In this document: positions 1 through 64,000 of the stretch, one piece after another
Layout of the letters: every line of letters begins with the position of its first letter
Numbering within the stretch: the first letter of the stretch is position 1
Assembly (NCBI GenBank): GCA_041946735.1
Contig: JBHGAY010000005.1
Location: 1-64,000 of the forward strand
Direction: 5' to 3'
Length of the DNA: 64,000 nucleotides
Source of the DNA: Candidatus Eiseniibacteriota bacterium
GTDB taxonomy: Bacteria; Eisenbacteria; RBG-16-71-46; CAIMUX01; VGJL01
The notes under the pieces: model-generated
What the model was told of the DNA's origin: nothing
Databases searched by the model: none
The model's input: the letters and a program-made list of their open reading frames with translations, nothing else
Position numbers and translations under genes: made by a program

Positions 1-162
1 GTCTCGTTGCGTTACACCTGCGCGTTCGTTCACCCGAACGTGCTCAAACGCAATCTCCTGAGCTGTTGTCCTGTAGTGAGGCGATCTTGCGTACCGAACG
101 AAACGAGGTACGCGTTTTGCTATACATTGTTCACCCACTTCCCCGATTCATCGACGTGATGA

Positions 163-330
163 GTCCCGGCGCTCCGCTCGATCGCGAGCGAGCTGGCGCC
201 TCTGCACGAGGGATGGGTCCGCGCCTACGGCCGGGCGCCGCAGCAGATCGTGTGGGAGCTGGGCGTGCGGCCCGGCAAGCCTCCGATGCTGCGCCTGCTC
301 GCCAACCGCATCATCGAGCGCTTCGGCTAG
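163..330 (+). pseudogene. Possible 3' gene remnant (VPALRSIASELAPLHEGWVRAYGRAPQQIVWELGVRPGKPPMLRLLANRIIERFG*) lacking a 5' part
   Basis: Open frame with GC3-rich codons typical of this genome, ending TAG 328-330. Preceded by in-frame TGA TGA (157-162) and a more AT-rich segment 1-160. Confidence 0.35.
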
Positions 331-593
331 CGCATCGCTGTCGAGCAGGGCAACTGAGCGGCACCGGATCGCGCGTCCTGCGTCCGGCGAGCGCCCGCGG
401 CCGAAGCCGTTCGGACGGCAGGCCGATCGCAGGGGCGGATGTGGACGGCCCCCTTCCTGGATCCCCCCCGCCCCCTGGTGTACGATCGCTGCTTGTTGCG
501 CCCTGCGCATGGCGCCCTGCCTGGCTGCGTGGCGCCCTGCCCCCCGGGTTGCGCGGCGGCGCTTCCGAGTCCGTTCGCAAGGAGGAGATGTCC

Positions 594-3500
594 ATGACCG
601 CGGATCGAGGAGACCGAGGCTACTACCGCCATCCGACCATTCACGGCGACCGCATCGCCTTCGTCAGCGAGGACGATCTATGGACCGTCCCAGCCGACGG
701 AGGGGTCGCGCGCCGCCTCACGACGACCCCCGGCGCCGTCGCCTTCCCGTACTACTCGCCCGACGGCACGCGCCTCGCCTGCACGGCGCGCGAGGAGGGG
801 CATGCCGAAGTCTACGTGATGGACGCCGACGGCGGCCCGCCACGGCGCATCACCTGGCTCGGGAGCGGCACGGTCACGCAGGTCGTCGGGTGGTCCCCGG
901 ACGGAACCGAGGTTCTCTTCTCGAGCGACTGGAAGCAGCGGCAGCCGGGATTCGGCCACCTCTTCGCCGTCCGCGCCGACGGCGGCGCCCCGCGCGCGCT
1001 GCGCAACGGTCCCGCCCGCGCGGTCTCCTTCCAGCCGGGCGGGCCCGGCGTCGTGATCGGCCGCAACTCGGGCGACCCGGCGCGCTGGAAGCGCTACCGC
1101 GGCGGCACGGCCGGCACCCTCTGGATCGACCGCGCCGGCGACGGCTCCTACACGCAGCTCGTCCGCCTCGAGGGGAACGTTGCCACGCCCATGTGGATCG
1201 GCGGGCGGATCTTCTTCCTCTCCGATCACGAGGGGATCGGCAACCTTTACTCCTGTACGCCGACCGGGCGGGACATCCGCCGGCACACGAGCCATGGCGA
1301 CTACTACGTGCGCTTCCCGTCGACCGACGGGCAGCGGATCGTCTATCACGCGGGCGCCGACATCTTTTTCTTCGACGTCGCGAGCGGGCGCGAGCAGGCG
1401 GTCTCCATCCGGCTCCTCTCCTCGCGCGCGCAGCGCAGCCGCAAGTTCGTCCCGGCGGGGCGCTATCTCGAGGGGTTCGATCTCCACCCGAAGGGGCACT
1501 CGATCGCGTCGGTCCACCGCGGGCGCGTGTACACGATGCCGCTCTGGGAAGGCGCGGCGACGCGCCGCGACAAGAACGACGGCGCGCGCCACCGTCTCGC
1601 CCGCTGGATGCCCGACGGCAAGCGGCTCGTCACGACCACCGACGAGGCGGGCGAGGAAGCTCTCCTCATCCTCTCCGCCAACGGAGAGGCGGCGCCGCGG
1701 AGGATCGACGGCGACTTCGGCCGGCTCGTCGATCTGCGGGTCGCGCCGGCCGGGCCGGATCGCGTCGCGCTGACGAACCAGCGGCAGGAGGTGATCGTCG
1801 TCGATCTCGCGAGCGGGCGCTCGAAGCGGATCGAGCGGAGCGAGTACAACCGGATCGAGGGGCTTGCCTGGTCGCCCGACGGCCGGTGGCTCGCCTACGG
1901 CTTCGCCGACACGCGACGCACGATGGGGATCCATCTCTGGGACGCTTCGACCGGCAAGGTGGCGGCGGCGACCCGGAGCGACTTCCGCGATTACCGTCCC
2001 TCGTTCGATCCCGAAGGGAAGTACCTCTATTTCCTCTCCGACCGCGTGTTCGACCCGGTGGCCGACAGCCAGTACTTCGACTACGGCTTCCCGAAGGGTG
2101 TGCTGCCGATGCTCCTTCCGCTCCGGAAGGACCTGGTTTCCCCCTTCTCGCCGGCGACGCGCGAGCCGCGCGCGCCCGGCGCGCCGAACGGTCCGAAGAA
2201 GGAGGCGGCAGCGGAAGGGCCGCAGAGGGAGGGCGGCGAGGCGAAGAAGCAGCAGCCGCCGGTCGCGGTGACGATCGACCTCGAGGGGATCGAGGATCGC
2301 GCCGTCGCGTTCCCCGTCCCGGAAGCGCGCTACGGGCGGATCGCCGGCGTCGCCGGCAGTCGCGTCCTCTTCTCTTCGTATCCGGTCGAGGGGACGCTCG
2401 GCCAGACTTGGGCCGAGATGGGGGAGCCGCCCGCGAAGGGACGCCTCGAGGCGTACGACATCGAGCAGGCGAAGACCGAGTTGGTGCAGGAGCGGATCAC
2501 CGACTTCCATGTCTCGATGGAAGGCAAGACGATCGGAGTGCGCGCCGGCAACCGCGTGCGCGTTCTGCCGTCCTCCCACAAGGATCAGAAGCTCGAGAAC
2601 GAGGCGCCGGGGCGCGAGTCGGGCTGGCTCGACATCGATCGGATCCGCGTGTCGGTCGTCCCGCAGCTCGAGTGGCGGCAGATGTTCCGCGAGGCGTGGA
2701 GGCTGCAGCGCGACCAGTTCTGGACTCCCGACATGTCGGGGATCGACTGGAAGAAGGTCCATGACCGCTACGCCCCGCTCGTCGACCGCGTCGCGAGCCG
2801 CGCGGAGTTCTCCGATCTGATGTGGGAGATGCAGGGGGAGCTGGGGACCTCGCACTGCTACGAGCTGGGCGGCGACTACCGTCCCGAGCCGGCGTGGCAC
2901 CAGGGATTCCTCGGCGCCGACCTCGAGCTGGATCCGAAGAGCGGCGCGTGGCGGATCGCGCGGATCCCGCGCGGGGACACGTGGGACGAGAAGCGCCGTT
3001 CGCCGCTCGCCGCTCCCGGGCTCGGCATCCGCGAAGGGGACGAGATCGTGGAGGTCGCCGGCCAGCGGGTCGGCCGCGACGTGTCGCCGTACGAGCGGCT
3101 CATCCACCTCGCGCAGCAGGACGTGCAGCTGACGATCCGCTCGGGCGCGGTCCCCGGCGCCGGCGCGGGGAAGAAGGGGGCGGGGGCGCAGGCGCGGGCC
3201 GTCGTCGTCCGCACGCTCCGCACCGAGTACGAGCTTCGTTACCGCGACTGGGTCGAGGGGAACCGCGCGTGGGTCCACCAGGCGAGCGGCGGGAAGGTCG
3301 GCTACCTGCACGTTCCCGACATGGGATCGAGAGGGTTCTCCGAGTTCCATCGCTACTTCGCCGCCGAAGTAGACTATCCGGGATTGATCATCGACGTCCG
3401 CTGGAACGGCGGCGGAAATGTCTCCCAGCTCCTGCTCGGCAAGCTCCTGCGCCGGCGGGTCGGCTACGACGCGAACCGCTGGGCGAAGCCGGAGCCGTAT

Positions 3501-3938
3501 CCGAGCGACTCGCCGGTCGGGCCGATGGTCGCGCTCACGAACGAGTACGCCGGCAGCGACGGCGACATCTTCAGCCACTGCTTCAAGCTCTACGGGCTCG
3601 GGCCGCTGATCGGCAAGCGGACCTGGGGAGGCGTCGTCGGGATCTGGCCGCGGCACGCGCTCGTCGACGGGACGGTCACGACGCAGCCGGAGTTCGCCTT
3701 CTGGTTCGAGGACGTGGGCTGGAAGGTCGAGAACTACGGCACCGACCCGGACATCGAAGTCGACATCCGGCCGCAGGATTACGCGGCGGGCGTCGATCCG
3801 CAGCTCCAGCGCGGTCTGACCGAGGTGCAGAAGCGGATCCGCAAGCAGGGGATGCTGGAGCCCGATCTGGAGCACCGTCCGAGCCTCAAGTTCGAGGGGC
3901 TGCCGGGCCGCCGCGACACCGAGAAGCGCTCGGCATGA
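594..3938 (+). CDS. Tricorn protease (S41 family; beta-propellers, PDZ, catalytic domain)
   Basis: Motifs FVSEDDLW, WKRYRGGTAG, GYLHVPDM, IIDVRWNGGG, AGSDGDIF (catalytic Ser), IGKRTWGGVVG. RBS AAGGAGGAG at 579-587 supports ATG 594 rather than the ORF-track start at 66. Confidence 0.93.
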   Translation: MTADRGDRGYYRHPTIHGDRIAFVSEDDLWTVPADGGVARRLTTTPGAVAFPYYSPDGTRLACTAREEGHAEVYVMDADGGPPRRITWLGSGTVTQVVGWSPDGTEVLFSSDWKQRQPGFGHLFAVRADGGAPRALRNGPARAVSFQPGGPGVVIGRNSGDPARWKRYRGGTAGTLWIDRAGDGSYTQLVRLEGNVATPMWIGGRIFFLSDHEGIGNLYSCTPTGRDIRRHTSHGDYYVRFPSTDGQRIVYHAGADIFFFDVASGREQAVSIRLLSSRAQRSRKFVPAGRYLEGFDLHPKGHSIASVHRGRVYTMPLWEGAATRRDKNDGARHRLARWMPDGKRLVTTTDEAGEEALLILSANGEAAPRRIDGDFGRLVDLRVAPAGPDRVALTNQRQEVIVVDLASGRSKRIERSEYNRIEGLAWSPDGRWLAYGFADTRRTMGIHLWDASTGKVAAATRSDFRDYRPSFDPEGKYLYFLSDRVFDPVADSQYFDYGFPKGVLPMLLPLRKDLVSPFSPATREPRAPGAPNGPKKEAAAEGPQREGGEAKKQQPPVAVTIDLEGIEDRAVAFPVPEARYGRIAGVAGSRVLFSSYPVEGTLGQTWAEMGEPPAKGRLEAYDIEQAKTELVQERITDFHVSMEGKTIGVRAGNRVRVLPSSHKDQKLENEAPGRESGWLDIDRIRVSVVPQLEWRQMFREAWRLQRDQFWTPDMSGIDWKKVHDRYAPLVDRVASRAEFSDLMWEMQGELGTSHCYELGGDYRPEPAWHQGFLGADLELDPKSGAWRIARIPRGDTWDEKRRSPLAAPGLGIREGDEIVEVAGQRVGRDVSPYERLIHLAQQDVQLTIRSGAVPGAGAGKKGAGAQARAVVVRTLRTEYELRYRDWVEGNRAWVHQASGGKVGYLHVPDMGSRGFSEFHRYFAAEVDYPGLIIDVRWNGGGNVSQLLLGKLLRRRVGYDANRWAKPEPYPSDSPVGPMVALTNEYAGSDGDIFSHCFKLYGLGPLIGKRTWGGVVGIWPRHALVDGTVTTQPEFAFWFEDVGWKVENYGTDPDIEVDIRPQDYAAGVDPQLQRGLTEVQKRIRKQGMLEPDLEHRPSLKFEGLPGRRDTEKRSA

Positions 3939-3979
3939 TCAGGGGAGAAATCGAGAAGGGGCAACAGGAGGGAGATGCG

Positions 3980-4954
3980 ATGAAGAGCAGCAAGCGATTC
4001 CCGATCCTCCGCGCGTTGGCGCTCGGGACTCTCCTTCTCGTCGCGAGCGTGGCCGCGGCGGCGGGGCAAGGGGTCGTCTGGCGGGCGATGACGATCGACC
4101 AGGCGGTCGCCGAAGCGTCGTCCAGCGGGAAGATGGTCCTGGTCGACGTCTTCTCCGATCACTGCGGGCAGTGCGGCGTGATGGATCAGGAGTTCTGGAA
4201 CACCCCGGCGGGGGCGGACTACGCGGACGGGATGATTCCGCTGAAGATCGACAGCGCGACGCCGGACGGCTACCAGTTCCAGATCCGCTACGGCGTGACG
4301 GGTCTGCCGACCACGATCCTCATCCGGCCCGACGGGCAGGAGCTGGATCGGGTCGTCGGGTACGACGGTGTGCAGGAGTTCCTGACCGAAGCGGGGCCGA
4401 TGAAGGACGGAGTCGATTCGCTCCCGGTCCTCGAGGAGCAGATGGCGAAGAGTCCGCAGTCGGCGGACGCGATCCTCGCCGTCATGGAGCGCTACCTCTT
4501 CCGCAAGCGGCTCGCCGACGCGCAGTCCCTGTCGGAGAAGGTGCTCGCGCTGGATCCCGACAACAAGGGGAAGAAGGCCGAGAAGGCGCTGATGTGGCTC
4601 GCGAAGTACATGGAGTTCGTCGACGCCAATCCGGCGGCGAGCTACGAGTACTGGAAGACGATGCTCGACAAGTACCCGACCGCGACCGCGGCGGGCTCCG
4701 CGGTCGACCACACCTGCAAGCAGTCGGCGACGTTGGGCCGGCGCGCGGAATGGATCGAATGGATCGCCGGGATCCTGGAGAAGCAGCCGCAGAACGGGCG
4801 GCTGCAGTACGCCGCTGCGATCTCGGCCGACCGGGCGGGAATCCGTGACATCCGCTTCGCGAAGGCGGCGCGCACCGCGCGCTCGCTCGGAGTCGGGTCG
4901 GCCCTGATGGATTCGCTCGCCGTCCGCATGGAGAAGGGGGCGGCAGGGAAGTAG
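3980..4954 (+). CDS. Exported thioredoxin-fold protein (CGQC) with C-terminal helical TPR-like region
   Basis: Signal peptide MKSSKRF..ALALGTLLLVASVAAA; GKMVLVDVFSDHCGQC; YGVTGLPT cis-Pro loop; RBS GGAGGGAG. Confidence 0.8.
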   Translation: MKSSKRFPILRALALGTLLLVASVAAAAGQGVVWRAMTIDQAVAEASSSGKMVLVDVFSDHCGQCGVMDQEFWNTPAGADYADGMIPLKIDSATPDGYQFQIRYGVTGLPTTILIRPDGQELDRVVGYDGVQEFLTEAGPMKDGVDSLPVLEEQMAKSPQSADAILAVMERYLFRKRLADAQSLSEKVLALDPDNKGKKAEKALMWLAKYMEFVDANPAASYEYWKTMLDKYPTATAAGSAVDHTCKQSATLGRRAEWIEWIAGILEKQPQNGRLQYAAAISADRAGIRDIRFAKAARTARSLGVGSALMDSLAVRMEKGAAGK

Positions 4955-4984
4955 GGCGGCGGGGAAGTAGGGCGGCGGGGAAGT
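4938..4984. repeat. About 3 copies of a 16-bp tandem repeat (GGGCGGCRGGGAAGTA) spanning the stop codon
   Basis: Read directly from the sequence. Confidence 0.8.
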
Positions 4985-5030
4985 GCCGCGGCGGCCGTCG
5001 TAACGGGCGAAGGGCGCGGTTGGGGGGCGG

Positions 5031-6692
5031 ATGGGTCTCTACGAACTGTTTTCCACGTCGGCGCCGGCGCTCTTGTTCACCGTCGTCGGGCTGGGGTACT
5101 TCCTCGGCAACATCAAGATCGGCGGCTTCAGCCTCGGCATCGCCGCGGTCCTCTTCGTCGGCCTGATCTTCGGCGCGATCGATCCGGTGGCATTCGTCGT
5201 CCCCGAGGTGATCTACGTCCTCGGATTGATCCTGTTCGTCTACACGGTCGGCCTCACCTCCGGCCCGATCTTCTTCAACCTCTTCCGGCGTCAATGGCTC
5301 GGACTGACCGCGATCGCGCTCGTCGCCACCGCCGGCGCGGCGATCGTCGACCTCGTGGTCGCGCGGCTCTTCGGAATCGGAGCGCCGGTCGCGTCGGGGA
5401 TCTTCTGCGGGAGCCTGACGAACACTCCCGCGCTCGCCGCCGCCGTGGAGACGCTGCGCGCGAAGCTCACCGGAACGGTCGTCGATCCGGAGCAGTTCCG
5501 CATGCTCACCGACGGCCCGACGGTCGGCTACTCGATCGCCTATCCGTTCGGCGTGCTGGGGCTGATCCTCGCGATGCAGATCTCGACCCGCATCTCCCGC
5601 GTCGACTTCAGACAAGAGCACGAGCGGTCGATGAAGGTGAGCGGCATCGACCTCGCCGACCTGAAGACCCGTGAGATCCGCGTCACCAATCCGCAGCTGA
5701 TCGGCAAGAGCTTCGGAAGCGCGATGCTCACCGACCTGACCGGGATGGTCTTCACGAGGAGGATGCGCGACGACGGAGAGGTCGATCTCGTCGTCCCGGA
5801 CATGCGGCTGGAGGAAGGGGACGTCCTGGTCGGCGTCGGGACGGCGGAGGCGGTCGGCAAGGCGGAGCTTCTGATCGGACCGCTCGTCCAGGAATCGGTC
5901 GAACAGATGTCGCCGAACATCGAGTACCGGGACCTGGTCGTGATCAATCGGCAGGCGGCGGGCAAAGCGATTCAGGATCTTGCGAAGACGGTCGGACATC
6001 CGGTGATCGTGAGCCGCATCCGCCGCGGCGGCGTGCACATCACGCCGCACCCGGGCACGACGCTCGAGCTGGGGGACCAGATCCGGATCGTCGGGCATCA
6101 CGAGGATCTCGAGCGGGCGACGGCGATCGTCGGCAACCCGCTGAAGGACATCTCCGAGGCGGACTTCCTCTCCTTCAGTCTCGGGCTGGTGCTCGGCGTG
6201 CTGGTCGGGATGCTGCCGATCCCGTTCTTCGGCGGTCGGATCCTGCACCTCGGGTTCGCCGGCGGGCCGCTCGTCATGGGGCTCATCCTCGGGCGCGCCG
6301 GTCGCACCGGCCCGATCGTCTGGACGATGCCGGCGAACGCCAGCTTGACGCTGCGGCAGCTCGGAATCCTGTTCTTCCTCGCCGGCGTCGGCACCCGCGC
6401 GGGAGGGAGCTTCGTCCACACGATGACGACCCAGGGGGCCGAGCTCCTCGTGATGGGGGCCGCCGTCACGGTCGCTTCGATCGTGCTCGTCATCCTCTTC
6501 TGCAAGAGGGTGCTCCACTACGACATGATCTCGACCTACGGAATCCTCTCGGGCGTGCACACGCAACCGGCCGCACTCGCGTTCGCAAGCTCGCACACCG
6601 GGAGCGAGAACGCGAACATCTCCTACGCCGCCGTCTATCCGGTCGCGCTGATCGCGAAGATCATCCTCGCGCAGATCCTGGTCGCGCTCTGA
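5031..6692 (+). CDS. AspT/YidE/YbjL family transporter with two TrkA-C domains
   Basis: GLILFVYTVGL, GSLTNTPALAAA, GYSIAYPFGV, AGGPLVMGLILG, GVHTQPAALA; duplicated membrane domains around a soluble TrkA-C pair. Confidence 0.9.
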   Translation: MGLYELFSTSAPALLFTVVGLGYFLGNIKIGGFSLGIAAVLFVGLIFGAIDPVAFVVPEVIYVLGLILFVYTVGLTSGPIFFNLFRRQWLGLTAIALVATAGAAIVDLVVARLFGIGAPVASGIFCGSLTNTPALAAAVETLRAKLTGTVVDPEQFRMLTDGPTVGYSIAYPFGVLGLILAMQISTRISRVDFRQEHERSMKVSGIDLADLKTREIRVTNPQLIGKSFGSAMLTDLTGMVFTRRMRDDGEVDLVVPDMRLEEGDVLVGVGTAEAVGKAELLIGPLVQESVEQMSPNIEYRDLVVINRQAAGKAIQDLAKTVGHPVIVSRIRRGGVHITPHPGTTLELGDQIRIVGHHEDLERATAIVGNPLKDISEADFLSFSLGLVLGVLVGMLPIPFFGGRILHLGFAGGPLVMGLILGRAGRTGPIVWTMPANASLTLRQLGILFFLAGVGTRAGGSFVHTMTTQGAELLVMGAAVTVASIVLVILFCKRVLHYDMISTYGILSGVHTQPAALAFASSHTGSENANISYAAVYPVALIAKIILAQILVAL

Positions 6693-6846
6693 CGCGCTCG
6701 CTCTGAGCGATCGCCCGCGCGCGGCGCCATCCTGTACCGTCGACGAGAAGACGGGGTCGAGCGCGGCCCACCGCGAGCGCGCGCCACCGCGAGCGCGGCC
6801 GCACGGCGCTCCCCGCGTGACGGCCCCGACAGGGAGTGAGCGCGCG

Positions 6847-7746
6847 ATGGCGAGCGATCGACCGGAACCGCCCGATCACGAAGTCCTGCGGCAGAGCCGG
6901 CAGCAGCGATGGGAGCTGCTCGTCCAGCTCAAGGAGCTCCTGGACCGGCCGATGATCGTTCTCTCGCTCGTCTGGGTCGTGCTGTTGATCCTCGACCTGA
7001 CGCGCGGCCTCGGCCCCACGCTGGCGACCCTGAACTACGTGATCTGGGGCCTCTTCGTCCTGCAGTTCCTCGTGGAGTTCGTGATCGCGCCGGAGAAGGG
7101 GCGCTATCTGCGCTCGAGCTGGCTGACGGCGGTCTCGCTCGCGATCCCGGCGCTGCGCGTCGTGCGGGTCTTCGGCGCGCTGCGCTTCCTGCGGGCCGGG
7201 CGGGCCGTGCGCTCCTTGCGGCTGCTGCGCGTTCTCACGTCGCTCAACCGGGGAATGTTGGCCGTGCGGGATTCGCTCGCGCGGCGCGGCGTCGGCTACG
7301 TCGCGATCCTGACGGCCGTCGTCGCACTCGCGGGCGCCGCCGGGATGCAGCAGTTCGAGAGCCCGCAGGCGCTGCGCAACGCTGGGATCCCGGTCGAGAG
7401 TCCCGACGAAGGGCTGCGAAGCTACCTCGACGCGCTCTGGTGGACCGCGATGATCCTCACGACGATGGGCTCTGCCTACTGGCCGGAGACTCCGGAGGGA
7501 CGGATCCTCGGCTTTCTCCTCTCCCTCTATGCGCTCGCCGTGCTCGGGTACGTGACCGGCGCCCTCGCCTCTTTCTTCATCGGGATGGACGCGAACGCCG
7601 CCGCCCAACAGGCTCGGGCGAAGGAGCCGGGACCCGGCGAGCCGCCCGACCGCGAGCTGCTCGACCGGCTCGCGCGGATCGAGGAGCGGCTCGCCTCCCT
7701 CGCCCCGGCGCCGCCCGCTTCGCCTCCTCCGGAAAAGAAGGAGTAG
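6847..7746 (+). CDS. Voltage-gated-type ion channel (K+ channel superfamily) with non-canonical filter
   Basis: Arg-periodic S4 (LRVVRVFGALRFLRAGRAVRSLRLLR); pore helix DALWWTAMILTTMGSAYWPETPEGR; inner helix follows. Confidence 0.85.
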   Translation: MASDRPEPPDHEVLRQSRQQRWELLVQLKELLDRPMIVLSLVWVVLLILDLTRGLGPTLATLNYVIWGLFVLQFLVEFVIAPEKGRYLRSSWLTAVSLAIPALRVVRVFGALRFLRAGRAVRSLRLLRVLTSLNRGMLAVRDSLARRGVGYVAILTAVVALAGAAGMQQFESPQALRNAGIPVESPDEGLRSYLDALWWTAMILTTMGSAYWPETPEGRILGFLLSLYALAVLGYVTGALASFFIGMDANAAAQQARAKEPGPGEPPDRELLDRLARIEERLASLAPAPPASPPPEKKE

Positions 7747-7759
7747 GACGCCAAGACCA

Positions 7760-7798
7760 CCGGCTCCGGCTCCGACTCCGGCTCCGGCTCCGACTCCG
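7760..7798. repeat. Intergenic 6-bp tandem repeat (CCGRCT)x6
   Basis: ccggct ccggct ccgact ccggct ccggct ccgact read directly. Confidence 0.85.
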
Positions 7799-7891
7799 CC
7801 CGTGCGCTTTTGCCCCCCTCGCGTGTTTCCCACCCGACACCACGGGACCGCAAGCGACGACGACCCATGGCAGGAGGATCCGGAGGGAACC

Positions 7892-10800
7892 ATGCGAAGC
7901 ATCGGATATCGGCCGAAGATCGGCATAAGATCGGCGCTCGTCGTCCTCGCGCTATGCGAGGGCATGTTCGGAGGAGTTTCGTCCGTCTCGGCCGTGCAGC
8001 CGCGCCACGATGACCCGAGAGAGATCGGTGCCGGTGCGCCGTCATCGATCGACCCGACCTGGTGGGGCGAAGCGCGGTCACAGATCCGCGCGGCTGAGTA
8101 CCTGGCGTCTTCGAGCGAGCAGGGCCTGCAGGCTCCGAACCGCGCGAAAGGAATGCGGACCGTGTTCGGCGAACAGGGAATCCGCGTCTTCCCCCGCGTA
8201 GGCGGCGCGGATCCGGGTGCGGAGGCGGAAGCGGCGCCGGAAGCGCCGTTCGCATGGCGAACGTCGCGCTGGGGACGGTGGGGCCGGCTCTCGGAAGTGA
8301 TTCCGGAGCAGGTCGGTCCCCGCGCCGCCGGAGCGCGCGTCCTCTTCCGTTACGAGGGCTTCGACGAGTGGTACGAGAACGGCCCGGCCGGTCTGGAGCA
8401 AGGCTTCACGGTGCACGAGCGGCCGGAAGGCGAAGGCGTCCTCGTCGTGCTCGGCCGGATGGGAGGCGAGTTGCGCCCGCAGTGGAGTGCCGGGGATGGC
8501 GCCGTCTCGTTCCTCGACGGAGACGGCAACGAAGTCCTCCATTACGGTGGGCTCCACGCGTGGGATGCCTCCGGCCGCGAGCTGGAGTCGCGCCTCGAGC
8601 TTGCCGGCGACGAGATCGCGATCGTCGTCGGCGACGACGAGGCGGACTATCCGGTGACGATCGATCCGCTCCTCGACTCGCCGGCATGGCAGGTGGAGGG
8701 AGAGCAGGCGGCCGCGCAGTTCGGCTTCCAGTGCGCCACCGCCGGCGACGTCAACGGCGACGGCTACTCCGACGTCGTGGTGAGCTCTCCGTACTTCGAT
8801 GCCGGCGAGGAGCGGGAGGGACGGATCTTCCTCTTCCTCGGCTCGCCGGACGGCCTCGCGACGATACCGTCATGGACTGCCGAGTCGAACCAGATCGCCG
8901 CCGAGCTGGGTCAGACCCTGGGGACCGCCGGCGACGTGAACGGGGACGGCTACGATGACATCGTCGCCGGCACTTGGCTCTACGACGACGGGAACAACGA
9001 TACGGTCGGAGCGGTCTTCCTCTACCTCGGGTCGCCCTCCGGTCCCGGCGCTTCCCCCGACTGGACTGCGCTGGGAAGCGACGACGGCGCCGCCCTCGGG
9101 CTGTCGCTCTCGACGGCCGGCGACGTCAATGCGGACGGCTTCTCCGACCTCGTGGTCGGCGCCCTCCACTACGGCGGCCAGAACCTCGGTTTCGCCCTCG
9201 TCTATCACGGATCCGCTTCGGGTCTCGGCGCGACGCCCGCGTGGGTCAAGACGATCACGAACCCGGGCGACGGCGTCTTCGGGTTCTCGGTCTCGACGGC
9301 CGGCGACGTCAACGGCGACGGCTACGGCGACGTGATCGTCGGATCCTGCGCCTACGGCGACGTCGTTGGCTCGGCGTACGTCTTTTGCGGATCTCCGACC
9401 GGGCTCTACACCGTCCACGCGTGGAGCACGCACTCGCCACAGGACCTGGCCAACTACGGCTTCGCGGTCGCAACGGCGGGAGACGTCAATGGGGACGGCT
9501 ACTCGGACGTGATGGTCGGCGCGGATCACTTCGACAACTTCGACGACGACGAAGGGCGCGTGTTCGTCTACTACGGCTCCGCCGACGGACTCGCCACCAG
9601 CGTCTCCTGGTGGGTGGACGGGGAGCAGGCCGGAGCGCAGTACGGCTCGGCGCTTTCGTCGGCCGGGGACGTCAACGGCGACGGCTACGCGGACATCCTG
9701 ATCGGCGCGATGCGCTACGACGCGGGAGGAACCGACACGGGGCGTGCCGTCCTGTACCTGGGATCGCACGCCGGTCTCGAAGGATCGCCCGCCTGGACGA
9801 CCGACGGGGCGCACGCGCAGGAGTATCTCGGTCACTGCGTGGCAACGGCCGGCGACGCCAACGGAGACGGCTTCTCCGACATCCTCGTCGGATCGATCGG
9901 ATACGACGGTTCGACCGGACGCGCTCAGGGGTTCTACGGCGGTCCTCGCGGATTGTCGACGGCGGCCTCCTGGATCGGCGAGTCGAACCAGACGAGCGCC
10001 GGGTTCGGCAACGCGGTCGCGAGCGCCGGCGATGTGAACGGGGACGGCTACAGCGACATCGTCGTCGCCGCCTCGGGTTTCGACAGCGGGCAGACCGACG
10101 AAGGGAAGGCGTTCGGCTACTACGGCAGCTACCTCGGCCTCCCCTTCAACGCCAACTGGGCGACCGAGTCGAACCAGGCGAACGCCTGGCTCGGATATCG
10201 CAAGGGGATCGCATCCGCGGGCGACGTAAACGGCGACGGCTATGACGACGTCATCGCCGGCGCGCCCCTTTACGACAGCGCGGGCGAGAACGAGGGTCGC
10301 GCCTGGGTCTACCATGGCTCTCCGGCCGGCCTGTTCCTCGCTGCCGCGTGGACTACCGCCCCCAACCTGGCGAACGCCGCCTTCGGCGTGTCCGTCGCGT
10401 CGGCGGGCGACGTGAACGGCGATGGCTACGCCGACGTGATCGTCGGCGCCGATCCGTCCTTCCTGAACGGGACCGGGACGGGGCGCGCCTTCGTCTTCCA
10501 CGGCTCGCAAGACGGGCTCGGCTCCTCGCCCGCCTGGACCGTCGAGTCCGACCAGGACGGATCGGGCTTCGGCGCGTGCGTCGCCTCCGCGGGGGACGTC
10601 AACGGGGACGGCTACTCCGACGTGATCGTGGGCGCGCCGCGCTTCAACGGCGTGGCGAACGACGGCGGGCGCGCCTTCGTCTACCTCGGCGGGCCGGGCG
10701 GGCTCGCGACGACCCCGGCCTGGTCGGACGGCCTCGACCAGGACGCCGCGTACTTCGGCTGCTCGGTCGCGAGCGCCGGGGACGTGAACGGGGACGGATT

Positions 10801-11983
10801 CTCCGACGTGATCGTGGCGGCCGAGCAACTCGACGCAGGACAACCGGACGAAGGGGGCGCCTTCGTCTACCTCGGCTCCGCCGCCGGCCTTTCGCCGGTG
10901 CCGTCGTGGACCGCCGAATCGGACCAGGAGGGCGCAGGGTTCCAGATGTGCGTCGCATCGGCGGGCGACGTGAACGCGGACGGATGCAGCGACGTCGTGG
11001 TCGGCTTCCCGCAATACGACAACGGCCAGGGGGACGAGGGGATCGCGCGCGTGTTCCTCGGCTCGCCGGCGGCCGGCCTCGCGGCCGAGGCCTCGTGGCA
11101 GATCGAGTCGAATCAGGCGGGCGCGTATCTGGGATCCGCCGTGGCCAGCGCGGGGGACGTGAACGCCGACGGATTCGGCGACGTGATCGTCTCCGCGGTC
11201 TCCTACGACTCCGGCCAGACGAACGAGGGCCAGGCTTCCGTCTACTACGGGAACGATCGCGGCGGGCTCGAGCGCGTTCCGATGCAGGCACGCGCGGACG
11301 GCTCGGCGCGCATCGCTCCGCTCGGCCGGTCCGATTCGGAGACCGGCTTCCGCCTGCGCGCCTACGCTCGGACGCCGTTCGGGAGAGCGCGCGTGCGGCT
11401 CGAGTACGAGGTGAAGCCGCGCGGATCTGTCTTCGGCGGCAGCGATCGGGTCCAAGGAACGCTGACGGACACCGGCGAGCCGCACGGCGGGGGCAGCGCC
11501 GTCCAGCTCTCCGAGATGGTCTCCGATCTCCACGCGGGAACCCTCTACCACTGGCGCGCACGCATCGTCACCGATTCGCCGTTCTTCCCTCGATCCCCGT
11601 GGTTCACGCTCCCCGACAACGCGGCCAACGAGGCGGACGTCCGGACGGCGGGAGAAGCACCCGCGTCGGCGGAGGACGGGTCGGGCTCGGAGCTTCCCGG
11701 CGCGGCGGCGGAGCGTATGCTCGCGCCCTGCGTGAACCCGTTCCGCGGTCCGATGGAGATCGCCTACCGGCTGCCGGCGAGCGGCCCCGTGCGCCTGACG
11801 GTCCACGACGTGGACGGCAGGCTCGTCGCTCTGCTTCGCGACGCGGTCGAGGAGGACGGGCGGCGGACCCTGCGCTGGGACGGCAGGGACGCGCGAGGCG
11901 CGACGCTGGCGGCGGGCGTCTACTTCGTCCGGCTGGAGTTCCAGGGTCGCGCGGAGACGCAGAAGATCGTCGTCGCCCGATGA
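7892..11983 (+). CDS. Secreted FG-GAP (integrin-alpha-like) repeat protein with C-terminal FlgD-Ig/T9SS-like domain
   Basis: About 14 AGDVNGDG(Y/F)xDVIVG repeats; EWYENGPAGLEQGF N-terminal module; tail NPFRG...WDGRD...AGVYFVRL; RBS GGAGGG before ATG 7892. Confidence 0.9.
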   Translation: MRSIGYRPKIGIRSALVVLALCEGMFGGVSSVSAVQPRHDDPREIGAGAPSSIDPTWWGEARSQIRAAEYLASSSEQGLQAPNRAKGMRTVFGEQGIRVFPRVGGADPGAEAEAAPEAPFAWRTSRWGRWGRLSEVIPEQVGPRAAGARVLFRYEGFDEWYENGPAGLEQGFTVHERPEGEGVLVVLGRMGGELRPQWSAGDGAVSFLDGDGNEVLHYGGLHAWDASGRELESRLELAGDEIAIVVGDDEADYPVTIDPLLDSPAWQVEGEQAAAQFGFQCATAGDVNGDGYSDVVVSSPYFDAGEEREGRIFLFLGSPDGLATIPSWTAESNQIAAELGQTLGTAGDVNGDGYDDIVAGTWLYDDGNNDTVGAVFLYLGSPSGPGASPDWTALGSDDGAALGLSLSTAGDVNADGFSDLVVGALHYGGQNLGFALVYHGSASGLGATPAWVKTITNPGDGVFGFSVSTAGDVNGDGYGDVIVGSCAYGDVVGSAYVFCGSPTGLYTVHAWSTHSPQDLANYGFAVATAGDVNGDGYSDVMVGADHFDNFDDDEGRVFVYYGSADGLATSVSWWVDGEQAGAQYGSALSSAGDVNGDGYADILIGAMRYDAGGTDTGRAVLYLGSHAGLEGSPAWTTDGAHAQEYLGHCVATAGDANGDGFSDILVGSIGYDGSTGRAQGFYGGPRGLSTAASWIGESNQTSAGFGNAVASAGDVNGDGYSDIVVAASGFDSGQTDEGKAFGYYGSYLGLPFNANWATESNQANAWLGYRKGIASAGDVNGDGYDDVIAGAPLYDSAGENEGRAWVYHGSPAGLFLAAAWTTAPNLANAAFGVSVASAGDVNGDGYADVIVGADPSFLNGTGTGRAFVFHGSQDGLGSSPAWTVESDQDGSGFGACVASAGDVNGDGYSDVIVGAPRFNGVANDGGRAFVYLGGPGGLATTPAWSDGLDQDAAYFGCSVASAGDVNGDGFSDVIVAAEQLDAGQPDEGGAFVYLGSAAGLSPVPSWTAESDQEGAGFQMCVASAGDVNADGCSDVVVGFPQYDNGQGDEGIARVFLGSPAAGLAAEASWQIESNQAGAYLGSAVASAGDVNADGFGDVIVSAVSYDSGQTNEGQASVYYGNDRGGLERVPMQARADGSARIAPLGRSDSETGFRLRAYARTPFGRARVRLEYEVKPRGSVFGGSDRVQGTLTDTGEPHGGGSAVQLSEMVSDLHAGTLYHWRARIVTDSPFFPRSPWFTLPDNAANEADVRTAGEAPASAEDGSGSELPGAAAERMLAPCVNPFRGPMEIAYRLPASGPVRLTVHDVDGRLVALLRDAVEEDGRRTLRWDGRDARGATLAAGVYFVRLEFQGRAETQKIVVAR

Positions 11984-12046
11984 TGGATAGATAGATTGGA
12001 TTCCGGGGCCGGCGGTGGCGACGCGAGAGCGCCGCCGCTGGCTCGG

Positions 12047-13294
12047 TCAATGCAGCAGAAGCAGGACTGCGATCCCCCAGGCGACCGTCACGACCGTGAC
12101 CGGAGCGCCGATCCGCAGATAGTCCCAGAAGCCGATCGACTCGTCCCTGCCAGCCGCCTCCAGCACGATCAGGTTCGCGACCGATCCGAGGATCGTGAGG
12201 TTGCCGGCGAACGTCGTCGCCATCGCGAGCATCCGCCACTGGAGCACGGGGTCGGCGAGCGTGCCGATCCACGGCTGCGCGACCAGGATGAACGGGACGT
12301 TCGAGACCAGGTTGCTCCCGAGGACGGCGAGCGCCGCGAAGACCGCCGCCTGGCGGTCGGCCGTCGCGCCGAGCAGCGGGGCGAAGAGGTCGTAGAGCGC
12401 CTGCGCCGCCCCGGCGCGCACGATCCCCTCGACGAGGACGAAGAGGCCGGAGAAGAAGAGCAGCAGCGTCCAGTCGACCCGCAGGAAGACGTGGCGCGGC
12501 GCGATCCGGGTCGTCACCAGCAGCAGGCAGGCGCCTGCGAGCGCGGCCATCGGGAGCTTCGCGCCGGCGAGGAAGGCGGCGACGACGCCGGCCAGCGTGA
12601 GCAGCGTCCAGCGGAGAAGGGGACGGCGGAGGCGCACCGGGCGGCGGGCCGGCGGCGCGATCGCCGGCGCCTCGCGCAGCCGCCGCGCGTAGACGCGGTG
12701 CAGGATCGCGCTCAGGATCGCGAGCCCGCCGAGTCCGACCGGCAGCATGTGGAGCAGGAAGGCGCGGTAGGAGTCGCCCGACATCGTTCCGATCAGCATG
12801 TTCTGCGGATTGCCGGAGAGGGTGAGAACGCTCCCCACGTTCGCTCCCATGCAGAGCGCGAAGAGGTAGGGACGGAGCGGATAGCCGGCCCGGCGCGCGG
12901 CGGCGAGGACGAGCGGGCTCATCAGCAGGCACACCGTGTCGTTGACGAGGAACGCCGAGAGGATCCCGGAAGACCAGATGAGCGCGTGCAGCAGGCCGAC
13001 CGGGCCGCGGCAGAGGCGCAGGAGCGTCGCCGCCGCCCAGGCGAAGAAGCCGGCGAGATCGAGGTAGGAGGTGACGATCATCATCCCGAGGAGGAGGACG
13101 AGCGTGTTCTCCTCGATCGCGTTCCACGCCTCCTCGGGGGTCAGCACTCGGAAGAGCACCATCAGGAAGGCTCCAACGAGTGCGCCGCCGGGCCGGCCGA
13201 GCGGAAGCATTCGCAGCCGCGGAACCGTGATGACGATGTAGGCGAAGACGAAGACGAGGACTGCGACCCATGGGGGAGCGGGATCGGCCAGCAT
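12047..13294 (-). CDS. ArsB/NhaD (ion transporter superfamily) anion permease
   Basis: LSAFLVNDTVC, GANVGSVLTLSGNPQN, SNLVSNVP, AGNLTILGSVANLIV; many TM helices; start MLADPAPPW directly after the upstream gene. Confidence 0.85.
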   Translation of the reverse strand: MLADPAPPWVAVLVFVFAYIVITVPRLRMLPLGRPGGALVGAFLMVLFRVLTPEEAWNAIEENTLVLLLGMMIVTSYLDLAGFFAWAAATLLRLCRGPVGLLHALIWSSGILSAFLVNDTVCLLMSPLVLAAARRAGYPLRPYLFALCMGANVGSVLTLSGNPQNMLIGTMSGDSYRAFLLHMLPVGLGGLAILSAILHRVYARRLREAPAIAPPARRPVRLRRPLLRWTLLTLAGVVAAFLAGAKLPMAALAGACLLLVTTRIAPRHVFLRVDWTLLLFFSGLFVLVEGIVRAGAAQALYDLFAPLLGATADRQAAVFAALAVLGSNLVSNVPFILVAQPWIGTLADPVLQWRMLAMATTFAGNLTILGSVANLIVLEAAGRDESIGFWDYLRIGAPVTVVTVAWGIAVLLLLH

Positions 13295-13296
13295 CC

Positions 13297-13722
13297 TCAC
13301 GCTCCGGCCATCTGCCTGCGAATCATCCGCCAGTGGAACAGGTAGAGCGGGATGCCGATCAGGAGCATTGCGATGCTCGAGGAGGCGTCTCGCTGGCGAC
13401 GCGACGCGATCGGATCGACCCGCCGCGACGCCTCCCGCCACTCCTCGTACTCCGCCAGCCACTCGCGCAGCGCGCGGCGCTCCGCCGCCGTGATCGCGCT
13501 GTCCGGCTCCGCTTCGATCCGCGCCAGCTTCGCGCGCGCCTCGGCGAGCGGCGGCTCGGGCGGCTGGCGCTGCCAGAGCTTCTGCTCGTCCTCCGCCTGC
13601 GTGAAGACGGTCGCCTTCAGCGCCAGGTCGACGATCCGCACGCCGCCGATCGTCGCCAGGACGAGCCCCAGGAGCGCGAAGAGGTAGAGATAGATCGTCC
13701 GGACGAGAGCGTGCGACTGCAT
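13297..13722 (-). CDS. Two-TM hypothetical membrane protein (DUF5671-like)
   Basis: RTIYLYLFALLGLVL N-terminal helix and IGIPLYLFHW C-terminal helix; RBS GGAGG; family assignment from memory. Confidence 0.7.
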   Translation of the reverse strand: MQSHALVRTIYLYLFALLGLVLATIGGVRIVDLALKATVFTQAEDEQKLWQRQPPEPPLAEARAKLARIEAEPDSAITAAERRALREWLAEYEEWREASRRVDPIASRRQRDASSSIAMLLIGIPLYLFHWRMIRRQMAGA

Positions 13723-13922
13723 GATCCTCCCTGCCGCCGGTCGGCCTGCCGGGGGCCTGTCGGGGCCAGGGTCGGCGGCGCGGCTGCTCTCGTCAACGGG
13801 AGAACCGGCGGGACGACCGAGCGGGCGAAGCTGCTTCTCTCCAGGACGACCTACCCGCTATCCTCATCGCGGCCCCGATGGCGGGGCGTGGGCTTCCGGG
13901 GATGTTCGGGAGGGAGGGGACG

Positions 13923-15131
13923 ATGGAGTCGAAGCACATGCATCCGGAGACGCAGGTCGTTCACGCGGGGCCCGAGCCCGATCCGCAGTACGGGGGCGTC
14001 TCGGTCCCGATCTACCAGTCCTCCACCTTCTCCTTCGCCAACGCCGACGAGGGGGCCGCCCGCTTCGCCGGCACCGACGCCGGCTACAAGTACACCCGCC
14101 TCGGGAACCCGACCATCCGCGCGCTCGAGCAGTGCGTCGCCGAGCTGGAAGGGGGGCACGCGGCGCTCGCGACCTCGACCGGCATGGCCGCCGTGGCGAC
14201 GACGATCCTCGGGCTGCTGAAGTCCGGGGATCACATCGTCGGGACCGACGCGGTCTACGGCGCGACCCGCGTCCTCGTCGAGAAGCACCTCTCGCGGTTC
14301 GGCATCGAGTCGACCTGGGTCGCGAGCGAGAAGATCGAGTCGGTGCGCGGCGCCCTCCGGCCGAACACGCGGATGATCTTCATCGAGAGCCCGGCCAACC
14401 CGACGATCAAGATCACCGATCTCGAGGCGTGCGGCCGGCTCGCGAAGGAAGTCTCGGCCTACTTCGTCGTCGATAACACCTTCTGCTCGCCGCTCCTGCA
14501 GAAGCCGTTCGCGTTCGGGGCGGACGTCGTCCTCCACAGCATGACGAAGTACCTGAACGGCCACTCCGATGTCGTGGCAGGGATCGTCGTCAGCCGGACG
14601 CCGGAGCTGCACGCCTCGCTCGCCTCGATGCTCCATCATCTCGGCGGGACCCCCGATCCGCATCAGGCCTGGCTCGTCCTGCGCGGGATCCGCACGCTCG
14701 CGCTCCGCCTCGAGAAGTCGCAGGCGAGCGCCGGCAAGCTCGCCGCGTGGCTCGAGGCCGATCCGCGGGTCGCGTGGATCTCCTATCCGGGACTCCGCTC
14801 GCATCCGCAATACGATCTTGCGCGCAAGCAGATGGCGGGACCGGGCGCGATGATCTCCTTCGGGGTCAAGGGCGGTTTCGAGGCGGCGAAGAAGATGATC
14901 GATTCGGTGCGGCTTGCCGTCCTCGCCGTCTCGCTCGGCGGGATCGAGACCCTGATCGAGCATCCCGCGTCGATGACGCACGCCAGCGTGCCGCGCGCGG
15001 AGCGCGAGGCGGCGGGAATCACGGATGATCTCGTTCGTCTGTCGGTCGGCTGCGAGGCGTTCGAGGACCTGCGGGACGATCTGGAGCAGGCGCTCGCGCA
15101 GGTGGCGGAGAAGGTCGGCAGCGCGAAATAG
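13923..15131 (+). CDS. PLP-dependent trans-sulfuration enzyme (methionine gamma-lyase / cystathionine gamma-synthase/lyase family)
   Basis: PIYQSSTF, YTRLGNPT, ESPANPT, VDNTF, HSMTKYLNGHSD (PLP Lys), AVSLGGIETL. Confidence 0.9.
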   Translation: MESKHMHPETQVVHAGPEPDPQYGGVSVPIYQSSTFSFANADEGAARFAGTDAGYKYTRLGNPTIRALEQCVAELEGGHAALATSTGMAAVATTILGLLKSGDHIVGTDAVYGATRVLVEKHLSRFGIESTWVASEKIESVRGALRPNTRMIFIESPANPTIKITDLEACGRLAKEVSAYFVVDNTFCSPLLQKPFAFGADVVLHSMTKYLNGHSDVVAGIVVSRTPELHASLASMLHHLGGTPDPHQAWLVLRGIRTLALRLEKSQASAGKLAAWLEADPRVAWISYPGLRSHPQYDLARKQMAGPGAMISFGVKGGFEAAKKMIDSVRLAVLAVSLGGIETLIEHPASMTHASVPRAEREAAGITDDLVRLSVGCEAFEDLRDDLEQALAQVAEKVGSAK

Positions 15132-15152
15132 CGCGCTGACTCAGGCCACGAA

Positions 15153-15190
15153 GGAGCCCCGGGGCCGCTGCCGGCCGCCGGGGCTTCTCT
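15153..15190. terminator. GC-rich hairpin between convergent genes, likely terminator
   Basis: GGAGCCCCGG (15153-62) pairs with CCGGGGCTTC (15178-87), followed by a pyrimidine run. Confidence 0.55.
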
Positions 15191-15205
15191 GCGGAGCGCG
15201 AGCGA

Positions 15206-15856
15206 TCAGGATCCCTGCGGCTCGCCGCCGCCCGTCGGCGGTGCCGCCATGACCGGCTCGGGCACTGCGTTGCGCACCGGAGGCAGGCTCTTCAGGTACG
15301 CGAAGATCGCCTTCAGATCCTCCGGCGGGAGTTGCCTGTAGTTCTGGACCGGCATCGGCGGCAGGATCGGCCGCCCCACCCCCATGTGCAGCCCGGTCTC
15401 GAACGCCTTCAGGAACGCATCCTCCGTCCAGACGCCGATCCCGGTCTCGTCATCGGGCGTGAGGTTGACCGCGTAGCTGGTCCCCCACGGGCCGTGCCAT
15501 GCGGTCATCGTCGTGACGGCGAACCACGGGCCGGTCGGGAGCGCGGGCGGCGGAGCGGTCATCTCTGCCGGATGTCCGGAAAGCTCGCGCCCCGGCACCG
15601 GCTCGAGGCCGTTCGGCCCGAGCTGCATCGGCGTGTGGCAGTCCTGGCAGCCGAGAACCGTGACGAGGAACTTCCCTCGCTCGACCCCCGCCATGCCGGC
15701 AGGCGCAGCCGACTTCTCCGCGCCCGCGTTGCCACTCGCGGCCCCGGTCGCGGCCTGCTTCGCCGCTTCGGTCGACTCCTCCCTCGATCCGCCTTGGCAG
15801 GAGGCGAGCGCCAGCGGGATCGCGAACAGCATCAAGATCCGGCCAAACCGATTCAT
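15206..15856 (-). CDS. Lipoprotein cytochrome c (single CXXCH)
   Basis: Lipobox LALASC; CQDCHTP; GPWGTSYAVNLTPDDETGIG; PPMP distal Met; DLKAIFAYLKSLPPV. Confidence 0.85.
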   Translation of the reverse strand: MNRFGRILMLFAIPLALASCQGGSREESTEAAKQAATGAASGNAGAEKSAAPAGMAGVERGKFLVTVLGCQDCHTPMQLGPNGLEPVPGRELSGHPAEMTAPPPALPTGPWFAVTTMTAWHGPWGTSYAVNLTPDDETGIGVWTEDAFLKAFETGLHMGVGRPILPPMPVQNYRQLPPEDLKAIFAYLKSLPPVRNAVPEPVMAAPPTGGGEPQGS

Positions 15857-16178
15857 CTCTCTATCTCCTCGGAGTGAAATCGTCGGACTTTGTGGGTTCA
15901 CACACCCGCGCAGGATACGGGCATCCGGCAGGCGACCGATCACGAGAAATCATTACGGCTTGGTCACTTGCCGCTGCACTTCGCGGCCGTGGCGGCTCAC
16001 CGGGGAACAACGCAGCCGCCCGCTTGACGATACGGCCGTCTGCCGGGGACACTAGGGCGCCACCGGCTACGGCCGCATTCGTGCGCGGCCGCTACCAGTC
16101 GTTCGGCCATGGCTGGAGACCCGGGATCCGCCGCGCGGGCGGACGAGGATGGGGAAGAGGAAGAGGAGGAGGATCGCG

Positions 16179-18131
16179 ATGGGTCAGAACAGGGTCGAGA
16201 AGATTGCGCAGCGCTACGCGGTGGGACTTGCCGCCGGCTACGAGGCCCACGCGGGGGACTTTCTCTCCATCCGCCCGCGCCACGTCCTGACGCACGACAA
16301 CACCGGCGCCGTGATCCCCAAGTTCCGGTCGATCGGGGCCTCGAAAGTCCGCGATCCGAAGCAGCCGATGTTCGCGCTCGACCACGACGTGCAGAACGAG
16401 TCGCCGGAGAACCTGAAAACCTACGCGGCAATCGAGGCGTTCGCGCGCGAGCAGGGGATCGCCTTCTATCCGGCGAAGAGCGGGATTGGCCACCAGCTGA
16501 TGATCGAGGAAGGGTTCGTCCTTCCCGGCACCTTCGTCGTCGCCTCCGACTCCCACTCGAACATGTATGGCGCGGTCGGCGCGCTCGGCACGCCGATCGT
16601 GCGCACCGACGCGGCGGCGATCTGGGCGACGGGCGAGACATGGTGGGAGATCCCGCCGGTCGTGCGTGTGCGCTTGAATGGCCGGCTCACGCCGGGCGCC
16701 ACGGGGAAGGACGTGATCCTCGCCCTCATCGGCTTCTTCCGGAAGGACGAGGCGCTGAACTGCGCGATCGAGTTCGAGGGGGAAGGCCTCGCCTCCCTGA
16801 CGATGGACCAGCGGATGACGATCGCGAACATGACGACCGAGTGGGGCGCCCTCGTCGGCCTGATCCCGTACGACGGCGTCACACGCGCCTACCTGCTCGC
16901 GCTTGCGGAGGCGATGCGGCGCCGCGGCGACCCCTCGCCGCGCCTCACCCCTGAAATCCTCGAGCGGTTCGAGAGGGAGAATCCGCAGCCCGATCCCGAC
17001 GCGTTCTACCAGAAGGAGTTCGATCTCGACCTCGCCTCGGTCGTCCCGCACGTGGCGGGTCCCAACGAGGTGAAGACGATCACGTCGCTTCCCGAGATCG
17101 AGGCGAAGAAGGTGAAGATCGACAAGGCGTTCCTGCTCTCCTGCGTGAACAGCCGGCTCTCCGACCTCGCCGAGGCGGCCGCGGTCGTGAAGGGCAAGAA
17201 GATCGCGAGCGGCGTCAAGATGTACGTCGCCGCGGCGTCGGCGGGAATCGAGGCGGAGGCTCGGCGCGAAGGGCACTGGCAAGCGCTCGTCGACGCGGGC
17301 GCGATCGCGCTTCCGCCCGGGTGCGGCCCGTGCATCGGCCTGGGCGAGGGGATCCTCGCCTCCGGGGAGGTCGCGATCTCCGCGACGAACCGGAACTTCA
17401 AGGGACGGATGGGCGCCGCCGACTCGATCGCCTACCTCGCCTCTCCCGCGGTCGTCGCCGCCTCCGCGCTGGCTGGGTTCATCGCGTCGCCGCAGCGCTA
17501 CCCGTCCGTGCAGATCCAGGGGACATTCCGCGAGAACCCGTCTCCGGAGCGCGCGGCCGAGAAGATCTCGATCCGCGAGGGGTTCCCGCGCTCGATCGAG
17601 GGAACGATGATCCTTCTGCCGAAAGACAACCTGAACACCGACGGGATCTACGGCAAGGAGTTCACCTACAAGCACGACCTGACGCCCGAGCAGATGGGCA
17701 AGGCCGCGCTCCTGAACTACGACCCGAAGTTCCAGGAGATCGCGCAGCCGGGCGACATCCTCGTCGGCGGATGGAACTTCGGAAGCGGCTCCTCGCGCGA
17801 GCAGGCGGCCACCTGCCTGAAGTTCCGTGGCATCCCTTGCGTGATCGCCGGCTCCTACTCGCAAACCTACAAACGCAACGCCTTCAACAACGCCTACATC
17901 GTTCTCGAATGCCCGAAGCTCGTGACCGACCTGCGCGAGCGCTACGCCGGCCTCGCCGACCCGACGATCCGCACCGAGATCACGGCCCGGATCGATTTCG
18001 AGTCGAGCACGATCGCCGCGGGTGGCAAGACCTACGGCTTCGCCCCGCTGCGGGACGTCGCGCAGGAGCTGGTCGCCGAGGGAGGGTTCGAAACGGTGCT
18101 TCGCAAGAGGATCGGGGCAGGCAAGGCCTGA
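16179..18131 (+). CDS. lysF: Fused (large plus small subunit) homoaconitase of the fungal LysF/Lys4 type
   Basis: EKIAQRYAVGL, THDN, LDHDVQN, GIGHQLMIEEG, ASDSHSNMYG, LSCVNSR and GCGPCIG (three Fe-S Cys), ISATNRNFKGRMG; C-terminal swivel NFGSGSSREQAA. Confidence 0.85.
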   Translation: MGQNRVEKIAQRYAVGLAAGYEAHAGDFLSIRPRHVLTHDNTGAVIPKFRSIGASKVRDPKQPMFALDHDVQNESPENLKTYAAIEAFAREQGIAFYPAKSGIGHQLMIEEGFVLPGTFVVASDSHSNMYGAVGALGTPIVRTDAAAIWATGETWWEIPPVVRVRLNGRLTPGATGKDVILALIGFFRKDEALNCAIEFEGEGLASLTMDQRMTIANMTTEWGALVGLIPYDGVTRAYLLALAEAMRRRGDPSPRLTPEILERFERENPQPDPDAFYQKEFDLDLASVVPHVAGPNEVKTITSLPEIEAKKVKIDKAFLLSCVNSRLSDLAEAAAVVKGKKIASGVKMYVAAASAGIEAEARREGHWQALVDAGAIALPPGCGPCIGLGEGILASGEVAISATNRNFKGRMGAADSIAYLASPAVVAASALAGFIASPQRYPSVQIQGTFRENPSPERAAEKISIREGFPRSIEGTMILLPKDNLNTDGIYGKEFTYKHDLTPEQMGKAALLNYDPKFQEIAQPGDILVGGWNFGSGSSREQAATCLKFRGIPCVIAGSYSQTYKRNAFNNAYIVLECPKLVTDLRERYAGLADPTIRTEITARIDFESSTIAAGGKTYGFAPLRDVAQELVAEGGFETVLRKRIGAGKA

Positions 18132-18237
18132 GATCCTCGTCGCGTCGTGTCACGTCGTTCGCGCCGTTCGGGATCAGGTGTCGACCGTGTCGAGCGTGTC
18201 GACCGCAAGGAAAAGACGAGAGGAGAGAGAAGCCGCC

Positions 18238-19614
18238 ATGCTGACGAAAGACCTGTCCGAGTGGGCCTCGAGCCTCACCTATGACCAGCTGACGCCCGAC
18301 GCGGTTGCCGCCGCCAAGGCGTTCCTCTACGACTCGCTCGGCTGCGCGTTCGGCGGATCGCGCCTCCACGACTGCCGGATCGTTGAGGAGCATGTCGCCG
18401 AGAAGGGCTCGAAGCCCGAGTGCACCGTGATCGGCTCGGGGATGAAGACGCACGCGGTCGACGCCGCCTTCCTGAACGCGCTCATGATCCGCGCGATGGA
18501 CTACAACGACATCTACTGGAAGGCCGACCCGTCGCATCCGAGCGACATCATCCCGGCGGCGAGCGTGCTGTGCGAGCGCGAGGGATTGTCCGGGCGCGAA
18601 CTGATCCTCGGGATCGTCCTCGCCTACGAGATCGAGATGCGCCTGTGCGAGTTCGCGGTCCCCGGAATCCGGGAGCGCGGCTGGCACCACGCGACGCTGA
18701 CGGCCTACGCCGCTCCGATCGTCGCCGCGCGGATGCTCGGCCTCGACCCGGTCAAGATGCAGCACGCGATCGGCATCTCGGCGTCGCGCCACTTCACGCT
18801 CGGCGCCGCCGTCGCGGGCAAGCTCACGATGATGAAGAACACCGTCGACCCGATGGCGACGCGTGCGGGCGTGGAGTCGGCGCTGCTCGCGCGCGCCGGA
18901 TACACCGGGCCGGAGAACGTTCTCGACGGCAAGGAGGGGATGTTCCACTGCCTCGGTCCCGAGTGGGATGTCGAGAAGCTGACCGGCGGCCTCGGCAAAG
19001 GCCAGGGCTTCAAGATCAAGGACTGCGGGATGAAGGCGTACCCGACCGAGGCGCTGACGCATACGCCGATCACTGCGACCCTCTACCTGCTCCGCGAGCA
19101 CGAGCTGGCGGCGGAGGAAGTGAAGGAGGTGCGGATCGAGACGATCGCGCGCGCGGCCGACATCCTGAGCGATCCGGCGAAGTACGACCCGCGGACGAAG
19201 GAGGCGGCCGACCACTCCCTGCCGTACTGCATCGCCGCGGCGCTGGTCGACCACAAGGTAACGCCGGAGCAGTTCGAGGAAGCGAAGATCCTCGATCCGC
19301 GCGTGCGCGCCCAGCTTCCGAAGGTGAAGGTGAAGGCGAACGCCGAGTTCGAGAAGCTCTTCCCGAAGATCCAGCCGTGCCGCGTCGAGATCGAGACGAC
19401 CGGCGGGAAGGTGTTCGAGCGGCGGATCGACATTCCGAAGGGGGACCCGCGCGATCCGATGACCGAGGAGGAGCTGTCGGTGAAGTTCGACGCGCTCGCC
19501 TCGCCGTCTCTCTCGGACGAGCGGCGCGCGGCCCTGCGGCGCGCGGTCTTCGCGCTCGAGAGCTGCGAGCGGGTCGCGGACCTGATGAAGCTCTGCGTCG
19601 CCGACCGGCGCTAG
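18238..19614 (+). CDS. prpD: MmgE/PrpD family dehydratase (2-methylcitrate dehydratase-like)
   Basis: YDSLGCAFGG, IRAMDYND, SHPSD, RGWHHAT, MKAYPTE, ADHSLPYC, PKGDPRDP. Confidence 0.85.
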   Translation: MLTKDLSEWASSLTYDQLTPDAVAAAKAFLYDSLGCAFGGSRLHDCRIVEEHVAEKGSKPECTVIGSGMKTHAVDAAFLNALMIRAMDYNDIYWKADPSHPSDIIPAASVLCEREGLSGRELILGIVLAYEIEMRLCEFAVPGIRERGWHHATLTAYAAPIVAARMLGLDPVKMQHAIGISASRHFTLGAAVAGKLTMMKNTVDPMATRAGVESALLARAGYTGPENVLDGKEGMFHCLGPEWDVEKLTGGLGKGQGFKIKDCGMKAYPTEALTHTPITATLYLLREHELAAEEVKEVRIETIARAADILSDPAKYDPRTKEAADHSLPYCIAAALVDHKVTPEQFEEAKILDPRVRAQLPKVKVKANAEFEKLFPKIQPCRVEIETTGGKVFERRIDIPKGDPRDPMTEEELSVKFDALASPSLSDERRAALRRAVFALESCERVADLMKLCVADRR

Positions 19615-19640
19615 CCGTCCGTTCGTCCCAGCGGGAAAAG

Positions 19641-19687
19641 GAGAGAAGATGCCGCCCCGGTGAGTGACTCCCGGGGCGGCTCTCCTC
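19641..19687. terminator. Hairpin between convergent genes, likely terminator
   Basis: Perfect 10-bp stem GCCGCCCCGG (19651-60) / CCGGGGCGGC (19671-80) with purine-rich and pyrimidine-rich flanks. Confidence 0.6.
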
Positions 19688-19746
19688 GAGCCGGCGTCAA
19701 GGAAGGGGCGTCAAGGAGCGCCGGCTCAGGATCCAGCATCACGCGA

Positions 19747-22700
19747 TCATTTCAGCACCACCATCTTGCGGTTCGACTCGAAGCCCTCGGTCGCCATGCG
19801 TACCCAGTAGACGCCCGAGGCGACCGGGCGGTCGGCGTCGTCCCGCCCATCCCAGACGACCTCGTGCGGTCCCGGATCCATGCGGGCGTCGACCAGCGTG
19901 CGGACGCGCCGCCCCGTGACGTCCTCGATCTCGATCTTGACCGGGCCGCGGGCGGCCAGGCGGAAGGAGATCGCGGTGCGAGGATTGAAAGGATTCGGCC
20001 GATTCGGATAGAGCCGGTTCACGAGAACCTCCGCGCCGTTGTCGACGCCGCTGTTCTCCGCGTCGTCCCAGGTTCCCTCGCAGGTCCCGAGATCCTCCGC
20101 GCTCGTCAGATCCGGAATGCCCTGATAGCTGGAGACGTCGAATCCCCACTTGAGCGCGGCGCCGATCTCCGCGAGCGATCCCTGGACGACCGACGCTGTG
20201 GTACGGGGACAGCGGTCCTCCCCTTGTCCGCTCGGATCGCGCAGCGCCATGTGATGCCAGCTCACTCCGTCCAGGATCGTCCGGTAGTTGCCGCTCGCGC
20301 TGCTCTTCGTGATCTGCTCGTAGTAGCCCTCCTTCATGCCGTCCTCGGCGTAGTAGCTGCGGTTGCCGGCCGCGCCGTTTCGCGGCGAGTAGACATTGAA
20401 TCCGAGCAACGCCTGGCACCAGTTGCCCCAGGCGTCGACGTCCACGTCGGTCGGATAGGAACCGCCCTGCACCGGCAGCAGCCGCACGCAGTACGACTCG
20501 TTTTCCGGCGTGCAGTCGGGATCGGTTGTCATCCCGTTGAACGCGTCGCAGTCGAGTTGCGCGCCGAGCGTGTTGTTGAGGAACGGCAGGCCTTGCACCG
20601 GCAGTCCTTCGAGGATCTCTCCCGGCTTGTCCCCGTTCAGCGCGAAGACCTGGCGGTTGACGTTCGCCGCGCAGTCCGGGACGTTCAGCCACTGCTGGAA
20701 GAGCTGGAAGTCCGACTCCTCCATCGATCCCGAGTCGTAGGCGCCGGTGTTGACGAGGATGGCGCGATAGCCGAGGAGCTGGTTCAGCGTCATCCCGTTG
20801 TTGCTGCCGTTCACGATGCCGCGGGCGAAGGGGGCGTTCCAGTTCGAGGCCGCGTCGAGGTAGTCGTAACGGTCCCAGTGGCGGTCCTGCGGGATCCGGC
20901 AGCCGTCCTGTTCGAGGCAGGGGTCCTCGTCGTTGAGCAGGGTGCGCAGCGCGTTTTCGATGAAGAACTGCGCCCCGTAGTTGATCACGTCGATGTAGAG
21001 GGTCGCCGGCTGGTAGGCGCAGAAGCCGCAGCTCGGATCGTACGACTCCTGGATCCCGGGCAGGATCTCGAACTCGTAGAAGTACCCCCCTGAGGTGTCG
21101 GGATAGTAGAAGAGAATGTTTGGAGTGTTCGCGAAGTTCGACGTGATGAAGTACTGGATCCTCGATCCTGGCACCAGCACGTCGTCCCAGATCATCTCGT
21201 TCTCGGGCTGGTTCTCGCCGGCGAAGTCGTCGTCGTTCTCACGGAAGCAGGAAAGAAAGCGGTCCTTGACTGCGATGTTGCCGAGCTGGACCGAGTCCAT
21301 CCAGCCGAACGTGAACTGCGGCCGGTCCGGGCGGTCGATCAGCCGGCCGTCCGAGACCCTATCCTTCCAGGTCTTGTAGCGCGTCGGCACGCCGCCGACC
21401 TTGTCTGCCTGGAACGCGCCGCGCCTCGCGACCCGCCACCACATTCGCGCCTCCCACCTCGTGTTGGGATCGGACGAAGGGGCCGGTCCGCTGACGACGA
21501 GGCTGTCGCCGCACTTGTCGGGTCGGTCCTGGTTGTCCTGGAACTTGTCGAAGACCACGTTCGCCGGCGCCGGGGCCCGGACGTCGAAGAGCGTCGACGG
21601 CCAGCTCCCCCCGTCGGTGAACATCATGCCGTTGGGGAAGCGAACCTCCGGAGCATGCACGGCGGGGGTGGTGACGCCGACCGCGATGTTGTCGAGGAGC
21701 GGGGTGAAGTTCGTGATCCCGGTACAGTTGGTGATCTGGAACTCCACGCAATCGGACAGCAGCTCGAAGATCGCGATCACCTTCTGAGCGGACGAAGGAA
21801 CGGGCGTGCCTTCCACCTCGCTCGCGCCGTACCGTGCCGTGCCGCAGACGGGATCGGCGCCGAACCAGTTGAACGCGTCCTGGCCGATGCGGGGCGACCA
21901 TCCGACCGCGCCGGTGATCGGGCACGTATAGGGGTAGTACTTCCAGCCGGGCCGGATCATGACGCCGTTCTCGCGCGGCAGCTCCGCGTAGAGGTCGAAC
22001 TCCATGAAGATCGTCTTCAGGTCGGTGTTCCCCGTGTCGACGATCGGGCTCTCGATCCATACGTGCTGGCCGGCGGGGTGCTCCCCGGCGTCGCACAACC
22101 CGGCGTGCATCTCGATCACGTTGTTCGTCAGGCCGCAAGAGCAGGGATCGAGGATCGTGTAGCACCCGATATCCACCACGCTCGTATAGTGGCCGACCGG
22201 GCTGCACGAGGCCGGCGCCCATCCCTGGAGCCCGGTCTCGAAGTTGTACAGCTTCTGGATGCCTCCTCCGGAGATCGAGATCTCGTCCACCCCGAAGGGC
22301 CCATATTCGGTCGTGTAGAGACAGTCGTTGTCGTCGTACGCGCCGTCCGAGCGGAACTCGAAGACGAAGCGGATGTTCTGCGCGCCCCCGATCTCGGTTG
22401 CGCTGATCTGGCGGGTGAACGTCGCCGGGGCGTCCCAGCGTCCGATCGAATCGCTGAATCCGTCGGTCCACATGACGTTGTTCTCGCAATCCCCCTGGAC
22501 CGTGGCGTTCAGCAGCACCTCCTCGTTCGTCTGCCGCCTCAGATAGACCTGGGTGCCGTCGAAACAGGGCTCGCTGTCCTGGAAATACCGGAACGTCAAC
22601 GTCACCGAGCCGTTCCCGTTGTATGGAATCGACTCGGACTGGATGCGCTGGCACATTTCGGGACCGTAGCCGGCTCCGCAGGCCCAGCAAAGAGTCTCGG

Positions 22701-23148
22701 ATTGCGGAAGATCCCCGCCGATCCAGAGGCTCTTCGTCCCCTCGATGATCGGAGCGGGAAGACCTCCACCCACGTTCAGCGAGCTGTCGATGACACGAAA
22801 GTAGTTCTCCTCGTTCGTCGTCAGATCGCGCGCCGCCCACCCTTCCCCGTTGTCGAGCCGGGCAGGATCGCCGATCGGACCGGTGCCGCGGTCGAAGGTC
22901 CACATCACCGAGGACTTCGTCGCGCCCGGCACCGCGTAGTATTCCCCTGCGATGACCTGGAATCCCCCATACCAGGTCGTATCGGCGGCCCGCAGATTCG
23001 CGTCCTGTGCGGTCCGCGGCGGCGCATCCCCCCGTCTCTCGCCCAGTACGGCGCGTTCCGTCAGGATCCGAGGCTTCGTCGAAACAGCTTCCGTGATGCA
23101 CGGCAGGATCAGGCAAAGGAAGGCCAGAAACACGGTGATCGGTCTCAC
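19747..23148 (-). CDS. Large Cys-rich secreted protein with C-terminal FlgD-Ig/T9SS-like domain (paralog 1)
   Basis: GTG start after RBS GAGGAG; signal peptide VRPITVFLAFLCLILPC; tail NRPNPFNPRTAISF...WDGRDD...SGVYWVRM...RKMVVLK. Confidence 0.85.
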   Translation of the reverse strand: MRPITVFLAFLCLILPCITEAVSTKPRILTERAVLGERRGDAPPRTAQDANLRAADTTWYGGFQVIAGEYYAVPGATKSSVMWTFDRGTGPIGDPARLDNGEGWAARDLTTNEENYFRVIDSSLNVGGGLPAPIIEGTKSLWIGGDLPQSETLCWACGAGYGPEMCQRIQSESIPYNGNGSVTLTFRYFQDSEPCFDGTQVYLRRQTNEEVLLNATVQGDCENNVMWTDGFSDSIGRWDAPATFTRQISATEIGGAQNIRFVFEFRSDGAYDDNDCLYTTEYGPFGVDEISISGGGIQKLYNFETGLQGWAPASCSPVGHYTSVVDIGCYTILDPCSCGLTNNVIEMHAGLCDAGEHPAGQHVWIESPIVDTGNTDLKTIFMEFDLYAELPRENGVMIRPGWKYYPYTCPITGAVGWSPRIGQDAFNWFGADPVCGTARYGASEVEGTPVPSSAQKVIAIFELLSDCVEFQITNCTGITNFTPLLDNIAVGVTTPAVHAPEVRFPNGMMFTDGGSWPSTLFDVRAPAPANVVFDKFQDNQDRPDKCGDSLVVSGPAPSSDPNTRWEARMWWRVARRGAFQADKVGGVPTRYKTWKDRVSDGRLIDRPDRPQFTFGWMDSVQLGNIAVKDRFLSCFRENDDDFAGENQPENEMIWDDVLVPGSRIQYFITSNFANTPNILFYYPDTSGGYFYEFEILPGIQESYDPSCGFCAYQPATLYIDVINYGAQFFIENALRTLLNDEDPCLEQDGCRIPQDRHWDRYDYLDAASNWNAPFARGIVNGSNNGMTLNQLLGYRAILVNTGAYDSGSMEESDFQLFQQWLNVPDCAANVNRQVFALNGDKPGEILEGLPVQGLPFLNNTLGAQLDCDAFNGMTTDPDCTPENESYCVRLLPVQGGSYPTDVDVDAWGNWCQALLGFNVYSPRNGAAGNRSYYAEDGMKEGYYEQITKSSASGNYRTILDGVSWHHMALRDPSGQGEDRCPRTTASVVQGSLAEIGAALKWGFDVSSYQGIPDLTSAEDLGTCEGTWDDAENSGVDNGAEVLVNRLYPNRPNPFNPRTAISFRLAARGPVKIEIEDVTGRRVRTLVDARMDPGPHEVVWDGRDDADRPVASGVYWVRMATEGFESNRKMVVLK

Positions 23149-23465
23149 GGCCTGCTCCTCCTGCGGCCCCGCAAGGCCGCCGGCGAGGGGATCCAACCCT
23201 CTGCGCACATGGAGACGCGCATCCCCCTGGGGTTTCCATGCTTGGTCACCCGGCGATCGAGAGCCGGCGAGCATCACCCCCTTCGAGCCGCGCGGGTGGC
23301 GCGCGGCGGGCATCGGCGCGGCGCCGGCCGCCGGATGCAGCTCGAAGATGCGGGCGCGTGGCGCGACCGGGCCGTTCTCTTCCTGAGGGGGGACGACCGC
23401 CTGCCGGGGGCCGCGAGAGGGGGGTACGGCCGCGGGAGCGGCAGGCATTGGATCTGACGACCCAG

Positions 23466-23494
23466 ACGATACGACCGTGCGGGAGGACGGTCAA
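23466..23494 (-). promoter_or_regulatory. Putative sigma70-type promoter TTGACC-N17-TATCGT
   Basis: Minus strand reads TTGACC GTCCTCCCGCACGGTCG TATCGT, upstream of paralog 1. Confidence 0.45.
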
Positions 23495-23611
23495 GGGGAT
23501 TTCACGAAGGAATGTGAAAGCCAGGCACGCAGGGAGGGCGGGCGCCCCGCGAGAAGGCCGGCGCCGCGTCTCACACGGCCGCCGGCCTCCCCAACGATCG
23601 ATCCTCCTGTT

Positions 23612-26600
23612 CTAGCGCAGGACGATCATCTTCTTGCTGGAGCGGTAGGAGCCGGCGGTCATCTGGCTCCAGAAGACGCCGGAACCAACCGGATGCCCGC
23701 CGTCATCGTTGCCGTCCCAAATCACCTCCTGCTCCCCGGCCGGGCAGGGCGCGTCGATCAGCGTTCGCACGTGCCGTCCCTGCGCATCGAAGATCTCGAT
23801 CGTCACCCTTGCGGCCGCCGCCAGGCCGAAGCGGATCGCCGTGCGCGGATTGAACGGGTTGGGCCGGTTCTGAAGCAGGCGGGTGGTGAGGGTTGGCGAG
23901 CCGTCGGCCGCGCCGGCCGGCAGGTCGGGTGCCCCCTCGCATTGCATCAGATCCATGGCGCTCGAAAGCCGCGGGATCTGCTCCGTGCTGGTCACGCCGA
24001 AGCCCCACTTCAGGGCAGCAGCGATCTCCGCCGCCGCTCCCCCGATGATGTCCGGGGCATCGCGCGGGCACGGATCGCCGCCGGCGTCGCGAAGCGTCAT
24101 GTGGGACCACGCGACCCCGTCGAGGATCGTGCGGTAGTTGGACGCGACGTTTTCGTGAACGATTTGTGAGAACGAGGCGTCCTTCAGTCCGTCCTCGGCG
24201 TGGTAGGTGCGGTTGCCGATGCCGCTCCCGACCGGACGCAGCACGTCGAACCCGTACTGGTTGGGACACGCGTTGCCGTAGGCGTCGACGTCCGCGTCGA
24301 CGCCGAAGGGGCCGCCCGGTACGGGGAGCAGTCGCAGGCAGTAGGAGTCGTTCTCCGGGAGACAGTCCGGGTCCCAGGATTCGCCGTGGAACGCGTCACA
24401 GAAGAGCGAGGCGCCGAGGACGTTCTGCAGGAAAGCGGGCGCGATATCCTCGAGCAACTCGCCGGTGTTGTCGCCGTTCATGTAGAGAACCTGGGGCGAG
24501 AGGTTCGATCCGCAGTCGGACGTCGTGAGCCATTGCTCGAAAAGCGCGAAGTCCGCGGGATCCATCGCTCCCGCTCCCATTTCCCCGGCGCCGATCAGGA
24601 TCGCGCGGTACCCGAGGATCTGGCTCAGAGTCATTCCGTTGTTCGATCCGGCGATCGCGCCGCGGGCGAACGGCGCTCCCCAGCAGGCGCAGCTCGCGTA
24701 GTCATAGCGGTCCCAGTTGCGATCGTAAGGCGGGTCGCAACCCTGCGCTTCCTGGCACGGTGGGACCCCGTTCAGGACCTGCGCGAGGGCGCTCTCGACG
24801 ATGCGCTCGTTCGAGCTGGAGTTGTGAGCGTCGATGAAGAGGGTGGCCGGCTGATAGGCGCACCAGTCGAATCCCACGCCCCCGCAGTTCTCGACAAACG
24901 CGTTGCGGACGCCGGGAAGCACCTCCGCTTCGAAGAAGTGCCCTCCGGTTGTGTCCGGGTAGTAGTAGAAGTCGTTCGGGGTGGCGACGAAGTTCGATGT
25001 CACGAAGTACTGGATTCGCGTCCCCGGAACGAAGACGTCGTCCCAGAGCATCTCGTTCTCGGAGTTGCCTTCGCCGACGAAGTCGTCATCGTTCTCGCGA
25101 AACGCGGAGACGAACTTGTTCTTCCAGACGAGGGTCCCGACCTGGACCGAGTCCATCCAGCCGAACGTGAACTCCGGCCTGTACGGGCGGTCGATCTTCT
25201 TGCCGTCGGAGACCCGCTCCTTCCAGACCTTGTAGCGCGTGGCGACCCCGTTCTCCTTGTCCGACTGGAACGGACCCCGGCGCTCGATCCTCCACCAGAG
25301 TCGCGACTCCCATCGCGTGTCGGCGGTCGGAATCGGCCCGCTCACGACCAGGCTGTCGCCCATGTGGGTGGCGTGCTCCGGGCTCCCGAGGGTCTTGTCG
25401 TACTCGGTGTTCATCGGTCCCGGGGCACGGACGTCGAAGAGGTTGCTCGGATAGCTGCCGATGTCCTGGAAGTACATGCCGGTCTCGAATGCGACGGTCG
25501 GGCCGTTGTAGGCCGGCATGGCGCCGATCGCGAAATTGTCGAACAGCGGTGTGGGATTGGTGATGCCCGTGCAGTTCGTGATCGTGAACGCCGAGCAGCT
25601 CGCCTGGATCTCGATCAGCGCCCGCAGCTTCTCGACCGTCGGCGGGACGGGCACGCCGCTGCCGCCGAGGTAGGTCGCACCGTAGCGTTGCGACAAGCAG
25701 ACGGTCGTCTCCCCGAGATAGTTCCAGCCGTTCAGCCCGACGCGGGGCGACCAGATCGTCTCGCCGTTGCAGTCGTAGGGGTAGTAGGACCAGCCGGGCC
25801 GGAAGAGGACTCCGTTCTCCAGCGGCAGATCGGCATACAGATCCAAGTCGAGGAAGATGTTCTTCGGCAGCACGTCGGGGAACGCGACGATCGGGGAGAC
25901 GAGCATGATGTACTGGCCATCCGGATGCGTGCCTTCGTCGCACTCTCCCTCGTGGAATTCCAGGATGTTGCCGGAGAGCCGGCACATGCAGGGATCGAGG
26001 ATCGTGTAGCAGTCGACGTCCGCGACGCCGGCGAAGTGGCCGAGGCCCGGGTTGATCGAGGCGGTCCAGCCGGAGAGGCCGCTCTCGAAGTCGTAGGTCG
26101 CTGCGATCCCTCCCCCTTGCACCGACACGTCATCGGCGCCGAACGCGCCCAGCTCGCTGTCATAGTTGCCGTCCTCGTCCGACCATCCGCCGTCGGAGAG
26201 GAACTCGAAGACGATGCGCACCTGCTGCGCGGCGCCGATCTCTCCTTGAGTGATCGTCCGCGTGTAGGTCGTCGGGGAGATGACGCCGGTAAATCCCCCG
26301 CTCCAGCCGGGATCGCAGGGGCCAGCCTCGCTGTTCAGGAGTAGCTCGTCTCCGTTCGCGCGCTGGAGGATCACGCGCGTTCCGTCGAAGCACTCCTCGG
26401 CGTCGCTGAAGTAGCGGAAGCTGAGGGTGACGTTACCGCTGCCGTTGTACGACAGGGGAGGGGAGGCGACGCGTTGCCCCCACTGATTGCCGTACCCGGC
26501 GCCGGCGGGCCAGCAATGGTCGACCGCGTACGGTCGATCCGCGCCTACCCAGAGGGAGCGGGCTCCGCTCATGATGGGAGGCGGCGGGCCACCGAGATCC

Positions 26601-26959
26601 AGGGTGGCGTCGATCACGCGGAAGAATGCCTCGTCGCCGCCGGCGGTCATGTCGATCGCCGCCCAGCCTTCACCCCCGTCGATTACGCGCGGGTCGCCCA
26701 TCGGACCGATTCCGCGGTCGAAGGTCCACATCACGTCCGACTTCTCACTGCCGGACACCGCGTAGTACTCGCCGCCGATCAGCTGGTAGGACCCGTACCA
26801 GGTCGTGTCGGCGCGAAGGGATGCGGCCGGGGGACTCCAGGAGTCGGACGGCGAGGCCACGGGGTAGGTTTCGGGCGAACGGGCAAACAAGGGAAGGGAG
26901 ATGGCGAAGAGGAGGAAGGCCAGGAGGGCGGCACGGCACAAAGGAACGGAAGGTTTCAT
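23612..26959 (-). CDS. Large Cys-rich secreted protein with C-terminal FlgD-Ig/T9SS-like domain (paralog 2)
   Basis: Signal peptide MKPSVPLCRAALLAFLLFAISLPLFA; colinear with paralog 1 (ADTTWYG, VMWTFDRG, CYTILDPC, FTFGWMDSVQ, WDRYDY, SNNGMTL); tail NRPNPFNPRT...WDGND. Confidence 0.85.
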   Translation of the reverse strand: MKPSVPLCRAALLAFLLFAISLPLFARSPETYPVASPSDSWSPPAASLRADTTWYGSYQLIGGEYYAVSGSEKSDVMWTFDRGIGPMGDPRVIDGGEGWAAIDMTAGGDEAFFRVIDATLDLGGPPPPIMSGARSLWVGADRPYAVDHCWPAGAGYGNQWGQRVASPPLSYNGSGNVTLSFRYFSDAEECFDGTRVILQRANGDELLLNSEAGPCDPGWSGGFTGVISPTTYTRTITQGEIGAAQQVRIVFEFLSDGGWSDEDGNYDSELGAFGADDVSVQGGGIAATYDFESGLSGWTASINPGLGHFAGVADVDCYTILDPCMCRLSGNILEFHEGECDEGTHPDGQYIMLVSPIVAFPDVLPKNIFLDLDLYADLPLENGVLFRPGWSYYPYDCNGETIWSPRVGLNGWNYLGETTVCLSQRYGATYLGGSGVPVPPTVEKLRALIEIQASCSAFTITNCTGITNPTPLFDNFAIGAMPAYNGPTVAFETGMYFQDIGSYPSNLFDVRAPGPMNTEYDKTLGSPEHATHMGDSLVVSGPIPTADTRWESRLWWRIERRGPFQSDKENGVATRYKVWKERVSDGKKIDRPYRPEFTFGWMDSVQVGTLVWKNKFVSAFRENDDDFVGEGNSENEMLWDDVFVPGTRIQYFVTSNFVATPNDFYYYPDTTGGHFFEAEVLPGVRNAFVENCGGVGFDWCAYQPATLFIDAHNSSSNERIVESALAQVLNGVPPCQEAQGCDPPYDRNWDRYDYASCACWGAPFARGAIAGSNNGMTLSQILGYRAILIGAGEMGAGAMDPADFALFEQWLTTSDCGSNLSPQVLYMNGDNTGELLEDIAPAFLQNVLGASLFCDAFHGESWDPDCLPENDSYCLRLLPVPGGPFGVDADVDAYGNACPNQYGFDVLRPVGSGIGNRTYHAEDGLKDASFSQIVHENVASNYRTILDGVAWSHMTLRDAGGDPCPRDAPDIIGGAAAEIAAALKWGFGVTSTEQIPRLSSAMDLMQCEGAPDLPAGAADGSPTLTTRLLQNRPNPFNPRTAIRFGLAAAARVTIEIFDAQGRHVRTLIDAPCPAGEQEVIWDGNDDGGHPVGSGVFWSQMTAGSYRSSKKMIVLR

Positions 26960-27346
26960 TGCAGGCTCCCGGGTATCAAACACGGCACTCTTCGGCCCGG
27001 GCGGCCCTTGCAGGATGCGAAGATTCGAAGCGCGGGACCGCCCGATCGGGAACGACCCAACCCCTTGCTGGAAATATCCGAGCCCGGATACCGCGCCAAT
27101 AAGGATAGCCGGACCGCGGTGCGGTTGCAATGCGGGATCTCCTTCGCAAGCCGGAGGGAGAGCACCGGAAGCCGCCAAGACCGCCTCGATGTCGGATCGT
27201 CCATGAAGAAGGCGATCGCGAACGGACGTCGGGGATCCCTAGGTGCCGCCACCATGGACAGCACGACGTCGGGTCCCGCTTCCTATACTGGAGGAGACGC
27301 AGAGGGCGAGGGGCCAATGGACCACCACGGCAAGAGGAGGAACAGA

Positions 27347-27829
27347 ATGTCCCCCAAGAAACGTCTCTATTGGACGGCCGCGGTAACGATCCTCGGCGCC
27401 CTGTGCGCATCCGTCTCGTTCCCGATCGATGCCGGCGCCCAGGGCCGCGTCCTCGGAGGTGTGCGGACCGGATACTACTTCGATCAGGAAGACGCTTTCC
27501 TTGGAGCCGAGCTGCTCACACAAGCGGCCGATCGGCTCTACTTCAACCCAAACGTCGAGTACGTTTTCGTCGAAAATGGCTCGTACCTGACGCTCAACGG
27601 CGACTTCCACTACGACCTCGCGTCGGGCGGATCGAGCATGTTCTGGCTTGGCGCTGGTCTGGCCGGCCTGATGCGTAATCCCGACGGGCCAGGGTCGGAC
27701 AACAACCTTGGAGCGAACGTCATGCTGGGGATGGGCGCGTCGGCGGGCTCGGTGATCCCCTACCTGCAGCTGAAGTTCATCCTCAGCGACAACACCGAAA
27801 CGTCGCTCGCAGCCGGCCTCCGGTTCTGA
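27347..27829 (+). CDS. Small outer-membrane beta-barrel protein
   Basis: Signal peptide ending AGA-Q; alternating beta strands (YFNPNVEYVF, NGDFHY); C-terminal AGLRF; RBS GAGGAGG. Confidence 0.8.
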   Translation: MSPKKRLYWTAAVTILGALCASVSFPIDAGAQGRVLGGVRTGYYFDQEDAFLGAELLTQAADRLYFNPNVEYVFVENGSYLTLNGDFHYDLASGGSSMFWLGAGLAGLMRNPDGPGSDNNLGANVMLGMGASAGSVIPYLQLKFILSDNTETSLAAGLRF

Positions 27830-28008
27830 CGCGGCTTGCCGACCGCGGGCGCCCGTTCTTCGTGATCCCTACCATCTTTCCAAGAGCGAAGGACCGGTTC
27901 CAAGGGAGCGAAGGACCGGCGCCCGCGGTGCGGGCCCTCTCCTCCGCCTCCTCCGGGAAGACGGAGGCCGGACCGATTCGGGGGAGGACGGGAAGGAGGT
28001 AGCAGAAG

Positions 28009-28530
28009 ATGGATCTTTCCGGAAAGAGGATCGGGGTCCTGGTGGAGGACCTCTATCAGGACCTGGAGGTCTGGTATCCGGTCTTGCGCTTTCGCGAAGC
28101 GGGAGCGCAGGTGCGCATCATCGGCCCGGAAAAGAAGGAGTACATGTCGAAGCACGGCTATCCGGTCGAAGCGGACGCAGAGGCTTCGGACGTCCGAGCG
28201 GAAGACCTGGATGCTTTGATCATTCCTGGGGGCTACGCTCCGGATCGAATGCGCCGGCATGCGCCGATGGTCGACCTTGTCCGGCGCTGTTCGGAACTCG
28301 GGAAAGTGCTCGGCGTGATCTGTCATGGCGGCTGGATGCTCGCCTCTGCGGACGTCCTCGCCGGCCGAACGGTCACCGGGTTCTTCGCGATCAAGGATGA
28401 TCTCGTCCATGCAGGCGCTCGTTACGAGGACCGCGAAGTGATCCGGGACGGCAACTTGATCACTTCTCGAAAGCCGGAGGATCTCCCCGCCTTCTGCCGG
28501 ACGATCGTCCAGGCGCTCGCCACCTCCTGA
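28009..28530 (+). CDS. pfpI: DJ-1/PfpI family protein (class I glutamine amidotransferase-like)
   Basis: YQDLEVWYP, IIPGGYAPD, ICHGGW nucleophile elbow, DGNLITSRKPEDL. Confidence 0.9.
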   Translation: MDLSGKRIGVLVEDLYQDLEVWYPVLRFREAGAQVRIIGPEKKEYMSKHGYPVEADAEASDVRAEDLDALIIPGGYAPDRMRRHAPMVDLVRRCSELGKVLGVICHGGWMLASADVLAGRTVTGFFAIKDDLVHAGARYEDREVIRDGNLITSRKPEDLPAFCRTIVQALATS

Positions 28531-28605
28531 AAGAGAGACGGCGCGCCGCCACGCGGATAGCGGGACGCTGCTTCGGAATACACAGAGAAAGAAGGAACTC
28601 CAGAA

Positions 28606-29652
28606 ATGAATCAAATCCGCGTCGGAATCAACGGATTCGGGCGTATCGGACGATGCGCATTCAAGCAGTTCGTGGATCGGCAGAGGTTCCGGATCGTCGG
28701 GATCAACGATCTCGCGGACATCGGCGATCTAGCCTATCTGCTCAAATACGATTCGGTGCATGGGTGGTATCCGCTGAAGGTCTCCAGCGGCAAAGATGAG
28801 ATCCGGGTGGACGATCAGGCGATCCCCTTCTTCTCGATCGCCGATCCGTCGCAGCTTCCCTGGAAGGATCTCCGTGCCGATGTCGTGATCGAGTGCACGG
28901 GGGCCTTCCGGACGAAAGCGAAGGCGAGCGCCCACCTGAAGGGAGGGGCGAAGGTCGTCGTCATCTCCGCGCCTTCGGACGATGCGGACGGCACCTTCCT
29001 CATGGGAATCAACGCGGATCAGTTCGACCCGAGCCGGCACCAGGTCGTCTCCATGGCGTCCTGCACCACGAACTGCCTTGCGCCCGTCGCAAAGGTCCTG
29101 AACGATTCCTTCGGTGTCGAGCACATCATGTTCACCACGGTGCACGCCTACACGTCGAGCCAGTCGTTGATGGACGAGCCGGTGCGGAAGCGGAGGCGCG
29201 GCCGGGCGGCCGCACTTTCCATCGTCCCGACCACGACGGGGGCCGCGCAGGCGACGACGCGCGTCCTGCCCGAGCTGGAAGGACGAATCGACGGGATGGC
29301 GATGCGGGTGCCGGTTCCGGACGGGTCGATCACGGACATCGTGGCCCTCCTGAAGAAGGAGGTGACGGCCGAATCGGTGAATGACGCGCTGCGCCAGGCT
29401 GCCGGATCGAAGCCGCTCCGCGGGATCTTGCGCGTGACCGACGAAGCGCTCGTGTCGCGGGACATCCTCGGCGACACCCACTCTTCGATCGTCGACAGCG
29501 ACTCGACCATGGTCCTGCGGGATCGAGTCGCGAAGGTGCTGTCCTGGTACGACAACGAATGGGGGTACGCCGCGCGGCTCGTCGACTTCGCGGGTCTCGT
29601 AGGAGAGAAAATCGCCTCGGGCAGGCAGCCCGAACCCTCGCTCACCCGGTAG
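28606..29652 (+). CDS. gap: Type I glyceraldehyde-3-phosphate dehydrogenase
   Basis: GINGFGRIGR, LLKYDSVHG, ASCTTNCLAP, TTGAA, RVPVPDGS, SWYDNEWGY. Confidence 0.95.
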   Translation: MNQIRVGINGFGRIGRCAFKQFVDRQRFRIVGINDLADIGDLAYLLKYDSVHGWYPLKVSSGKDEIRVDDQAIPFFSIADPSQLPWKDLRADVVIECTGAFRTKAKASAHLKGGAKVVVISAPSDDADGTFLMGINADQFDPSRHQVVSMASCTTNCLAPVAKVLNDSFGVEHIMFTTVHAYTSSQSLMDEPVRKRRRGRAAALSIVPTTTGAAQATTRVLPELEGRIDGMAMRVPVPDGSITDIVALLKKEVTAESVNDALRQAAGSKPLRGILRVTDEALVSRDILGDTHSSIVDSDSTMVLRDRVAKVLSWYDNEWGYAARLVDFAGLVGEKIASGRQPEPSLTR

Positions 29653-29813
29653 CACACTCTCGTACGTTGCCGGCGAAGGAGACGAGGCGGTTCGCGAAGC
29701 CGGACGAGGGCATCGGCGCGGCACGTTCGCCGATTGACCTCTCGATCGCGCGCGACCTACACTCGGCGCACGTCACCGCCTCGTTTCGTCTCCTTCACGC
29801 GAGGAGGTTCTCT

Positions 29814-30563
29814 ATGTGCAGGATGATCGCGGCCATGGGAGATGTCGACGCGGCCGCGTTGCGCGAAGCGCTCCGGGAGATGGCCGCGAACGACAATCCG
29901 GCGTACGTGCACGAGAAGCGAGCGCTCGGAGAAGCCTATCGGCACGAGGACGGCTGGGGCGCCGCATGGATCTCCGGAGACACGATTCACGTCCGGCACA
30001 GCGTTCACTCCCTGCTCGAGGATCCGCTCGCCGAAGAGCTGGACGAGCTGCGAACCGACCTCCTCGTTCTTCACGCGCGCCGGGCGAGCCAGTCCCACAG
30101 CGTTCGCCTCGAGAACACGCACCCGTTTCTGGTCGAGTATCGCGGGAGGATCTGGGCCTTCTGCCACAACGGCACGATTCAGGACACCCAGCACCTCCGT
30201 CCCGCCCCGGGATTGATCAAGGACGGGGACATCGATTCGGAGCTGCTCTTCCACCACCTGCTCCACCATCTCGATCCGGAGGACCCGGAGCGCTCGCTCG
30301 GCGAGGCGCTGGATCGTGTACAGCAATACACGGCGCTTCATTCACTGCTGGTCTCGCTCGACGGCATCACCGCCGTGTCGCGGCGGCATCCGGAGCACGG
30401 ACTTCCCGACTACCACACGCTCTGGGAGGCTGAGGGCGACCGCGTGCGTGTTCTATCCTCCGAGCCGGTCGACGCGCTCGGTCCACTCTCGTGGCAGAGG
30501 CTGCCCGATTCCGCCGTCCGCTTCTGGAAGCGAGAGCCATCGAGCGTGCTTGCCGGTCGCTGA
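29814..30563 (+). CDS. Class II (Ntn) glutamine amidotransferase, YafJ/EgtC-like
   Basis: N-terminal MCRM (Cys2 nucleophile), HEDGWG, HARRAS, ENTHPF, FCHNGTI, DSE; RBS GAGGAGG. Confidence 0.88.
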   Translation: MCRMIAAMGDVDAAALREALREMAANDNPAYVHEKRALGEAYRHEDGWGAAWISGDTIHVRHSVHSLLEDPLAEELDELRTDLLVLHARRASQSHSVRLENTHPFLVEYRGRIWAFCHNGTIQDTQHLRPAPGLIKDGDIDSELLFHHLLHHLDPEDPERSLGEALDRVQQYTALHSLLVSLDGITAVSRRHPEHGLPDYHTLWEAEGDRVRVLSSEPVDALGPLSWQRLPDSAVRFWKREPSSVLAGR

Positions 30564-30693
30564 AGGCCCGAGCCGTCGGGTGTCCCGTGCCTGACCGATC
30601 GATCGTGATCGAAAGAGGCGCGCCCCGGTTCCCGGGACGCGCCTGCCTTTCAGGTCGCCGCTGGGCGAGCACACCCGCCCGATCGCCTTTCGG

Positions 30694-31725
30694 TCAGCGC
30701 CGCATCGTGACGTACCGGCGCGCCATCTCGTCCAGATCGATGTCCGGGATCCGACCCGCGTGACCCGCCTGGCCGAATGCGATCATCCTCTCCTCGCAGA
30801 CCTTCTGCATCGCGTCGCGCGCCGGCTTGAGGTAGGCGCGCGGATCGAACTCCGCCGGCTTCATCGCGAAGACCTTCCGGATCGCGCCGGTCATCGCAAG
30901 CCGGTTGTCGGTGTCGACGTTGATCTTGCGCACGCCGTGGCGAATCCCCTCCTGGATCTCCTCGACGGGGACTCCGTAGGTTTCCGGAATTTCCCCGCCG
31001 TACTCGTTGATGATGTCGATCAGCTCCTTCGGAACGGAGGACGATCCGTGCATCACCATGTGCGTGTTCGGGAGCCGGCGATGAATCTCGGCAATGATCC
31101 CCATCTTCAGCACCTCGCCGGTCGGCTTCCGCTTGAACTTGTACGCGCCATGGCTCGTGCCGATCGCGACGGCAAGTGCGTCCACTCCCGTTTCGGCGAC
31201 GAACTGCTCCGCCTGGGCGGGATCGGTCAGGTGCGCGAGCGCTTCCGCGCCGGTCAGCCCCGCGCCATGGCCGTCCTCGATCCCTCCGAGGGTCCCGATC
31301 TCCCCTTCGACCGTAACGCCGCGCGCGTGGGCGTACTCGACGACGCGTCGCGTGACCTCGACGTTGTAGGTGTAGGGGGCGGGCGTCTTCGCGTCCTCGA
31401 GAAGGGAGCCATCCATCATGCAGCTCGTGTATCCCTGCTCGATCGCCGAGAAACAGACTTCCGCGCTCGATCCGTGGTCCTGGTGCATCGCGACCGGAAT
31501 GTGAGGGTGAAGCTCCACGGCGGCGAGGATCAGATGGCGCAGGTAGGCGTCCTGCGAGTAGGAGCGCGCGCCGCGAGACGCCTGGATGATCACCGGCGAG
31601 TCGGTCTTCTCGGCCGCCGCCATGATCGCCTGGATCTGCTCCATGTTGTTGACGTTGAAAGCGGCCACCCCGTAGCCGTGTTCGGCGGCGTGGTCGAGCA
31701 GGACGCGCATCGGAACCAGGGCCAT
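30694..31725 (-). CDS. fba: Fructose-bisphosphate aldolase class II
   Basis: [56 protein letters not shown]. Confidence 0.95.
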
Positions 31726-31851
31726 CGTTGCCTCCCCGCAAAAGATGAATCGCCGGGGCGGGAGCCGCCGCCGGCGAGCCGCTCCGACAGGACCGGCAGC
31801 CCAAGGTTCTCTCCTCCCGGGCGGCCGGTCAAGCCGGCCGGTCGAGCTTTC

Positions 31852-32607
31852 TCAGGCCTCGAGATCGACGGCGAGCTGCAGAACCACACCGAGGTGATCG
31901 GACAACGCGTTGCCGCTCTCATCCTGCGCGGTCTGGACAAGGTCGATCTTGCGCAGAGACGGCACGAGGTCGGGGCTGACCCACAGGTAGTCGAGGCGCG
32001 CGCTCGGCTCGTCGGTCTCGAATGTGTAGCCCGGATCGTCCGGGCGCAACCGCTTCCACGCGTCGACCCAGCCGGCGTCGGCCATCCGCCGCATCGGTTC
32101 GCTGTTCGGCTGCCCGTTCATGTCGCCCGCGAAGATCGTCCTCTCCGGCACGCCGGCGAGAGCCGCCAGCGCTTCCTGGACGTTGTCGTTCGCTTGCGCC
32201 GGCACCCAGGAGAAGTGGGCGTTCCAGACATGGAGCGGGCCGGTCGGGAGATCGACGACGGCGTGGAGGAGGACGCGACGCTGGACGTCGTCCAGTCCCG
32301 GCTGCAGGGTCAGCTCGATCTTCTGCGCGAGCGTGGCCGGGAGCTTCGACAGGAATCCTGAGCCCTGGAGGACACCGTTGGGCAGCCGCATCGCCGGCTC
32401 GAAGACCGCCTGCGCGATGCCGGGAAGGAGGGTGGCGAGCTGCGTCGCCTGGTCGGGAGTGTCGCCCGCCGGGTTCTTCTGCACCGCCTGCAAAGCGACG
32501 ACGTCGGCTTCGACCTGCTCGATCGCCCGGCGGATCAGCTCCCTCCGGACGGACCAGGCTCCATATTTCGCCCCGTGATGGTTGATGTTCAGGGTCATCA
32601 AGCGCAA
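31852..32607 (-). CDS. Endonuclease/exonuclease/phosphatase (EEP) family protein
   Basis: LMTLNI, DVVALQAV (the usual Glu of LQE is Ala here), NAHFS, GDMN, RLDYLW, SDH. Confidence 0.85.
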   Translation of the reverse strand: MRLMTLNINHHGAKYGAWSVRRELIRRAIEQVEADVVALQAVQKNPAGDTPDQATQLATLLPGIAQAVFEPAMRLPNGVLQGSGFLSKLPATLAQKIELTLQPGLDDVQRRVLLHAVVDLPTGPLHVWNAHFSWVPAQANDNVQEALAALAGVPERTIFAGDMNGQPNSEPMRRMADAGWVDAWKRLRPDDPGYTFETDEPSARLDYLWVSPDLVPSLRKIDLVQTAQDESGNALSDHLGVVLQLAVDLEA

Positions 32608-33186
32608 GAACCGCCTCCTTCGCTCGCGCGGAGCGCAGCCCCCCGAAGATCGTGTCTCTGTCTTCGAGATTACCAGCGGCTCTGCGCTCGCGGCGATGCC
32701 GACGCTCGTTCACGACGAGAGAGGAGAGGGAAGAAACGGGAAGAGGAAGAGGGAGCGGGAGAGTGAGAGCGGGTAGGAGAATCGAAAAGGAGAAGACATT
32801 GGACGCGGAGCTCGGCGACGCGGTGAAGAATCCGCAACCTGGCTGGACTGAGCCGTCGCGTGTCCATCCGCGCGCGGCGCAACGCGGTCGCCTCTCGTCT
32901 CCCTCCTCCCCGGGTCCGATTGCTGCGCACGTTCGCCGGATCGAGTGGCCTTGCGCGGAGGCGCGGCGTCTTCGCGAAGGAACGCAACCGAGCCCTGAGC
33001 GTCCGATCGGAACGCGGCGCGCCTCGCCGCGAGCGGGTGGCACTGCGCATGCTCGCCTGCGATCCGAGAAGGACGGCGGTCCTCCCCTGTTCTGCTTCCC
33101 AGCGCCTGCTCGCCGCCGGCTCTGGACGCGGCCGGGCAGGCGCGGGAAGCGTGCAGGAGGCCGCCGCGCGCGGGCGGCCTCCTCGA

Positions 33187-35040
33187 TCAGCGCTCGAGGA
33201 CGAGGAGCCTCGTGAAGGCGCTTCTGCCCTCTTCCGACGTGAATCGGAGGAGATAGATCCCGTTTGCCAGACGCCGCGACGGAAGGATCGCCTCCCCCGC
33301 TCCCGAATCGCGGCCGCTGTCCGCGATACGCGCCGATCCGACAAGCCGGCCGGCGGGATCGAGGATGTCCACCTTTCCGCCGTTTCCCGGAAGCCCGCTC
33401 AGCCGCAGAGGTCCGCCGAGGTACGGGTTCGGCGAGACGCGGATCGAGAACGCGGCGGGAGAGGAGAGGTCCGCCTCGCCGACCGCCGCCGGATCGAGCA
33501 CGCCGCAGAAGCAACCGTGGTTCTCGATATCGCGGCGGATCTTCGGCCAGTCCATCCTCGCCTCGGGATCGACCGAGCTGCCGTCGACCTCGAACACGTA
33601 GACCCGGCCGTGGCCGTTCATGTCGGATCCGGCGGTCGTCACGTCCCAATCGCCATCGCTGTCGAAGTCGGCGATGTGGGTGCTGCAATGCGAGTTCAGG
33701 TCGCTCGGATTGTACAGGTTCTTCGGGAACCCGGTCAGGACCGTGCCGTCGAGGTTCATCGCGGTGAGCCACTGCTGCGACGACGCCCAGTAGGTGAAGA
33801 AGATCTCCTGGGTCCCGTCGTCGTCGACGTCCCCGACCGAGACCGAAGAGATCGGCTGGGCCGCCGCGGTCGTCCGCGGGTAGCCGGGAAGCTCGTTGCC
33901 GTCGGGATGCAGGATGTGGAGCTTGCCGTCCCCGGTGAGCGTGATGATCTCGAGCGTCCCGTCGCCCTCGAGGTCGGCGACCGCGGGCCCCGAGCGAGAG
34001 GACTGCCCTTCGACGGCGATGTTCCGCGGCCATCCCGTCATCACCGTCCCGTCGTGGTGCCAGACCCACAACTGATGCCCCTGCGACCCCGGATCCCCCT
34101 CCTGGGCGATGATCTCGAGGTCTCCATCGCCGTCGAGATCCGCGAGCGCCGGCGAGGAATAGACCGGCCGGATCACCTTCGGCCAGCCGGGCATCGAGGT
34201 GCCGTTGGCCCGGATCAGGTGCACGCCCCAGTTCGGGTAGCAGACGTTGCCGACGGCGACCTCGAGATCGCCGTCCTCGTCCACGTCCCCGATCGCCGGC
34301 GCAGACCATTGCGGGTTGTTGATCGGGACGGGCCAGGTGTAGGGCCACCCGGCGACCGCCGAGCCGTCCGGGTTGTAGAAGAAGACCCCGTTTTCCCCGG
34401 CGACGGCGACCTCGATCTCCGGATCCCCGTCGATGTTCGCGAGGACCGGGCAGGTGAGATTGGCGAGCTGCGTGTAGGGGATGTCCACCGGCCAGCCGGG
34501 CAGGGTATTGCCGAAGAAGTCGAAGAGCCAGAGCTTCGGCACCGGAAGGTTCGAGGTGATCGCGATCTCGGCCTCTCCGTCTCCGTCCAGGTCGCCGACC
34601 GCCGCGTGCTGCTGCGTCCCGTTGATCTGGACCGGCCATCCGGGAAGGAGAGCGCCCGAGGCGTCCCATACGTAGATGTAGCGGTCATCGGCGGCGACAA
34701 TCTCGGAGCTGCCGTCCCCGTCGAAGTCGTAGAAGACGGGAGTGGCGACGATCTCGCGCGTCGCCTGCGGCCAGCTACGCGGGCCGTCGAGAGCGTCGCG
34801 TAGGCCGTCGACGGCCTCGCGCGGGCCTTGACAAGCGACGCGGGCACGATCGAGATCGCCGGCGGCGCCGGGTTCTCCCGTGGCAGGCTGCCACCCAGCG
34901 GGATCAATCGCCAGACGGAGTCCGCCGGACGACGCGCTCTCGCCATCGAGCCGCCATGGTTCCGCATGGGAGGCGCTCGCGACGGGAGCCTGCAAGGCGA
35001 CGAGGGTCAGGACCGAGAGAAGAGCGAAAGCGAAGCGCAT
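33187..35040 (-). CDS. Secreted VCBS/FG-GAP-like repeat protein with C-terminal T9SS-like tail
   Basis: Signal peptide; repeated DxDGDGxxEI and LPGWP units; tail VSPNPY...ILDPAGRLV...NGIYLLRF. Confidence 0.85.
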   Translation of the reverse strand: MRFAFALLSVLTLVALQAPVASASHAEPWRLDGESASSGGLRLAIDPAGWQPATGEPGAAGDLDRARVACQGPREAVDGLRDALDGPRSWPQATREIVATPVFYDFDGDGSSEIVAADDRYIYVWDASGALLPGWPVQINGTQQHAAVGDLDGDGEAEIAITSNLPVPKLWLFDFFGNTLPGWPVDIPYTQLANLTCPVLANIDGDPEIEVAVAGENGVFFYNPDGSAVAGWPYTWPVPINNPQWSAPAIGDVDEDGDLEVAVGNVCYPNWGVHLIRANGTSMPGWPKVIRPVYSSPALADLDGDGDLEIIAQEGDPGSQGHQLWVWHHDGTVMTGWPRNIAVEGQSSRSGPAVADLEGDGTLEIITLTGDGKLHILHPDGNELPGYPRTTAAAQPISSVSVGDVDDDGTQEIFFTYWASSQQWLTAMNLDGTVLTGFPKNLYNPSDLNSHCSTHIADFDSDGDWDVTTAGSDMNGHGRVYVFEVDGSSVDPEARMDWPKIRRDIENHGCFCGVLDPAAVGEADLSSPAAFSIRVSPNPYLGGPLRLSGLPGNGGKVDILDPAGRLVGSARIADSGRDSGAGEAILPSRRLANGIYLLRFTSEEGRSAFTRLLVLER

Positions 35041-35200
35041 GGGGAACCTCCTGCGGATGTCGAGACGCGCTGTGCTGGGCTCATCATGAGTAGGTCGAAG
35101 AAATCCGGTGTTGAATCATAAGGGATTCGGGTGGCAGTATCAAGCCGCTGCCCTTTGAGGCGCACCTTGGTTCTCGGGGAAGCGAGGGGAGGGAGGGAAG

Positions 35201-35584
35201 ATGCGCTACCGATGGCATCTCGGCTACGTCGCGTGGATCCTGAACCGCGTGAGCGGGCTCGCGATCACCTTCTATCTTGTCATCCATATCTGGGTCATCC
35301 ACCACCTCTCGAAAGGTCCGGAAGGGTTCGAGAAGGTCATGGGGATGGTCCAGACGCCTTTGTTCAAGCTCGGAGAGATCGCGCTGCTCGGGGCGATCCT
35401 CTACCACGCTATGAACGGGATCCGCGTGCTCCTCGTGGAATGGGGACAGGGGTATCTCGTGCAGCGCCGGCTGTTCTGGTACGTCATGGCGGCGGGAGTC
35501 GTGCTGTTCGTCTTCGGCGCCTATCCGATCCTCATCTCCGCGATGTCGGGCGGCGTGCGCCAGATCGGGGAGGTGGTGCGATGA
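35201..35584 (+). CDS. sdhC: Succinate dehydrogenase cytochrome b subunit
   Basis: WILNRVSGL, YLVIHI, YHAMNGIR; three TM helices; first gene of the sdh operon. Confidence 0.9.
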   Translation: MRYRWHLGYVAWILNRVSGLAITFYLVIHIWVIHHLSKGPEGFEKVMGMVQTPLFKLGEIALLGAILYHAMNGIRVLLVEWGQGYLVQRRLFWYVMAAGVVLFVFGAYPILISAMSGGVRQIGEVVR

Positions 35585-35979
35585 GCGCGATTCGAGGCCT
35601 GAGGTCCGGCGGCTTCGCCGGCTGGTTCCTGCAGCGCATCACCGGCGTCCTGCTCGTGCCGTTCGTCCTGCTGCACGTCTGGGTCACGCACTTCAGCTTC
35701 GCCAACGGCTATCACCAGCAAGAGGTCACCTACCAGATGGTCGCGCAGCGCCTCGCGAGCCCCTGGTGGAAGCTGATCGACCTGGCGCTGCTCGCGATCG
35801 TTCTCTACCACGGCCTTCGCGGCACGTGGGTGATCGTGCAAGAGGGGATCCAGCGGCCCTGGCTCCGCGTCTCGCTCTACTGCGCGATCCTCGTTCTCGG
35901 CGCCGCCCTCGCGGTGCTCGGGACCGTGACGATCCTGCCGTTTCGGGCCCCGTCCGGCCTGACGACGCAGGCGTTCTAG
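35581..35979 (+). CDS. sdhD: Succinate dehydrogenase hydrophobic anchor subunit
   Basis: [23 protein letters not shown] overlap with sdhC. Confidence 0.88.
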
Positions 35980-35992
35980 GAGGGAGGGGAGG

Positions 35993-37744
35993 ATGGGAAG
36001 CGGATCGCAACGGCATCGACACGATGTCGTGATCGTTGGCGCCGGGATCGCCGGTCTGTACGCCGCACTGAAGACCAGCCGCGAGTTCGACACCGCCGTG
36101 GTGTCCAAAGTCTACCCGACCCGCTCGCACTCCGGGGCCGCCCAGGGAGGCTGCGCCGCCTCGCTCGGCAACATGCAGGACGACCGCTGGGAGTGGCATC
36201 TCTACGACACGGTTCGTGGCAGCGACTTCCTAGGTGACCAGGATGCGCAGGAGATCCTCGTGCGCGAAGCGGTCCCGGTGATGTACGAGATGGAGCATCT
36301 CGGCATGCCGTTCTCTCGCACTCCGGAGGGCAAGATCGCTCAGCGTCCCTTCGGAGGCCACTACTCCGACTTCGGCAAGGGCGCGATCGCCCGCAGCTGC
36401 TACGCGGCCGACCGCACGGGACATGCCCAGCTCCACACCCTCTACGAGCAGTGCGTGAAGCAGGGCGTCCGCTTCTACAACGAGTTCTACGTCACGCAGC
36501 TCGTGATGCGCGACGGGGCCTGCGTCGGACTCGTCGCGTGGGACTTCCAGCGCGGCGGCCTGCACGTCTTCGGCTCCCGCGCCGTGATGCTCGCGACCGG
36601 CGGCTACGCCCGCGCCTGGCGGATCACGACCAATGCCCACGCGAACACGGGCGACGGCCTTTCCTTGATCCTGCGAAGCGGGCTGCCGCTCGAAGACATG
36701 GAGTTCGTGCAGTTCCACCCGACCGGCATCTATCCGCACGGGATTCTCGTCAGCGAGGCGGCTCGCGGCGAAGGGGGGCTGCTGTTCAACGGGCTTGGCG
36801 AGCGGTTCATGGACAAGTACGCGAAGGCGAAGATGGAGTTGGCGCCGCGCGACGTCGTCTCGCGGGCCGAGCAGACGGAGATCGACGAAGGCCGGGGCGT
36901 CAACGGCCAGCCGTACATCAACCTCGATCTCCGGCACTTGGGCGAGCAGAAGATCCTCGAGGTGCTCCCCCAGATCCACGAGCTCGCGCTGAAGTTCTGC
37001 GGAATCGACTGCGTGAAGGATCCGATTCCGATCCAGCCGAGCGCGCACTACTCGATGGGAGGGATCCCGACGACCGTCGACACGCGCGTCGTCTCCGACG
37101 AGAAGGGGACGGCCGTTCCCGGTCTCTACGCGGCCGGGGAATGCGCCTGCGTGTCGGTCCACGGCGCGAACCGCCTGGGCACGAACTCGACGCTCGAGTG
37201 CTGCGTGTACGGCCGCCGGGCGGGGCTCACGATGCTCGCCGACCTGCGCGCGCAGCAGGGGGAGCCGCCCGAGCTGCCGGAGGATCCCGACGGTCCGGCA
37301 CGCGAGGAGATCGCGCGTTTGACCGATCGCGCTTCGACGGGCGAGTCGCCGGCGGAGCTGCGGGAATCTCTGCAGGCGGGCATGAGCCTGAGGTGCGGGA
37401 TCTTCCGCAACGCGAACGATCTCGAGGCCCAGCTGGCGGAGGTGCGCGCGCTCCGCGACCGCTACGCGAAGGTGCGCGTCTCCGATCCGAGCCATGCGTG
37501 CAACACCGAGCTGGTGGAAGCCCTGGAGCTCGGGCACATGGTGGACTATTCGGTCACCATCGTCGCCGGCGCTCTGGCGCGGAAGGAGTGCCGCGGCGCC
37601 CACTGGCGCAAGGACCATCCGGGCCGCAACGATCAAGAGTGGCTCAAGCACACCTTCAGCTGGCTCGATCCGAAGGGGAACGTCCGTCTCGCCTACCGGC
37701 CGGTCGTGATCCAGCGACACCAGCCCGAAGAGCGGAAGTACTAG
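35993..37744 (+). CDS. sdhA: Succinate dehydrogenase flavoprotein subunit
   Basis: [16 protein letters not shown] (covalent FAD His), [28 protein letters not shown]. Confidence 0.95.
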
Positions 37745-37758
37745 AGGGAGGTGCGGGG

Positions 37759-38463
37759 ATGAAGAGGACCTTCCGTATCTGGAGAACCGAGCCGGACGAC
37801 CCGAAGAAGGGCTCGTTCAAGGAGTACACGATCGAGGTGCCACCAGCCTGGACGGTGCTCGACGCCTTGAACGAGATCAAGTGGCGCGTCGACGCCTCTC
37901 TCGCGTTCCGCCGCTCGTGCCGCCACGGCATCTGCGGATCGTGCGCGATGACGATCGACGGGAAGAACACGCTGGCGTGCGAGCTTCAGGTCTCCTCGTG
38001 CAAAGGGAGCGTCATCACGGTCGAGCCGCTCCGCTCGTTCCCCGTGCTGCGCGACCTGATCGTCGACCAGAGCGACTTCTGGGCCCGCTACGACTCGATC
38101 AAGCCGTGGCTCATCACGACGAAGGAGTCGCCCACCGACAAGGAGCGGCTGCAGTCTCCGGAGGATCGCAAGAAGATCGACGGGACATGGGAGTGCATCC
38201 TGTGCGGCGCGTGCACCTCCTCCTGCCCGGTCTACTGGAGCGATCAGCGGTTCCTCGGGCCGGCGGCGATGATGAAAGCCTACCGGTACGTCTTCGACTC
38301 GCGCGACGAAGGGCTCGGCGAGCGTCTCGAGATGCTGGACAACCGCTTCGGTCTCTGGCGCTGCCACACCATCTTCAACTGCGTGGAAGCCTGTCCGAAG
38401 GGTCTGAACCCGACGGCCGCGATCGTGAAGCTACGCCGGAGGGTCACCGCCGAGCGGATCTGA
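37759..38463 (+). CDS. sdhB: Succinate dehydrogenase iron-sulfur subunit
   Basis: SCRHGICGSC, LAC, CILCGACTSSCP, CHTIFNCVEACP; RBS GGAGG. Confidence 0.95.
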   Translation: MKRTFRIWRTEPDDPKKGSFKEYTIEVPPAWTVLDALNEIKWRVDASLAFRRSCRHGICGSCAMTIDGKNTLACELQVSSCKGSVITVEPLRSFPVLRDLIVDQSDFWARYDSIKPWLITTKESPTDKERLQSPEDRKKIDGTWECILCGACTSSCPVYWSDQRFLGPAAMMKAYRYVFDSRDEGLGERLEMLDNRFGLWRCHTIFNCVEACPKGLNPTAAIVKLRRRVTAERI

Positions 38464-38558
38464 GCCGCCGGGGATTTCGGAGCGCGCGACCCCGAAGCCG
38501 AAGGAGGAGCCGGGTGGAACGACCCACGCGGCTCCTCTCGCGTGCTACGCTCCCGGCG

Positions 38559-39428
38559 ATGCCGATGCAGCCGATTTCCGTCCCGCAGGCCGAGGCGCAA
38601 GGCGCCTCGCGCCGTGGCACCCGATCCCGCCGCCTCCTGAAGGAGATTCTGGTCGTCGTCGCGTGCCTCATCGCGGTCACCTCGGCGATCGAGCTGGCCG
38701 GCTGGGACCTCGCGCTGTCCCGGGCGTTCTACGATCCCGCCGCGAACCCGGCCTGGTGGGGACGCGAACGCCAGCCGCTCCAGTTCCTCTACGACTACGG
38801 CACGTGGCCGGCGCTTGCCGTCGGGATCGGCTCGCTCTTTCTCCTTCCCGCGACATGGTTCGTGCGGCGCTTGCGTCCCCACCGGAGGAGCTTCGCGCTC
38901 TTAGCCCTCGTCCTCGCTCTCGGTCCCGGACTGGTCGTCAACACCGCGCTCAAGGATCACTGGGGACGGCCGCGTCCGCGCGAGCTGCGCGAGTTCGGCG
39001 GCACTGCCGCATACCAGGGGGTCGAGGATCCTGGCACTCCCGGTAAGGGGAAGGCGTTCCCGAGCGGACATGCGTCCATGGGGTTCTACTTCGTGAGCTT
39101 CTACATTCTGTGGCGCGACGACGCCGCACGACGCGACCGCGCGGCGGGGCGGCGCGCGAGCGCGAGAGCGACGGCGGCTGCGACGGCGAGAGCGCAGGTC
39201 AAGGCGCGGGCGAGCGCGAGGGCGAGAGCGGCTTTGGCCTTCGGGATCCTGGCGGGCTGCGCCATCGGCCTACAGCGGATCGCCTCCGGCGGGCACTTCC
39301 TCACCGACGTGCTGTGGGCCGGCGGGATCGTCTATCTCGTGGCGCTGCTCGTGGACTTCGCGCTGCCCGCTACTCCGGAGCTCCGGCGTCGACCCAATCC
39401 CGGAACAGCGCTCGCTCGTCCTCGGTGA
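38559..39428 (+). CDS. PAP2 family membrane phosphatase (lipid A phosphatase-like)
   Basis: KDHWGRPRP, FPSGHAS, QRIASGGHFLTDV; start uncertain. Confidence 0.85.
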   Translation: MPMQPISVPQAEAQGASRRGTRSRRLLKEILVVVACLIAVTSAIELAGWDLALSRAFYDPAANPAWWGRERQPLQFLYDYGTWPALAVGIGSLFLLPATWFVRRLRPHRRSFALLALVLALGPGLVVNTALKDHWGRPRPRELREFGGTAAYQGVEDPGTPGKGKAFPSGHASMGFYFVSFYILWRDDAARRDRAAGRRASARATAAATARAQVKARASARARAALAFGILAGCAIGLQRIASGGHFLTDVLWAGGIVYLVALLVDFALPATPELRRRPNPGTALARPR

Positions 39429-39783
39429 GTCCTCCGCCGGGCGGCATCGCCCGCTGCTCCCAAACCTTCAGGCGGATCGCCGACCGGCGCGCATAGGCGC
39501 GGGCGTAGGTGTCGAGCGGCACCTGGGGATACATGATCCCGCCCGGTTGATGGCAGCTGCAGCTGCGCTCCATTACAGGGTGGACCTGCTCGGTGAAGGT
39601 CACGTCCCCGCCGTTGGGGTCCGGTTCCCCGTCGCCGGGCGGGGCGGTCAGCTTCTTCCCGCCATCCGCGCCGCACCCGGCAAGGCAGAGGACGAGTGCC
39701 GCGGCCGCGGTAGCGGCGATCGCCGCTGCCGAAGCCATCCGGCCGCGTGGACGCCGGCAACGCTCTCCTCCTGGCTGTCGCAT
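39370..39783 (-). CDS. Lipoprotein cytochrome c-like protein with contracted CSCH heme motif
   Basis: Lipobox LAGC; VTFTEQVHPVMERSCSCH...AMPP...LFRDWVDAGAPE resembles small monoheme domains; alternative start 39738. Confidence 0.7.
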   Translation of the reverse strand: MRQPGGERCRRPRGRMASAAAIAATAAAALVLCLAGCGADGGKKLTAPPGDGEPDPNGGDVTFTEQVHPVMERSCSCHQPGGIMYPQVPLDTYARAYARRSAIRLKVWEQRAMPPGGGLTEDERALFRDWVDAGAPE

Positions 39784-39828
39784 GCGCTGTCCCTTCCCTC
39801 GCACGCCTCTCTCTCGCGCTCCGCGCCG

Positions 39829-41019
39829 TCAGAACGACAGATAGAGCATTGCGATGAGATCGAAGACGTCGTGGTTCTCTCCGTAGCGCCGTCGCCCCTC
39901 GTCGTCGAAGCCGTAGATGCGCGTTCCCCGCGCGTAGGCTTCGAGACGCAGGAGCGGCAAGAGGTCCGATTCGATGCCGGCCGAGACGCGGTCGCGTCCC
40001 GTCTCGGCGAGGTCGAGATCGGGATCGAAGCGGTCGTATTTCGCGGTGAGGCTGATCGACGGGCGGATCTCATACCATCCCTGCACGAAGCCCGCCTCTC
40101 CGTCCACCGACGAGCCGTGGTCCGGATCGTTGGTCAGACGGTCGTACTCCGCGAGCAGGACCACCGGGCCCCGGTGAAGCTGTCCGAAGGCGCCGTAGCG
40201 GTACGTCCTGCCCCTCTCGCCGGTGTTCAGGCGGCCCGTATCGAAGAAGCCGGAGGCGCCGAAGCCGATCCAGTCGCGGAACCAGGCAGCGCGCCCGGTC
40301 ACCGCCTTCTGGTCGTTGTCATCGAACCCGGGCAGGCCGAGTCGCCCGTTCGTCAGCGCGAGATCGACTTGCACGTTCCGCGGAGTGAAGGTGACGGCCG
40401 CGCCCGTGTCGTACGCATTCGGGCCGAACCCCAGGGAGTCGCGCGTGAAGGTGCTGTGGTCTTCGACCTCGAGACCGAACGCCGGCTTGAACCGTCCCAC
40501 CTTGAGGCTGGCGGACAGCGGCAGCGAGCGGATCAGGCCGTAGGTCTCCGCGACCGCGCCCTGGTCGTTCGAGTAGACGAGGGTGAGACGGTCGTTGAGG
40601 TCGGCCGCCACATGGACCGTCGCCTCCATCAGGAAGAAGGAGGACCGGTCGGACGGCAACTGGTCTTCGGATTGCAGGTAGACCGAGCGCACGTCGGCGC
40701 CGAACCGCAGGCCGTCCGCGATGCGAGGATCGAGGACAGGCTCGCGTTCCTCCGCGGGCGTAATCGTGTGGCCGTTCCATGCGTAGAGGAAGCCCGTTTG
40801 TGCGCGAACCCCGCCGCCCGCCGGGTCGACGTGACAGCGGCCGCACGCCATTCCGGTCCGCGTCGCGTAGAGCGGCCGCGCCGAGGCGCGAGAGGCTCCG
40901 AGGAGCGCGAGCGCGGAGACGATGATGGCGAGCGCGATCGGGATCGGGATCGCGAGCGGAATCGCGAGCGGAATCTCCCGGGGGCCTCGCGAAGACTTCA
41001 CGGCTTCTCTCGCTCTCAC
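39829..41019 (-). CDS. Cytochrome c-porin fusion (Cyc2-like outer-membrane protein)
   Basis: Signal peptide, then RPLYATRTGMACGRCH, then beta-strand-rich body (LKVGRFKPAFG, LLAEYD, TAKYDRFDP) ending YLSF. Confidence 0.7.
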   Translation of the reverse strand: MRAREAVKSSRGPREIPLAIPLAIPIPIALAIIVSALALLGASRASARPLYATRTGMACGRCHVDPAGGGVRAQTGFLYAWNGHTITPAEEREPVLDPRIADGLRFGADVRSVYLQSEDQLPSDRSSFFLMEATVHVAADLNDRLTLVYSNDQGAVAETYGLIRSLPLSASLKVGRFKPAFGLEVEDHSTFTRDSLGFGPNAYDTGAAVTFTPRNVQVDLALTNGRLGLPGFDDNDQKAVTGRAAWFRDWIGFGASGFFDTGRLNTGERGRTYRYGAFGQLHRGPVVLLAEYDRLTNDPDHGSSVDGEAGFVQGWYEIRPSISLTAKYDRFDPDLDLAETGRDRVSAGIESDLLPLLRLEAYARGTRIYGFDDEGRRRYGENHDVFDLIAMLYLSF

Positions 41020-41423
41020 TTGCGGAAGACGGCGTGGCAGCCGGCGCAGGAGCTGACCGTCTCGCCGAGGAGCCGCCCGGCGCTCTCGCCGTTCTTCGCC
41101 GAGGCCGCGACGGCGAGCCGGCCGGCGCGGGCGCCGAGCGAATCGGCGTGGGCCTGGAAGTCCGCGATCTGATCGGTGCGCGTCGGCGGCGTCAGCGTGC
41201 GGACCATCTTCGCTTGCGCCGCGATCGACCTCGCGCTCGCCTCGGCCTTCGCCCAGTCGCTCGCGACGATCGATCCCATCGTGACGCGCAGGTCGCGGTT
41301 CAAGCCCTCCATCGCCTTCTCGAACGCGCTCTTGTTGTACGCCCCCTGGCCGGAAACGGCGCCGGCGGCGAGCACGACGGCGACCGCCACGGCGGCCGCG
41401 AGTAGGAAACGGAACTTCTTCAT
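41016..41423 (-). CDS. Periplasmic class II cytochrome c (c'/c556-like four-helix bundle)
   Basis: Signal peptide, helical body, C-terminal SCAGCHAVFRK. Confidence 0.85.
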   Translation of the reverse strand: MKKFRFLLAAAVAVAVVLAAGAVSGQGAYNKSAFEKAMEGLNRDLRVTMGSIVASDWAKAEASARSIAAQAKMVRTLTPPTRTDQIADFQAHADSLGARAGRLAVAASAKNGESAGRLLGETVSSCAGCHAVFRK

Positions 41424-41881
41424 CGCAGCACGACCTCTCCTTCCTCGTCCTTGAACCTATAGACGGCGATCAGGACCAGGAGGCACGAGAAGAGAATCCC
41501 GCTCACGAAACCTCCGCCCGCCGCAAAGGTGAGGAAGCGGAAGGTGGGGGAGACGTAGATGACGGCCCACCACGAGAGGACGTCGAGGATGCCCACGATC
41601 ACGGTCACGCCAAGGATCGTCCCGAACGCCTTGCCTCGTGCCGCGCCGAGGCGGCGGCCGAGGGTGTAGAGGACGAACCCCATCGTCGAGTAGCCGAAGA
41701 GGTGCACGTGCGTGATCACGAGCAGCCTGCCGATGTTGATGAAGGAGAAGTACTCCCCCACGCTCGGGTTGGCGATGCGCGTCTGGTAGAAGACCAGCGA
41801 GGTGCCTGCGACGGCGGCGAGACCGATCCCGAACAGGATCGGTATCGCCAGGAATCTCTCTCTCTGCGCGTTCCCTTGCAT
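41420..41881 (-). CDS. Four-TM inner-membrane protein with THVHLFG motif
   Basis: Four hydrophobic segments; HxH motif; its stop overlaps the cytochrome c' start (ATGA). Confidence 0.75.
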   Translation of the reverse strand: MQGNAQRERFLAIPILFGIGLAAVAGTSLVFYQTRIANPSVGEYFSFINIGRLLVITHVHLFGYSTMGFVLYTLGRRLGAARGKAFGTILGVTVIVGILDVLSWWAVIYVSPTFRFLTFAAGGGFVSGILFSCLLVLIAVYRFKDEEGEVVLR

Positions 41882-42023
41882 GCTTCCCCGCTCTCTCCTC
41901 GTGCTCCGCATGTCAGTCCTGAAAATCGCCACGATCCCCTCTTCGCCGGCCTGACGTCAACAGGATCGGTCGCCGCGGGTGTGGCTCTGATACGATCCAT
42001 CGTGCCTTTCCGGGGAGGGCGCA

Positions 42024-43118
42024 ATGCGGATCGCGATCATCAGTTCGTGGCCCAGGGACCCCGTGCGCGGGAGCGGGACCGGCCGCTACCTCATCGATCT
42101 GGAGGCGGCTCTCCGGCGCGCGGGCGCAACGGTCCTTGCCATCGGCGCCGATCTCGACCTGTCCGACTACGCCTCGTTCGTCGCCCGTCGAATGGAATGG
42201 AACGCCGCGCTTCCCGGCGACACGCGTGCGTGTTCGGCGGACATCCTTTTGGCGATCGACTTCGACGGCTTCGCCCTTCCGTCCGGCCGGGACGGGTTTC
42301 CTCCCAAAGTCGTCTCCCCGCAGGGACTGTTCGCGGAGATCGCTCCGACCGAGCCCGAGCCGTTCCGGTCTCTCCTTCTCGAGCAGGCGCGAGCCGAGAG
42401 GCGCAACGTGGCGGACGCCGCGCTCCTGATCGTCCCGAGCGCCTACGCGGCGGAGGCGGTGCAGCGCCACTACGAAGCGGGTGCGGAGCGGATCGAGATC
42501 ATCCCACACGGCTTCGATCTCGCGGAATGGCAGGAGCTGCTCCAGGGCGCTGATGCCCGTGCGCGGGACAAAGGCCCCACGATCCTCTCGGTCGCGCGCC
42601 TCTATCCGCGCAAGGGGATCGACACGCTTCTTCGCGCTTTCGCGGGCCTGCCGGCGCGGCATGCGGCGGCGCGGCTCCGAATCGTTGGAGACGGGATCGA
42701 GGCGCCACGGCTTCGCCGCCTCGCTGTCGATCTCGGACTCGAGGCGGGCGATCGCGTGCGCTTCGAGGGGGAGATCCCGACGCGGGCCGGTCTCGCCCAC
42801 CTGTTCCGCCAGGCCGATCTGTTCTGCCTGCCGTCGCTGCAGGAGAGCTTCGGGTTCGTGTTCCTCGAGGCGATGGCCGCGGGACTTCCCGTGGTGGCGG
42901 CCAGAGCCGGCGCTGCCGGGGAGGTGCTCGGCGAGGCGGGAACGCTGGTCGCGCCCGGTTCGGCCGAGGACCTGACGAGGGCGCTCGCGCGCCTGCTCGA
43001 CGACTCGGCGGAACGCACCCGGCTGGGCGAGCAGGGACGGCGGCGCGCGTCGCGCTTTCATTGGGAGGCCGCGGCGGCCGCCTACCTCGCCCGATTCGAG
43101 AGAGTCCTCGGCTCGTGA
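42024..43118 (+). CDS. Glycosyltransferase family 4 (GT-B)
   Basis: IVPSAYA, IIPHGFD, VARLYPRKG, PSLQESFGFVFLEAMAAGLPVV. Confidence 0.92.
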   Translation: MRIAIISSWPRDPVRGSGTGRYLIDLEAALRRAGATVLAIGADLDLSDYASFVARRMEWNAALPGDTRACSADILLAIDFDGFALPSGRDGFPPKVVSPQGLFAEIAPTEPEPFRSLLLEQARAERRNVADAALLIVPSAYAAEAVQRHYEAGAERIEIIPHGFDLAEWQELLQGADARARDKGPTILSVARLYPRKGIDTLLRAFAGLPARHAAARLRIVGDGIEAPRLRRLAVDLGLEAGDRVRFEGEIPTRAGLAHLFRQADLFCLPSLQESFGFVFLEAMAAGLPVVAARAGAAGEVLGEAGTLVAPGSAEDLTRALARLLDDSAERTRLGEQGRRRASRFHWEAAAAAYLARFERVLGS

Positions 43119-43143
43119 GGCGCACGCTCGATCGAGATCCCGC

Positions 43144-43188
43144 TTGACGATCCTCCCGCACTTTCCGTATTTTCCAAGAAATGCGCAA
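43144..43188 (+). promoter_or_regulatory. Putative promoter (TTGACG-N18-TATTTT) overlapped by an imperfect 12-2-12 inverted repeat, candidate ArsR operator
   Basis: TTCCGTATTTTC-CA-AGAAATGCGCAA at 43163-43188 (8/12 symmetric), AT-rich in a GC-rich genome, upstream of an ArsR-containing operon. Confidence 0.55.
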
Positions 43189-43210
43189 CACCAAGCGCTG
43201 GAGAGGCGAG

Positions 43211-43435
43211 ATGCTGACGTTCCTTCTGTTCCTCGTGGGGTACTTCGTCCTCACCTGGCTGGTCCTACCCCGTCTCGGAGTGCCGACCTGAGGCTCGCCT
43301 CTGGCCGGCCGCTCCGGTGGAGCGGCATGCAGCACCGAGAAGACCAGCCCCAAGGAGACGGCGGACCGGCCTGCGCTGCAGGTGCCGCCGGCCTCGAGCG
43401 CCGGCGACGCTGGGACGGCCGAAGGCCGGCGCTGA
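43211..43435 (+). CDS. Candidate small single-TM selenoprotein MLTFLLFLVGYFVLTWLVLPRLGVPT-U-GSPLAGRSGGAAC... (74 aa; 26 aa if UGA terminates)
   Basis: RBS GGAGAGG; TGA 43289-43291 followed by a GGU-loop hairpin; frame stays open to TGA 43433-35, 13 nt before the arsR start. Not in the ORF track. Confidence 0.65.
43308..43326 (+). promoter_or_regulatory. Candidate bacterial SECIS hairpin
   Basis: GCCGCTCC-GGT-GGAGCGGC perfect 8-bp stem; loop begins 25 nt after UGA. Confidence 0.6.
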
Positions 43436-43448
43436 AGGTCCAGCGGGG

Positions 43449-43793
43449 ATGAAGGCGGCGAAGGACTTCGCGGAGGCCGCCCGCCTGCTGAAGCTGCTCG
43501 GGCATCCGGCGCGGCTCAAGGTCGTGTGCGGGCTCCTCGGAGAGCCCGCGAGCCTATCGCGCATCTCGCGCGAGATCGGCGTGCCCGTCTCGACGCTGGC
43601 GCAGCATCTCTCGGTGCTGCGACGGGAGGGGATCCTGGAGGAGGAGAGGCGCGGGGTGGAGATCTTCTTCCGCGTGGCGGACCAGCGTGTGCCGGGGATT
43701 CTTCTGGCCCTCTGCGCTGCCGGTCCGTCCGGGCGGGGGCGCAGCCCAGGCGCTTCGCTCCCACGATGGAAGTGGCGCGAGCTGCACGGGTAG
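43449..43793 (+). CDS. ArsR/SmtB family regulator, two-Cys BigR/SqrR/YgaV-like
   Basis: LKLLGHPARLKVVC (helix 2 Cys), STLAQHLSVLR HTH, RRGVEIFFRV wing, ILLALC (helix 5 Cys). Confidence 0.85.
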   Translation: MKAAKDFAEAARLLKLLGHPARLKVVCGLLGEPASLSRISREIGVPVSTLAQHLSVLRREGILEEERRGVEIFFRVADQRVPGILLALCAAGPSGRGRSPGASLPRWKWRELHG

Positions 43794-43872
43794 GGAGCGA
43801 GGAAGGTCCTCCCGAGCGCGTGACGCCATCGCGCTCTTGGCCGCCAACTGCAAACATGAGGAGTCCGAGTCG

Positions 43873-44088
43873 ATGCCGTGGTACGAGTATGTCTGCCCGA
43901 GCTGCGGCGAGCGCTTCGATCTGATGCGCTCGATCGCCGATCGCGACAAGTCCGCTGCCTGTCCTGCCTGTGGAACGGAAGCGAAGCGGGCGCTGCCCCA
44001 CGTCCAGGCGGTCATCGCCGGGGGCGGAGCCGGCGCGCCGCCCAGCTGCGGAGCGAGTGGCGGTGGCTGAGGAGTGCCGCGCAGGTAG
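43873..44088 (+). CDS. FmdB family zinc-ribbon protein, possibly with near-terminal Sec (SCGASGGG-U-GVPRR); ends 44070 if UGA terminates
   Basis: MPWYEYVCPSCG...CPACG; Gly-rich tail with Cys; TGA 44068-70 followed by a hairpin; next in-frame stop TAG 44086-88. Confidence 0.8.
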
Positions 44089-44094
44089 CGGCGT
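44074..44094 (+). promoter_or_regulatory. Weak candidate SECIS hairpin after the FmdB UGA
   Basis: GCCGC-GCAGGTA-GCGGC stem-loop with GGU in the loop, extendable by two G-U pairs; spacing from UGA is short (GGU starts 14 nt downstream). Confidence 0.35.
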
Positions 44095-44182
44095 GACCGC
44101 TACGAAAGAAACCTGAAAGACGACGAAGGACCACCAGGCCGCCGGTCGGCGAAGGGCACCGAGGCCGCCGATCCACGCTCCG

Positions 44183-45307
44183 TCATGGCTCCACCTCGAT
44201 GAAACCCAACGGGAGGACGTGAGAGGCGACACGATCCTCTTCCCCCAGGTCCTCGAAGCTGGTCGGCCAAGGCACCCGCACTTCCGCCTGGACCAGGTAC
44301 TTCCCGGGCGTGCGGGGGATACGGCTCGCGAGGATCACACGCTCCGTGGCGAGCGCGCCGAGCGTCAGCAACGTATCGCGCGCCGCCTCTCCCTGTCCGT
44401 CGGCCTCGAGGAACCGGAGCAGCCACTGCACGTCCGACGACCGGTCGGTCGGATTGCGGATCGACCCCTCGAGAGTCACGCGCGTGTTGTTCTTCCAGCG
44501 CGGCGCCCCGTCGAGCGCGCCGGTCGTCACCGCCACGTTGCCGTGGATCTTCGGGCGGTTGACCATGTACGGGGTCGTGCGCTTCCAGACCACCGTCTCC
44601 TGTTGCGGCGGATCGGGCATCTCGAAGGAGCCGTTCGAGACGAGGATCGGGGAGCGGTTCACGCTCGGCCCGAAGAGCACGCCGAGATAGCCTCCCGGCT
44701 CGATTCCATGGACGAGAATCTCCTTCTCGCTCGATCGCGAGGTGTCCGCGCGCGTGCCCCACTCGTTCGGGTACGGCTTGCCGGTCGACGTGTTCAGCTC
44801 GAGACGCTGGATCTCCCAGGAGCTCCCTTCCGGTCCTTCGCATCGAAAGAGGACCGGCGCCCCGTCGGGGATCTGCAGGCCGTAGGTGCGCTGGTTGTTC
44901 CCTTCGTCCCGCTCCTCGATCTTGCCCTCCGGGTCGGCGATGACGTCGAGCGCATAGGAGCCGGGAGGGAGCGGCGGGATCGGTAGCATCAGCAGCCTCT
45001 CCCGGGAGCGCCGAGGAGGCGTGACGATCGTGTCGCGCTCGGCGATCGTCTCGGTCGCGCTGCGGATTCGCCAGGCGATGGGTGCCGAAGAGGGATCGCC
45101 GTCGACGAATAGGGTCAGCGCGACCCTTGACGCCGTGTCCCGATCGAACGCCCCGCCTGCCGGGTCATACCCCTTCGACAGCGAGAAATCGGGGAGATTG
45201 CCTCCAGCGGCAAGGGCGAGTGCGGTGGCGCCGGCAGCGGCGGCCAGACCAGCCAGGACCCCAGGGACGATCCCGGACCGCAACCATCTTTTCGATCCAT
45301 GCGTCAT
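44183..45307 (-). CDS. Secreted protein with CARDB-like Ig domain
   Basis: Signal peptide; PGSYALDVIADPEGKIEERDEGNN CARDB signature; further beta-rich domains. Confidence 0.75.
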   Translation of the reverse strand: MTHGSKRWLRSGIVPGVLAGLAAAAGATALALAAGGNLPDFSLSKGYDPAGGAFDRDTASRVALTLFVDGDPSSAPIAWRIRSATETIAERDTIVTPPRRSRERLLMLPIPPLPPGSYALDVIADPEGKIEERDEGNNQRTYGLQIPDGAPVLFRCEGPEGSSWEIQRLELNTSTGKPYPNEWGTRADTSRSSEKEILVHGIEPGGYLGVLFGPSVNRSPILVSNGSFEMPDPPQQETVVWKRTTPYMVNRPKIHGNVAVTTGALDGAPRWKNNTRVTLEGSIRNPTDRSSDVQWLLRFLEADGQGEAARDTLLTLGALATERVILASRIPRTPGKYLVQAEVRVPWPTSFEDLGEEDRVASHVLPLGFIEVEP

Positions 45308-45701
45308 GCTGCTGCATCTCCTCTCTTGGTCGACGCCCTCCGGCTCCCGGGCTGGGGGGACGCCGATCTAACACGAGGCGCGCCCAGGCGTTCCCACGGC
45401 GGCGAGCCGGTCGCCGCGGGTGGCGTCCGCGGGCCGGCGAACTGCGCGCGAGAACGGTCGCGTGCGGAGGATCCCGCAGCCGCGCCGCTGGAGCAAGGGC
45501 GGAGGTGCGAGGACGCAGGGGCCCGCGCCGGAGAAGCAACGACGCGCCGGCGACCCCTTCCGGTTTGACTGCCGCTGCCGGTATCCTGCTCGAGGCTTGT
45601 TGGGTCGGGCTGGCGTCGCGCCGCGCCGTGTCGTGAGCCGACCCCGGCCGCCTCGATGGCGGGCCGGGCCTGGGCGGGACGAGGACGGGGAGGAGGATGG
45701 G

Positions 45702-48005
45702 ATGGAAGCGTCGCGCAGGGAGCGGATCGAGTCGATTCTTCGCCGGGCAGCGGAGGCGGGACGGAGGCAACTCCTCGAGGGAGAGGTCTACGAGATCCTC
45801 CGCGAGGCGGGCATCGACACACCACGTTTCGCGGTCGTCTCGGTCGAGGCGGGGGAGGCGGAGCGGGCGGCGGCCGCCTCGGCGCTGCTCGGCTCGCCGG
45901 CGCCCGCGGGCGTCGTCGTCAAGATCCAGAGCCCCGACATCCTGCACAAGACAGAGACCGGCGGGATCGCCTTCGCGCCGCCCGAGGCCTCGGCGATCGA
46001 TCGCGCCTGCTCCGACGTCCTCGAGCGCGTACGCGCGCGGGCCCCGCAGGCGAAGCTCGACGGGCTGCTCCTCTGTGAGAAGATCGGCTACCAGCCCAAC
46101 CTTCCCGGGACGGAGATGCTGCTCTCGCTCCGCCAGGACCCTGCTCTCGGCCCGGTCGTCGTCCTGGGACTTGGGGGCCTGCTCACCGAGTGGTACGGCA
46201 AGCTCGCTCCTTCGCGCACTACCTGGATCGTCTCCGCTCACGACCCGCTCCTCGACCGGGCGGAGCCTCCCGACTTCGCCTCCCTGGGCCCCGCGTTCGC
46301 GCTCCTCTTCCGCGCCTCGCGGCTGCACGACCGGCCTCCCGTCGACGGGACGCTCTTCTGGGGAGCCATGCGCCGTTGGGCGGACCTTGCGCGCACCTTC
46401 GGAATCGACGGGAACGTGAGCCCCTTCGTCCTCGAGGAAGTCGAGGTGAATCCCCTTGCCGCTCTTCCGGGACGGCCACCCGTCGCGCTCGACGGCATCG
46501 CGCGCTGGGGGACCGAGAAGCCGCGGGTTCGGCGCCGCCGGATCGAGAAGATCGCGAACCTCCTCGCTCCCCGCTCCGTCGCCGTGATCGGCGCTTCGGC
46601 GCGCGCGATGAACGCCGGGCGGATCATCCTCCAGAATCTCCGGACGGCTGAGGGGGTCGCCTACGGCAAGATTTGGGGAGTCCATCCGAAGGAGAAGGAG
46701 ATCGACACGATCCCCTGCGTCCCGAACGTGGCAGCCCTTCCCGAGCGGGTCGACCTCGCGGTCGTCTGCGTGCCGGCCGAAGGGGCGCGCGACGCGATCG
46801 TCGACATCGTCGCGCACGAAAAGGCGCATGCGATCATCCTGATCCCCGGCGGATTCGCGGAGACCGGGCAGAAGCAGAGGGCCGAGGAGATCGTCGAGGC
46901 TCTCGAACGGGGGCGTGAGCTCGAGGACGGGGGGCCGATCCTCGTCGGAGGCAACTGCCTCGGAATCGTCTCGAAGAGGCAGTACAACACCTTCTTCCTG
47001 CCTCAGTACAAGCTGCCGTTCCATGCTGCGCCGGGAGACAACCTCGCCGCGATCAGCCAAAGCGGCGCGTACCTCGTGACGCTGACGAGCAACTTGGACG
47101 GCCTCATCTTCCCGAAGGCGTCGATCTCCTACGGCAACCAGATGGACGTCACCGTCTCGGACCTCCTCGAGCACTATCTCGGAGACCCGGGTGTGCAGGT
47201 GCTCGCCTGCTATCTCGAGGGGTTCCAGCCGCTGGACGGCCTGCGGTTCGTCGACCTCGTTCGCAAGCACCGCGAGGCGGGGCGCACGGTGATCGCGTTC
47301 AAGGCGGGAAAGACCGCGCTCGGCGCCAAAGCGGCCGCGAGCCATACCGCCTCTCTCGCGGGCGACTACGAAGTCACGCGCTCGCTGCTCTCCCAGGCGG
47401 GGGCGGTCGTGGCGGAGACGCTGAATCAGTTCGAGGACTTCACCAAGGCGTTCACCATGCTCTACGACCGGACGCCGGCCGGACGCCGCCTCGGACTGAT
47501 CTCGAATGCCGGCTTCGAGTGCTCGACGGCGATGGACGCCCTGTATGCCCTCGATCTCGCTTCGTTCTCGGAGGAGACGCGCGCCAAGCTTGCCGCGTGC
47601 CTCCCCGACATCGCGCATGCGAACAATCCGGTCGATGCGACCCCGATGGCGACGACCAAGCAGTTCGTCCAGGCGGTGGAGGCGATCCTCGAAGATCCGG
47701 GGGTGGACGCGCTCGTCGTCTCCGCGGTTCCGGTGACCCCTGCGCTGAACGATCTGCCTCCCGATCCGGCCGGGACGCACGGCGAGAACATCTATTCGCT
47801 CAGCTCGCTGCCGCAGGAGCTGATCCGCGTCTTCCGCGCGACCTCGAAGCCGGTCGTCGTCGCGGTCGACTCGGGCCGGATCTACGACGACTGCGTCGTG
47901 CTGATGCAGCGCGCCGGGATCCCCGTCTATCGCAAGATCGACCGGGCTACCCGGGCCCTCTCCTGCTACTGTGCGGGGCGGCCGCGATCGCCGTCCGCGA
48001 GCTGA
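45702..48005 (+). CDS. ADP-forming acetate/acyl-CoA ligase family, ATP-grasp domain first (beta-alpha fusion)
   Basis: VVKIQSPDILHKTETGGI and EVEVNPL (ATP-grasp), then PRSVAVIGAS, GGNCLG, ISQSG, YLEG, ASHTASLAG (phospho-His), NNPVD. Confidence 0.88.
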   Translation: MEASRRERIESILRRAAEAGRRQLLEGEVYEILREAGIDTPRFAVVSVEAGEAERAAAASALLGSPAPAGVVVKIQSPDILHKTETGGIAFAPPEASAIDRACSDVLERVRARAPQAKLDGLLLCEKIGYQPNLPGTEMLLSLRQDPALGPVVVLGLGGLLTEWYGKLAPSRTTWIVSAHDPLLDRAEPPDFASLGPAFALLFRASRLHDRPPVDGTLFWGAMRRWADLARTFGIDGNVSPFVLEEVEVNPLAALPGRPPVALDGIARWGTEKPRVRRRRIEKIANLLAPRSVAVIGASARAMNAGRIILQNLRTAEGVAYGKIWGVHPKEKEIDTIPCVPNVAALPERVDLAVVCVPAEGARDAIVDIVAHEKAHAIILIPGGFAETGQKQRAEEIVEALERGRELEDGGPILVGGNCLGIVSKRQYNTFFLPQYKLPFHAAPGDNLAAISQSGAYLVTLTSNLDGLIFPKASISYGNQMDVTVSDLLEHYLGDPGVQVLACYLEGFQPLDGLRFVDLVRKHREAGRTVIAFKAGKTALGAKAAASHTASLAGDYEVTRSLLSQAGAVVAETLNQFEDFTKAFTMLYDRTPAGRRLGLISNAGFECSTAMDALYALDLASFSEETRAKLAACLPDIAHANNPVDATPMATTKQFVQAVEAILEDPGVDALVVSAVPVTPALNDLPPDPAGTHGENIYSLSSLPQELIRVFRATSKPVVVAVDSGRIYDDCVVLMQRAGIPVYRKIDRATRALSCYCAGRPRSPSAS

Positions 48006-48124
48006 GGCGCGATCGGGCCGCTGCGCCCGCGCAACGGGTCCGGGTAAGCTCTCCGGGACGGGGCGGCCGGAAGCTCAAGCGCCGGCCGCAGCCGGGGAAG
48101 ACGCGGAAGGAGGTCGGTCCCGCC

Positions 48125-50461
48125 GTGCGCTCGGTTCTTACTCTCTGGATCCTTCTCGCCGCCGCCATTGGGGCGGCGATCAGCCCGGTAGGCGCTAACG
48201 CGAGCGCGGGCACTGTCGCTAACGCGAGCGCGAGCATTGTCGCCGGCGCCTCGCGCGGGACCCGTGCACCCTCGCCGCTTCCGGATCCTGCGGAGCGGAA
48301 GGCGATCCTACGGCAGGAGGCGGAACGCAGAGCCGCCTGGCTACGGTTGGCCGCGCGCGCCGAGATCGACGAGGGGGAGGCGGAAGGAGAGCGGGCGCGA
48401 AAGCGGGCGCAGGATTCCTACGATGTCCTCTACTACCGTCTGGCGATCGACCTGCGCGACATCTCCTCGCAGTGGATCCTCGGCGACTTGACCGCGCGCC
48501 TGCGACCGGTGGGCGAGACGCGCTCGATCCTCCTCGACTTCGATGACGACATGGTCGTCGACTCCGTCTGGGTCGATGGCCAGCCCGCCGGCTGGAATCT
48601 CGAGCAGAACCGGCTGCAGGTGCAGCTCGACTTCGCGCCGACCGAGCCGTTCGAAGTCCGCGTAGCCTATCAGGGCCATCCGGTGGCGCCCGGAATCAAC
48701 GCCTTCGGCTACTCGGTCCACGGTCCCGACCGAAGCCCGCTCATCTGGACCCTTTCGGAGCCCGAAGGCGCCCGGACCTGGTGGCCGTGCAAGGACACGC
48801 CGGCCGACAAGGCGGACAGTCTCGACGTTCTCCTCCGCGTGCCTGCCGGAATGGTCGCGACGTCCAACGGACTCCTCGACGAGACGATCGACCACGGCGA
48901 CGGATCGTTCACCTATCACTGGAAGCACCGCTACCCGATCGCGACCTATCTCGTCTGCGTCACCGCGACGAACTACGAGACGATCGAGGATCGCTACGTG
49001 CCGGTCTCGGGCGACACGCTGCCGGTCGTCCATTACGTCTATCCGGAGCATCTCGAGGAGGCGCGGGAGGACTTTTCGATCACCCCCGAGGCGATCGAAG
49101 TTTTCCAGGAGAGGTTCGGCCCCTATCCGTTCGCCAGGGAGAAGTACGGGCACTCGATCTTTCCCTGGGGCGGCGGGATGGAGCATCAGACGAACACGAG
49201 CTATGGAAGCTCGTTGATCACCGGCAGCCACCTGTACGATTGGGTGCTCGTGCACGAGCTCGCCCACCAGTGGTGGGGGGACATGACGAGCCCCGCCGAC
49301 TGGCGGGACATCTGGCTGAACGAGGGATTCGCCTCCTACGGCGAGGCGATCTGGTTCGAGCACAGGAACGGGCGCGAAGGGTACCTTTCGTGCCTGCAGA
49401 ACTTGGAGCGGGTCGTCGATCCGAGCGGCCCGCTCTACGATCCCCCCGCGCTGTTCGACGACAACACCGTGTACAACAAGGGCGCCTGGGTCCTCCACAT
49501 GCTGCGGGGAGTGCTCGGCGACTCGCTCTTCTTCGCCTCGTTGCACGAATACCGGGATCGGACCGCATACCGGTCGACCACGACCGCCGAGTTCCAGTCG
49601 ATCGTCGAGGAGGTGGCCGGACAGGATCTCGACTGGTTCTTCCAGCCATGGGTCTATGGGGTCGACCGCCCGCAGTACGTGACCTCGTTCGAGACGATCG
49701 GCGACGAGGCGACGGGACGGGCGGTATCGGTCCGCATCGTGCAGACACAGAAGACCGGAACGTTCGCCATGCCGATCACGCTTCGCTTCCGGCTGTCGGA
49801 CGGCGACTCGCTCGATGCGCGCGTCTTTCAGGATCCGCAGCACGAGGAGTTCCAGATCCCGCTTCCGGAGCCGACCGACACCGTGCGGGAGCTGGTGCTC
49901 GATCCCGACTCCTGGATCCTCAAGAAGGTCCTCTCCTCGCTCAACATCACGATCGCCCAGCTTCCGGTCGGCCAGGCCGGCCTGCCGTATCACGCCCGGA
50001 TCGAGGCGTCGGGGGGAAGGCCTCCCTACGAGTGGGAGGCGACGATGCCGCTTCCCGAAGGTCTCACGCTCGATCCGGCGAACGGGCTTCTTTCGGGCAT
50101 CGCCCCGGATGCGGGCAGCTACGCGATCGAAATCCAGGTGAGCGACGCGCTCGGGGCGAGCGTGCGGCGCGGCTTCACGTGGCGCGTGATCGAGGCGCCG
50201 CAGCTTCTCGCGCTTCCGAATCCGGCCGGGAAGTCGACCGCCATCGCGGTGGCGGGATTCTTCGGCCAGCCGATCCGGCTGCGGATCTACGACACGCTCG
50301 GGCGGATCGTTCGCGATCTCTGGAACGGGACCGCGCCCGCCGAGCCGATCGTCTGGGACGGGCGGGACGATCAGGGGCGCGAGGTCGGCTCCGGGCTTTA
50401 CGTCGCTCGGCTAACGGCCGGCTCCCGGGAGGTCCACCGCCGGATCGTCTGGATCCGCTAG
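48125..50461 (+). CDS. Secreted M1 family zinc aminopeptidase with Ig-like and FlgD-Ig/T9SS-like C-terminal domains
   Basis: GGMEH, HELAHQWWGD...WLNEGFASY, YNKGAWVLHMLR; ASGGRPPY..LPEGLTLDP Ig domain; tail WDGRDDQG..SGLYVARL; GTG start after AAGGAGG. Confidence 0.92.
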   Translation: MRSVLTLWILLAAAIGAAISPVGANASAGTVANASASIVAGASRGTRAPSPLPDPAERKAILRQEAERRAAWLRLAARAEIDEGEAEGERARKRAQDSYDVLYYRLAIDLRDISSQWILGDLTARLRPVGETRSILLDFDDDMVVDSVWVDGQPAGWNLEQNRLQVQLDFAPTEPFEVRVAYQGHPVAPGINAFGYSVHGPDRSPLIWTLSEPEGARTWWPCKDTPADKADSLDVLLRVPAGMVATSNGLLDETIDHGDGSFTYHWKHRYPIATYLVCVTATNYETIEDRYVPVSGDTLPVVHYVYPEHLEEAREDFSITPEAIEVFQERFGPYPFAREKYGHSIFPWGGGMEHQTNTSYGSSLITGSHLYDWVLVHELAHQWWGDMTSPADWRDIWLNEGFASYGEAIWFEHRNGREGYLSCLQNLERVVDPSGPLYDPPALFDDNTVYNKGAWVLHMLRGVLGDSLFFASLHEYRDRTAYRSTTTAEFQSIVEEVAGQDLDWFFQPWVYGVDRPQYVTSFETIGDEATGRAVSVRIVQTQKTGTFAMPITLRFRLSDGDSLDARVFQDPQHEEFQIPLPEPTDTVRELVLDPDSWILKKVLSSLNITIAQLPVGQAGLPYHARIEASGGRPPYEWEATMPLPEGLTLDPANGLLSGIAPDAGSYAIEIQVSDALGASVRRGFTWRVIEAPQLLALPNPAGKSTAIAVAGFFGQPIRLRIYDTLGRIVRDLWNGTAPAEPIVWDGRDDQGREVGSGLYVARLTAGSREVHRRIVWIR

Positions 50462-51724
50462 CGCGGCCGCGGCCCCCTCGAGCGTCGCGCGGGCGGGCGG
50501 AGCGGCGGGCGAGCGCGCGATGCGCGTCCGGCGGAAGAACGTCCAGAAGAGCCCGGCAGAGACGAGATAGAGCCCCATCGTCCCGATCATGTTCGGCGCG
50601 AAGCCGTGCCGCTCGATCAACCATCCTCCGAGAGGGGTGGTCACCATCCAGGAGAGGTTCCAGGAGAGCATGCGCACGCTGTTCGTCGCAGTCTGTTGAT
50701 CCTGCGGGACGATCTCCATCGCGAACGCCGCGCTGACCGGCTGGTTCATGTTCATCAGTGCGCCGCGCATCCAGAACGCGGCGACCGCCAGCCATAGACG
50801 GTCGGCGATCGCGAGCATCAGGAAGAACGGGATCGAGAGCAGCTCGGTCGCGACGATCGCGCGCACGTGGCTGAAGCGCCGCGCGAGGTACGGGCCGATC
50901 AGGAATCCCGCCATCGTCAACACCTGCGCGACCGCGAAGAAGATGCCGATGCGCTGGGGATCCTGCCCGAAGCGCTCCCGGAAGTAGAGGTTCAGGAAGG
51001 GGATCGTGAGCCCCGCGCCGCAGCCGACGAGGAAGGCGGGAAGGCAGATCTTGCCGAGCAGCGCATAGTCGCGCGTGAACAGGTAATCGCGGAGCGCGAA
51101 GCGACCGGCCCGGGGCGGCACGCTCCGGATGCGCGAGAACGGCACGACCGCAAGGACGGAGAGGACCGCCGTGGCGGCCAGCATCACGCGCAAGCCGGAC
51201 AGCTCCGATTCCAGGACGCGGCCGAAGTGTCGCGCGGCAAGCCCGCCCGCAAACGCGCTGGCGACGGTGGCGAGCGTCTCGAGGGCCGAGGCGGCCCCGA
51301 AGAGGTCGGTGCGGTGCTCGGGCCGCGCGTTGCGCATGAAGAACGGGGCGGCGGCGACCCAGTGGACCGTGAAGAGCATTCCGGTCAGAAGCGCGGCGAT
51401 CGAGAGGACGGCCGGGTGCGGAACGACGAGCTGGAGGCCGAACATCAGCCCGAAGCCGGCCGCGGCGGTCAGGAAGACCGACTCGGCGCGGAATCGATCG
51501 ATGAAGAGCGCGGCGGGGAGCGAGATCAGCACGGTGCCGAGGCTGCCCGCCGAGAGAATCCGACCGATCGTCGCCTCCCCCAGCCCGAGCTCGCGATAGT
51601 ACAAGTTCATGTGCACCCAGAGGGCGCCATGACCGATTCCCATGAGGAAGGTGCCGGCCAGGTAGAGGCGGGCGTTCCGCGAGAAGCCGCGCGCCGCGCG
51701 CCACATGTATCGAATCGGTCGCAT
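50411..51724 (-). CDS. MFS transporter
   Basis: About 12 TM helices; FIDRFR loop; LTIPFLNLYF; RGALMNMNQP. Confidence 0.88.
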   Translation of the reverse strand: MRPIRYMWRAARGFSRNARLYLAGTFLMGIGHGALWVHMNLYYRELGLGEATIGRILSAGSLGTVLISLPAALFIDRFRAESVFLTAAAGFGLMFGLQLVVPHPAVLSIAALLTGMLFTVHWVAAAPFFMRNARPEHRTDLFGAASALETLATVASAFAGGLAARHFGRVLESELSGLRVMLAATAVLSVLAVVPFSRIRSVPPRAGRFALRDYLFTRDYALLGKICLPAFLVGCGAGLTIPFLNLYFRERFGQDPQRIGIFFAVAQVLTMAGFLIGPYLARRFSHVRAIVATELLSIPFFLMLAIADRLWLAVAAFWMRGALMNMNQPVSAAFAMEIVPQDQQTATNSVRMLSWNLSWMVTTPLGGWLIERHGFAPNMIGTMGLYLVSAGLFWTFFRRTRIARSPAAPPARATLEGAAAALADPDDPAVDLPGAGR

Positions 51725-51818
51725 CCCGCTCCGTCGTCAACGCGGCGGGGCCTCCGCCTCCACGGCGAAGGCCCCGCGTTCGTGCGTGTCCCGCGCTACC
51801 GGCTCTCGCCGGCCGGCG

Positions 51819-52403
51819 CTACTTCCTCGCGTCGATCTCCGCGAAGATCTGCTGCAGCTTCTCGGTCGTCTGCTTCAGCAGGTCCTTGTGAAGGCTGTTG
51901 CCGTGGGAATCCATCGTGACGACGGCGGGGAAGCCCTCGACCTCGAACTCCCAGATCGCCTCCGGGCTGCCGAACTTTTCCGCGAGGTGGACGCCGCGCA
52001 CCCGGCGCACCTTCTCGGCGAGGACCTGCGCCGCGCCCCCGATCGCGTGGAGGTAGACGCAGCCGGTGTTCGCGCATGCTTCGAGCGTGCGGGCGCCCAT
52101 CCCTCCCTTGCCGATGATTCCTCGAAGGTGGAACTTTTCGATCAGGTCTCCCTGATACGGTTCCTCGCGGATCGACGTCGTCGGGCCGGCCGCCTTGACG
52201 ACCCAGACCTCGTTCTCCTTCACGAGGACCGGACCGCAGTGATACAGGATCGAATCGGTGAGATCGACGGGCGGCGCGTTGCCGTCGTGCAGGTACTTGT
52301 GGACCGCGTCGCGCCCGGTATAGACCATTCCGTGGATCTCGACGATGTCGCCGAGCGACAGCGCGCGGATCTTCTCCTCGGTGAACGGAGCCTCGAGCCT
52401 CAT
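51819..52403 (-). CDS. Class I fumarate hydratase (FumA/TtdB-like) beta subunit
   Basis: YTGRDAVH, YHCGP, AGPTTSIRE, IGKGGM, PEAIW, MDSHGNSLH. Confidence 0.9.
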   Translation of the reverse strand: MRLEAPFTEEKIRALSLGDIVEIHGMVYTGRDAVHKYLHDGNAPPVDLTDSILYHCGPVLVKENEVWVVKAAGPTTSIREEPYQGDLIEKFHLRGIIGKGGMGARTLEACANTGCVYLHAIGGAAQVLAEKVRRVRGVHLAEKFGSPEAIWEFEVEGFPAVVTMDSHGNSLHKDLLKQTTEKLQQIFAEIDARK

Positions 52404-52425
52404 CGTGTCCGTCCCCCCTTCCCGG

Positions 52426-53310
52426 CTAGTACAGCCATTGCCGGATCTCGCCTTGCGAGTCCAGCGCGGCGCCTTGACGGCGGAATGCCCAGCACATGTA
52501 AGAGATGCTGACGAAGTAGGACGCGGGGAGCCGGTTGAGCGCTCCGACCTTGCAGCCGAGAAGCGTCGTGGCGCCCCCGAATCCCATCGGTCCGATACCG
52601 AGGGAGTTCGAGCGCTGGACGACCCGCTTCTCGAGTCCGGCGAGGACCGGGTCCGGGTTCACGTCGTCGAGCCTTCGGAGAAACTGCTCCTTGGAGTGCA
52701 GGTACCCTGTCGCCCGGTCGCCCCCGATCGTGACGCCCAGGATCCCTGGTCCGCAGCCCTTGCCTTGCGCGTTGTTCACCGCGTCGAGGAGGCACTTCTC
52801 CACACCCGCTATGTCGCGCCCGGCGCCGATCTTGCCGTCGGGGAGCGAGTACTGAACGCCACAGTTCTCGCAGCCACCCCCCTTCAGCACGAGCCGCACC
52901 TGAGTCCGGACGCCGGTCCCTTGCTCGAAGTGGATCGTGGGGCTGCCCGGCCCGAGGTTCGTCCCCGGGTTCTTCCCCGTGATCGGATCGACAGAGTTCT
53001 GGCGCAGGTACCCGACCTTCGTCGCCTGGAGCACGGCGGCCTCCGCCGCCTTGCGGAACGCCTCCTGGTCGAGCCCTTTCGGCCCCCGCACGAAGAACAG
53101 GATCGAGCCGGTGTCCTGGCAGATCGGGAGGCTCTTCGATCGAGCCATTTCGGTGTTTGCGGCGATGACGTCCATCGCGTATCGGGCGGTGCTTCCCTTC
53201 TCTTCGGTCCGCTGCGCCTGCTCGAGCACCGCCTCCACGTCGGAGGGGATCTCGGCGGACGTCTTGCGGATCAGCTCGAGAAGGGATCGCTGCAGCACGC
53301 GTCGATCCAT
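52426..53310 (-). CDS. Class I fumarate hydratase (FumA/TtdA-like) alpha subunit
   Basis: PICQDTG, LRQNSV, LKGGGCEN, GKGCGP, GIGPMGFGG, YMCWAFRR. Confidence 0.9.
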   Translation of the reverse strand: MDRRVLQRSLLELIRKTSAEIPSDVEAVLEQAQRTEEKGSTARYAMDVIAANTEMARSKSLPICQDTGSILFFVRGPKGLDQEAFRKAAEAAVLQATKVGYLRQNSVDPITGKNPGTNLGPGSPTIHFEQGTGVRTQVRLVLKGGGCENCGVQYSLPDGKIGAGRDIAGVEKCLLDAVNNAQGKGCGPGILGVTIGGDRATGYLHSKEQFLRRLDDVNPDPVLAGLEKRVVQRSNSLGIGPMGFGGATTLLGCKVGALNRLPASYFVSISYMCWAFRRQGAALDSQGEIRQWLY

Positions 53311-53386
53311 CTCGTCCTCCAGTGCTGGGTACGAGGATGCCTGCGGGGGGAAACCGGAGAGAGGTTCGCGCAGAGCGGCGAGCCGG

Positions 53387-54409
53387 TCAAGCCCGCATCG
53401 GCGGCGGCTCCGTCAGGCCGGCCGTCAGAGTGCCCACCTTCTCGCGGACCTCGACCATCGTCCTCTCGGCGATTTCGAGGCAGTCGCGGCGCCCCTTTTC
53501 GATCGTTTCGAGGACAACCTCCGGATGAGCCTTGAGGTCGGCCGCGCGCTGGCGGATCGGATCGAGCGTGGCGATCATGTTCTTCCACAGGACCTTTTTG
53601 CATTCGATGCAGCCGATCCCTGCGGACCGGCAACCGGCGGCCGCCCATTGCTGGTCCTCGGGCGGCGAGAAGATCTGGTGGAGCGTGTAGATGTTGCACA
53701 CGTCGGGGTTCCCGGGGTCGGAGCGCCGGACGCGAGCCGGATCGGTGACGGCAGGTCGAAGCTTCTCCCAGATCGCGTCGGGCTCTTCGAGAAGCCCGAT
53801 GTAGTTGTTCAGCGACTTGCTCATCTTGGCCTTGCCGTCGAGCCCGAGCACGCGGGCGCCCTCCTTCGGGACGAGTTGCTGCGGCTCGGGGAAGGTTTCG
53901 CCGAAACGGGCGTTGAACTTCCTGGCCACCTCGCGGGTCAGCTCGATGTGCTGCACCTGATCTTCCCCGACCGGAACCGCCACGGCCTTGTAGAGGAGGA
54001 TGTCGGCCGCCTGGAGGACCGGATACGTGAAAAGCCCCGCGTTGATGTAGGTATCCTCCGTGGCGCGCTGCGACTTCTCCTTGAACTGGGTCATCCTCGA
54101 CAGATCCCCCATAGGGGTCACGGTGTTGAGGATCCAGGTCAGCTCCGTGTGCTGCGGCACGTGGGACTGGATGAACAAACGGCACCGGGCGGGGTCCAGC
54201 CCGGCGGCGATGTTGACCAGCGTGGCTTCGAACGACCGGCGCGCGAGGAGGTCCCGATCGTACGGCTGTGTAAGGGCGTGATAGTCGACGATGCTGAAAA
54301 TCGCATCGTAGTCATCGAGAAGCTTCACCCAGTTGCGGATCGCTCCTGCATAGTTGCCGATGTGGATCTCTCCGCTCGGCTGAATTCCACTGAAAAGGAC
54401 CGGCTTCAA
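53387..54409 (-). CDS. trpS: Tryptophan--tRNA ligase
   Basis: SGIQPSGEIHIGNY, YPVLQAADIL, VPVGEDQVQHIE, KMSKS; TTG start. Confidence 0.95.
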   Translation of the reverse strand: MKPVLFSGIQPSGEIHIGNYAGAIRNWVKLLDDYDAIFSIVDYHALTQPYDRDLLARRSFEATLVNIAAGLDPARCRLFIQSHVPQHTELTWILNTVTPMGDLSRMTQFKEKSQRATEDTYINAGLFTYPVLQAADILLYKAVAVPVGEDQVQHIELTREVARKFNARFGETFPEPQQLVPKEGARVLGLDGKAKMSKSLNNYIGLLEEPDAIWEKLRPAVTDPARVRRSDPGNPDVCNIYTLHQIFSPPEDQQWAAAGCRSAGIGCIECKKVLWKNMIATLDPIRQRAADLKAHPEVVLETIEKGRRDCLEIAERTMVEVREKVGTLTAGLTEPPPMRA

Positions 54410-54666
54410 AGAGTTCCTCGCTGAAGAATGGTACTATCTTGGCGTTCCGCAAAAGCTTAGAGATGAAAGCCGGGTCTGTCAAAGACAATCGGCCGACTCG
54501 TCGCGCACCGGCGCATGAACGAGCTCGAGGAGCGGTGGGAGGACGGGAAGGGAATGCGTCGGGCCGGCGAGGCTGCGGCGAGACGATGGAAACGCGTGAG
54601 AAAAGCCCGGAGCGTGTCCGAACGACAGTGGCGCTCCGGGCCTGCCTGCGGGAAGGTGAAGGGCGA

Positions 54667-55095
54667 TCAGCCGACCGCCTCGGTCACCATCCGGGTCAAC
54701 CGGTCGTACTGGGCGAGGGTCAGGGACGGGAAGTGGCGCAGCAACATTTCACGAAATTCATCCTGGAATGCCGCACGGTCCGCCTTCCTTGGACGGCCCG
54801 GACCGCGCCGCATCATCGGCTGGCCGGAAGCCTGCGCACGAGCGCGGCCGCCCGCCGCCGCCAGGTACGGCTGGCCCTTGGCGGCCGCCGGGCGGCGTCC
54901 ACGCGGTCGGCGGATGCCGGCCTTGCGGGCTTTCGCATTGACGGTCGGCAACGAGACATCGTGTTTCTTCGCGATGTCGCGGTAGCTCAGCTTTCCAGCC
55001 TTGAGATCCGCGATGATCGCGGCCTCACGATTCTGCATCGCCTCCTTGTCGAGGCGTCCTCTTCTTCTGACGCGGGCCTTCTTTGCAGCGGGCAT
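54667..55095 (-). CDS. Small basic HTH protein with AT-hook-like motifs
   Basis: LSYRDIAKKHDVSLPTVNAKARKAG HTH; RPRGRRP and RRGPGRPRK; RBS GGGAG. Confidence 0.75.
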   Translation of the reverse strand: MPAAKKARVRRRGRLDKEAMQNREAAIIADLKAGKLSYRDIAKKHDVSLPTVNAKARKAGIRRPRGRRPAAAKGQPYLAAAGGRARAQASGQPMMRRGPGRPRKADRAAFQDEFREMLLRHFPSLTLAQYDRLTRMVTEAVG

Positions 55096-55566
55096 GTCTC
55101 TCGCTCCCGTGCTCTTCGGGGAGGTCCCCCGGTTGGACCACCGCACGGCGCGCGCTACATCAGCGCAAACGTTTCGTTCTGCCGTGCATGGGAGAGTCGC
55201 GCAATTTGCGCGCTTCCCTCGCGTCGCGCAAGACGACGTTTGATGCAGTATTGGGAGTCGATCGAGCTCGTGTCAAAGGAAAAGTGGGTCGAAGCCGTCG
55301 CTTTTCGGCCGGCGACAGTCGCTTCGAAGACGGCGGGGAAAAGGCCGGTAAGGCCGGCAAAGGATTGTACAAGGCCAGCGGGGTACGGTCTCGCGTAGCG
55401 GCCGGGAGTGCGGCCCGGCGGGCGGAGGGCCGGGGGGCGATAGCGTTCGGGAAACTCTCGGAATTCCCGCTTGGCGGCCGCCAGGGCTTCTGGTTCCCTC
55501 CTACGGGGCGGAGTCGGGGCGACGGCGGGAAGGGGCGGCGAGGGCTTCAATGGCAATGAGGGAGAA

Positions 55567-55648
55567 AAGGGCGTCAAAGACGGCAAGGACCGCAGGAACG
55601 GCAAGGGCGTCAAGGACGGCAAGGGACGGCAAGGACGGCAAGGGCAAC
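55567..55648. repeat. Degenerate 9-bp tandem repeat (consensus AAGGACGGC), about 9 copies, just upstream of top6B
   Basis: aagggcgtc aaagacggc aaggaccgc aggaacggc aagggcgtc aaggacggc aagggacggc aaggacggc aagggcaac. Confidence 0.8.
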
Positions 55649-55664
55649 AAGAGGAGCCAACCAA

Positions 55665-57398
55665 GTGCCTGCAAAGCCTAAAAAAGCGACCGAGCAGCTG
55701 GATGTCTTCCTCGGGGTCGAGGAAGCGACGCCGAAGCGTCGAAAGACGGCCTCTCCGTCCACGGACGGAGGGAAGACGGCGGGAAAGGCAGCCCCGGCCG
55801 CGGAGACCCCTCTGCCGATCCGTACAGCGGCAGAACTGGCGATGCGGCAGCGGGATATTTCGGTCAGCGAGTTCTTCGCGAAGAACCGCCATCTGCTCGG
55901 GTTCGACAATCCGTCCAAGGCGCTGCTGACGACGGTACGGGAGGCGGTTGACAATTCCCTGGACGCGTGCGAGGAGGCCCGTATCCTGCCCGACCTGCGC
56001 GTGGAGATCCTGCCCGCCGGCGAGGACAGGTACCGGGTGATCGTACAGGACAACGGGCCGGGAATCGTTCGTACGCAGGTGCCGAAGATCTTCGGACAGC
56101 TCCTCTACGGGTCGAAGTTTCACACACTTAAGCAGTCCCGAGGGCAGCAGGGGATCGGGATCTCGGCCGCCGGAATGTACGGGATGCTCACGAGCGGCCG
56201 GCCGATGGCGATCATGACCCGGACCGGCCCCAAGCACCCGGCCCACTATCTCGAGCTTCGGATCGACACCCAGCGAAACCGTCCGGAGATCCTCGTGGAC
56301 CGGGAGGAGTCCTGGGAAGCGCCTCACGGCACGCGCGTGGAGATCACCCTTGCGGGGACGTACAAGCGCGGCCGCCACTCGGTCGACGGCTATCTCCGCC
56401 AGGTGGCGATCGCCAATCCCCATGCCCGGATCGTCTACCTCCCTCCCCAGACCGACGGCCCGGCGGAGCCGGTGACGTTCGAGCGGGTGAGCGGGAAGCT
56501 TCCGGACGAGCCGAAGGAAATCCGTCCGCATCCATACGGGGTCGAGCTTGGGGTGCTGATGCGGATGTTGAAGGGGAGCGACGCGAGGACCGTGCAGTCC
56601 TTCCTGCAAGGGGAGTTCTCGCGTGTCTCGCTACGAGTGGCGAGCGAGATCGCCCACCGCGCCCAGGTCGACGTGCACGCGCGGCCAGGCCGCCTGCCGC
56701 TCGAGGCGGGCGAGCGCCTGCACAAGGCGATGAACGAGGTCAAGCTGCTCGCCCCGCCGACGAACTGCATCGTTCCGATCGGCGAGGAACTGCTGCGGCG
56801 CGCTCTCGAGCAGGAGGTGGAGGCGGAGTTCACGACGGTCGTGAGCCGCCCGCCGACCGTCTATCGAGGCAATCCGTTCCTGATCGAGGCGGGAATCGCC
56901 TGGGGGGCCGACCTGCCGGCCGACGAGCCGATCACGCTCTACCGCTACGCGAACCGTGTGCCGTTGCTCTACCAACGGTCGGCCTGCGCGATGACGAAGG
57001 CCACGATCGCCGTCGATTGGCGGAAGTACCAGATCCAGCAGCCGAAAGGGGCGCTTCCGGTGGGTCCCGCGATCCTGCTCGTCCATATCGCCTCCGCCTG
57101 GGTGCCGTTCACGTCGGAGAGCAAGGAGGCGATCGCGCACTATCCGGAGATTCTGAAGGAGATCCGGCTCGCGCTGCAGGAATGCGGGCGACAGGTCGCG
57201 CTCCACATCAACCGGAGGCGCCGGGAGCACGAGGAGGGGAAGAAGCGCTCCTACATCCAGCGCTACATCCCCCACATCGGGATCGCCCTGCAACAGATCC
57301 TGGCCCTCGACGAGAAGGCGCGGGAGAAGACCGTTTCGACGCTCACGAACGTTCTCGAGCAGAGCCGGACGAAGGCCGGCGGGGGCGCGGAGGAGTAG
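55665..57398 (+). CDS. top6B: DNA topoisomerase VI subunit B
   Basis: ISVSEFFAKNRHLLGFD; GHKL motifs VREAVDNSLDA, DNGPGI, LLYGSKF, SRGQQGIGIS; RYANRVPLLY; WVPFTSESKEAIA. Confidence 0.95.
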   Translation: MPAKPKKATEQLDVFLGVEEATPKRRKTASPSTDGGKTAGKAAPAAETPLPIRTAAELAMRQRDISVSEFFAKNRHLLGFDNPSKALLTTVREAVDNSLDACEEARILPDLRVEILPAGEDRYRVIVQDNGPGIVRTQVPKIFGQLLYGSKFHTLKQSRGQQGIGISAAGMYGMLTSGRPMAIMTRTGPKHPAHYLELRIDTQRNRPEILVDREESWEAPHGTRVEITLAGTYKRGRHSVDGYLRQVAIANPHARIVYLPPQTDGPAEPVTFERVSGKLPDEPKEIRPHPYGVELGVLMRMLKGSDARTVQSFLQGEFSRVSLRVASEIAHRAQVDVHARPGRLPLEAGERLHKAMNEVKLLAPPTNCIVPIGEELLRRALEQEVEAEFTTVVSRPPTVYRGNPFLIEAGIAWGADLPADEPITLYRYANRVPLLYQRSACAMTKATIAVDWRKYQIQQPKGALPVGPAILLVHIASAWVPFTSESKEAIAHYPEILKEIRLALQECGRQVALHINRRRREHEEGKKRSYIQRYIPHIGIALQQILALDEKAREKTVSTLTNVLEQSRTKAGGGAEE

Positions 57399-57401
57399 GC
57401 A

Positions 57402-58565
57402 ATGGCGAAGGAGAAGGAGAAGGAGAAGGAGAAGGAGAGGAAGGTGCAGGTCCGCGAGAGGAACCGCGCGCTCGACGAGAAGACCGTCTCTCTGATCCGC
57501 TCGACCGCGTCGGACATCTACACGCGGATCGGGAAGCGGCAGAAGCCGGAGCTCAAATTCCCCGTGCGCTCGCTCGGCAACGTCTCGTACTCGCAGAAGA
57601 AGGGGTTCCTCGAAATCGGCCGCCAGAGGAAGGTGCGCACGCTCACGGTGAACACGGTGAAGACGTTCGCGCAGACGCTCCGGATGATGGCGCTCTCGAA
57701 GGATCTGATCGAGACGAACGATTTCGCGACGAAGAGGGATGCGTACTACCAGTCGAAGAACTGGGGCGACGCGATGTTCCACGACCAGGTCGAGTCGGAC
57801 ACCGTGATGGACGATATCGAGGCGCTCTTCTCGCAGAGCGAGATCAACCGCGAGCAGCTTCGTTTCATTCCGGACGAGCACGGAGGTGCGGTCGCGGGGG
57901 AGCTGATCGTCCTCGATCCCGATCTCGAAACCGGCGTCGTCGAACGGATCGATTGCACACGTTTCGGCAGCGGCGCCTATTCGATCCCGTCCTCGGTGGA
58001 GCAGCTCGGTTTCGAGACGGGCGCACAGTTCATTCTCGCGATCGAGACCGGCGGTATGTTCCAGAGGCTGCAGAATCACAAGTTCTGGAAGACCGCGAAC
58101 TGCATCCTCGTTTCGATGGGCGGGGTGCCGACGCGCGCGACGCGCCGCTTCATCCGGCGTCTTTCGGACGAGCGGAAGATCCCGGTGTATGCGTTCGTCG
58201 ACTGCGATCCGTATGGGATCTCGAACATCTACCGGACGCTCAAGGTCGGGTCGGGGAACGCCGCGCACATCAACCAGTTCTTCTCCGTGCCGCAGGCCCG
58301 CTTCCTCGGTGTGACGCCGAAGGACATCGAGGAGTACAAGCTGCCGACCCATCCGTTGAAGGAGGTCGACATCAAGCGCGCGAAGGACGCGATCAAGAAC
58401 GATCCATTCTTTCAACGGCACAAGGATTGGAGCGGCGCGATCGAGAAGCTCGTGAAGATGGGGGTTCGCGCCGAGCAGCAGGCGCTGGCGAAATGGGGAC
58501 TGAACTACGTGATCGAGGAATACCTTCCGGCGAAGCTCGCGCACCCGGAACGTTTCCTTCCGTGA
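57402..58565 (+). CDS. top6A: DNA topoisomerase VI subunit A
   Basis: TKRDAYY (catalytic Tyr), QVESD, TOPRIM AIETGGMFQRL, GVPTRATR, DCDPYG, AEQQAL. Confidence 0.95.
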   Translation: MAKEKEKEKEKERKVQVRERNRALDEKTVSLIRSTASDIYTRIGKRQKPELKFPVRSLGNVSYSQKKGFLEIGRQRKVRTLTVNTVKTFAQTLRMMALSKDLIETNDFATKRDAYYQSKNWGDAMFHDQVESDTVMDDIEALFSQSEINREQLRFIPDEHGGAVAGELIVLDPDLETGVVERIDCTRFGSGAYSIPSSVEQLGFETGAQFILAIETGGMFQRLQNHKFWKTANCILVSMGGVPTRATRRFIRRLSDERKIPVYAFVDCDPYGISNIYRTLKVGSGNAAHINQFFSVPQARFLGVTPKDIEEYKLPTHPLKEVDIKRAKDAIKNDPFFQRHKDWSGAIEKLVKMGVRAEQQALAKWGLNYVIEEYLPAKLAHPERFLP

Positions 58566-58572
58566 TCCGATC

Positions 58573-59619
58573 GTGAAGCAGCCGGCCGAGCCGATCCTGA
58601 TCCATCCGCACCTGGGGCCGCTCGGGTGGATCCGGCGCGTCGTGACGGAGGTTTGGTTCTCCTGGAACCGGCATCGTTGCACGCAGCTCGGCGCCGCGAT
58701 CGCCTTCTACGGCATCTTCTCGTTGCTCCCGCTCCTCATCCTGATGACGTCGGTCTTCGGCTTCATCCTCGCGTCGTGGGGAGGCGCAGAGGGCCTGAAG
58801 TTCACGATCTCCCACCTGATCGCCGAGGGAGTCTCCCCGCAGGTGGCCAAGACGGCGGTCGATGCCTTGACCGCGACCGAATCGGCGCGCGGCCAACTCG
58901 GGATCATCGGCGTGCTCATGATCCTCCTGGCCGCGTCGGGCGCCTTCGTGCAGCTCGAGACGGCCGCGCAGATCGTCTGGGACGTCCATCTCCCCGGGCA
59001 GAAGCTCCCATTCCGCCGGCACGTGCTCGGGTTCCTGCGCAATCGCCTCGTCTCCTTCCTGCTGGTCGGGGGAGCGGCGCTGCTCGTCTTTCTCTCGCTC
59101 GTCGTCGACGTGATGCTCAATACCGTCGCGAAGGAGACGCTGGAGGATCTTGGAACGCGCTGGCGCCTGCTCGAGCTGACGATGGGCTTCTTCGCGGCCG
59201 GCGGCATCGTGACGATCCTCTTCCGCTGGCTTCCCGCCCGGCCGGTGCCTTGGCGGGCCGCGCTCGTCGGTGGATGGCTCACGGCCGGACTCTGGGAGGC
59301 CGCGAAGCAAGGCCTGACGGAGTATCTGACACGGGTGGACTATGCGCGCGCCTATCCGATCCTCGGCTCGGCGCTCGCGATCCTGCTGTGGGTCTATTTG
59401 GCGGCGCTCGTCTGGCTGCTCGGCGGCGAGGTCGCGGCGGCGGTGACGCGCATCCTGGAGGAGAGGGGCCAGGCGCCGAAAGCCGACCGTCCCCGCATCG
59501 AGGCGGCGAACGGCCGGCCGGCCGAGCCTCTCGCGCGATCGCGGGAGCCTATCGGAACAGAGAGCGGACCCGCCCCCAGCTCGTCTCCGCCACCGGAACG
59601 ATCCGGTCGGACAGGATGA
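58573..59619 (+). CDS. YihY/BrkB family membrane protein
   Basis: GAAIAFYGIFSLLPLL, ASGAFVQL, WEAAK, LLWVYLAA...LLGGE. Confidence 0.88.
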   Translation: MKQPAEPILIHPHLGPLGWIRRVVTEVWFSWNRHRCTQLGAAIAFYGIFSLLPLLILMTSVFGFILASWGGAEGLKFTISHLIAEGVSPQVAKTAVDALTATESARGQLGIIGVLMILLAASGAFVQLETAAQIVWDVHLPGQKLPFRRHVLGFLRNRLVSFLLVGGAALLVFLSLVVDVMLNTVAKETLEDLGTRWRLLELTMGFFAAGGIVTILFRWLPARPVPWRAALVGGWLTAGLWEAAKQGLTEYLTRVDYARAYPILGSALAILLWVYLAALVWLLGGEVAAAVTRILEERGQAPKADRPRIEAANGRPAEPLARSREPIGTESGPAPSSSPPPERSGRTG

Positions 59620-60217
59620 GCACGTCCATGCGCGTGTCCCCCTCCGGCAGGAGACGGGTGATGCGGAGCGTATAGGTCCCGGCAGGCAGACAGCAGACTC
59701 CGGACGACTGGACCCAGTCGTAGTTCGCGCTGCTTCAGCTGATGCCCGACCCTTCGACCGTTTGCAGGCTGTCCGCCTCCACCACCTCGTCCTGCTCCTC
59801 CAGCACCCATTCGACGAGGTACCCGCGCGTCTTGTCCCATTCCCCCGCGCTCTTCAAGGAATCGACGAAGCAGATCCCATCGGGGAAGAACAAGCTCCAG
59901 ATCTCCAGCCACTCTCCTTCGCCGTCCATTCCGTCGAGGGCATATCCCTCGGTCGCGCCGCTGCACGAGTGGCGGCTGAACGGCTCGCCGCTGCGGTTGC
60001 CGTAGGTGCCGTGAGCAGGGTCGAGGCAGTCGTCCAACTCGATCAAGACGTCTTCGGCGCTCGCCGTGAGGGGCAGCGAGAGACCGAGAAGCACGAGACC
60101 CGAGAGCACGAGACCCGAGAGCATGAGACCGGGGAGCATGAGACCGGGGAGCACGAACCTCGGAAACGCGAGACCCCGAAGGAGACGGATCCTTCGGGAT
60201 ACGAGAGGACGCATCAT
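59549..60217 (-). CDS. Candidate secreted selenoprotein (222 aa, Sec at codon 161) with C-terminal SWGRVRSLFR motif
   Basis: Signal peptide ending ASA; TGA at 59735-37 followed by 61 sense codons SSANYDWVQSSGVCCLPAGTYTLRITRLLPEGDTRMDVLILSDRIVPVAETSWGRVRSLFR and TAG 59549-51; SECIS-like hairpin; RBS GGAGGTGAGG. Confidence 0.8.
59704..59721 (-). promoter_or_regulatory. Candidate bacterial SECIS hairpin
   Basis: Minus strand ACGACTG-GGTC-CAGTCGT perfect 7-bp stem; loop begins 21 nt after UGA; possible lower stem GCAG/CTGC. Confidence 0.75.
60078..60160. repeat. 15-bp tandem repeat (about 5 copies) encoding (V/M)L(P/S)GL in the signal peptide
   Basis: GAGACCSGRGAGCAY units; protein reads VLPGL MLPGL MLSGL VLSGL VLLGL. 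Confidence 0.85.
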
Positions 60218-60348
60218 GACCTCACCTCCATGCCGCGTGGAAGAAGCGCGAGGGGAATGGTAACGCTTCAGGCGCCCGTGGCGCCAACGCGTTTGACCGT
60301 CCCCGTGAGGATCATTAGACTCGGCGGGCACGGGAAGTAGAACGATGC

Positions 60349-61725
60349 ATGATGACGATGCCTGAGCCGGGCTCCAGGCGGCGAAGGCCGCCGGCGCCCA
60401 CGGACGCGAGCGGGCGCTACCCTGCGCCCCGCCTCGACGCGTGGGCGCTCGTGATCGTCTGCGCTGCGCTTCTGCTCCGGCTTCCGCTCCTGCCGCAGGC
60501 CGGCTACGCGCCTGACCTGGCGTACTGGAAGAGCTGGATGTCCTACGCGAGCGCCTATGGAATCCCGCACGTCTACGAGCTCGAGCTTCCGGGACAGACG
60601 TATCCCCCCGTGCTTCTCTACCTGCTCGGGGGGCTCGGCCATGTCTACACGCTGCTCGTCCCGTCCGGAGAGGATTCGCGGCTCCTCACCGCTTTCGTGA
60701 AGATCCCCGCGCTGCTTGCGGACCTGGCGGTCGTCGCGCTTCTCGCGCGTTTCGCGGCCGCGCGCGCGGCGATGCCCGGCCGGGGTGCACGGGACGATGC
60801 GGGGCTGGGGGTGTGTGGGGCCGCGGCGCTCGCCGCGTTCCATCCCGCGCTGATCTGGCTCTCTTCGTACTGGGGGCAGATCGACGCTTTGCTGGGTGGG
60901 CTGGTCGCGGGCGCGTGGCTGGCGCTCCTTGCGCGGCGCGCCGCGCTGGGCGGGATGCTCATCGCTCTCGCCGTCCTGACGAAACCGCAAGGCCTGATCG
61001 TCCTGCCGCCGGCGATCGCGCTCGCCGCGGCGACGACGGGGATGCGCGGGCTCGCGAGAAGCATCGCCGCGGGAGCGGCGACCACGGTGCTCGTCTCGGC
61101 GCCGTTCGTCCTCGCGGGGAGCGGCGGGAAGCTGGCCGGCCTCTATCTCGGCTCCACGGACGTCTATCCATGCTTGTCTCTGAACGCGTGGAATCCCTGG
61201 TGGATCGTGACGCTGCTGTCGGGCGGCGGCCGCGACGCCGGGCTCGTCGGCGATGCGCGCGGGCCGATCCCCGCGCGGCTGCTCGGAGTCGCCCTCTTCC
61301 TCGCTGCGACCGCCTGGACCTGCTGGAGGTGCGCGCGTCTCGGCCGCGACACGGCGGCGGACAGCGGGGAGAAGAGGATCGAGAGGGGCATGCTGCTGCT
61401 GACGTTGCAGTGGCTCTTCTTCTTCCTGCTCCCCACGCAGATCCACGAGCGCTACCTGGTCCCCGCCCTGGTCAGCTTCGCCTTTCCGGTCGTCCTGCGG
61501 CGCCGCTGGTTCGGCGCCTATGCGGCGCTGTCGCTCGCGGTCCTGCTCAATCTCCTGTTCGTCGTGCCGGGGAGCCCGGTCGTCCTGCGGATCGCGCGCG
61601 TCGCCGGCGGCGAGGGGGTCGTCGTGGCGGTGTTCCTCGTCGGGCTGGCCGCCTTCCTCATCATCGGCGAGGTTCGCGGCGGGCGCGAACGATCGCGAAG
61701 CGCGGCCGCCGGCGTGACGCGATGA
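60349..61725 (+). CDS. GT-C fold polyprenol-phosphate-sugar-dependent membrane glycosyltransferase (GT87/DUF2029-like)
   Basis: DLAYWKSW, TYPPV, KIPALLADL, SYWGQIDA, TKPQG, NAWNPW, QIHERYL; many TM helices. Confidence 0.8.
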   Translation: MMTMPEPGSRRRRPPAPTDASGRYPAPRLDAWALVIVCAALLLRLPLLPQAGYAPDLAYWKSWMSYASAYGIPHVYELELPGQTYPPVLLYLLGGLGHVYTLLVPSGEDSRLLTAFVKIPALLADLAVVALLARFAAARAAMPGRGARDDAGLGVCGAAALAAFHPALIWLSSYWGQIDALLGGLVAGAWLALLARRAALGGMLIALAVLTKPQGLIVLPPAIALAAATTGMRGLARSIAAGAATTVLVSAPFVLAGSGGKLAGLYLGSTDVYPCLSLNAWNPWWIVTLLSGGGRDAGLVGDARGPIPARLLGVALFLAATAWTCWRCARLGRDTAADSGEKRIERGMLLLTLQWLFFFLLPTQIHERYLVPALVSFAFPVVLRRRWFGAYAALSLAVLLNLLFVVPGSPVVLRIARVAGGEGVVVAVFLVGLAAFLIIGEVRGGRERSRSAAAGVTR

Positions 61726-63383
61726 CAGCCGCGGCCGCTGGAGGTCACCGCGAGGAGAGGTTCGTCGTTCTCGCCGTCCTGCTCCTCGCTCTCATGCTGC
61801 GGGTGCCGGCGCTCGATCGATTTCCTCCTGCGCTGCACCAGGACGAGGCGAGCAACGGTGTCGACGCCTGGTCGCTGTGGACGACCGGAGCGGACCGCGC
61901 CGGCAGGGTCTGGCCGGTCTTTCTCGAAGGATTCGGCGACGGGGACAACCGGACTTCCCTCTACGCGATCCTGGCGGTCCCGTTCGTCGCACTCCTCGGT
62001 CCCGGCGCCTGGGCGACGCGCCTCCCTGCCGCGCTCGCCGGCGCCTGGACGGTCCTCGCGGCGTACCTGCTGGCTCGCCGGCTTTGGGGGCGCACGGCGG
62101 GGATCACCGCGGCGGTCCTGTTGGCGGCCTGTCCGTGGCATCTATGGCTCTCGCGCTTCGGGCATGAGGCGAGCCTCACGCCGGCGTTTCTCGTCAGCGC
62201 GCTCCTGCTTGTGAGTGGCAGGGGAGGAGCGGGAGCGGAGGCCGCAGGAGAGGAGCGGCCGGTCTCCGCAACGCGATGGGGCCTTGCCGGCGTGGTGCTC
62301 GCCGCCGGGCTCTATTCCTATCCGTCGTACCGGCTCTTCCTGCCGCTCCTGCTCGCCGGATCGCTGCTTGCGTGGGCAGGCCCGCGCCCCGCCACGCGCG
62401 CCGCCCGGCTCGCGTTCCTGGGCGGGCTCGTCATGGCGGCGCTGCCGCTGGCCGTCGCGACGCTCCGCCATCCCGATAGGCTGCTCGCCCGCCCGGAGGC
62501 TGCCTCGGTCTTCGGCAACGTGGAGCCGCTCGGTTCGGCGCTGCTGCTGGCTGCCTGGCAGTACGTCCAGCACTTCGGCCCCTCCTTCCTCTTCCTGCGC
62601 GGCGATGCAAATCCGCTCCAGTCGCTGCCGGGCGGCTCGCTCCTCGCGATCGAGGCGATCACCCTGCCGATCGGGATCTGGGCGGCCGTGCGCCGATGGC
62701 GCGAGCCGTGGAGCCGCCTGCTGCTGCTCTGGCTGCTCCTCTGTCCTCTCGCATCCGCGTTGAGCCTCGGGGATCGTCCGGAGTACGTGCCGCACGCGCT
62801 TCGCGCCGCTGTGGGACTGCCGGTCTTCCAGCTTCTAGGCGGCCTCGGCGCCGCCGCGGCCGTCGCGCGCCTACGAGAGCGCAGCCGCAACGGGGCCAAA
62901 CCGGCAAGTGTCGCGATTGCGATCGGGACGGTTGCAGTTGCCGTCAATGCCGTGCTCGTCCTGGCGCTCGCGCTCGGTCCTTGGTCGCGCAGCGTCGCGC
63001 CGCTCTATCACTCTGCTTGGCCGCCCGCGATGCGCTTCCTGCGCGAGAACCGGGACCGCTTCGGCTCGGCCGTGCTGACAGCCGAGGGCAATCCCCAGGC
63101 GTACGTCTACGCGCTGCTCTACGGCGTGCTCACCCCGCGGGAGTATCGCGACGCGGAGAAAGAGGTCGAGTCGACGGTCACGTTCCATCTCGTCCACCGC
63201 GCCGGCCGGCTCTCGTTCCTGCACGGCCCGGCCGATCTCGAGGCGGCGAAGAGGCTCGCTGGCCAGACGATCTGGGTGGTCGTCGTGCCGGGCCAGCTTC
63301 GGTCGGGGCGGCTGCTTGCCTCGTTCCCGTATCCGGACGGGACTCCGGGGCTCGAGGTGCGCGAGATCGAACTGCGGAGGTAA
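61722..63383 (+). CDS. ArnT/PMT family (GT39/GT83-like) membrane glycosyltransferase
   Basis: HQDEASNGVDA, ATRLPAALAG, PWHLWLSR, YSYPSYRLF; ATGA overlap with the upstream GT. Confidence 0.82.
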   Translation: MTAAAAGGHREERFVVLAVLLLALMLRVPALDRFPPALHQDEASNGVDAWSLWTTGADRAGRVWPVFLEGFGDGDNRTSLYAILAVPFVALLGPGAWATRLPAALAGAWTVLAAYLLARRLWGRTAGITAAVLLAACPWHLWLSRFGHEASLTPAFLVSALLLVSGRGGAGAEAAGEERPVSATRWGLAGVVLAAGLYSYPSYRLFLPLLLAGSLLAWAGPRPATRAARLAFLGGLVMAALPLAVATLRHPDRLLARPEAASVFGNVEPLGSALLLAAWQYVQHFGPSFLFLRGDANPLQSLPGGSLLAIEAITLPIGIWAAVRRWREPWSRLLLLWLLLCPLASALSLGDRPEYVPHALRAAVGLPVFQLLGGLGAAAAVARLRERSRNGAKPASVAIAIGTVAVAVNAVLVLALALGPWSRSVAPLYHSAWPPAMRFLRENRDRFGSAVLTAEGNPQAYVYALLYGVLTPREYRDAEKEVESTVTFHLVHRAGRLSFLHGPADLEAAKRLAGQTIWVVVVPGQLRSGRLLASFPYPDGTPGLEVREIELRR

Positions 63384-63397
63384 TAAGTAGGCGAGAG

Positions 63398-63476
63398 CCC
63401 TGCCTGCCTGCCTGCCTGCCTGTCACCTGCCAACCACCTGCCTACCGCCTGCCTGCCTGCCCACCTGCCTACCTAC
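63398..63476. repeat. Tetranucleotide microsatellite (CCTG/CCTA)n between convergent genes
   Basis: cctgcctgcctgcctgcctgcctg followed by degenerate copies. Confidence 0.85.
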
Positions 63477-64000
63477 CGGAGCATGCGGGCGGCGAGGCGG
63501 CGCGCGCGGTCGGCGTCGCGGGCCGCCCGCTCGCGGAGCGCCGAGGCGGCGGCGCGGTCCCCTTCGGCGATCCGCAACGCGGAGAGCGACTGTGCGGCGT
63601 TCGCCTCGATCGTGAGCCGCTGCGATTCGGGCGCGCCGCGCAGGGCCTCGCCCGCAAGCGCCTGCTCGCACGCGCGCGCCGCGCGTGCGCGAAGCTCCCT
63701 GCCGATCGGTTCCGGGGCGGCGAGCGCGAGGCGGACCATCTCGGTCACGCCGGTGGTCGTCGGGCGCATCGCGACGGACGAGGATGCCGCCTCGAACGCG
63801 TCGCGCCGCCCTCGCTCGTCGAGCGATCCTGCCGTCCGCTCCCGGAACGCGCGGCTCGCCTCGCGGATTGCCGGGTCCTTCCAGGCCGCGGCCGGAGCGG
63901 CGGCGAGGCGGGCGGCTGCGGGGCCGCGAGCGGCGAGGACCGCCTCGTCGTCCGCGTAGAAGCCGGACCATCCGGCGAGCTGCGGGACGAGGAGAGGCAG
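63473..64000 (-). CDS. 3' part of an Ala/Arg-rich helical hypothetical protein, truncated by the window edge
   Basis: Frame is open from 64000 to TAG 63473-75 (LPLLVPQLAGWSGFYADDE...RRLAARMLR) with GC3-rich codons. Confidence 0.65.
   Translation of the reverse strand: MPLLVPQLAGWSGFYADDEAVLAARGPAAARLAAAPAAAWKDPAIREASRAFRERTAGSLDERGRRDAFEAASSSVAMRPTTTGVTEMVRLALAAPEPIGRELRARAARACEQALAGEALRGAPESQRLTIEANAAQSLSALRIAEGDRAAASALRERAARDADRARRLAARMLR

Follow-up and report, generated by a model that had tools for sequence, protein, structure and literature searches.

The window, by which we mean the whole 64,000-nt stretch of DNA that was analysed, contains three small co-oriented genes in the order small membrane protein, ArsR repressor and FmdB zinc-ribbon protein (Table 1). 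An earlier note on the sequence had described three co-oriented small genes with an ArsR in the middle. That note also described a single promoter-like element ahead of the genes. Between positions 42900 and 44400, we found only one such site, and 0.0 would be expected from shuffled sequences. The promoter pattern TTGAC[G/T]-N17/18-TA[T/A]TTT was kept in all five genomes compared (here and below, the window plus four orthologous loci). Both the -35/-10 elements and an ATG exactly 7 nt past the -10 were conserved. Judged from the sequence, the three genes appear to form one operon behind this single conserved sigma-70-type promoter.

Table 1. Features of the three-gene locus (positions in the window).
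Feature	Position	Strand	Details
Sigma-70-type promoter	43144..43173	+	-35 TTGACG 43144-43149; spacer 18 nt; -10 TATTTT 43168-43173
Proposed 12-2-12 inverted repeat	43163..43188	.	complementary at 8/12 positions in the window
Gene 1, candidate small membrane selenoprotein	43181..43435	+	TGA 43289-43291 as candidate Sec codon; final TGA 43433-43435
Gene 1 SECIS-like hairpin	43308..43326	+	8-bp stem GCCGCTCC/GGAGCGGC; loop GGT; loop start 24 nt past the TGA
ArsR/SmtB-family repressor, 114 aa	43449..43793	+	Cys27 (helix 2); Cys89 (end of helix 5); LPRWxWxEL tail
Gene 3, FmdB-family zinc-ribbon protein	43873..44088	+	candidate Sec TGA 44068-44070; then GVPRR; TAG 44086-44088
Gene 3 SECIS-like hairpin	44085..44103	+	stem GTAGCGG/CCGCTAC; loop CGTGA; spans the TAG; loop start 21 nt past the TGA

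The proposal that the inverted repeat overlapping the promoter is a 12-2-12 ArsR operator did not hold. Its degree of complementarity was equalled by 532 of the 63,974 such windows in the same sequence (0.8%), which is chance level, and the aligned places in the four orthologues were complementary at only 5-6 of the 12 positions. The dyad common to the genomes was only a short, AT-rich ATTT-N6-AAAT, which overlaps the -10 and the ATG. A search of 42900-44400 against Rfam returned one match only, at chance level (E 1.2, 19.8 bits versus a gathering score of 99).

Orthologous loci were collected by a genome scan with an ArsR alignment, which gave 40 loci. Four of them had an ArsR 61-66% identical to that of the window, and the remaining 36 were at most 45% identical. 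The four close loci (L001-L004) came from assemblies CAZNRY01, JAXDAY01, WJJW01 and CAWBWI01; three carried the title Candidatus Eisenbacteria and the fourth "uncultured bacterium". All four kept the order gene 1-ArsR-gene 3, and in each small gene the TGA occupied the same codon as in the window. Neither small gene was found in any of the 36 distant loci. The pattern of this alignment-based scan, HP[LVI]RLKIVC, is not matched by HPARLKVVC of the window itself, and variants of that kind may have been missed. A preceding scan of the genomes, run with the ArsR protein alone, gave 522 pattern matches and 0 relatives. The conserved gene neighbourhood, which the earlier note had named as a check, was thus present in 4 of 4 close loci. 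However, the synteny extended beyond the module to the entire ~10 kb neighbourhood. Gene order therefore says little about a functional link between the three genes and is weaker support than it seems.

Gene 1 is predicted to encode one hydrophobic helix, followed by GVPT-U-GS...RSGG.AC, with U at the TGA, and a hydrophilic tail. Its ATG at 43181 would be a leaderless-type start; a GGAG-type Shine-Dalgarno sequence precedes a second Met, at 43211. The first ATG was in frame with the ORF in all five genomes (spacers 21-45 nt). Translated under table 11, gene 1 stops at TGA 43289-43291. We found no family for it in Pfam or NCBIfam. A word-index search for homologues of the read-through protein gave two candidates and no matches, and a full search with HMMER, covering 1.84 billion representatives, gave none at E<=0.001. 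That gene 1 encodes the signal peptide of a lipoprotein, with Sec taking the lipobox position, was rejected by eye, as the would-be lipobox region contains a charged Arg and a Pro.

The TGA of gene 1 was kept in all five genomes, and the GS/RSGG/AC block after it was conserved. In the conserved blocks past the TGA (alignment A2), only columns 18, 21, 36, 42 and 51 were variable. All five are third positions and all the changes are synonymous (Gly, Ser, Arg, Gly and Ala, respectively). The Cys lying 13 residues past the TGA was kept in all five sequences, and its codon (columns 52-54) was invariant. In the read-through frame, GC content peaked at position 3 (0.85 in the window), and the signal was seen in the tail of four of the five genomes. 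In four genomes, the first stop of this frame fell between 16 nt upstream and 1 nt downstream of the ArsR ATG, a placement matched by only 5-12% of shuffles per genome. The end of the frame overlapped the ArsR start in two genomes (TAATG and ATGA) and was separated from it by 7-13 nt in two others. The exception was L004, where no stop closes the read-through frame, which continues in frame into ArsR, and where the tail has no GC3 signal.

These observations bear on the simplest alternative, in which both UGAs are plain stops, gene 1 encodes a membrane micropeptide of 26-36 aa and gene 3 an FmdB protein of 65 aa. Under plain stops, neither the synonymous third-position variation with an invariant Cys codon past the gene 1 TGA nor the ending of the read-through frame at the ArsR start would be expected. 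On the other side, the DNA is GC-rich and all three frames past the gene 1 UGA are nearly stop-free, as plain stops would allow.

The hairpin downstream of the gene 1 TGA was independently predicted by RNAalifold and is unique within the window. Its pairing was kept in 39 of 40 cells, and the pair at columns 36-46 covaried through four types (GU, AU, CG and GC). In this pair, the 5′ base falls on the third position of an Arg codon, where the changes are synonymous, and the 3′ base forces Ala, Ser or Pro. This covariation concerns one pair in five sequences, and its score was reached by 94 of 500 shuffles. The loop was GGT in two genomes, GGG in two and GGC in one. If the UGA were a plain stop, the hairpin might instead be an attenuator or a processing or stability signal before ArsR.

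Judged from its profile scores, gene 3 is a true member of the FmdB family (PF09723, 55.8 bits, cut-off 34.4; TIGR02605, 60.8 bits, cut-off 31.3). The cysteines of its two CxxC knuckles (C8, C11, C30 and C33) were invariant in 6 of 6 sequences. The tail is Gly-rich, with an invariant P-x-C, and [F/G]-[G/S] stands directly before the UGA. The UGA is at residue 66, in this C-terminal tail and outside the family model; under table 11, the protein stops there, at TGA 44068-44070. All five genomes kept the TGA, followed by 4-5 codons and then an in-frame TAG. A read-through of 4-5 codons is too short for any coding test. From the conserved tail Cys to the UGA there are 6-9 residues. A word search with gene 3, in which nine candidates were scored, gave two matches. 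One was the protein of the window itself, the other a 58% relative, and the two are cut at the same place.

As the UGA lies 4-5 residues from the end, a SECIS of gene 3 must reach past the stop codon. The hairpin found there was predicted by RNAalifold and is unique within the window. Its 16-nt core, TAGCGGGGTTCCCGCT, was identical in the four orthologues and far more conserved than the flanking proteins (41-68% identical). Pairing was kept in 36 of 40 cells, with no covariation. The earlier note had both neighbours of ArsR carrying a UGA followed by a GGU hairpin. A UGA and a hairpin were indeed present in each, and the loop of gene 1 is GGT, but the loop of gene 3 in the window is CGTGA, without GGT. 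All four orthologues have GGTT(C) in that place.

With plain stops, the hairpin of gene 3 would be a U-less terminator at the end of the operon. Its position at the 3′ end of the operon, opposite a convergent gene, is one that such a terminator would also occupy. Nevertheless, the TAG within the hairpin was in frame in all five genomes despite a 3-nt difference in spacing, and an identity of 16 nt exceeds what a terminator stem needs. Neither hairpin is followed by a T run, and neither was therefore called a terminator by the terminator scan.

Taken over both genes and five genomes, the distance from the TGA to the loop was 18-24 nt. The apical loops of both hairpins contain G residues (GGN in gene 1; GTT or CGTGA in gene 3). 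The possibility that the hairpins are dispersed repeats was rejected, both being unique in the window. Single-sequence fold energies were no better than those of shuffles (z -0.02 and -0.10), so that the hairpin energies, not being exceptional, lend plain stops some support. In statistical terms, the two hairpins are modestly supported. Stop usage can be read in both directions. Among the 35 long ORFs of the window, TGA was the stop in 22 and TAG in 13, and a plain stop would most commonly be TGA. However, at the two sites all 10 codons of 10 were TGA and none was TAG, which is unexpected for drifting stops with these frequencies (about 1% at 63% usage). The same counts identify TGA as an ordinary stop here, and a reassigned genetic code was accordingly rejected.

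The window contains no tRNA genes of any kind, and no sel genes were present among the 36 window ORFs scanned. Cys-containing homologues aligned to either U were not found by word searches or, for gene 1, by HMMER. The absence of Sec machinery from the window and of Cys homologues favours plain stops, and gene callers end both proteins at the TGA. A literature search gave no report linking Eisenbacteria with selenocysteine, and selenoprotein, ArsR and SECIS were never found together in it. A further scan of the window looked for additional ORFs that are interrupted by TGA and show coding signal before and after it. Nine candidates were obtained and sorted by coordinates. Seven lay inside opposite-strand ORFs, one of these in the doubtful 48341-49993 call; of the other two, one consisted of two neighbouring genes that share a frame and the other was weak. 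Sorted in this way, the candidates supply no second known selenoprotein that would speak for Sec use here.

Altogether, we regard plain stops at both sites as rather unlikely. The two Sec candidates proposed in the earlier note gained strong comparative support, as TGA and hairpin were found together in all five genomes and gene 1 showed a coding signature past the TGA. On these sequence comparisons, the UGA of both genes is probably read as Sec.

The regulator matched PF01022 and PF12840, and reached 61.7 bits with NF033788 (cut-off 55). In an AlphaFold2 model (mean pLDDT 82.9), Cys27 (LKVVC) lay in predicted helix 2 (residues 20-31) and Cys89 (LALC) was the penultimate residue of predicted helix 5 (80-90). 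The family profiles and this model agree with the earlier description of an ArsR with Cys in helix 2 and helix 5. Both C27 and C89 were invariant in 30 of 30 subfamily members. The best sequence match in the PDB was BigR (2.9e-13), followed by YgaV, PagR, HlyU and SqrR, and HMMER alignments placed Cys27 opposite the helix-2 Cys of BigR, YgaV, HlyU and SqrR. Both alignments with BigR end at residue 88, just before Cys89. The top fold matches were HlyU, BigR and SqrR (TM 0.70-0.72). Thus, the BigR/SqrR/YgaV type suggested for this regulator proved to be its nearest group by sequence and by fold. The targets usual for that type were absent, as also stated earlier; a Pfam scan of the 36 window ORFs revealed no rhodanese, persulfide dioxygenase, YeeE/YedE or SQR.

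A second alternative accepts the selenoproteins as real and takes the module as a unit for sensing and handling soft metals or metalloids (Hg, As, Cd, Cu). The metal would be held by the two Cys of ArsR, and the Sec/Cys pairs of the membrane peptide and the zinc-ribbon tail would be high-affinity ligands in a minimal MerT/MerP-like relay. The regulator does belong to the metalloregulator ArsR/SmtB family, with NF033788 above its cut-off, and a small membrane protein and a small soluble protein with a Sec/Cys pair on each would fit such a relay. However, its nearest solved relatives in sequence and fold, BigR, YgaV, HlyU and SqrR, are non-metal thiol sensors, and CzrA, SmtB, CadC and the As(III) ArsRs ranked lower. 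No His/Asp/Glu helix-5 metal site was seen among the invariant residues of ArsR. Likewise, no metal pump, reductase or methyltransferase was found nearby among the window ORFs by Pfam. A metal-handling role seems unlikely to us.

Our best explanation is that two mini-selenoproteins and a two-cysteine ArsR form a redox-controlled operon, and we hold it with slightly better than even confidence. The two miniature selenocysteine proteins appear to be previously undescribed. Sec insertion, repressor binding, the signal and the chemistry are the four parts of this explanation that we infer. Gene 1 would give a single-helix membrane protein in which the UGA directly behind the helix encodes Sec (...GVPT-U-GS...), followed 13 residues later by the conserved Cys and then by a disordered hydrophilic tail. 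Gene 2 would supply a two-cysteine repressor of the BigR/SqrR/HlyU type. The product of gene 3 would be an FmdB zinc ribbon whose flexible Gly-rich C-terminal arm bears a conserved Cys and a UGA-encoded Sec. Each UGA would be recoded by the hairpin 18-24 nt downstream acting as a bacterial SECIS. An ArsR dimer might sit on the promoter/start region and repress the operon. Oxidation of Cys27 and Cys89, or their bridging by per- or polysulfide (or selenium), might then release it. The Sec/Cys pairs of the two small proteins could serve as a selenol-thiol redox or carrier pair, one membrane-anchored and one soluble. Given Sec, the chances that the role lies in thiol/selenol redox or reactive sulfur are about evenly balanced. 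The unit may sense or buffer sulfur or selenium species, as the earlier note proposed. A complex prediction for the ArsR dimer with the FmdB protein (score 0.00, mark 0.32) spoke neither for nor against binding.

The junction between gene 1 and ArsR allows a third alternative, a feedback on selenium supply. The Sec-dependent frame of gene 1 ends next to the ArsR start, so ArsR translation might be coupled to successful Sec insertion in gene 1, and the repressor level, and with it the operon output, would follow selenium availability. The stop/start overlap in two of five genomes, the 7-13 nt gap in two and the in-frame run into ArsR in one are all compatible with coupling, and with its leaderless-type promoter and start the gene 1 ORF would be translated first. 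Against this, a separate purine-rich, Shine-Dalgarno-like stretch lies within ~15 nt of each ArsR start, so independent initiation of ArsR is possible, and such coupling is common in ordinary operons. We consider feedback of this kind very doubtful. A related proposal treats gene 1 and the repressor as a translational switch gated by selenium, through which the operon would directly sense the selenium status of the cell. As the frame that ends at the ArsR start is open only when the UGA is Sec, repressor synthesis would report the capacity for Sec insertion. In the lineage of L004, a membrane-tethered seleno-ArsR fusion would be the alternative reporter. We regard this switch as quite improbable; if it were true, the sensor would be built from two selenoprotein families unknown elsewhere.

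Returning to the redox-controlled operon with two mini-selenoproteins, the prokaryotic selenoprotein catalogue comprises 119 families or subfamilies in a 2026 review (PMC13188914), and the module would add two entries if the explanation is true. Gene 1 would be a membrane mini-selenoprotein without detectable relatives, and gene 3 would represent a new position of Sec in the FmdB zinc-ribbon family. The use of selenocysteine would be extended to the uncultured Eisenbacteria lineage. Selenoproteins would also be linked with a BigR/SqrR-type two-cysteine repressor, giving a compact system in which a Sec/Cys pair can be studied beside a thiol sensor.

Automated annotation cuts both small proteins at the UGA, and several ArsR entries in the databases extend upstream across the unannotated tail of gene 1. 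With its UGA-shortened proteins and over-extended ArsR entries, the module illustrates how automated annotation can hide selenoprotein genes.

Among known systems, the regulator is closest to the BigR/SqrR/HlyU/YgaV group. It shares their winged-helix fold, its best sequence and fold matches are there, and their helix-2 Cys is in register with Cys27, with the second Cys of the present protein in helix 5. PDB titles describe SqrR structures in disulfide and tetrasulfide states. The differences are also clear. With the BigR equivalog NF040642, our ArsR reached 56.6 bits, far below the cut-off of 155. Its helix 5 is shorter and has the second Cys at its end, the LPRWxWxEL tail is a conserved feature of its own, and its neighbours are two candidate mini-selenoproteins rather than persulfide dioxygenase, rhodanese or YeeE/YedE.

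The Tso system, or "three selenoprotein operon", was reportedly described by Haft and Tolstoy in 2025, and NCBIfam has an ArsR-type regulator named TsoR (NF045707). Selenoprotein operons, namely SAO and Tso, are already published according to the review (PMC13188914). As described there, Tso resembles the module in having several selenoprotein genes and an ArsR/SmtB-type regulator in one operon. However, our ArsR scored 35.7 bits with the TsoR model, below its cut-off of 115, the two small proteins did not match the TsoA, TsoB, TsoC, TsoX or TsoY models, and Tso belongs to a lineage other than Eisenbacteria.

For gene 3, FmdB-family selenoproteins with Sec in CxxU and a bacterial SECIS were predicted in the GOS metagenome in 2008 (PMC2398784). 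An FmdB selenoprotein with the motif UxxU is entered under TIGR02605 in Table 1 of the review (PMC13188914). The GOS proteins have in common with gene 3 the family itself (TIGR02605 and PF09723, both above cut-offs) and a predicted bacterial SECIS. In the published proteins, Sec is in the zinc knuckle, whereas the knuckles of gene 3 are all Cys and its UGA is in the tail. A Sec next to the C-terminus is familiar from thioredoxin reductase, which ends in GCUG. UXX-star and KCU-star are listed as families with Sec near the C-terminus in Table 1 of the same review (PMC13188914). Gene 3 resembles such C-terminal-Sec families in ending with [F/G]-[G/S]-U and 4-5 further residues, with a Cys upstream on a Gly-rich arm. 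Compared with the entries in that table, it differs in its domain context, a zinc ribbon, and was matched by no NCBIfam model of UXX-star or KCU-star; the best seleno-named models gave 14.4 and 11.4 bits, below their cut-offs.

The eukaryotic SELENOK and SELENOS have a single membrane helix and, after it, a disordered hydrophilic stretch with Sec near the C-terminus. The architecture of gene 1 is similar, and no sequence relationship to them was found by the word index or the HMMER search. Gene 1 differs from them further in that its candidate Sec lies right after the helix and would be inserted through a bacterial, in-frame SECIS.

The three small co-oriented genes proposed from the sequence are present (window G+C content 68%), and they lie between a GT4 glycosyltransferase gene and a CARDB-like gene. 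Gene 2 encodes an ArsR/SmtB protein, and TGA stands within the candidate reading frames of genes 1 and 3. A genome scan with the single window ArsR as the query found no relative. A second scan, with an alignment of 30 ArsR subfamily members as the query, yielded 40 loci. Four of these (L001-L004; three titled Candidatus Eisenbacteria and one 'uncultured bacterium') have an ArsR 61-66% identical to that of the window, and the other 36 have one with at most 45% identity. The three-gene order was the same in all four close loci, with TGA at the same codon in both small genes. Neither gene 1 nor gene 3 was present at any of the 36 distant loci. The database protein closest to the window ArsR (96% identical) has the source name Candidatus Eisenbacteria.

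Features of the three-gene module and its neighbourhood (window positions unless a locus is named)
Feature	Position	Strand	Remark
144-aa ORF	39370-39804		syntenic neighbourhood
396-aa protein with CxxCH motif	39829-41019		syntenic neighbourhood
Cytochrome c'-like protein	41016-41423		syntenic neighbourhood
170-aa membrane protein	41420-41932		syntenic neighbourhood
GT4 glycosyltransferase gene	42024-43118	+	upstream flank of the three genes
-10 through in-frame ATG	43168-43183; L001 3760-3776; L002 3778-3794; L003 51-67; L004 3780-3796		
Gene 1	ATG 43181, second Met 43211, TGA 43289-43291	+	ORF reading
Gene-1 hairpin	43308-43326		stem GCCG-N-TCC / GGA-N-CGGC; independently predicted by RNAalifold
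Gene 2, ArsR/SmtB protein, 114 aa	43449-43793	+	ORF and family match
Gene 3	start 43873, TGA 44068-44070	+	ORF reading
Gene-3 hairpin	44085-44103		window copy
CARDB-like gene	44183-45307	-	convergent, downstream flank of the three genes
Acyl-CoA synthetase-like protein	45420-48005		syntenic neighbourhood

Neighbourhood conservation, named in the earlier note as a check, was borne out in part. The gene order is kept at the four close loci, but the synteny extends across about 10 kb (window 39370-48005) in L001, L002 and L004, the loci with flanks. The glycosyltransferase and the CARDB-like protein also belong to this neighbourhood, whose proteins are 41-68% identical between genomes. Because the entire 10 kb is syntenic, gene order alone is weak evidence for a functional link; the evidence specific to the module is its common promoter and tight gene junctions.

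Several other features of the window were observed. Adjacent genes at 55665-58565 encode subunits B and A of topoisomerase VI, with Topo-VIb_trans, TP6A_N and Toprim domains; this enzyme is uncommon among bacteria. Of four large or very large proteins (7802-11983, 19747-23448, 23612-27178 and 33187-35040), two contain FG-GAP repeats; three carry at the C-terminus a FlgD-Ig-like domain that may serve as a tag for sorting or secretion. The ORF call at 48341-49993 has its highest GC at codon position 1 (0.88, 0.43 and 0.65), and the true gene there is probably in a different frame or on the opposite strand.

We compared the DNA around the gene-1 TGA in the five genomes (window and L001-L004). Gly-Val-Pro-Thr is conserved on its 5′ side, with third-position changes only, and Gly-Ser, Arg-Ser-Gly-Gly, Ala and Cys are conserved on its 3′ side. 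Each variable alignment column within the conserved blocks after the TGA (18, 21, 36, 42 and 51) is a third position with synonymous changes, and the Cys codon is invariant. A hairpin follows the TGA, with 39 of 40 cells of its stem paired. The fifth pair of the stem reads C-G, G-U (twice), A-U and G-C over the five genomes; the 5′ base is the synonymous third base of an Arg codon, and its 3′ partner opens a codon whose Ala/Ser/Pro change keeps the pairing. With five sequences this covariation is not significant alone (score reached by 94 of 500 shuffles), and the single-sequence fold energy is ordinary (z -0.02).

Past the conserved block, the gene-1 tail is divergent and hydrophilic. GC in the read-through frame is maximal at codon position 3 in four of the five genomes (window value 0.85). 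In four genomes, this frame meets its first stop between 16 nt 5′ and 1 nt 3′ of the ArsR ATG, with gaps of 13 nt and 7 nt, one TAATG overlap and one ATGA overlap; only 5-12% of shuffles per genome placed the stop there. Feedback of selenium supply by translational coupling is a reading that we keep as a rival. L004 (3905-4331) has a stop-free read-through frame that continues into the ArsR frame, with a short tail without the GC3 signal of the other four; a genuine fusion, a frameshift or a misassembly may lie behind this. Six database ArsR entries (P0010, P0011, P0018, P0027, P0032 and P0034) have 20-60 additional N-terminal residues. In P0010, which matches the L001 ArsR, these residues come from translating the gene-1 tail out of frame, and the other five extensions look similar. 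It seems that database annotation fills the 'empty' stretch 3′ of the TGA. Read through the TGA, gene 1 had no match in Pfam or NCBIfam and none by word-index search; HMMER, run in full against 1.84 billion representatives, likewise gave none at E ≤ 0.001.

Gene 3 clearly belongs to the FmdB family of zinc-ribbon proteins (PF09723, 55.8 bits, cut-off 34.4; TIGR02605, 60.8 bits, cut-off 31.3). Its tail has an invariant P-x-C and [F/G]-[G/S] directly 5′ of the TGA. Four or five codons follow, with Gly or Ala first and mostly Arg last, and then an in-frame TAG in all five genomes despite a 3-nt difference in spacing. A hairpin takes in this TAG as its first part. The four orthologues share an identical 16-nt hairpin core, TAGCGGGGTTCCCGCT, and the window copy departs from theirs at the loop and the top pair only. 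The hairpin has 36 of 40 cells paired and no covariation, and it is unique in the window. It is without a T run and was not called by the terminator scan. The gene-3 evidence is weaker than that for gene 1, as a read-through of four or five codons is too short for testing and a U-less terminator closing the operon is a fair alternative. The in-frame TAG and the extreme degree of sequence conservation argue for an element recognised by a protein.

Among the 35 window ORFs of at least 150 aa, 22 end in TGA and 13 in TAG. This genome uses TGA as an ordinary stop; therefore, the code is not reassigned. If stops drifted freely, TGA at all ten sites (both small genes, five genomes) would be unusual. 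Speaking against selenocysteine, no tRNA genes and no further convincing TGA-interrupted gene were found in the window, and there were no sel genes among the 36 window ORFs scanned. Protein database searches found no Cys-containing homologue aligned to either UGA.

The promoter-like element described in the earlier note (TTGACG-18-TATTTT, 43144-43173) was recovered as the sole sigma-70-like site in 42900-44400 (0.0 expected from shuffles). TTGAC[G/T]-N17/18-TA[T/A]TTT is conserved in all five genomes, each with an ATG exactly 7 nt 3′ of the -10 and in frame with gene 1. This spacing suggests leaderless mRNA in this lineage. A second Met, directly before a hydrophobic helix and with a GGAG-type stretch upstream, is also kept in all five, at varying distances from the first (21, 30, 33, 36 and 45 nt). 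Gene 1 may be translated from the first ATG, the second Met, or both. The 12-2-12 ArsR operator proposed at 43163-43188 was not supported: it reaches 8/12 in the window, a level matched by 0.8% of all windows of this sequence, and 5-6/12 at the aligned orthologue positions. What the genomes share there is confined to a short AT-rich dyad, ATTT-N6-AAAT, at the place of the -10 and the ATG. An ArsR site over this region is possible, but the sequence gives no indication of one. At the other junction, the ArsR stop is 10-12 nt from the gene-3 ATG in the four orthologues, in all of which it adjoins or is part of a purine-rich Shine-Dalgarno-like stretch, versus 79 nt in the window. The window has 70 nt extra here (43791-43872).

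The Cys residues predicted in ArsR helices 2 and 5 were found there in an AlphaFold2 model (mean pLDDT 82.9): C27 lies in helix 2 (20-31) and C89 ends helix 5 (80-90). Both, and the tail LPRWxWxEL, are invariant in all 30 subfamily members. The best PDB sequence matches were BigR, YgaV, PagR, HlyU and SqrR, and C27 is in register with their helix-2 Cys in the HMMER alignment; both HMMER alignments end at residue 88, so C89 is outside them. HlyU, BigR and SqrR were the best fold matches, and CzrA, SmtB, CadC and As(III) ArsRs ranked lower. Gene 2 scores above the threshold of the ArsR/SmtB metalloregulator model (61.7 bits, cut-off 55); it matches the BigR equivalog weakly (56.6 bits, cut-off 155) and TsoR still more weakly (35.7 bits, cut-off 115). 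A metal-handling unit is kept as a rival reading. The module is most likely a thiol/selenol redox unit. In such a unit, a BigR/SqrR-like repressor would let go upon bridging of both its Cys. It would control two products, a Sec…Cys peptide anchored in the membrane and a soluble zinc ribbon whose flexible arm carries Cys…Sec. Possible signals are reactive sulfur, oxidants, selenium species and soft metals.

No report joining Eisenbacteria and selenocysteine was found in the literature searched. A 2026 review counts 119 selenoprotein families and subfamilies in its text, and Table 1, within parts 1 and 2 of its section 7, has no entry like gene 1 and no FmdB form with a tail Sec (PMC13188914). 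The FmdB family is given there with UxxU and two Sec (PMC13188914); the 2008 GOS paper lists two FmdB-family selenoproteins and 807 Cys homologues, with a CxxU motif (PMC2398784). Also described in the review are selenoprotein operons (SAO, Tso) and families whose Sec adjoins the C-terminus (UXX-star, KCU-star) (PMC13188914).

Follow-up and report, generated by a model that had tools for sequence, protein, structure and literature searches.

A predicted 74-residue membrane protein, encoded in the 64,000-nucleotide stretch of DNA analysed here (hereafter the window), is very probably a selenoprotein: we put the probability that its UGA codon 27 is read as selenocysteine (Sec) at roughly 0.95, based on comparison with related sequences. 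This is not a new discovery, as the family was already predicted in print (2008) to be made up of selenoproteins and was never characterised; nor is it a new kind of system, but one more member of a family that had been predicted and then neglected. The gene and its surroundings are summarised in Table 1.

Table 1. Features in and around the predicted selenoprotein gene (window coordinates)
Feature	Position	Strand	Basis or remark
Lipoprotein with CSCH, divergent cluster	39370-39804	-
Beta-barrel-like protein with N-terminal heme motif, third in divergent cluster	39829-41019	-
Cytochrome c'-like protein, second in divergent cluster	41016-41423	-	PF01322
Integral membrane protein, first in divergent cluster	41420-41932	-
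Sigma70-like promoter, TTGACG-18-TATTTT	43144..43173	+	Consensus match only
AT-rich imperfect inverted element over the -10 box, putative ArsR operator	43161..43183	+	Conserved in 6 loci
Ribosome-binding site, GGAGAGG	43201..43207	+	Read from sequence; 3 nt ahead of ATG 43211
Predicted 74-aa selenoprotein: helix 2-21, LPRLGVPT, Sec27, Cys40, unstructured polar tail	43211..43435	+	Sequence, family comparison, AlphaFold2
In-frame TGA, codon 27, predicted Sec27	43289-43291	+	Site codons of 178 loci
Bacterial SECIS-type hairpin, GCCGCTCC-GGT-GGAGCGGC	43308-43326	+	8 perfect bp, loop GGU; overlaps codons G-R-S-G-G-A-A
Cys40 (U+13), candidate partner of Sec27	43328-43330	+	Later Cys in TGA loci of the family
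ArsR/SmtB-family repressor, Cys27 and Cys89	43449..43793	+	NF033788, 61.7 bits (cut-off 55)
FmdB-family zinc ribbon (TIGR02605), candidate second selenoprotein	43873..44088	+	60.8 bits (cut-off 31.3)
In-frame TGA of the zinc ribbon, candidate Sec66	44068-44070	+	Followed by five residues and TAG
Hairpin GTAGCGG-CGTGA-CCGCTAC, candidate SECIS	44085..44103	+	7 bp, loop 21 nt past the zinc-ribbon TGA

An earlier note on this DNA had described a ribosome-binding site and start codon, one hydrophobic stretch and LPRLGVPT directly before a TGA, and all of these coordinates check against the sequence. Codons 1-26 from ATG 43211 encode the hydrophobic stretch and the motif, a combination that, followed by a stop, occurs only once in the whole genome. 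The next in-frame stop is the TGA at 43433-43435, so that read-through would yield 74 aa with a Cys at U+13; the frame ends 13 nt upstream of the arsR ATG (43449), within the 157-nt gap that separates the first TGA from arsR, again as had been described. The same note had regarded the gene as the filler of an intra-operon gap, which is not how it now appears. The TTGACG-18-TATTTT site upstream of it was found once (0.0 expected in shuffles), and the upstream TTGAC together with the downstream element is retained in all six same-family loci examined, suggesting that the gene is likely the first of its own unit. A GT4 glycosyltransferase gene (42024-43118) lies directly upstream and is retained in four same-family loci; no link between it and the selenoprotein was found.

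Searched with profiles made from relatives, 44 of 206 genomes of the host's own phylum gave a match. So did 59 of 201 genomes from the class to which a planctomycete record belongs, 87 of 201 from the phylum that includes a Desulfobacteraceae record (Desulfobacterota) and 25 of 151 from the class of one Chloroflexota record. The underlying DNA was examined for all 63 planctomycete matches, for 50 of 91 in Desulfobacterota, for 30 of 33 in Chloroflexota and for most matches in the own phylum (36 distinct sites from 45 good matches). Of the 178 distinct loci obtained in this way, 153 have TGA as the site codon, 23 have TGC or TGT, one pseudogene has TGG and the last has an extra residue ahead of its TGA. 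Neither TAA nor TAG occurs at any of them, which is what the earlier note had proposed to test. One of the Cys loci (L027, Sphaerisporangium) is probably a false positive, which leaves 22 clear Cys homologues. Matches that end just before the site, and so might have concealed a TAA or TAG (14 Desulfobacterota loci and one other, G219), have TGA in every case where the motif is present. Six divergent loci with a TGA nearby and without the standard motif (L192, L193, L196-L199) were excluded from the 178; four of these, all from Desulfobacterota (L196-L199), carry a helix followed by C-P-T-TGA (CxxU) in place of LPxLG, and L192 and L193 are other variants.

Among the best 120 hits in the protein database, 104 stop exactly at the Thr before the site, bearing out what the earlier note had said of short hypothetical proteins truncated at a Sec codon, and 16 go on with Cys. 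Pfam and NCBIfam gave no hit for the 74-aa protein and nothing better than E 0.028 for 19 family members, and NCBIfam none for six Cys forms. A search of the ESM Atlas with one Cys form returned a single unnamed cluster of 123 members at 0.88, which we treat as a lead only. In one sulfur-gene region (L101, G356:C11) both forms occur, the TGA copy on one strand and the Cys copy on the other, at a distance of about 10 kb.

Could the UGA simply be an ordinary stop, so that a membrane peptide of 26 aa is made and the hairpin signals pausing or processing? In favour of this, TGA ends more long ORFs in the host genome than either other stop codon does, and across the family the sequence past the second Cys shows no conservation. 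Nevertheless, TGA accounts for only 1015 of 1670 long-ORF stops (61%), so that codon bias alone does not explain the site; and the absence of the other two stops, the Cys at the exact codon in clear homologues and the conservation of coding sequence and Cys behind the TGA all argue against termination. The distribution of Cys forms, which track the loss of selA and have mostly lost the hairpin, adds to these objections, and we regard termination at this codon as very improbable.

The hairpin downstream of UGA27 had been claimed to be perfect, with a GGU loop 25 nt downstream, and it is: 24 nt separate the UGA from the loop, whose first base is the 25th. According to the legend of Fig. 2A in PMC13188914, the bacterial SECIS consensus comprises a loop of 3-9 nt with G in its first two positions, a stem of 4-16 bp, a spacing of 16-37 nt and an energy below -7.5 kcal/mol, and the hairpin agrees with every one of these terms. 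At 68% GC, however, it barely exceeds chance (z -0.9 for 52 nt and -2.1 for 36 nt; p 0.043 against synonymous recodings), and since the hairpin of the window is weak by itself, its evidential weight comes from comparison across the family. A perfect stem of at least 5 bp with a G-led loop 16-37 nt downstream follows the site in 140 of 152 TGA loci, against 8 of 23 Cys loci. Likewise, hairpins reach p <0.05 against synonymous recodings in 41 of 73 TGA loci (a set that omits L017 and L079) and in three of 23 Cys loci. A G-led loop at 16-26 nt from the UGA is found in 72 of 73 loci, the stems being wholly different between clades: stem sequences and encoded residues vary and pairing registers shift, whereas loop and distance stay constant. 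The covariation that had been suggested as a check did not rise clearly over shuffled controls: one pair shows a two-sided change among 10 close kin, and 31 of 500 shuffles scored equally high. Two Cys forms (L028 and L031) retain a Chloroflexota-type hairpin, and the genome of the former (G207) has selA and selB.

The host genome (95% complete) carries selA, selB and selD over cut-offs together with a tRNA-Sec, and its selD itself contains one in-frame TGA. In the own phylum selA is present in 183 of 206 genomes, too common to be informative for linkage; it is found in 39 of 43 family-bearing genomes, and selB and tRNA-Sec are present in three of the remaining four. In the fourth (G037, 86% complete) selA, selB and tRNA-Sec did not exceed cut-offs, and selD has an in-frame TGA. 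The planctomycete class, in which selA is over cut-off in only 104 of 201 genomes, thus provides a real test of linkage. There, selA occurs in 42 of 44 genomes with the TGA form (in one it is split and under cut-off) and in one of 14 with Cys forms only, being absent from the other 13 (Fisher p 4e-10, a value overstated because kin are not independent, as are the other p-values given here). Among the named Cys-form records, one of six (of seven records) has selA or selB over cut-off. On a quick tree made from 87 short rows, six changes between Sec and Cys are required, at least four of them forced by strong branches. The existence of Cys homologues, whose lack the earlier note had named as a refutation, is established by the 22 loci and the 16 database proteins, and together with the selA link and the lack of other stops it supports the Sec read-through that the note had proposed.

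The expectation that TGA forms would be confined to Sec-encoding genomes holds for the 42 planctomycetes and breaks down in two genomes, G345 (one 6.7-Mb contig) and G308, in which selA, selB and tRNA-Sec were not found and the site TGA is kept. These two would also be compatible with a true stop. G308, however, is sister to a genome with the Cys form (G316; support 96), and a further genome, G264, holds a pseudogene, as expected for relics of Sec loss. The three loci look alike and differ in state: in G316 (L076) Cys occupies the site and the hairpin is intact, in G308 (L106) the TGA form has a mismatched hairpin, and in G264 (L121) the site codon is TGG with an early stop; none of the three genomes has selA or selB. 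We infer that these states may be relics of recent Sec loss. In the near-closed genome G345 (L093/L128) an intact-looking TGA gene lies within a cluster of MBL-rhodanese, TauE and SQR genes, and only a 4-bp core of its hairpin is left.

For the 74-aa protein AlphaFold2 predicts one helix (residues 2-21) and a low-confidence tail, with a mean pLDDT of 63.5. The basic flank of a membrane helix generally lies on the cytoplasmic side (the positive-inside rule). Across 145 sequences the first six residues contain on average 0.73 acidic residues, and the twelve residues before the site contain 1.43 basic and 0 acidic ones; this pattern, acidic ahead of the helix and basic behind it, suggests an N-out, tail-in topology, with Sec predicted at the cytoplasmic face of the membrane. 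A later Cys is found in 148 of 153 TGA loci, so that the U...C pair envisaged in the earlier note is indeed usual. It is not universal, as the five TGA loci devoid of a later Cys indicate that the pair is not required, and its spacing is mostly U+5 (113 loci) rather than the U+13 of the window (7 loci), with a range of 4 to 21. Thiol/selenol redox chemistry is likely for the predicted protein.

Gene order (selenoprotein gene, arsR, zinc ribbon) is preserved in 12 close-kin loci. The nearest solved relatives of the neighbouring ArsR are BigR, YgaV, PagR and HlyU; it scores 56.6 bits against the BigR equivalog NF040642, short of the cut-off of 155. Its Cys27 aligns with a Cys of BigR, YgaV and HlyU, Cys89 falls one residue past the aligned stretch (the BigR pair is Cys42 and Cys108), and both are retained in all five kin ArsRs compared. 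No wider ArsR regulon was found in the genome, the second-best operator match lying inside an infA-like coding frame. The third gene of this ArsR operon is likely to encode another selenoprotein. Its end, a Cys, a short spacer and TGA followed by a tail of 3-5 residues, recurs in 13 of 13 close-kin loci, and 11 of 12 kin loci have hairpins of at least 6 bp at 16-22 nt with no U tract; the hairpin at 44085..44103 likewise has no U tract behind it. Four more distant FmdB genes have stems of 2-4 bp only. Three other distant FmdB genes (L241-L243) end in C...TGA with a tail of 1-2 residues and hairpins of 6-8 bp, and probably share the habit of a C-terminal Sec. In the divergent cluster at 39370-41932 (- strand), the first and third members adjoin the operon in three to four kin loci.

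An ArsR/SmtB gene beside a Sec/Cys pair invites the idea that at the membrane this pair binds soft metals or metalloids (Cu, Hg, As, Zn) and passes them to an exporter, ArsR being the metal sensor. The zinc-ribbon partner has a Cys-rich tail, 14 of about 146 loci have RND efflux genes no more than 3 kb away, and a P-type ATPase is found near L028, all of which would fit. The repressor itself, however, is closest to proteins that are not metal sensors (29 bits against CmtR, 57 against BigR), the spacing between Sec and Cys is loose for a metal site, and the commonest neighbour across loci is a rhodanese (43 loci). We consider metal transfer unlikely.

Neighbours in other phyla point instead towards sulfur. 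Of the planctomycete loci, 38 of 64 have a gene for rhodanese, MBL-rhodanese, DsrE, TauE, an SQR-like protein or YeeE no more than 1.5 kb away, and so do 14 of 30 in Chloroflexota; in the own phylum this is true of only one of 36 loci, and in Desulfobacterota of none of 43. The background is 4 of 1593 windows of the host genome, which is not a planctomycete background. None of these sulfur-handling enzymes is found in the host operon. Judging from the neighbours, there is an even chance that the membrane-tethered protein carries or senses sulfane sulfur (persulfide).

A Sec-containing protein might also act more generally, as a thiol-disulfide relay or a redox-switched subunit of a membrane complex (an RND pump, CcdA/DsbD or cytochrome bd) with no tie to sulfane sulfur. 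Among labelled neighbours in Desulfobacterota thioredoxin is the most frequent (8 of 43 loci have it within 3 kb), DsbD_TM-thioredoxin and DUF6132 genes flank one locus (L030), cytochrome bd-like genes occur near five Cys loci, and beyond planctomycetes and Chloroflexota most loci share no neighbour, which would be easier to understand on such terms. Conversely, no one membrane partner is kept across phyla, and the enrichment of sulfur genes is strong in two of them. To us such a general role appears possible though doubtful, if less so than metal transfer.

If the protein does carry or sense sulfane sulfur, the following course of events can be proposed. The gene's own promoter would drive its expression together with that of a BigR-like ArsR repressor, which has two cysteines, and of the zinc-ribbon protein, which probably ends in Sec as well. 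SelB would bind the GGU-loop hairpin, deliver Sec-tRNA and insert Sec27, whose selenol, judging from the charge distribution, would be held just under the membrane. There it could receive sulfur from partners of the rhodanese, persulfide-dioxygenase or SQR type, after which Cys40 would resolve the Sec27-bound sulfur and thioredoxin would reset the protein, steps suggested by the gene neighbours; the protein would in this way serve the sulfide-detoxifying enzymes found beside many homologues. A further and more tentative step would be to regard all three genes as one selenium-based reactive-sulfur module under a BigR-like repressor, in which the membrane U-x12-C protein and the soluble zinc-ribbon C-x6-U protein, both truncated in annotation, would jointly pass or sense sulfane sulfur. 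Were such a module real, the membrane protein would be an unrecognised Sec/Cys sulfur carrier that connects rhodanese, dioxygenase and SQR enzymes with exporters of the TauE/YeeE type in several bacterial phyla.

The family is widespread, yet databases cut its proteins at about 29 residues and hold no Pfam or NCBIfam model for it. Because of the Sec/Cys pairs and the selA link, the prediction of 2008, made when Cys homologues were lacking, has become a solid candidate, and the gene context supplies a first testable function. The 74-aa protein would be about the smallest testable bacterial membrane selenoprotein, and the loci display several stages of Sec loss: a TGA relic, a Cys form with intact hairpin and a pseudogene. 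What appears to be new, from the sequences compared, is that the family has Cys homologues and is linked to selA, that this member has a long U-x12-C linker, and that its ArsR operon holds two selenoproteins (the second a candidate), although other selenoprotein catalogues may include this family or the FmdB form with a C-terminal Sec.

Among known systems, the closest is the family itself, which GOS 2008 lists among 'previously described' families with 15 sequences in 9 samples and which Data S1 of deep-Sep names six times among 'known' selenoproteins. By a reading of motifs rather than a computed score, the 74-aa protein belongs to it, sharing with the published examples the hydrophobic N-terminus, LP[RK][LM]G[VI]xT directly before U, a Cys few residues past U and a short polar tail. 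In those examples the Cys stands at U+5 or U+6, whereas here it stands at U+13 with the hairpin inside the longer linker, and GOS reported no Cys homologues, against the 22 clear loci and 16 database proteins counted above. The passages on the family give no function, topology or gene context; none of the 119 entries in Table 1 of a 2026 review (PMC13188914) could be matched to it, nor was it found in the main text of PMC5029168, whose supplement may list it. DUF6132 (PF19628), the neighbour at L030, is likewise a small protein of the membrane in which a helix is followed by a motif resembling C-x-S-G-x-C, but it has two helices and no LPxLG, and kinship was rejected (profile probability 1.5%, 8 columns).

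According to PMC5823870, BigR operons that include rhodanese/dioxygenase and TauE detoxify sulfide. Like these BigR/SqrR-type operons, the host operon has an ArsR with two cysteines, and the planctomycete and Chloroflexota loci also share rhodanese, MBL-rhodanese, TauE, SQR-like proteins and YeeE; the host operon differs in being devoid of those enzymes and in having an ArsR below the BigR cut-off, and the passages of PMC5823870 on such operons describe no selenoprotein. Finally, the third gene of the host operon has the same zinc-ribbon domain as the FmdB-family selenoprotein (TIGR02605) of GOS 2008. In the published form Sec lies in the first CxxC (UxxU), whereas the host zinc ribbon has its four Cys intact and its candidate Sec near the C-terminus.
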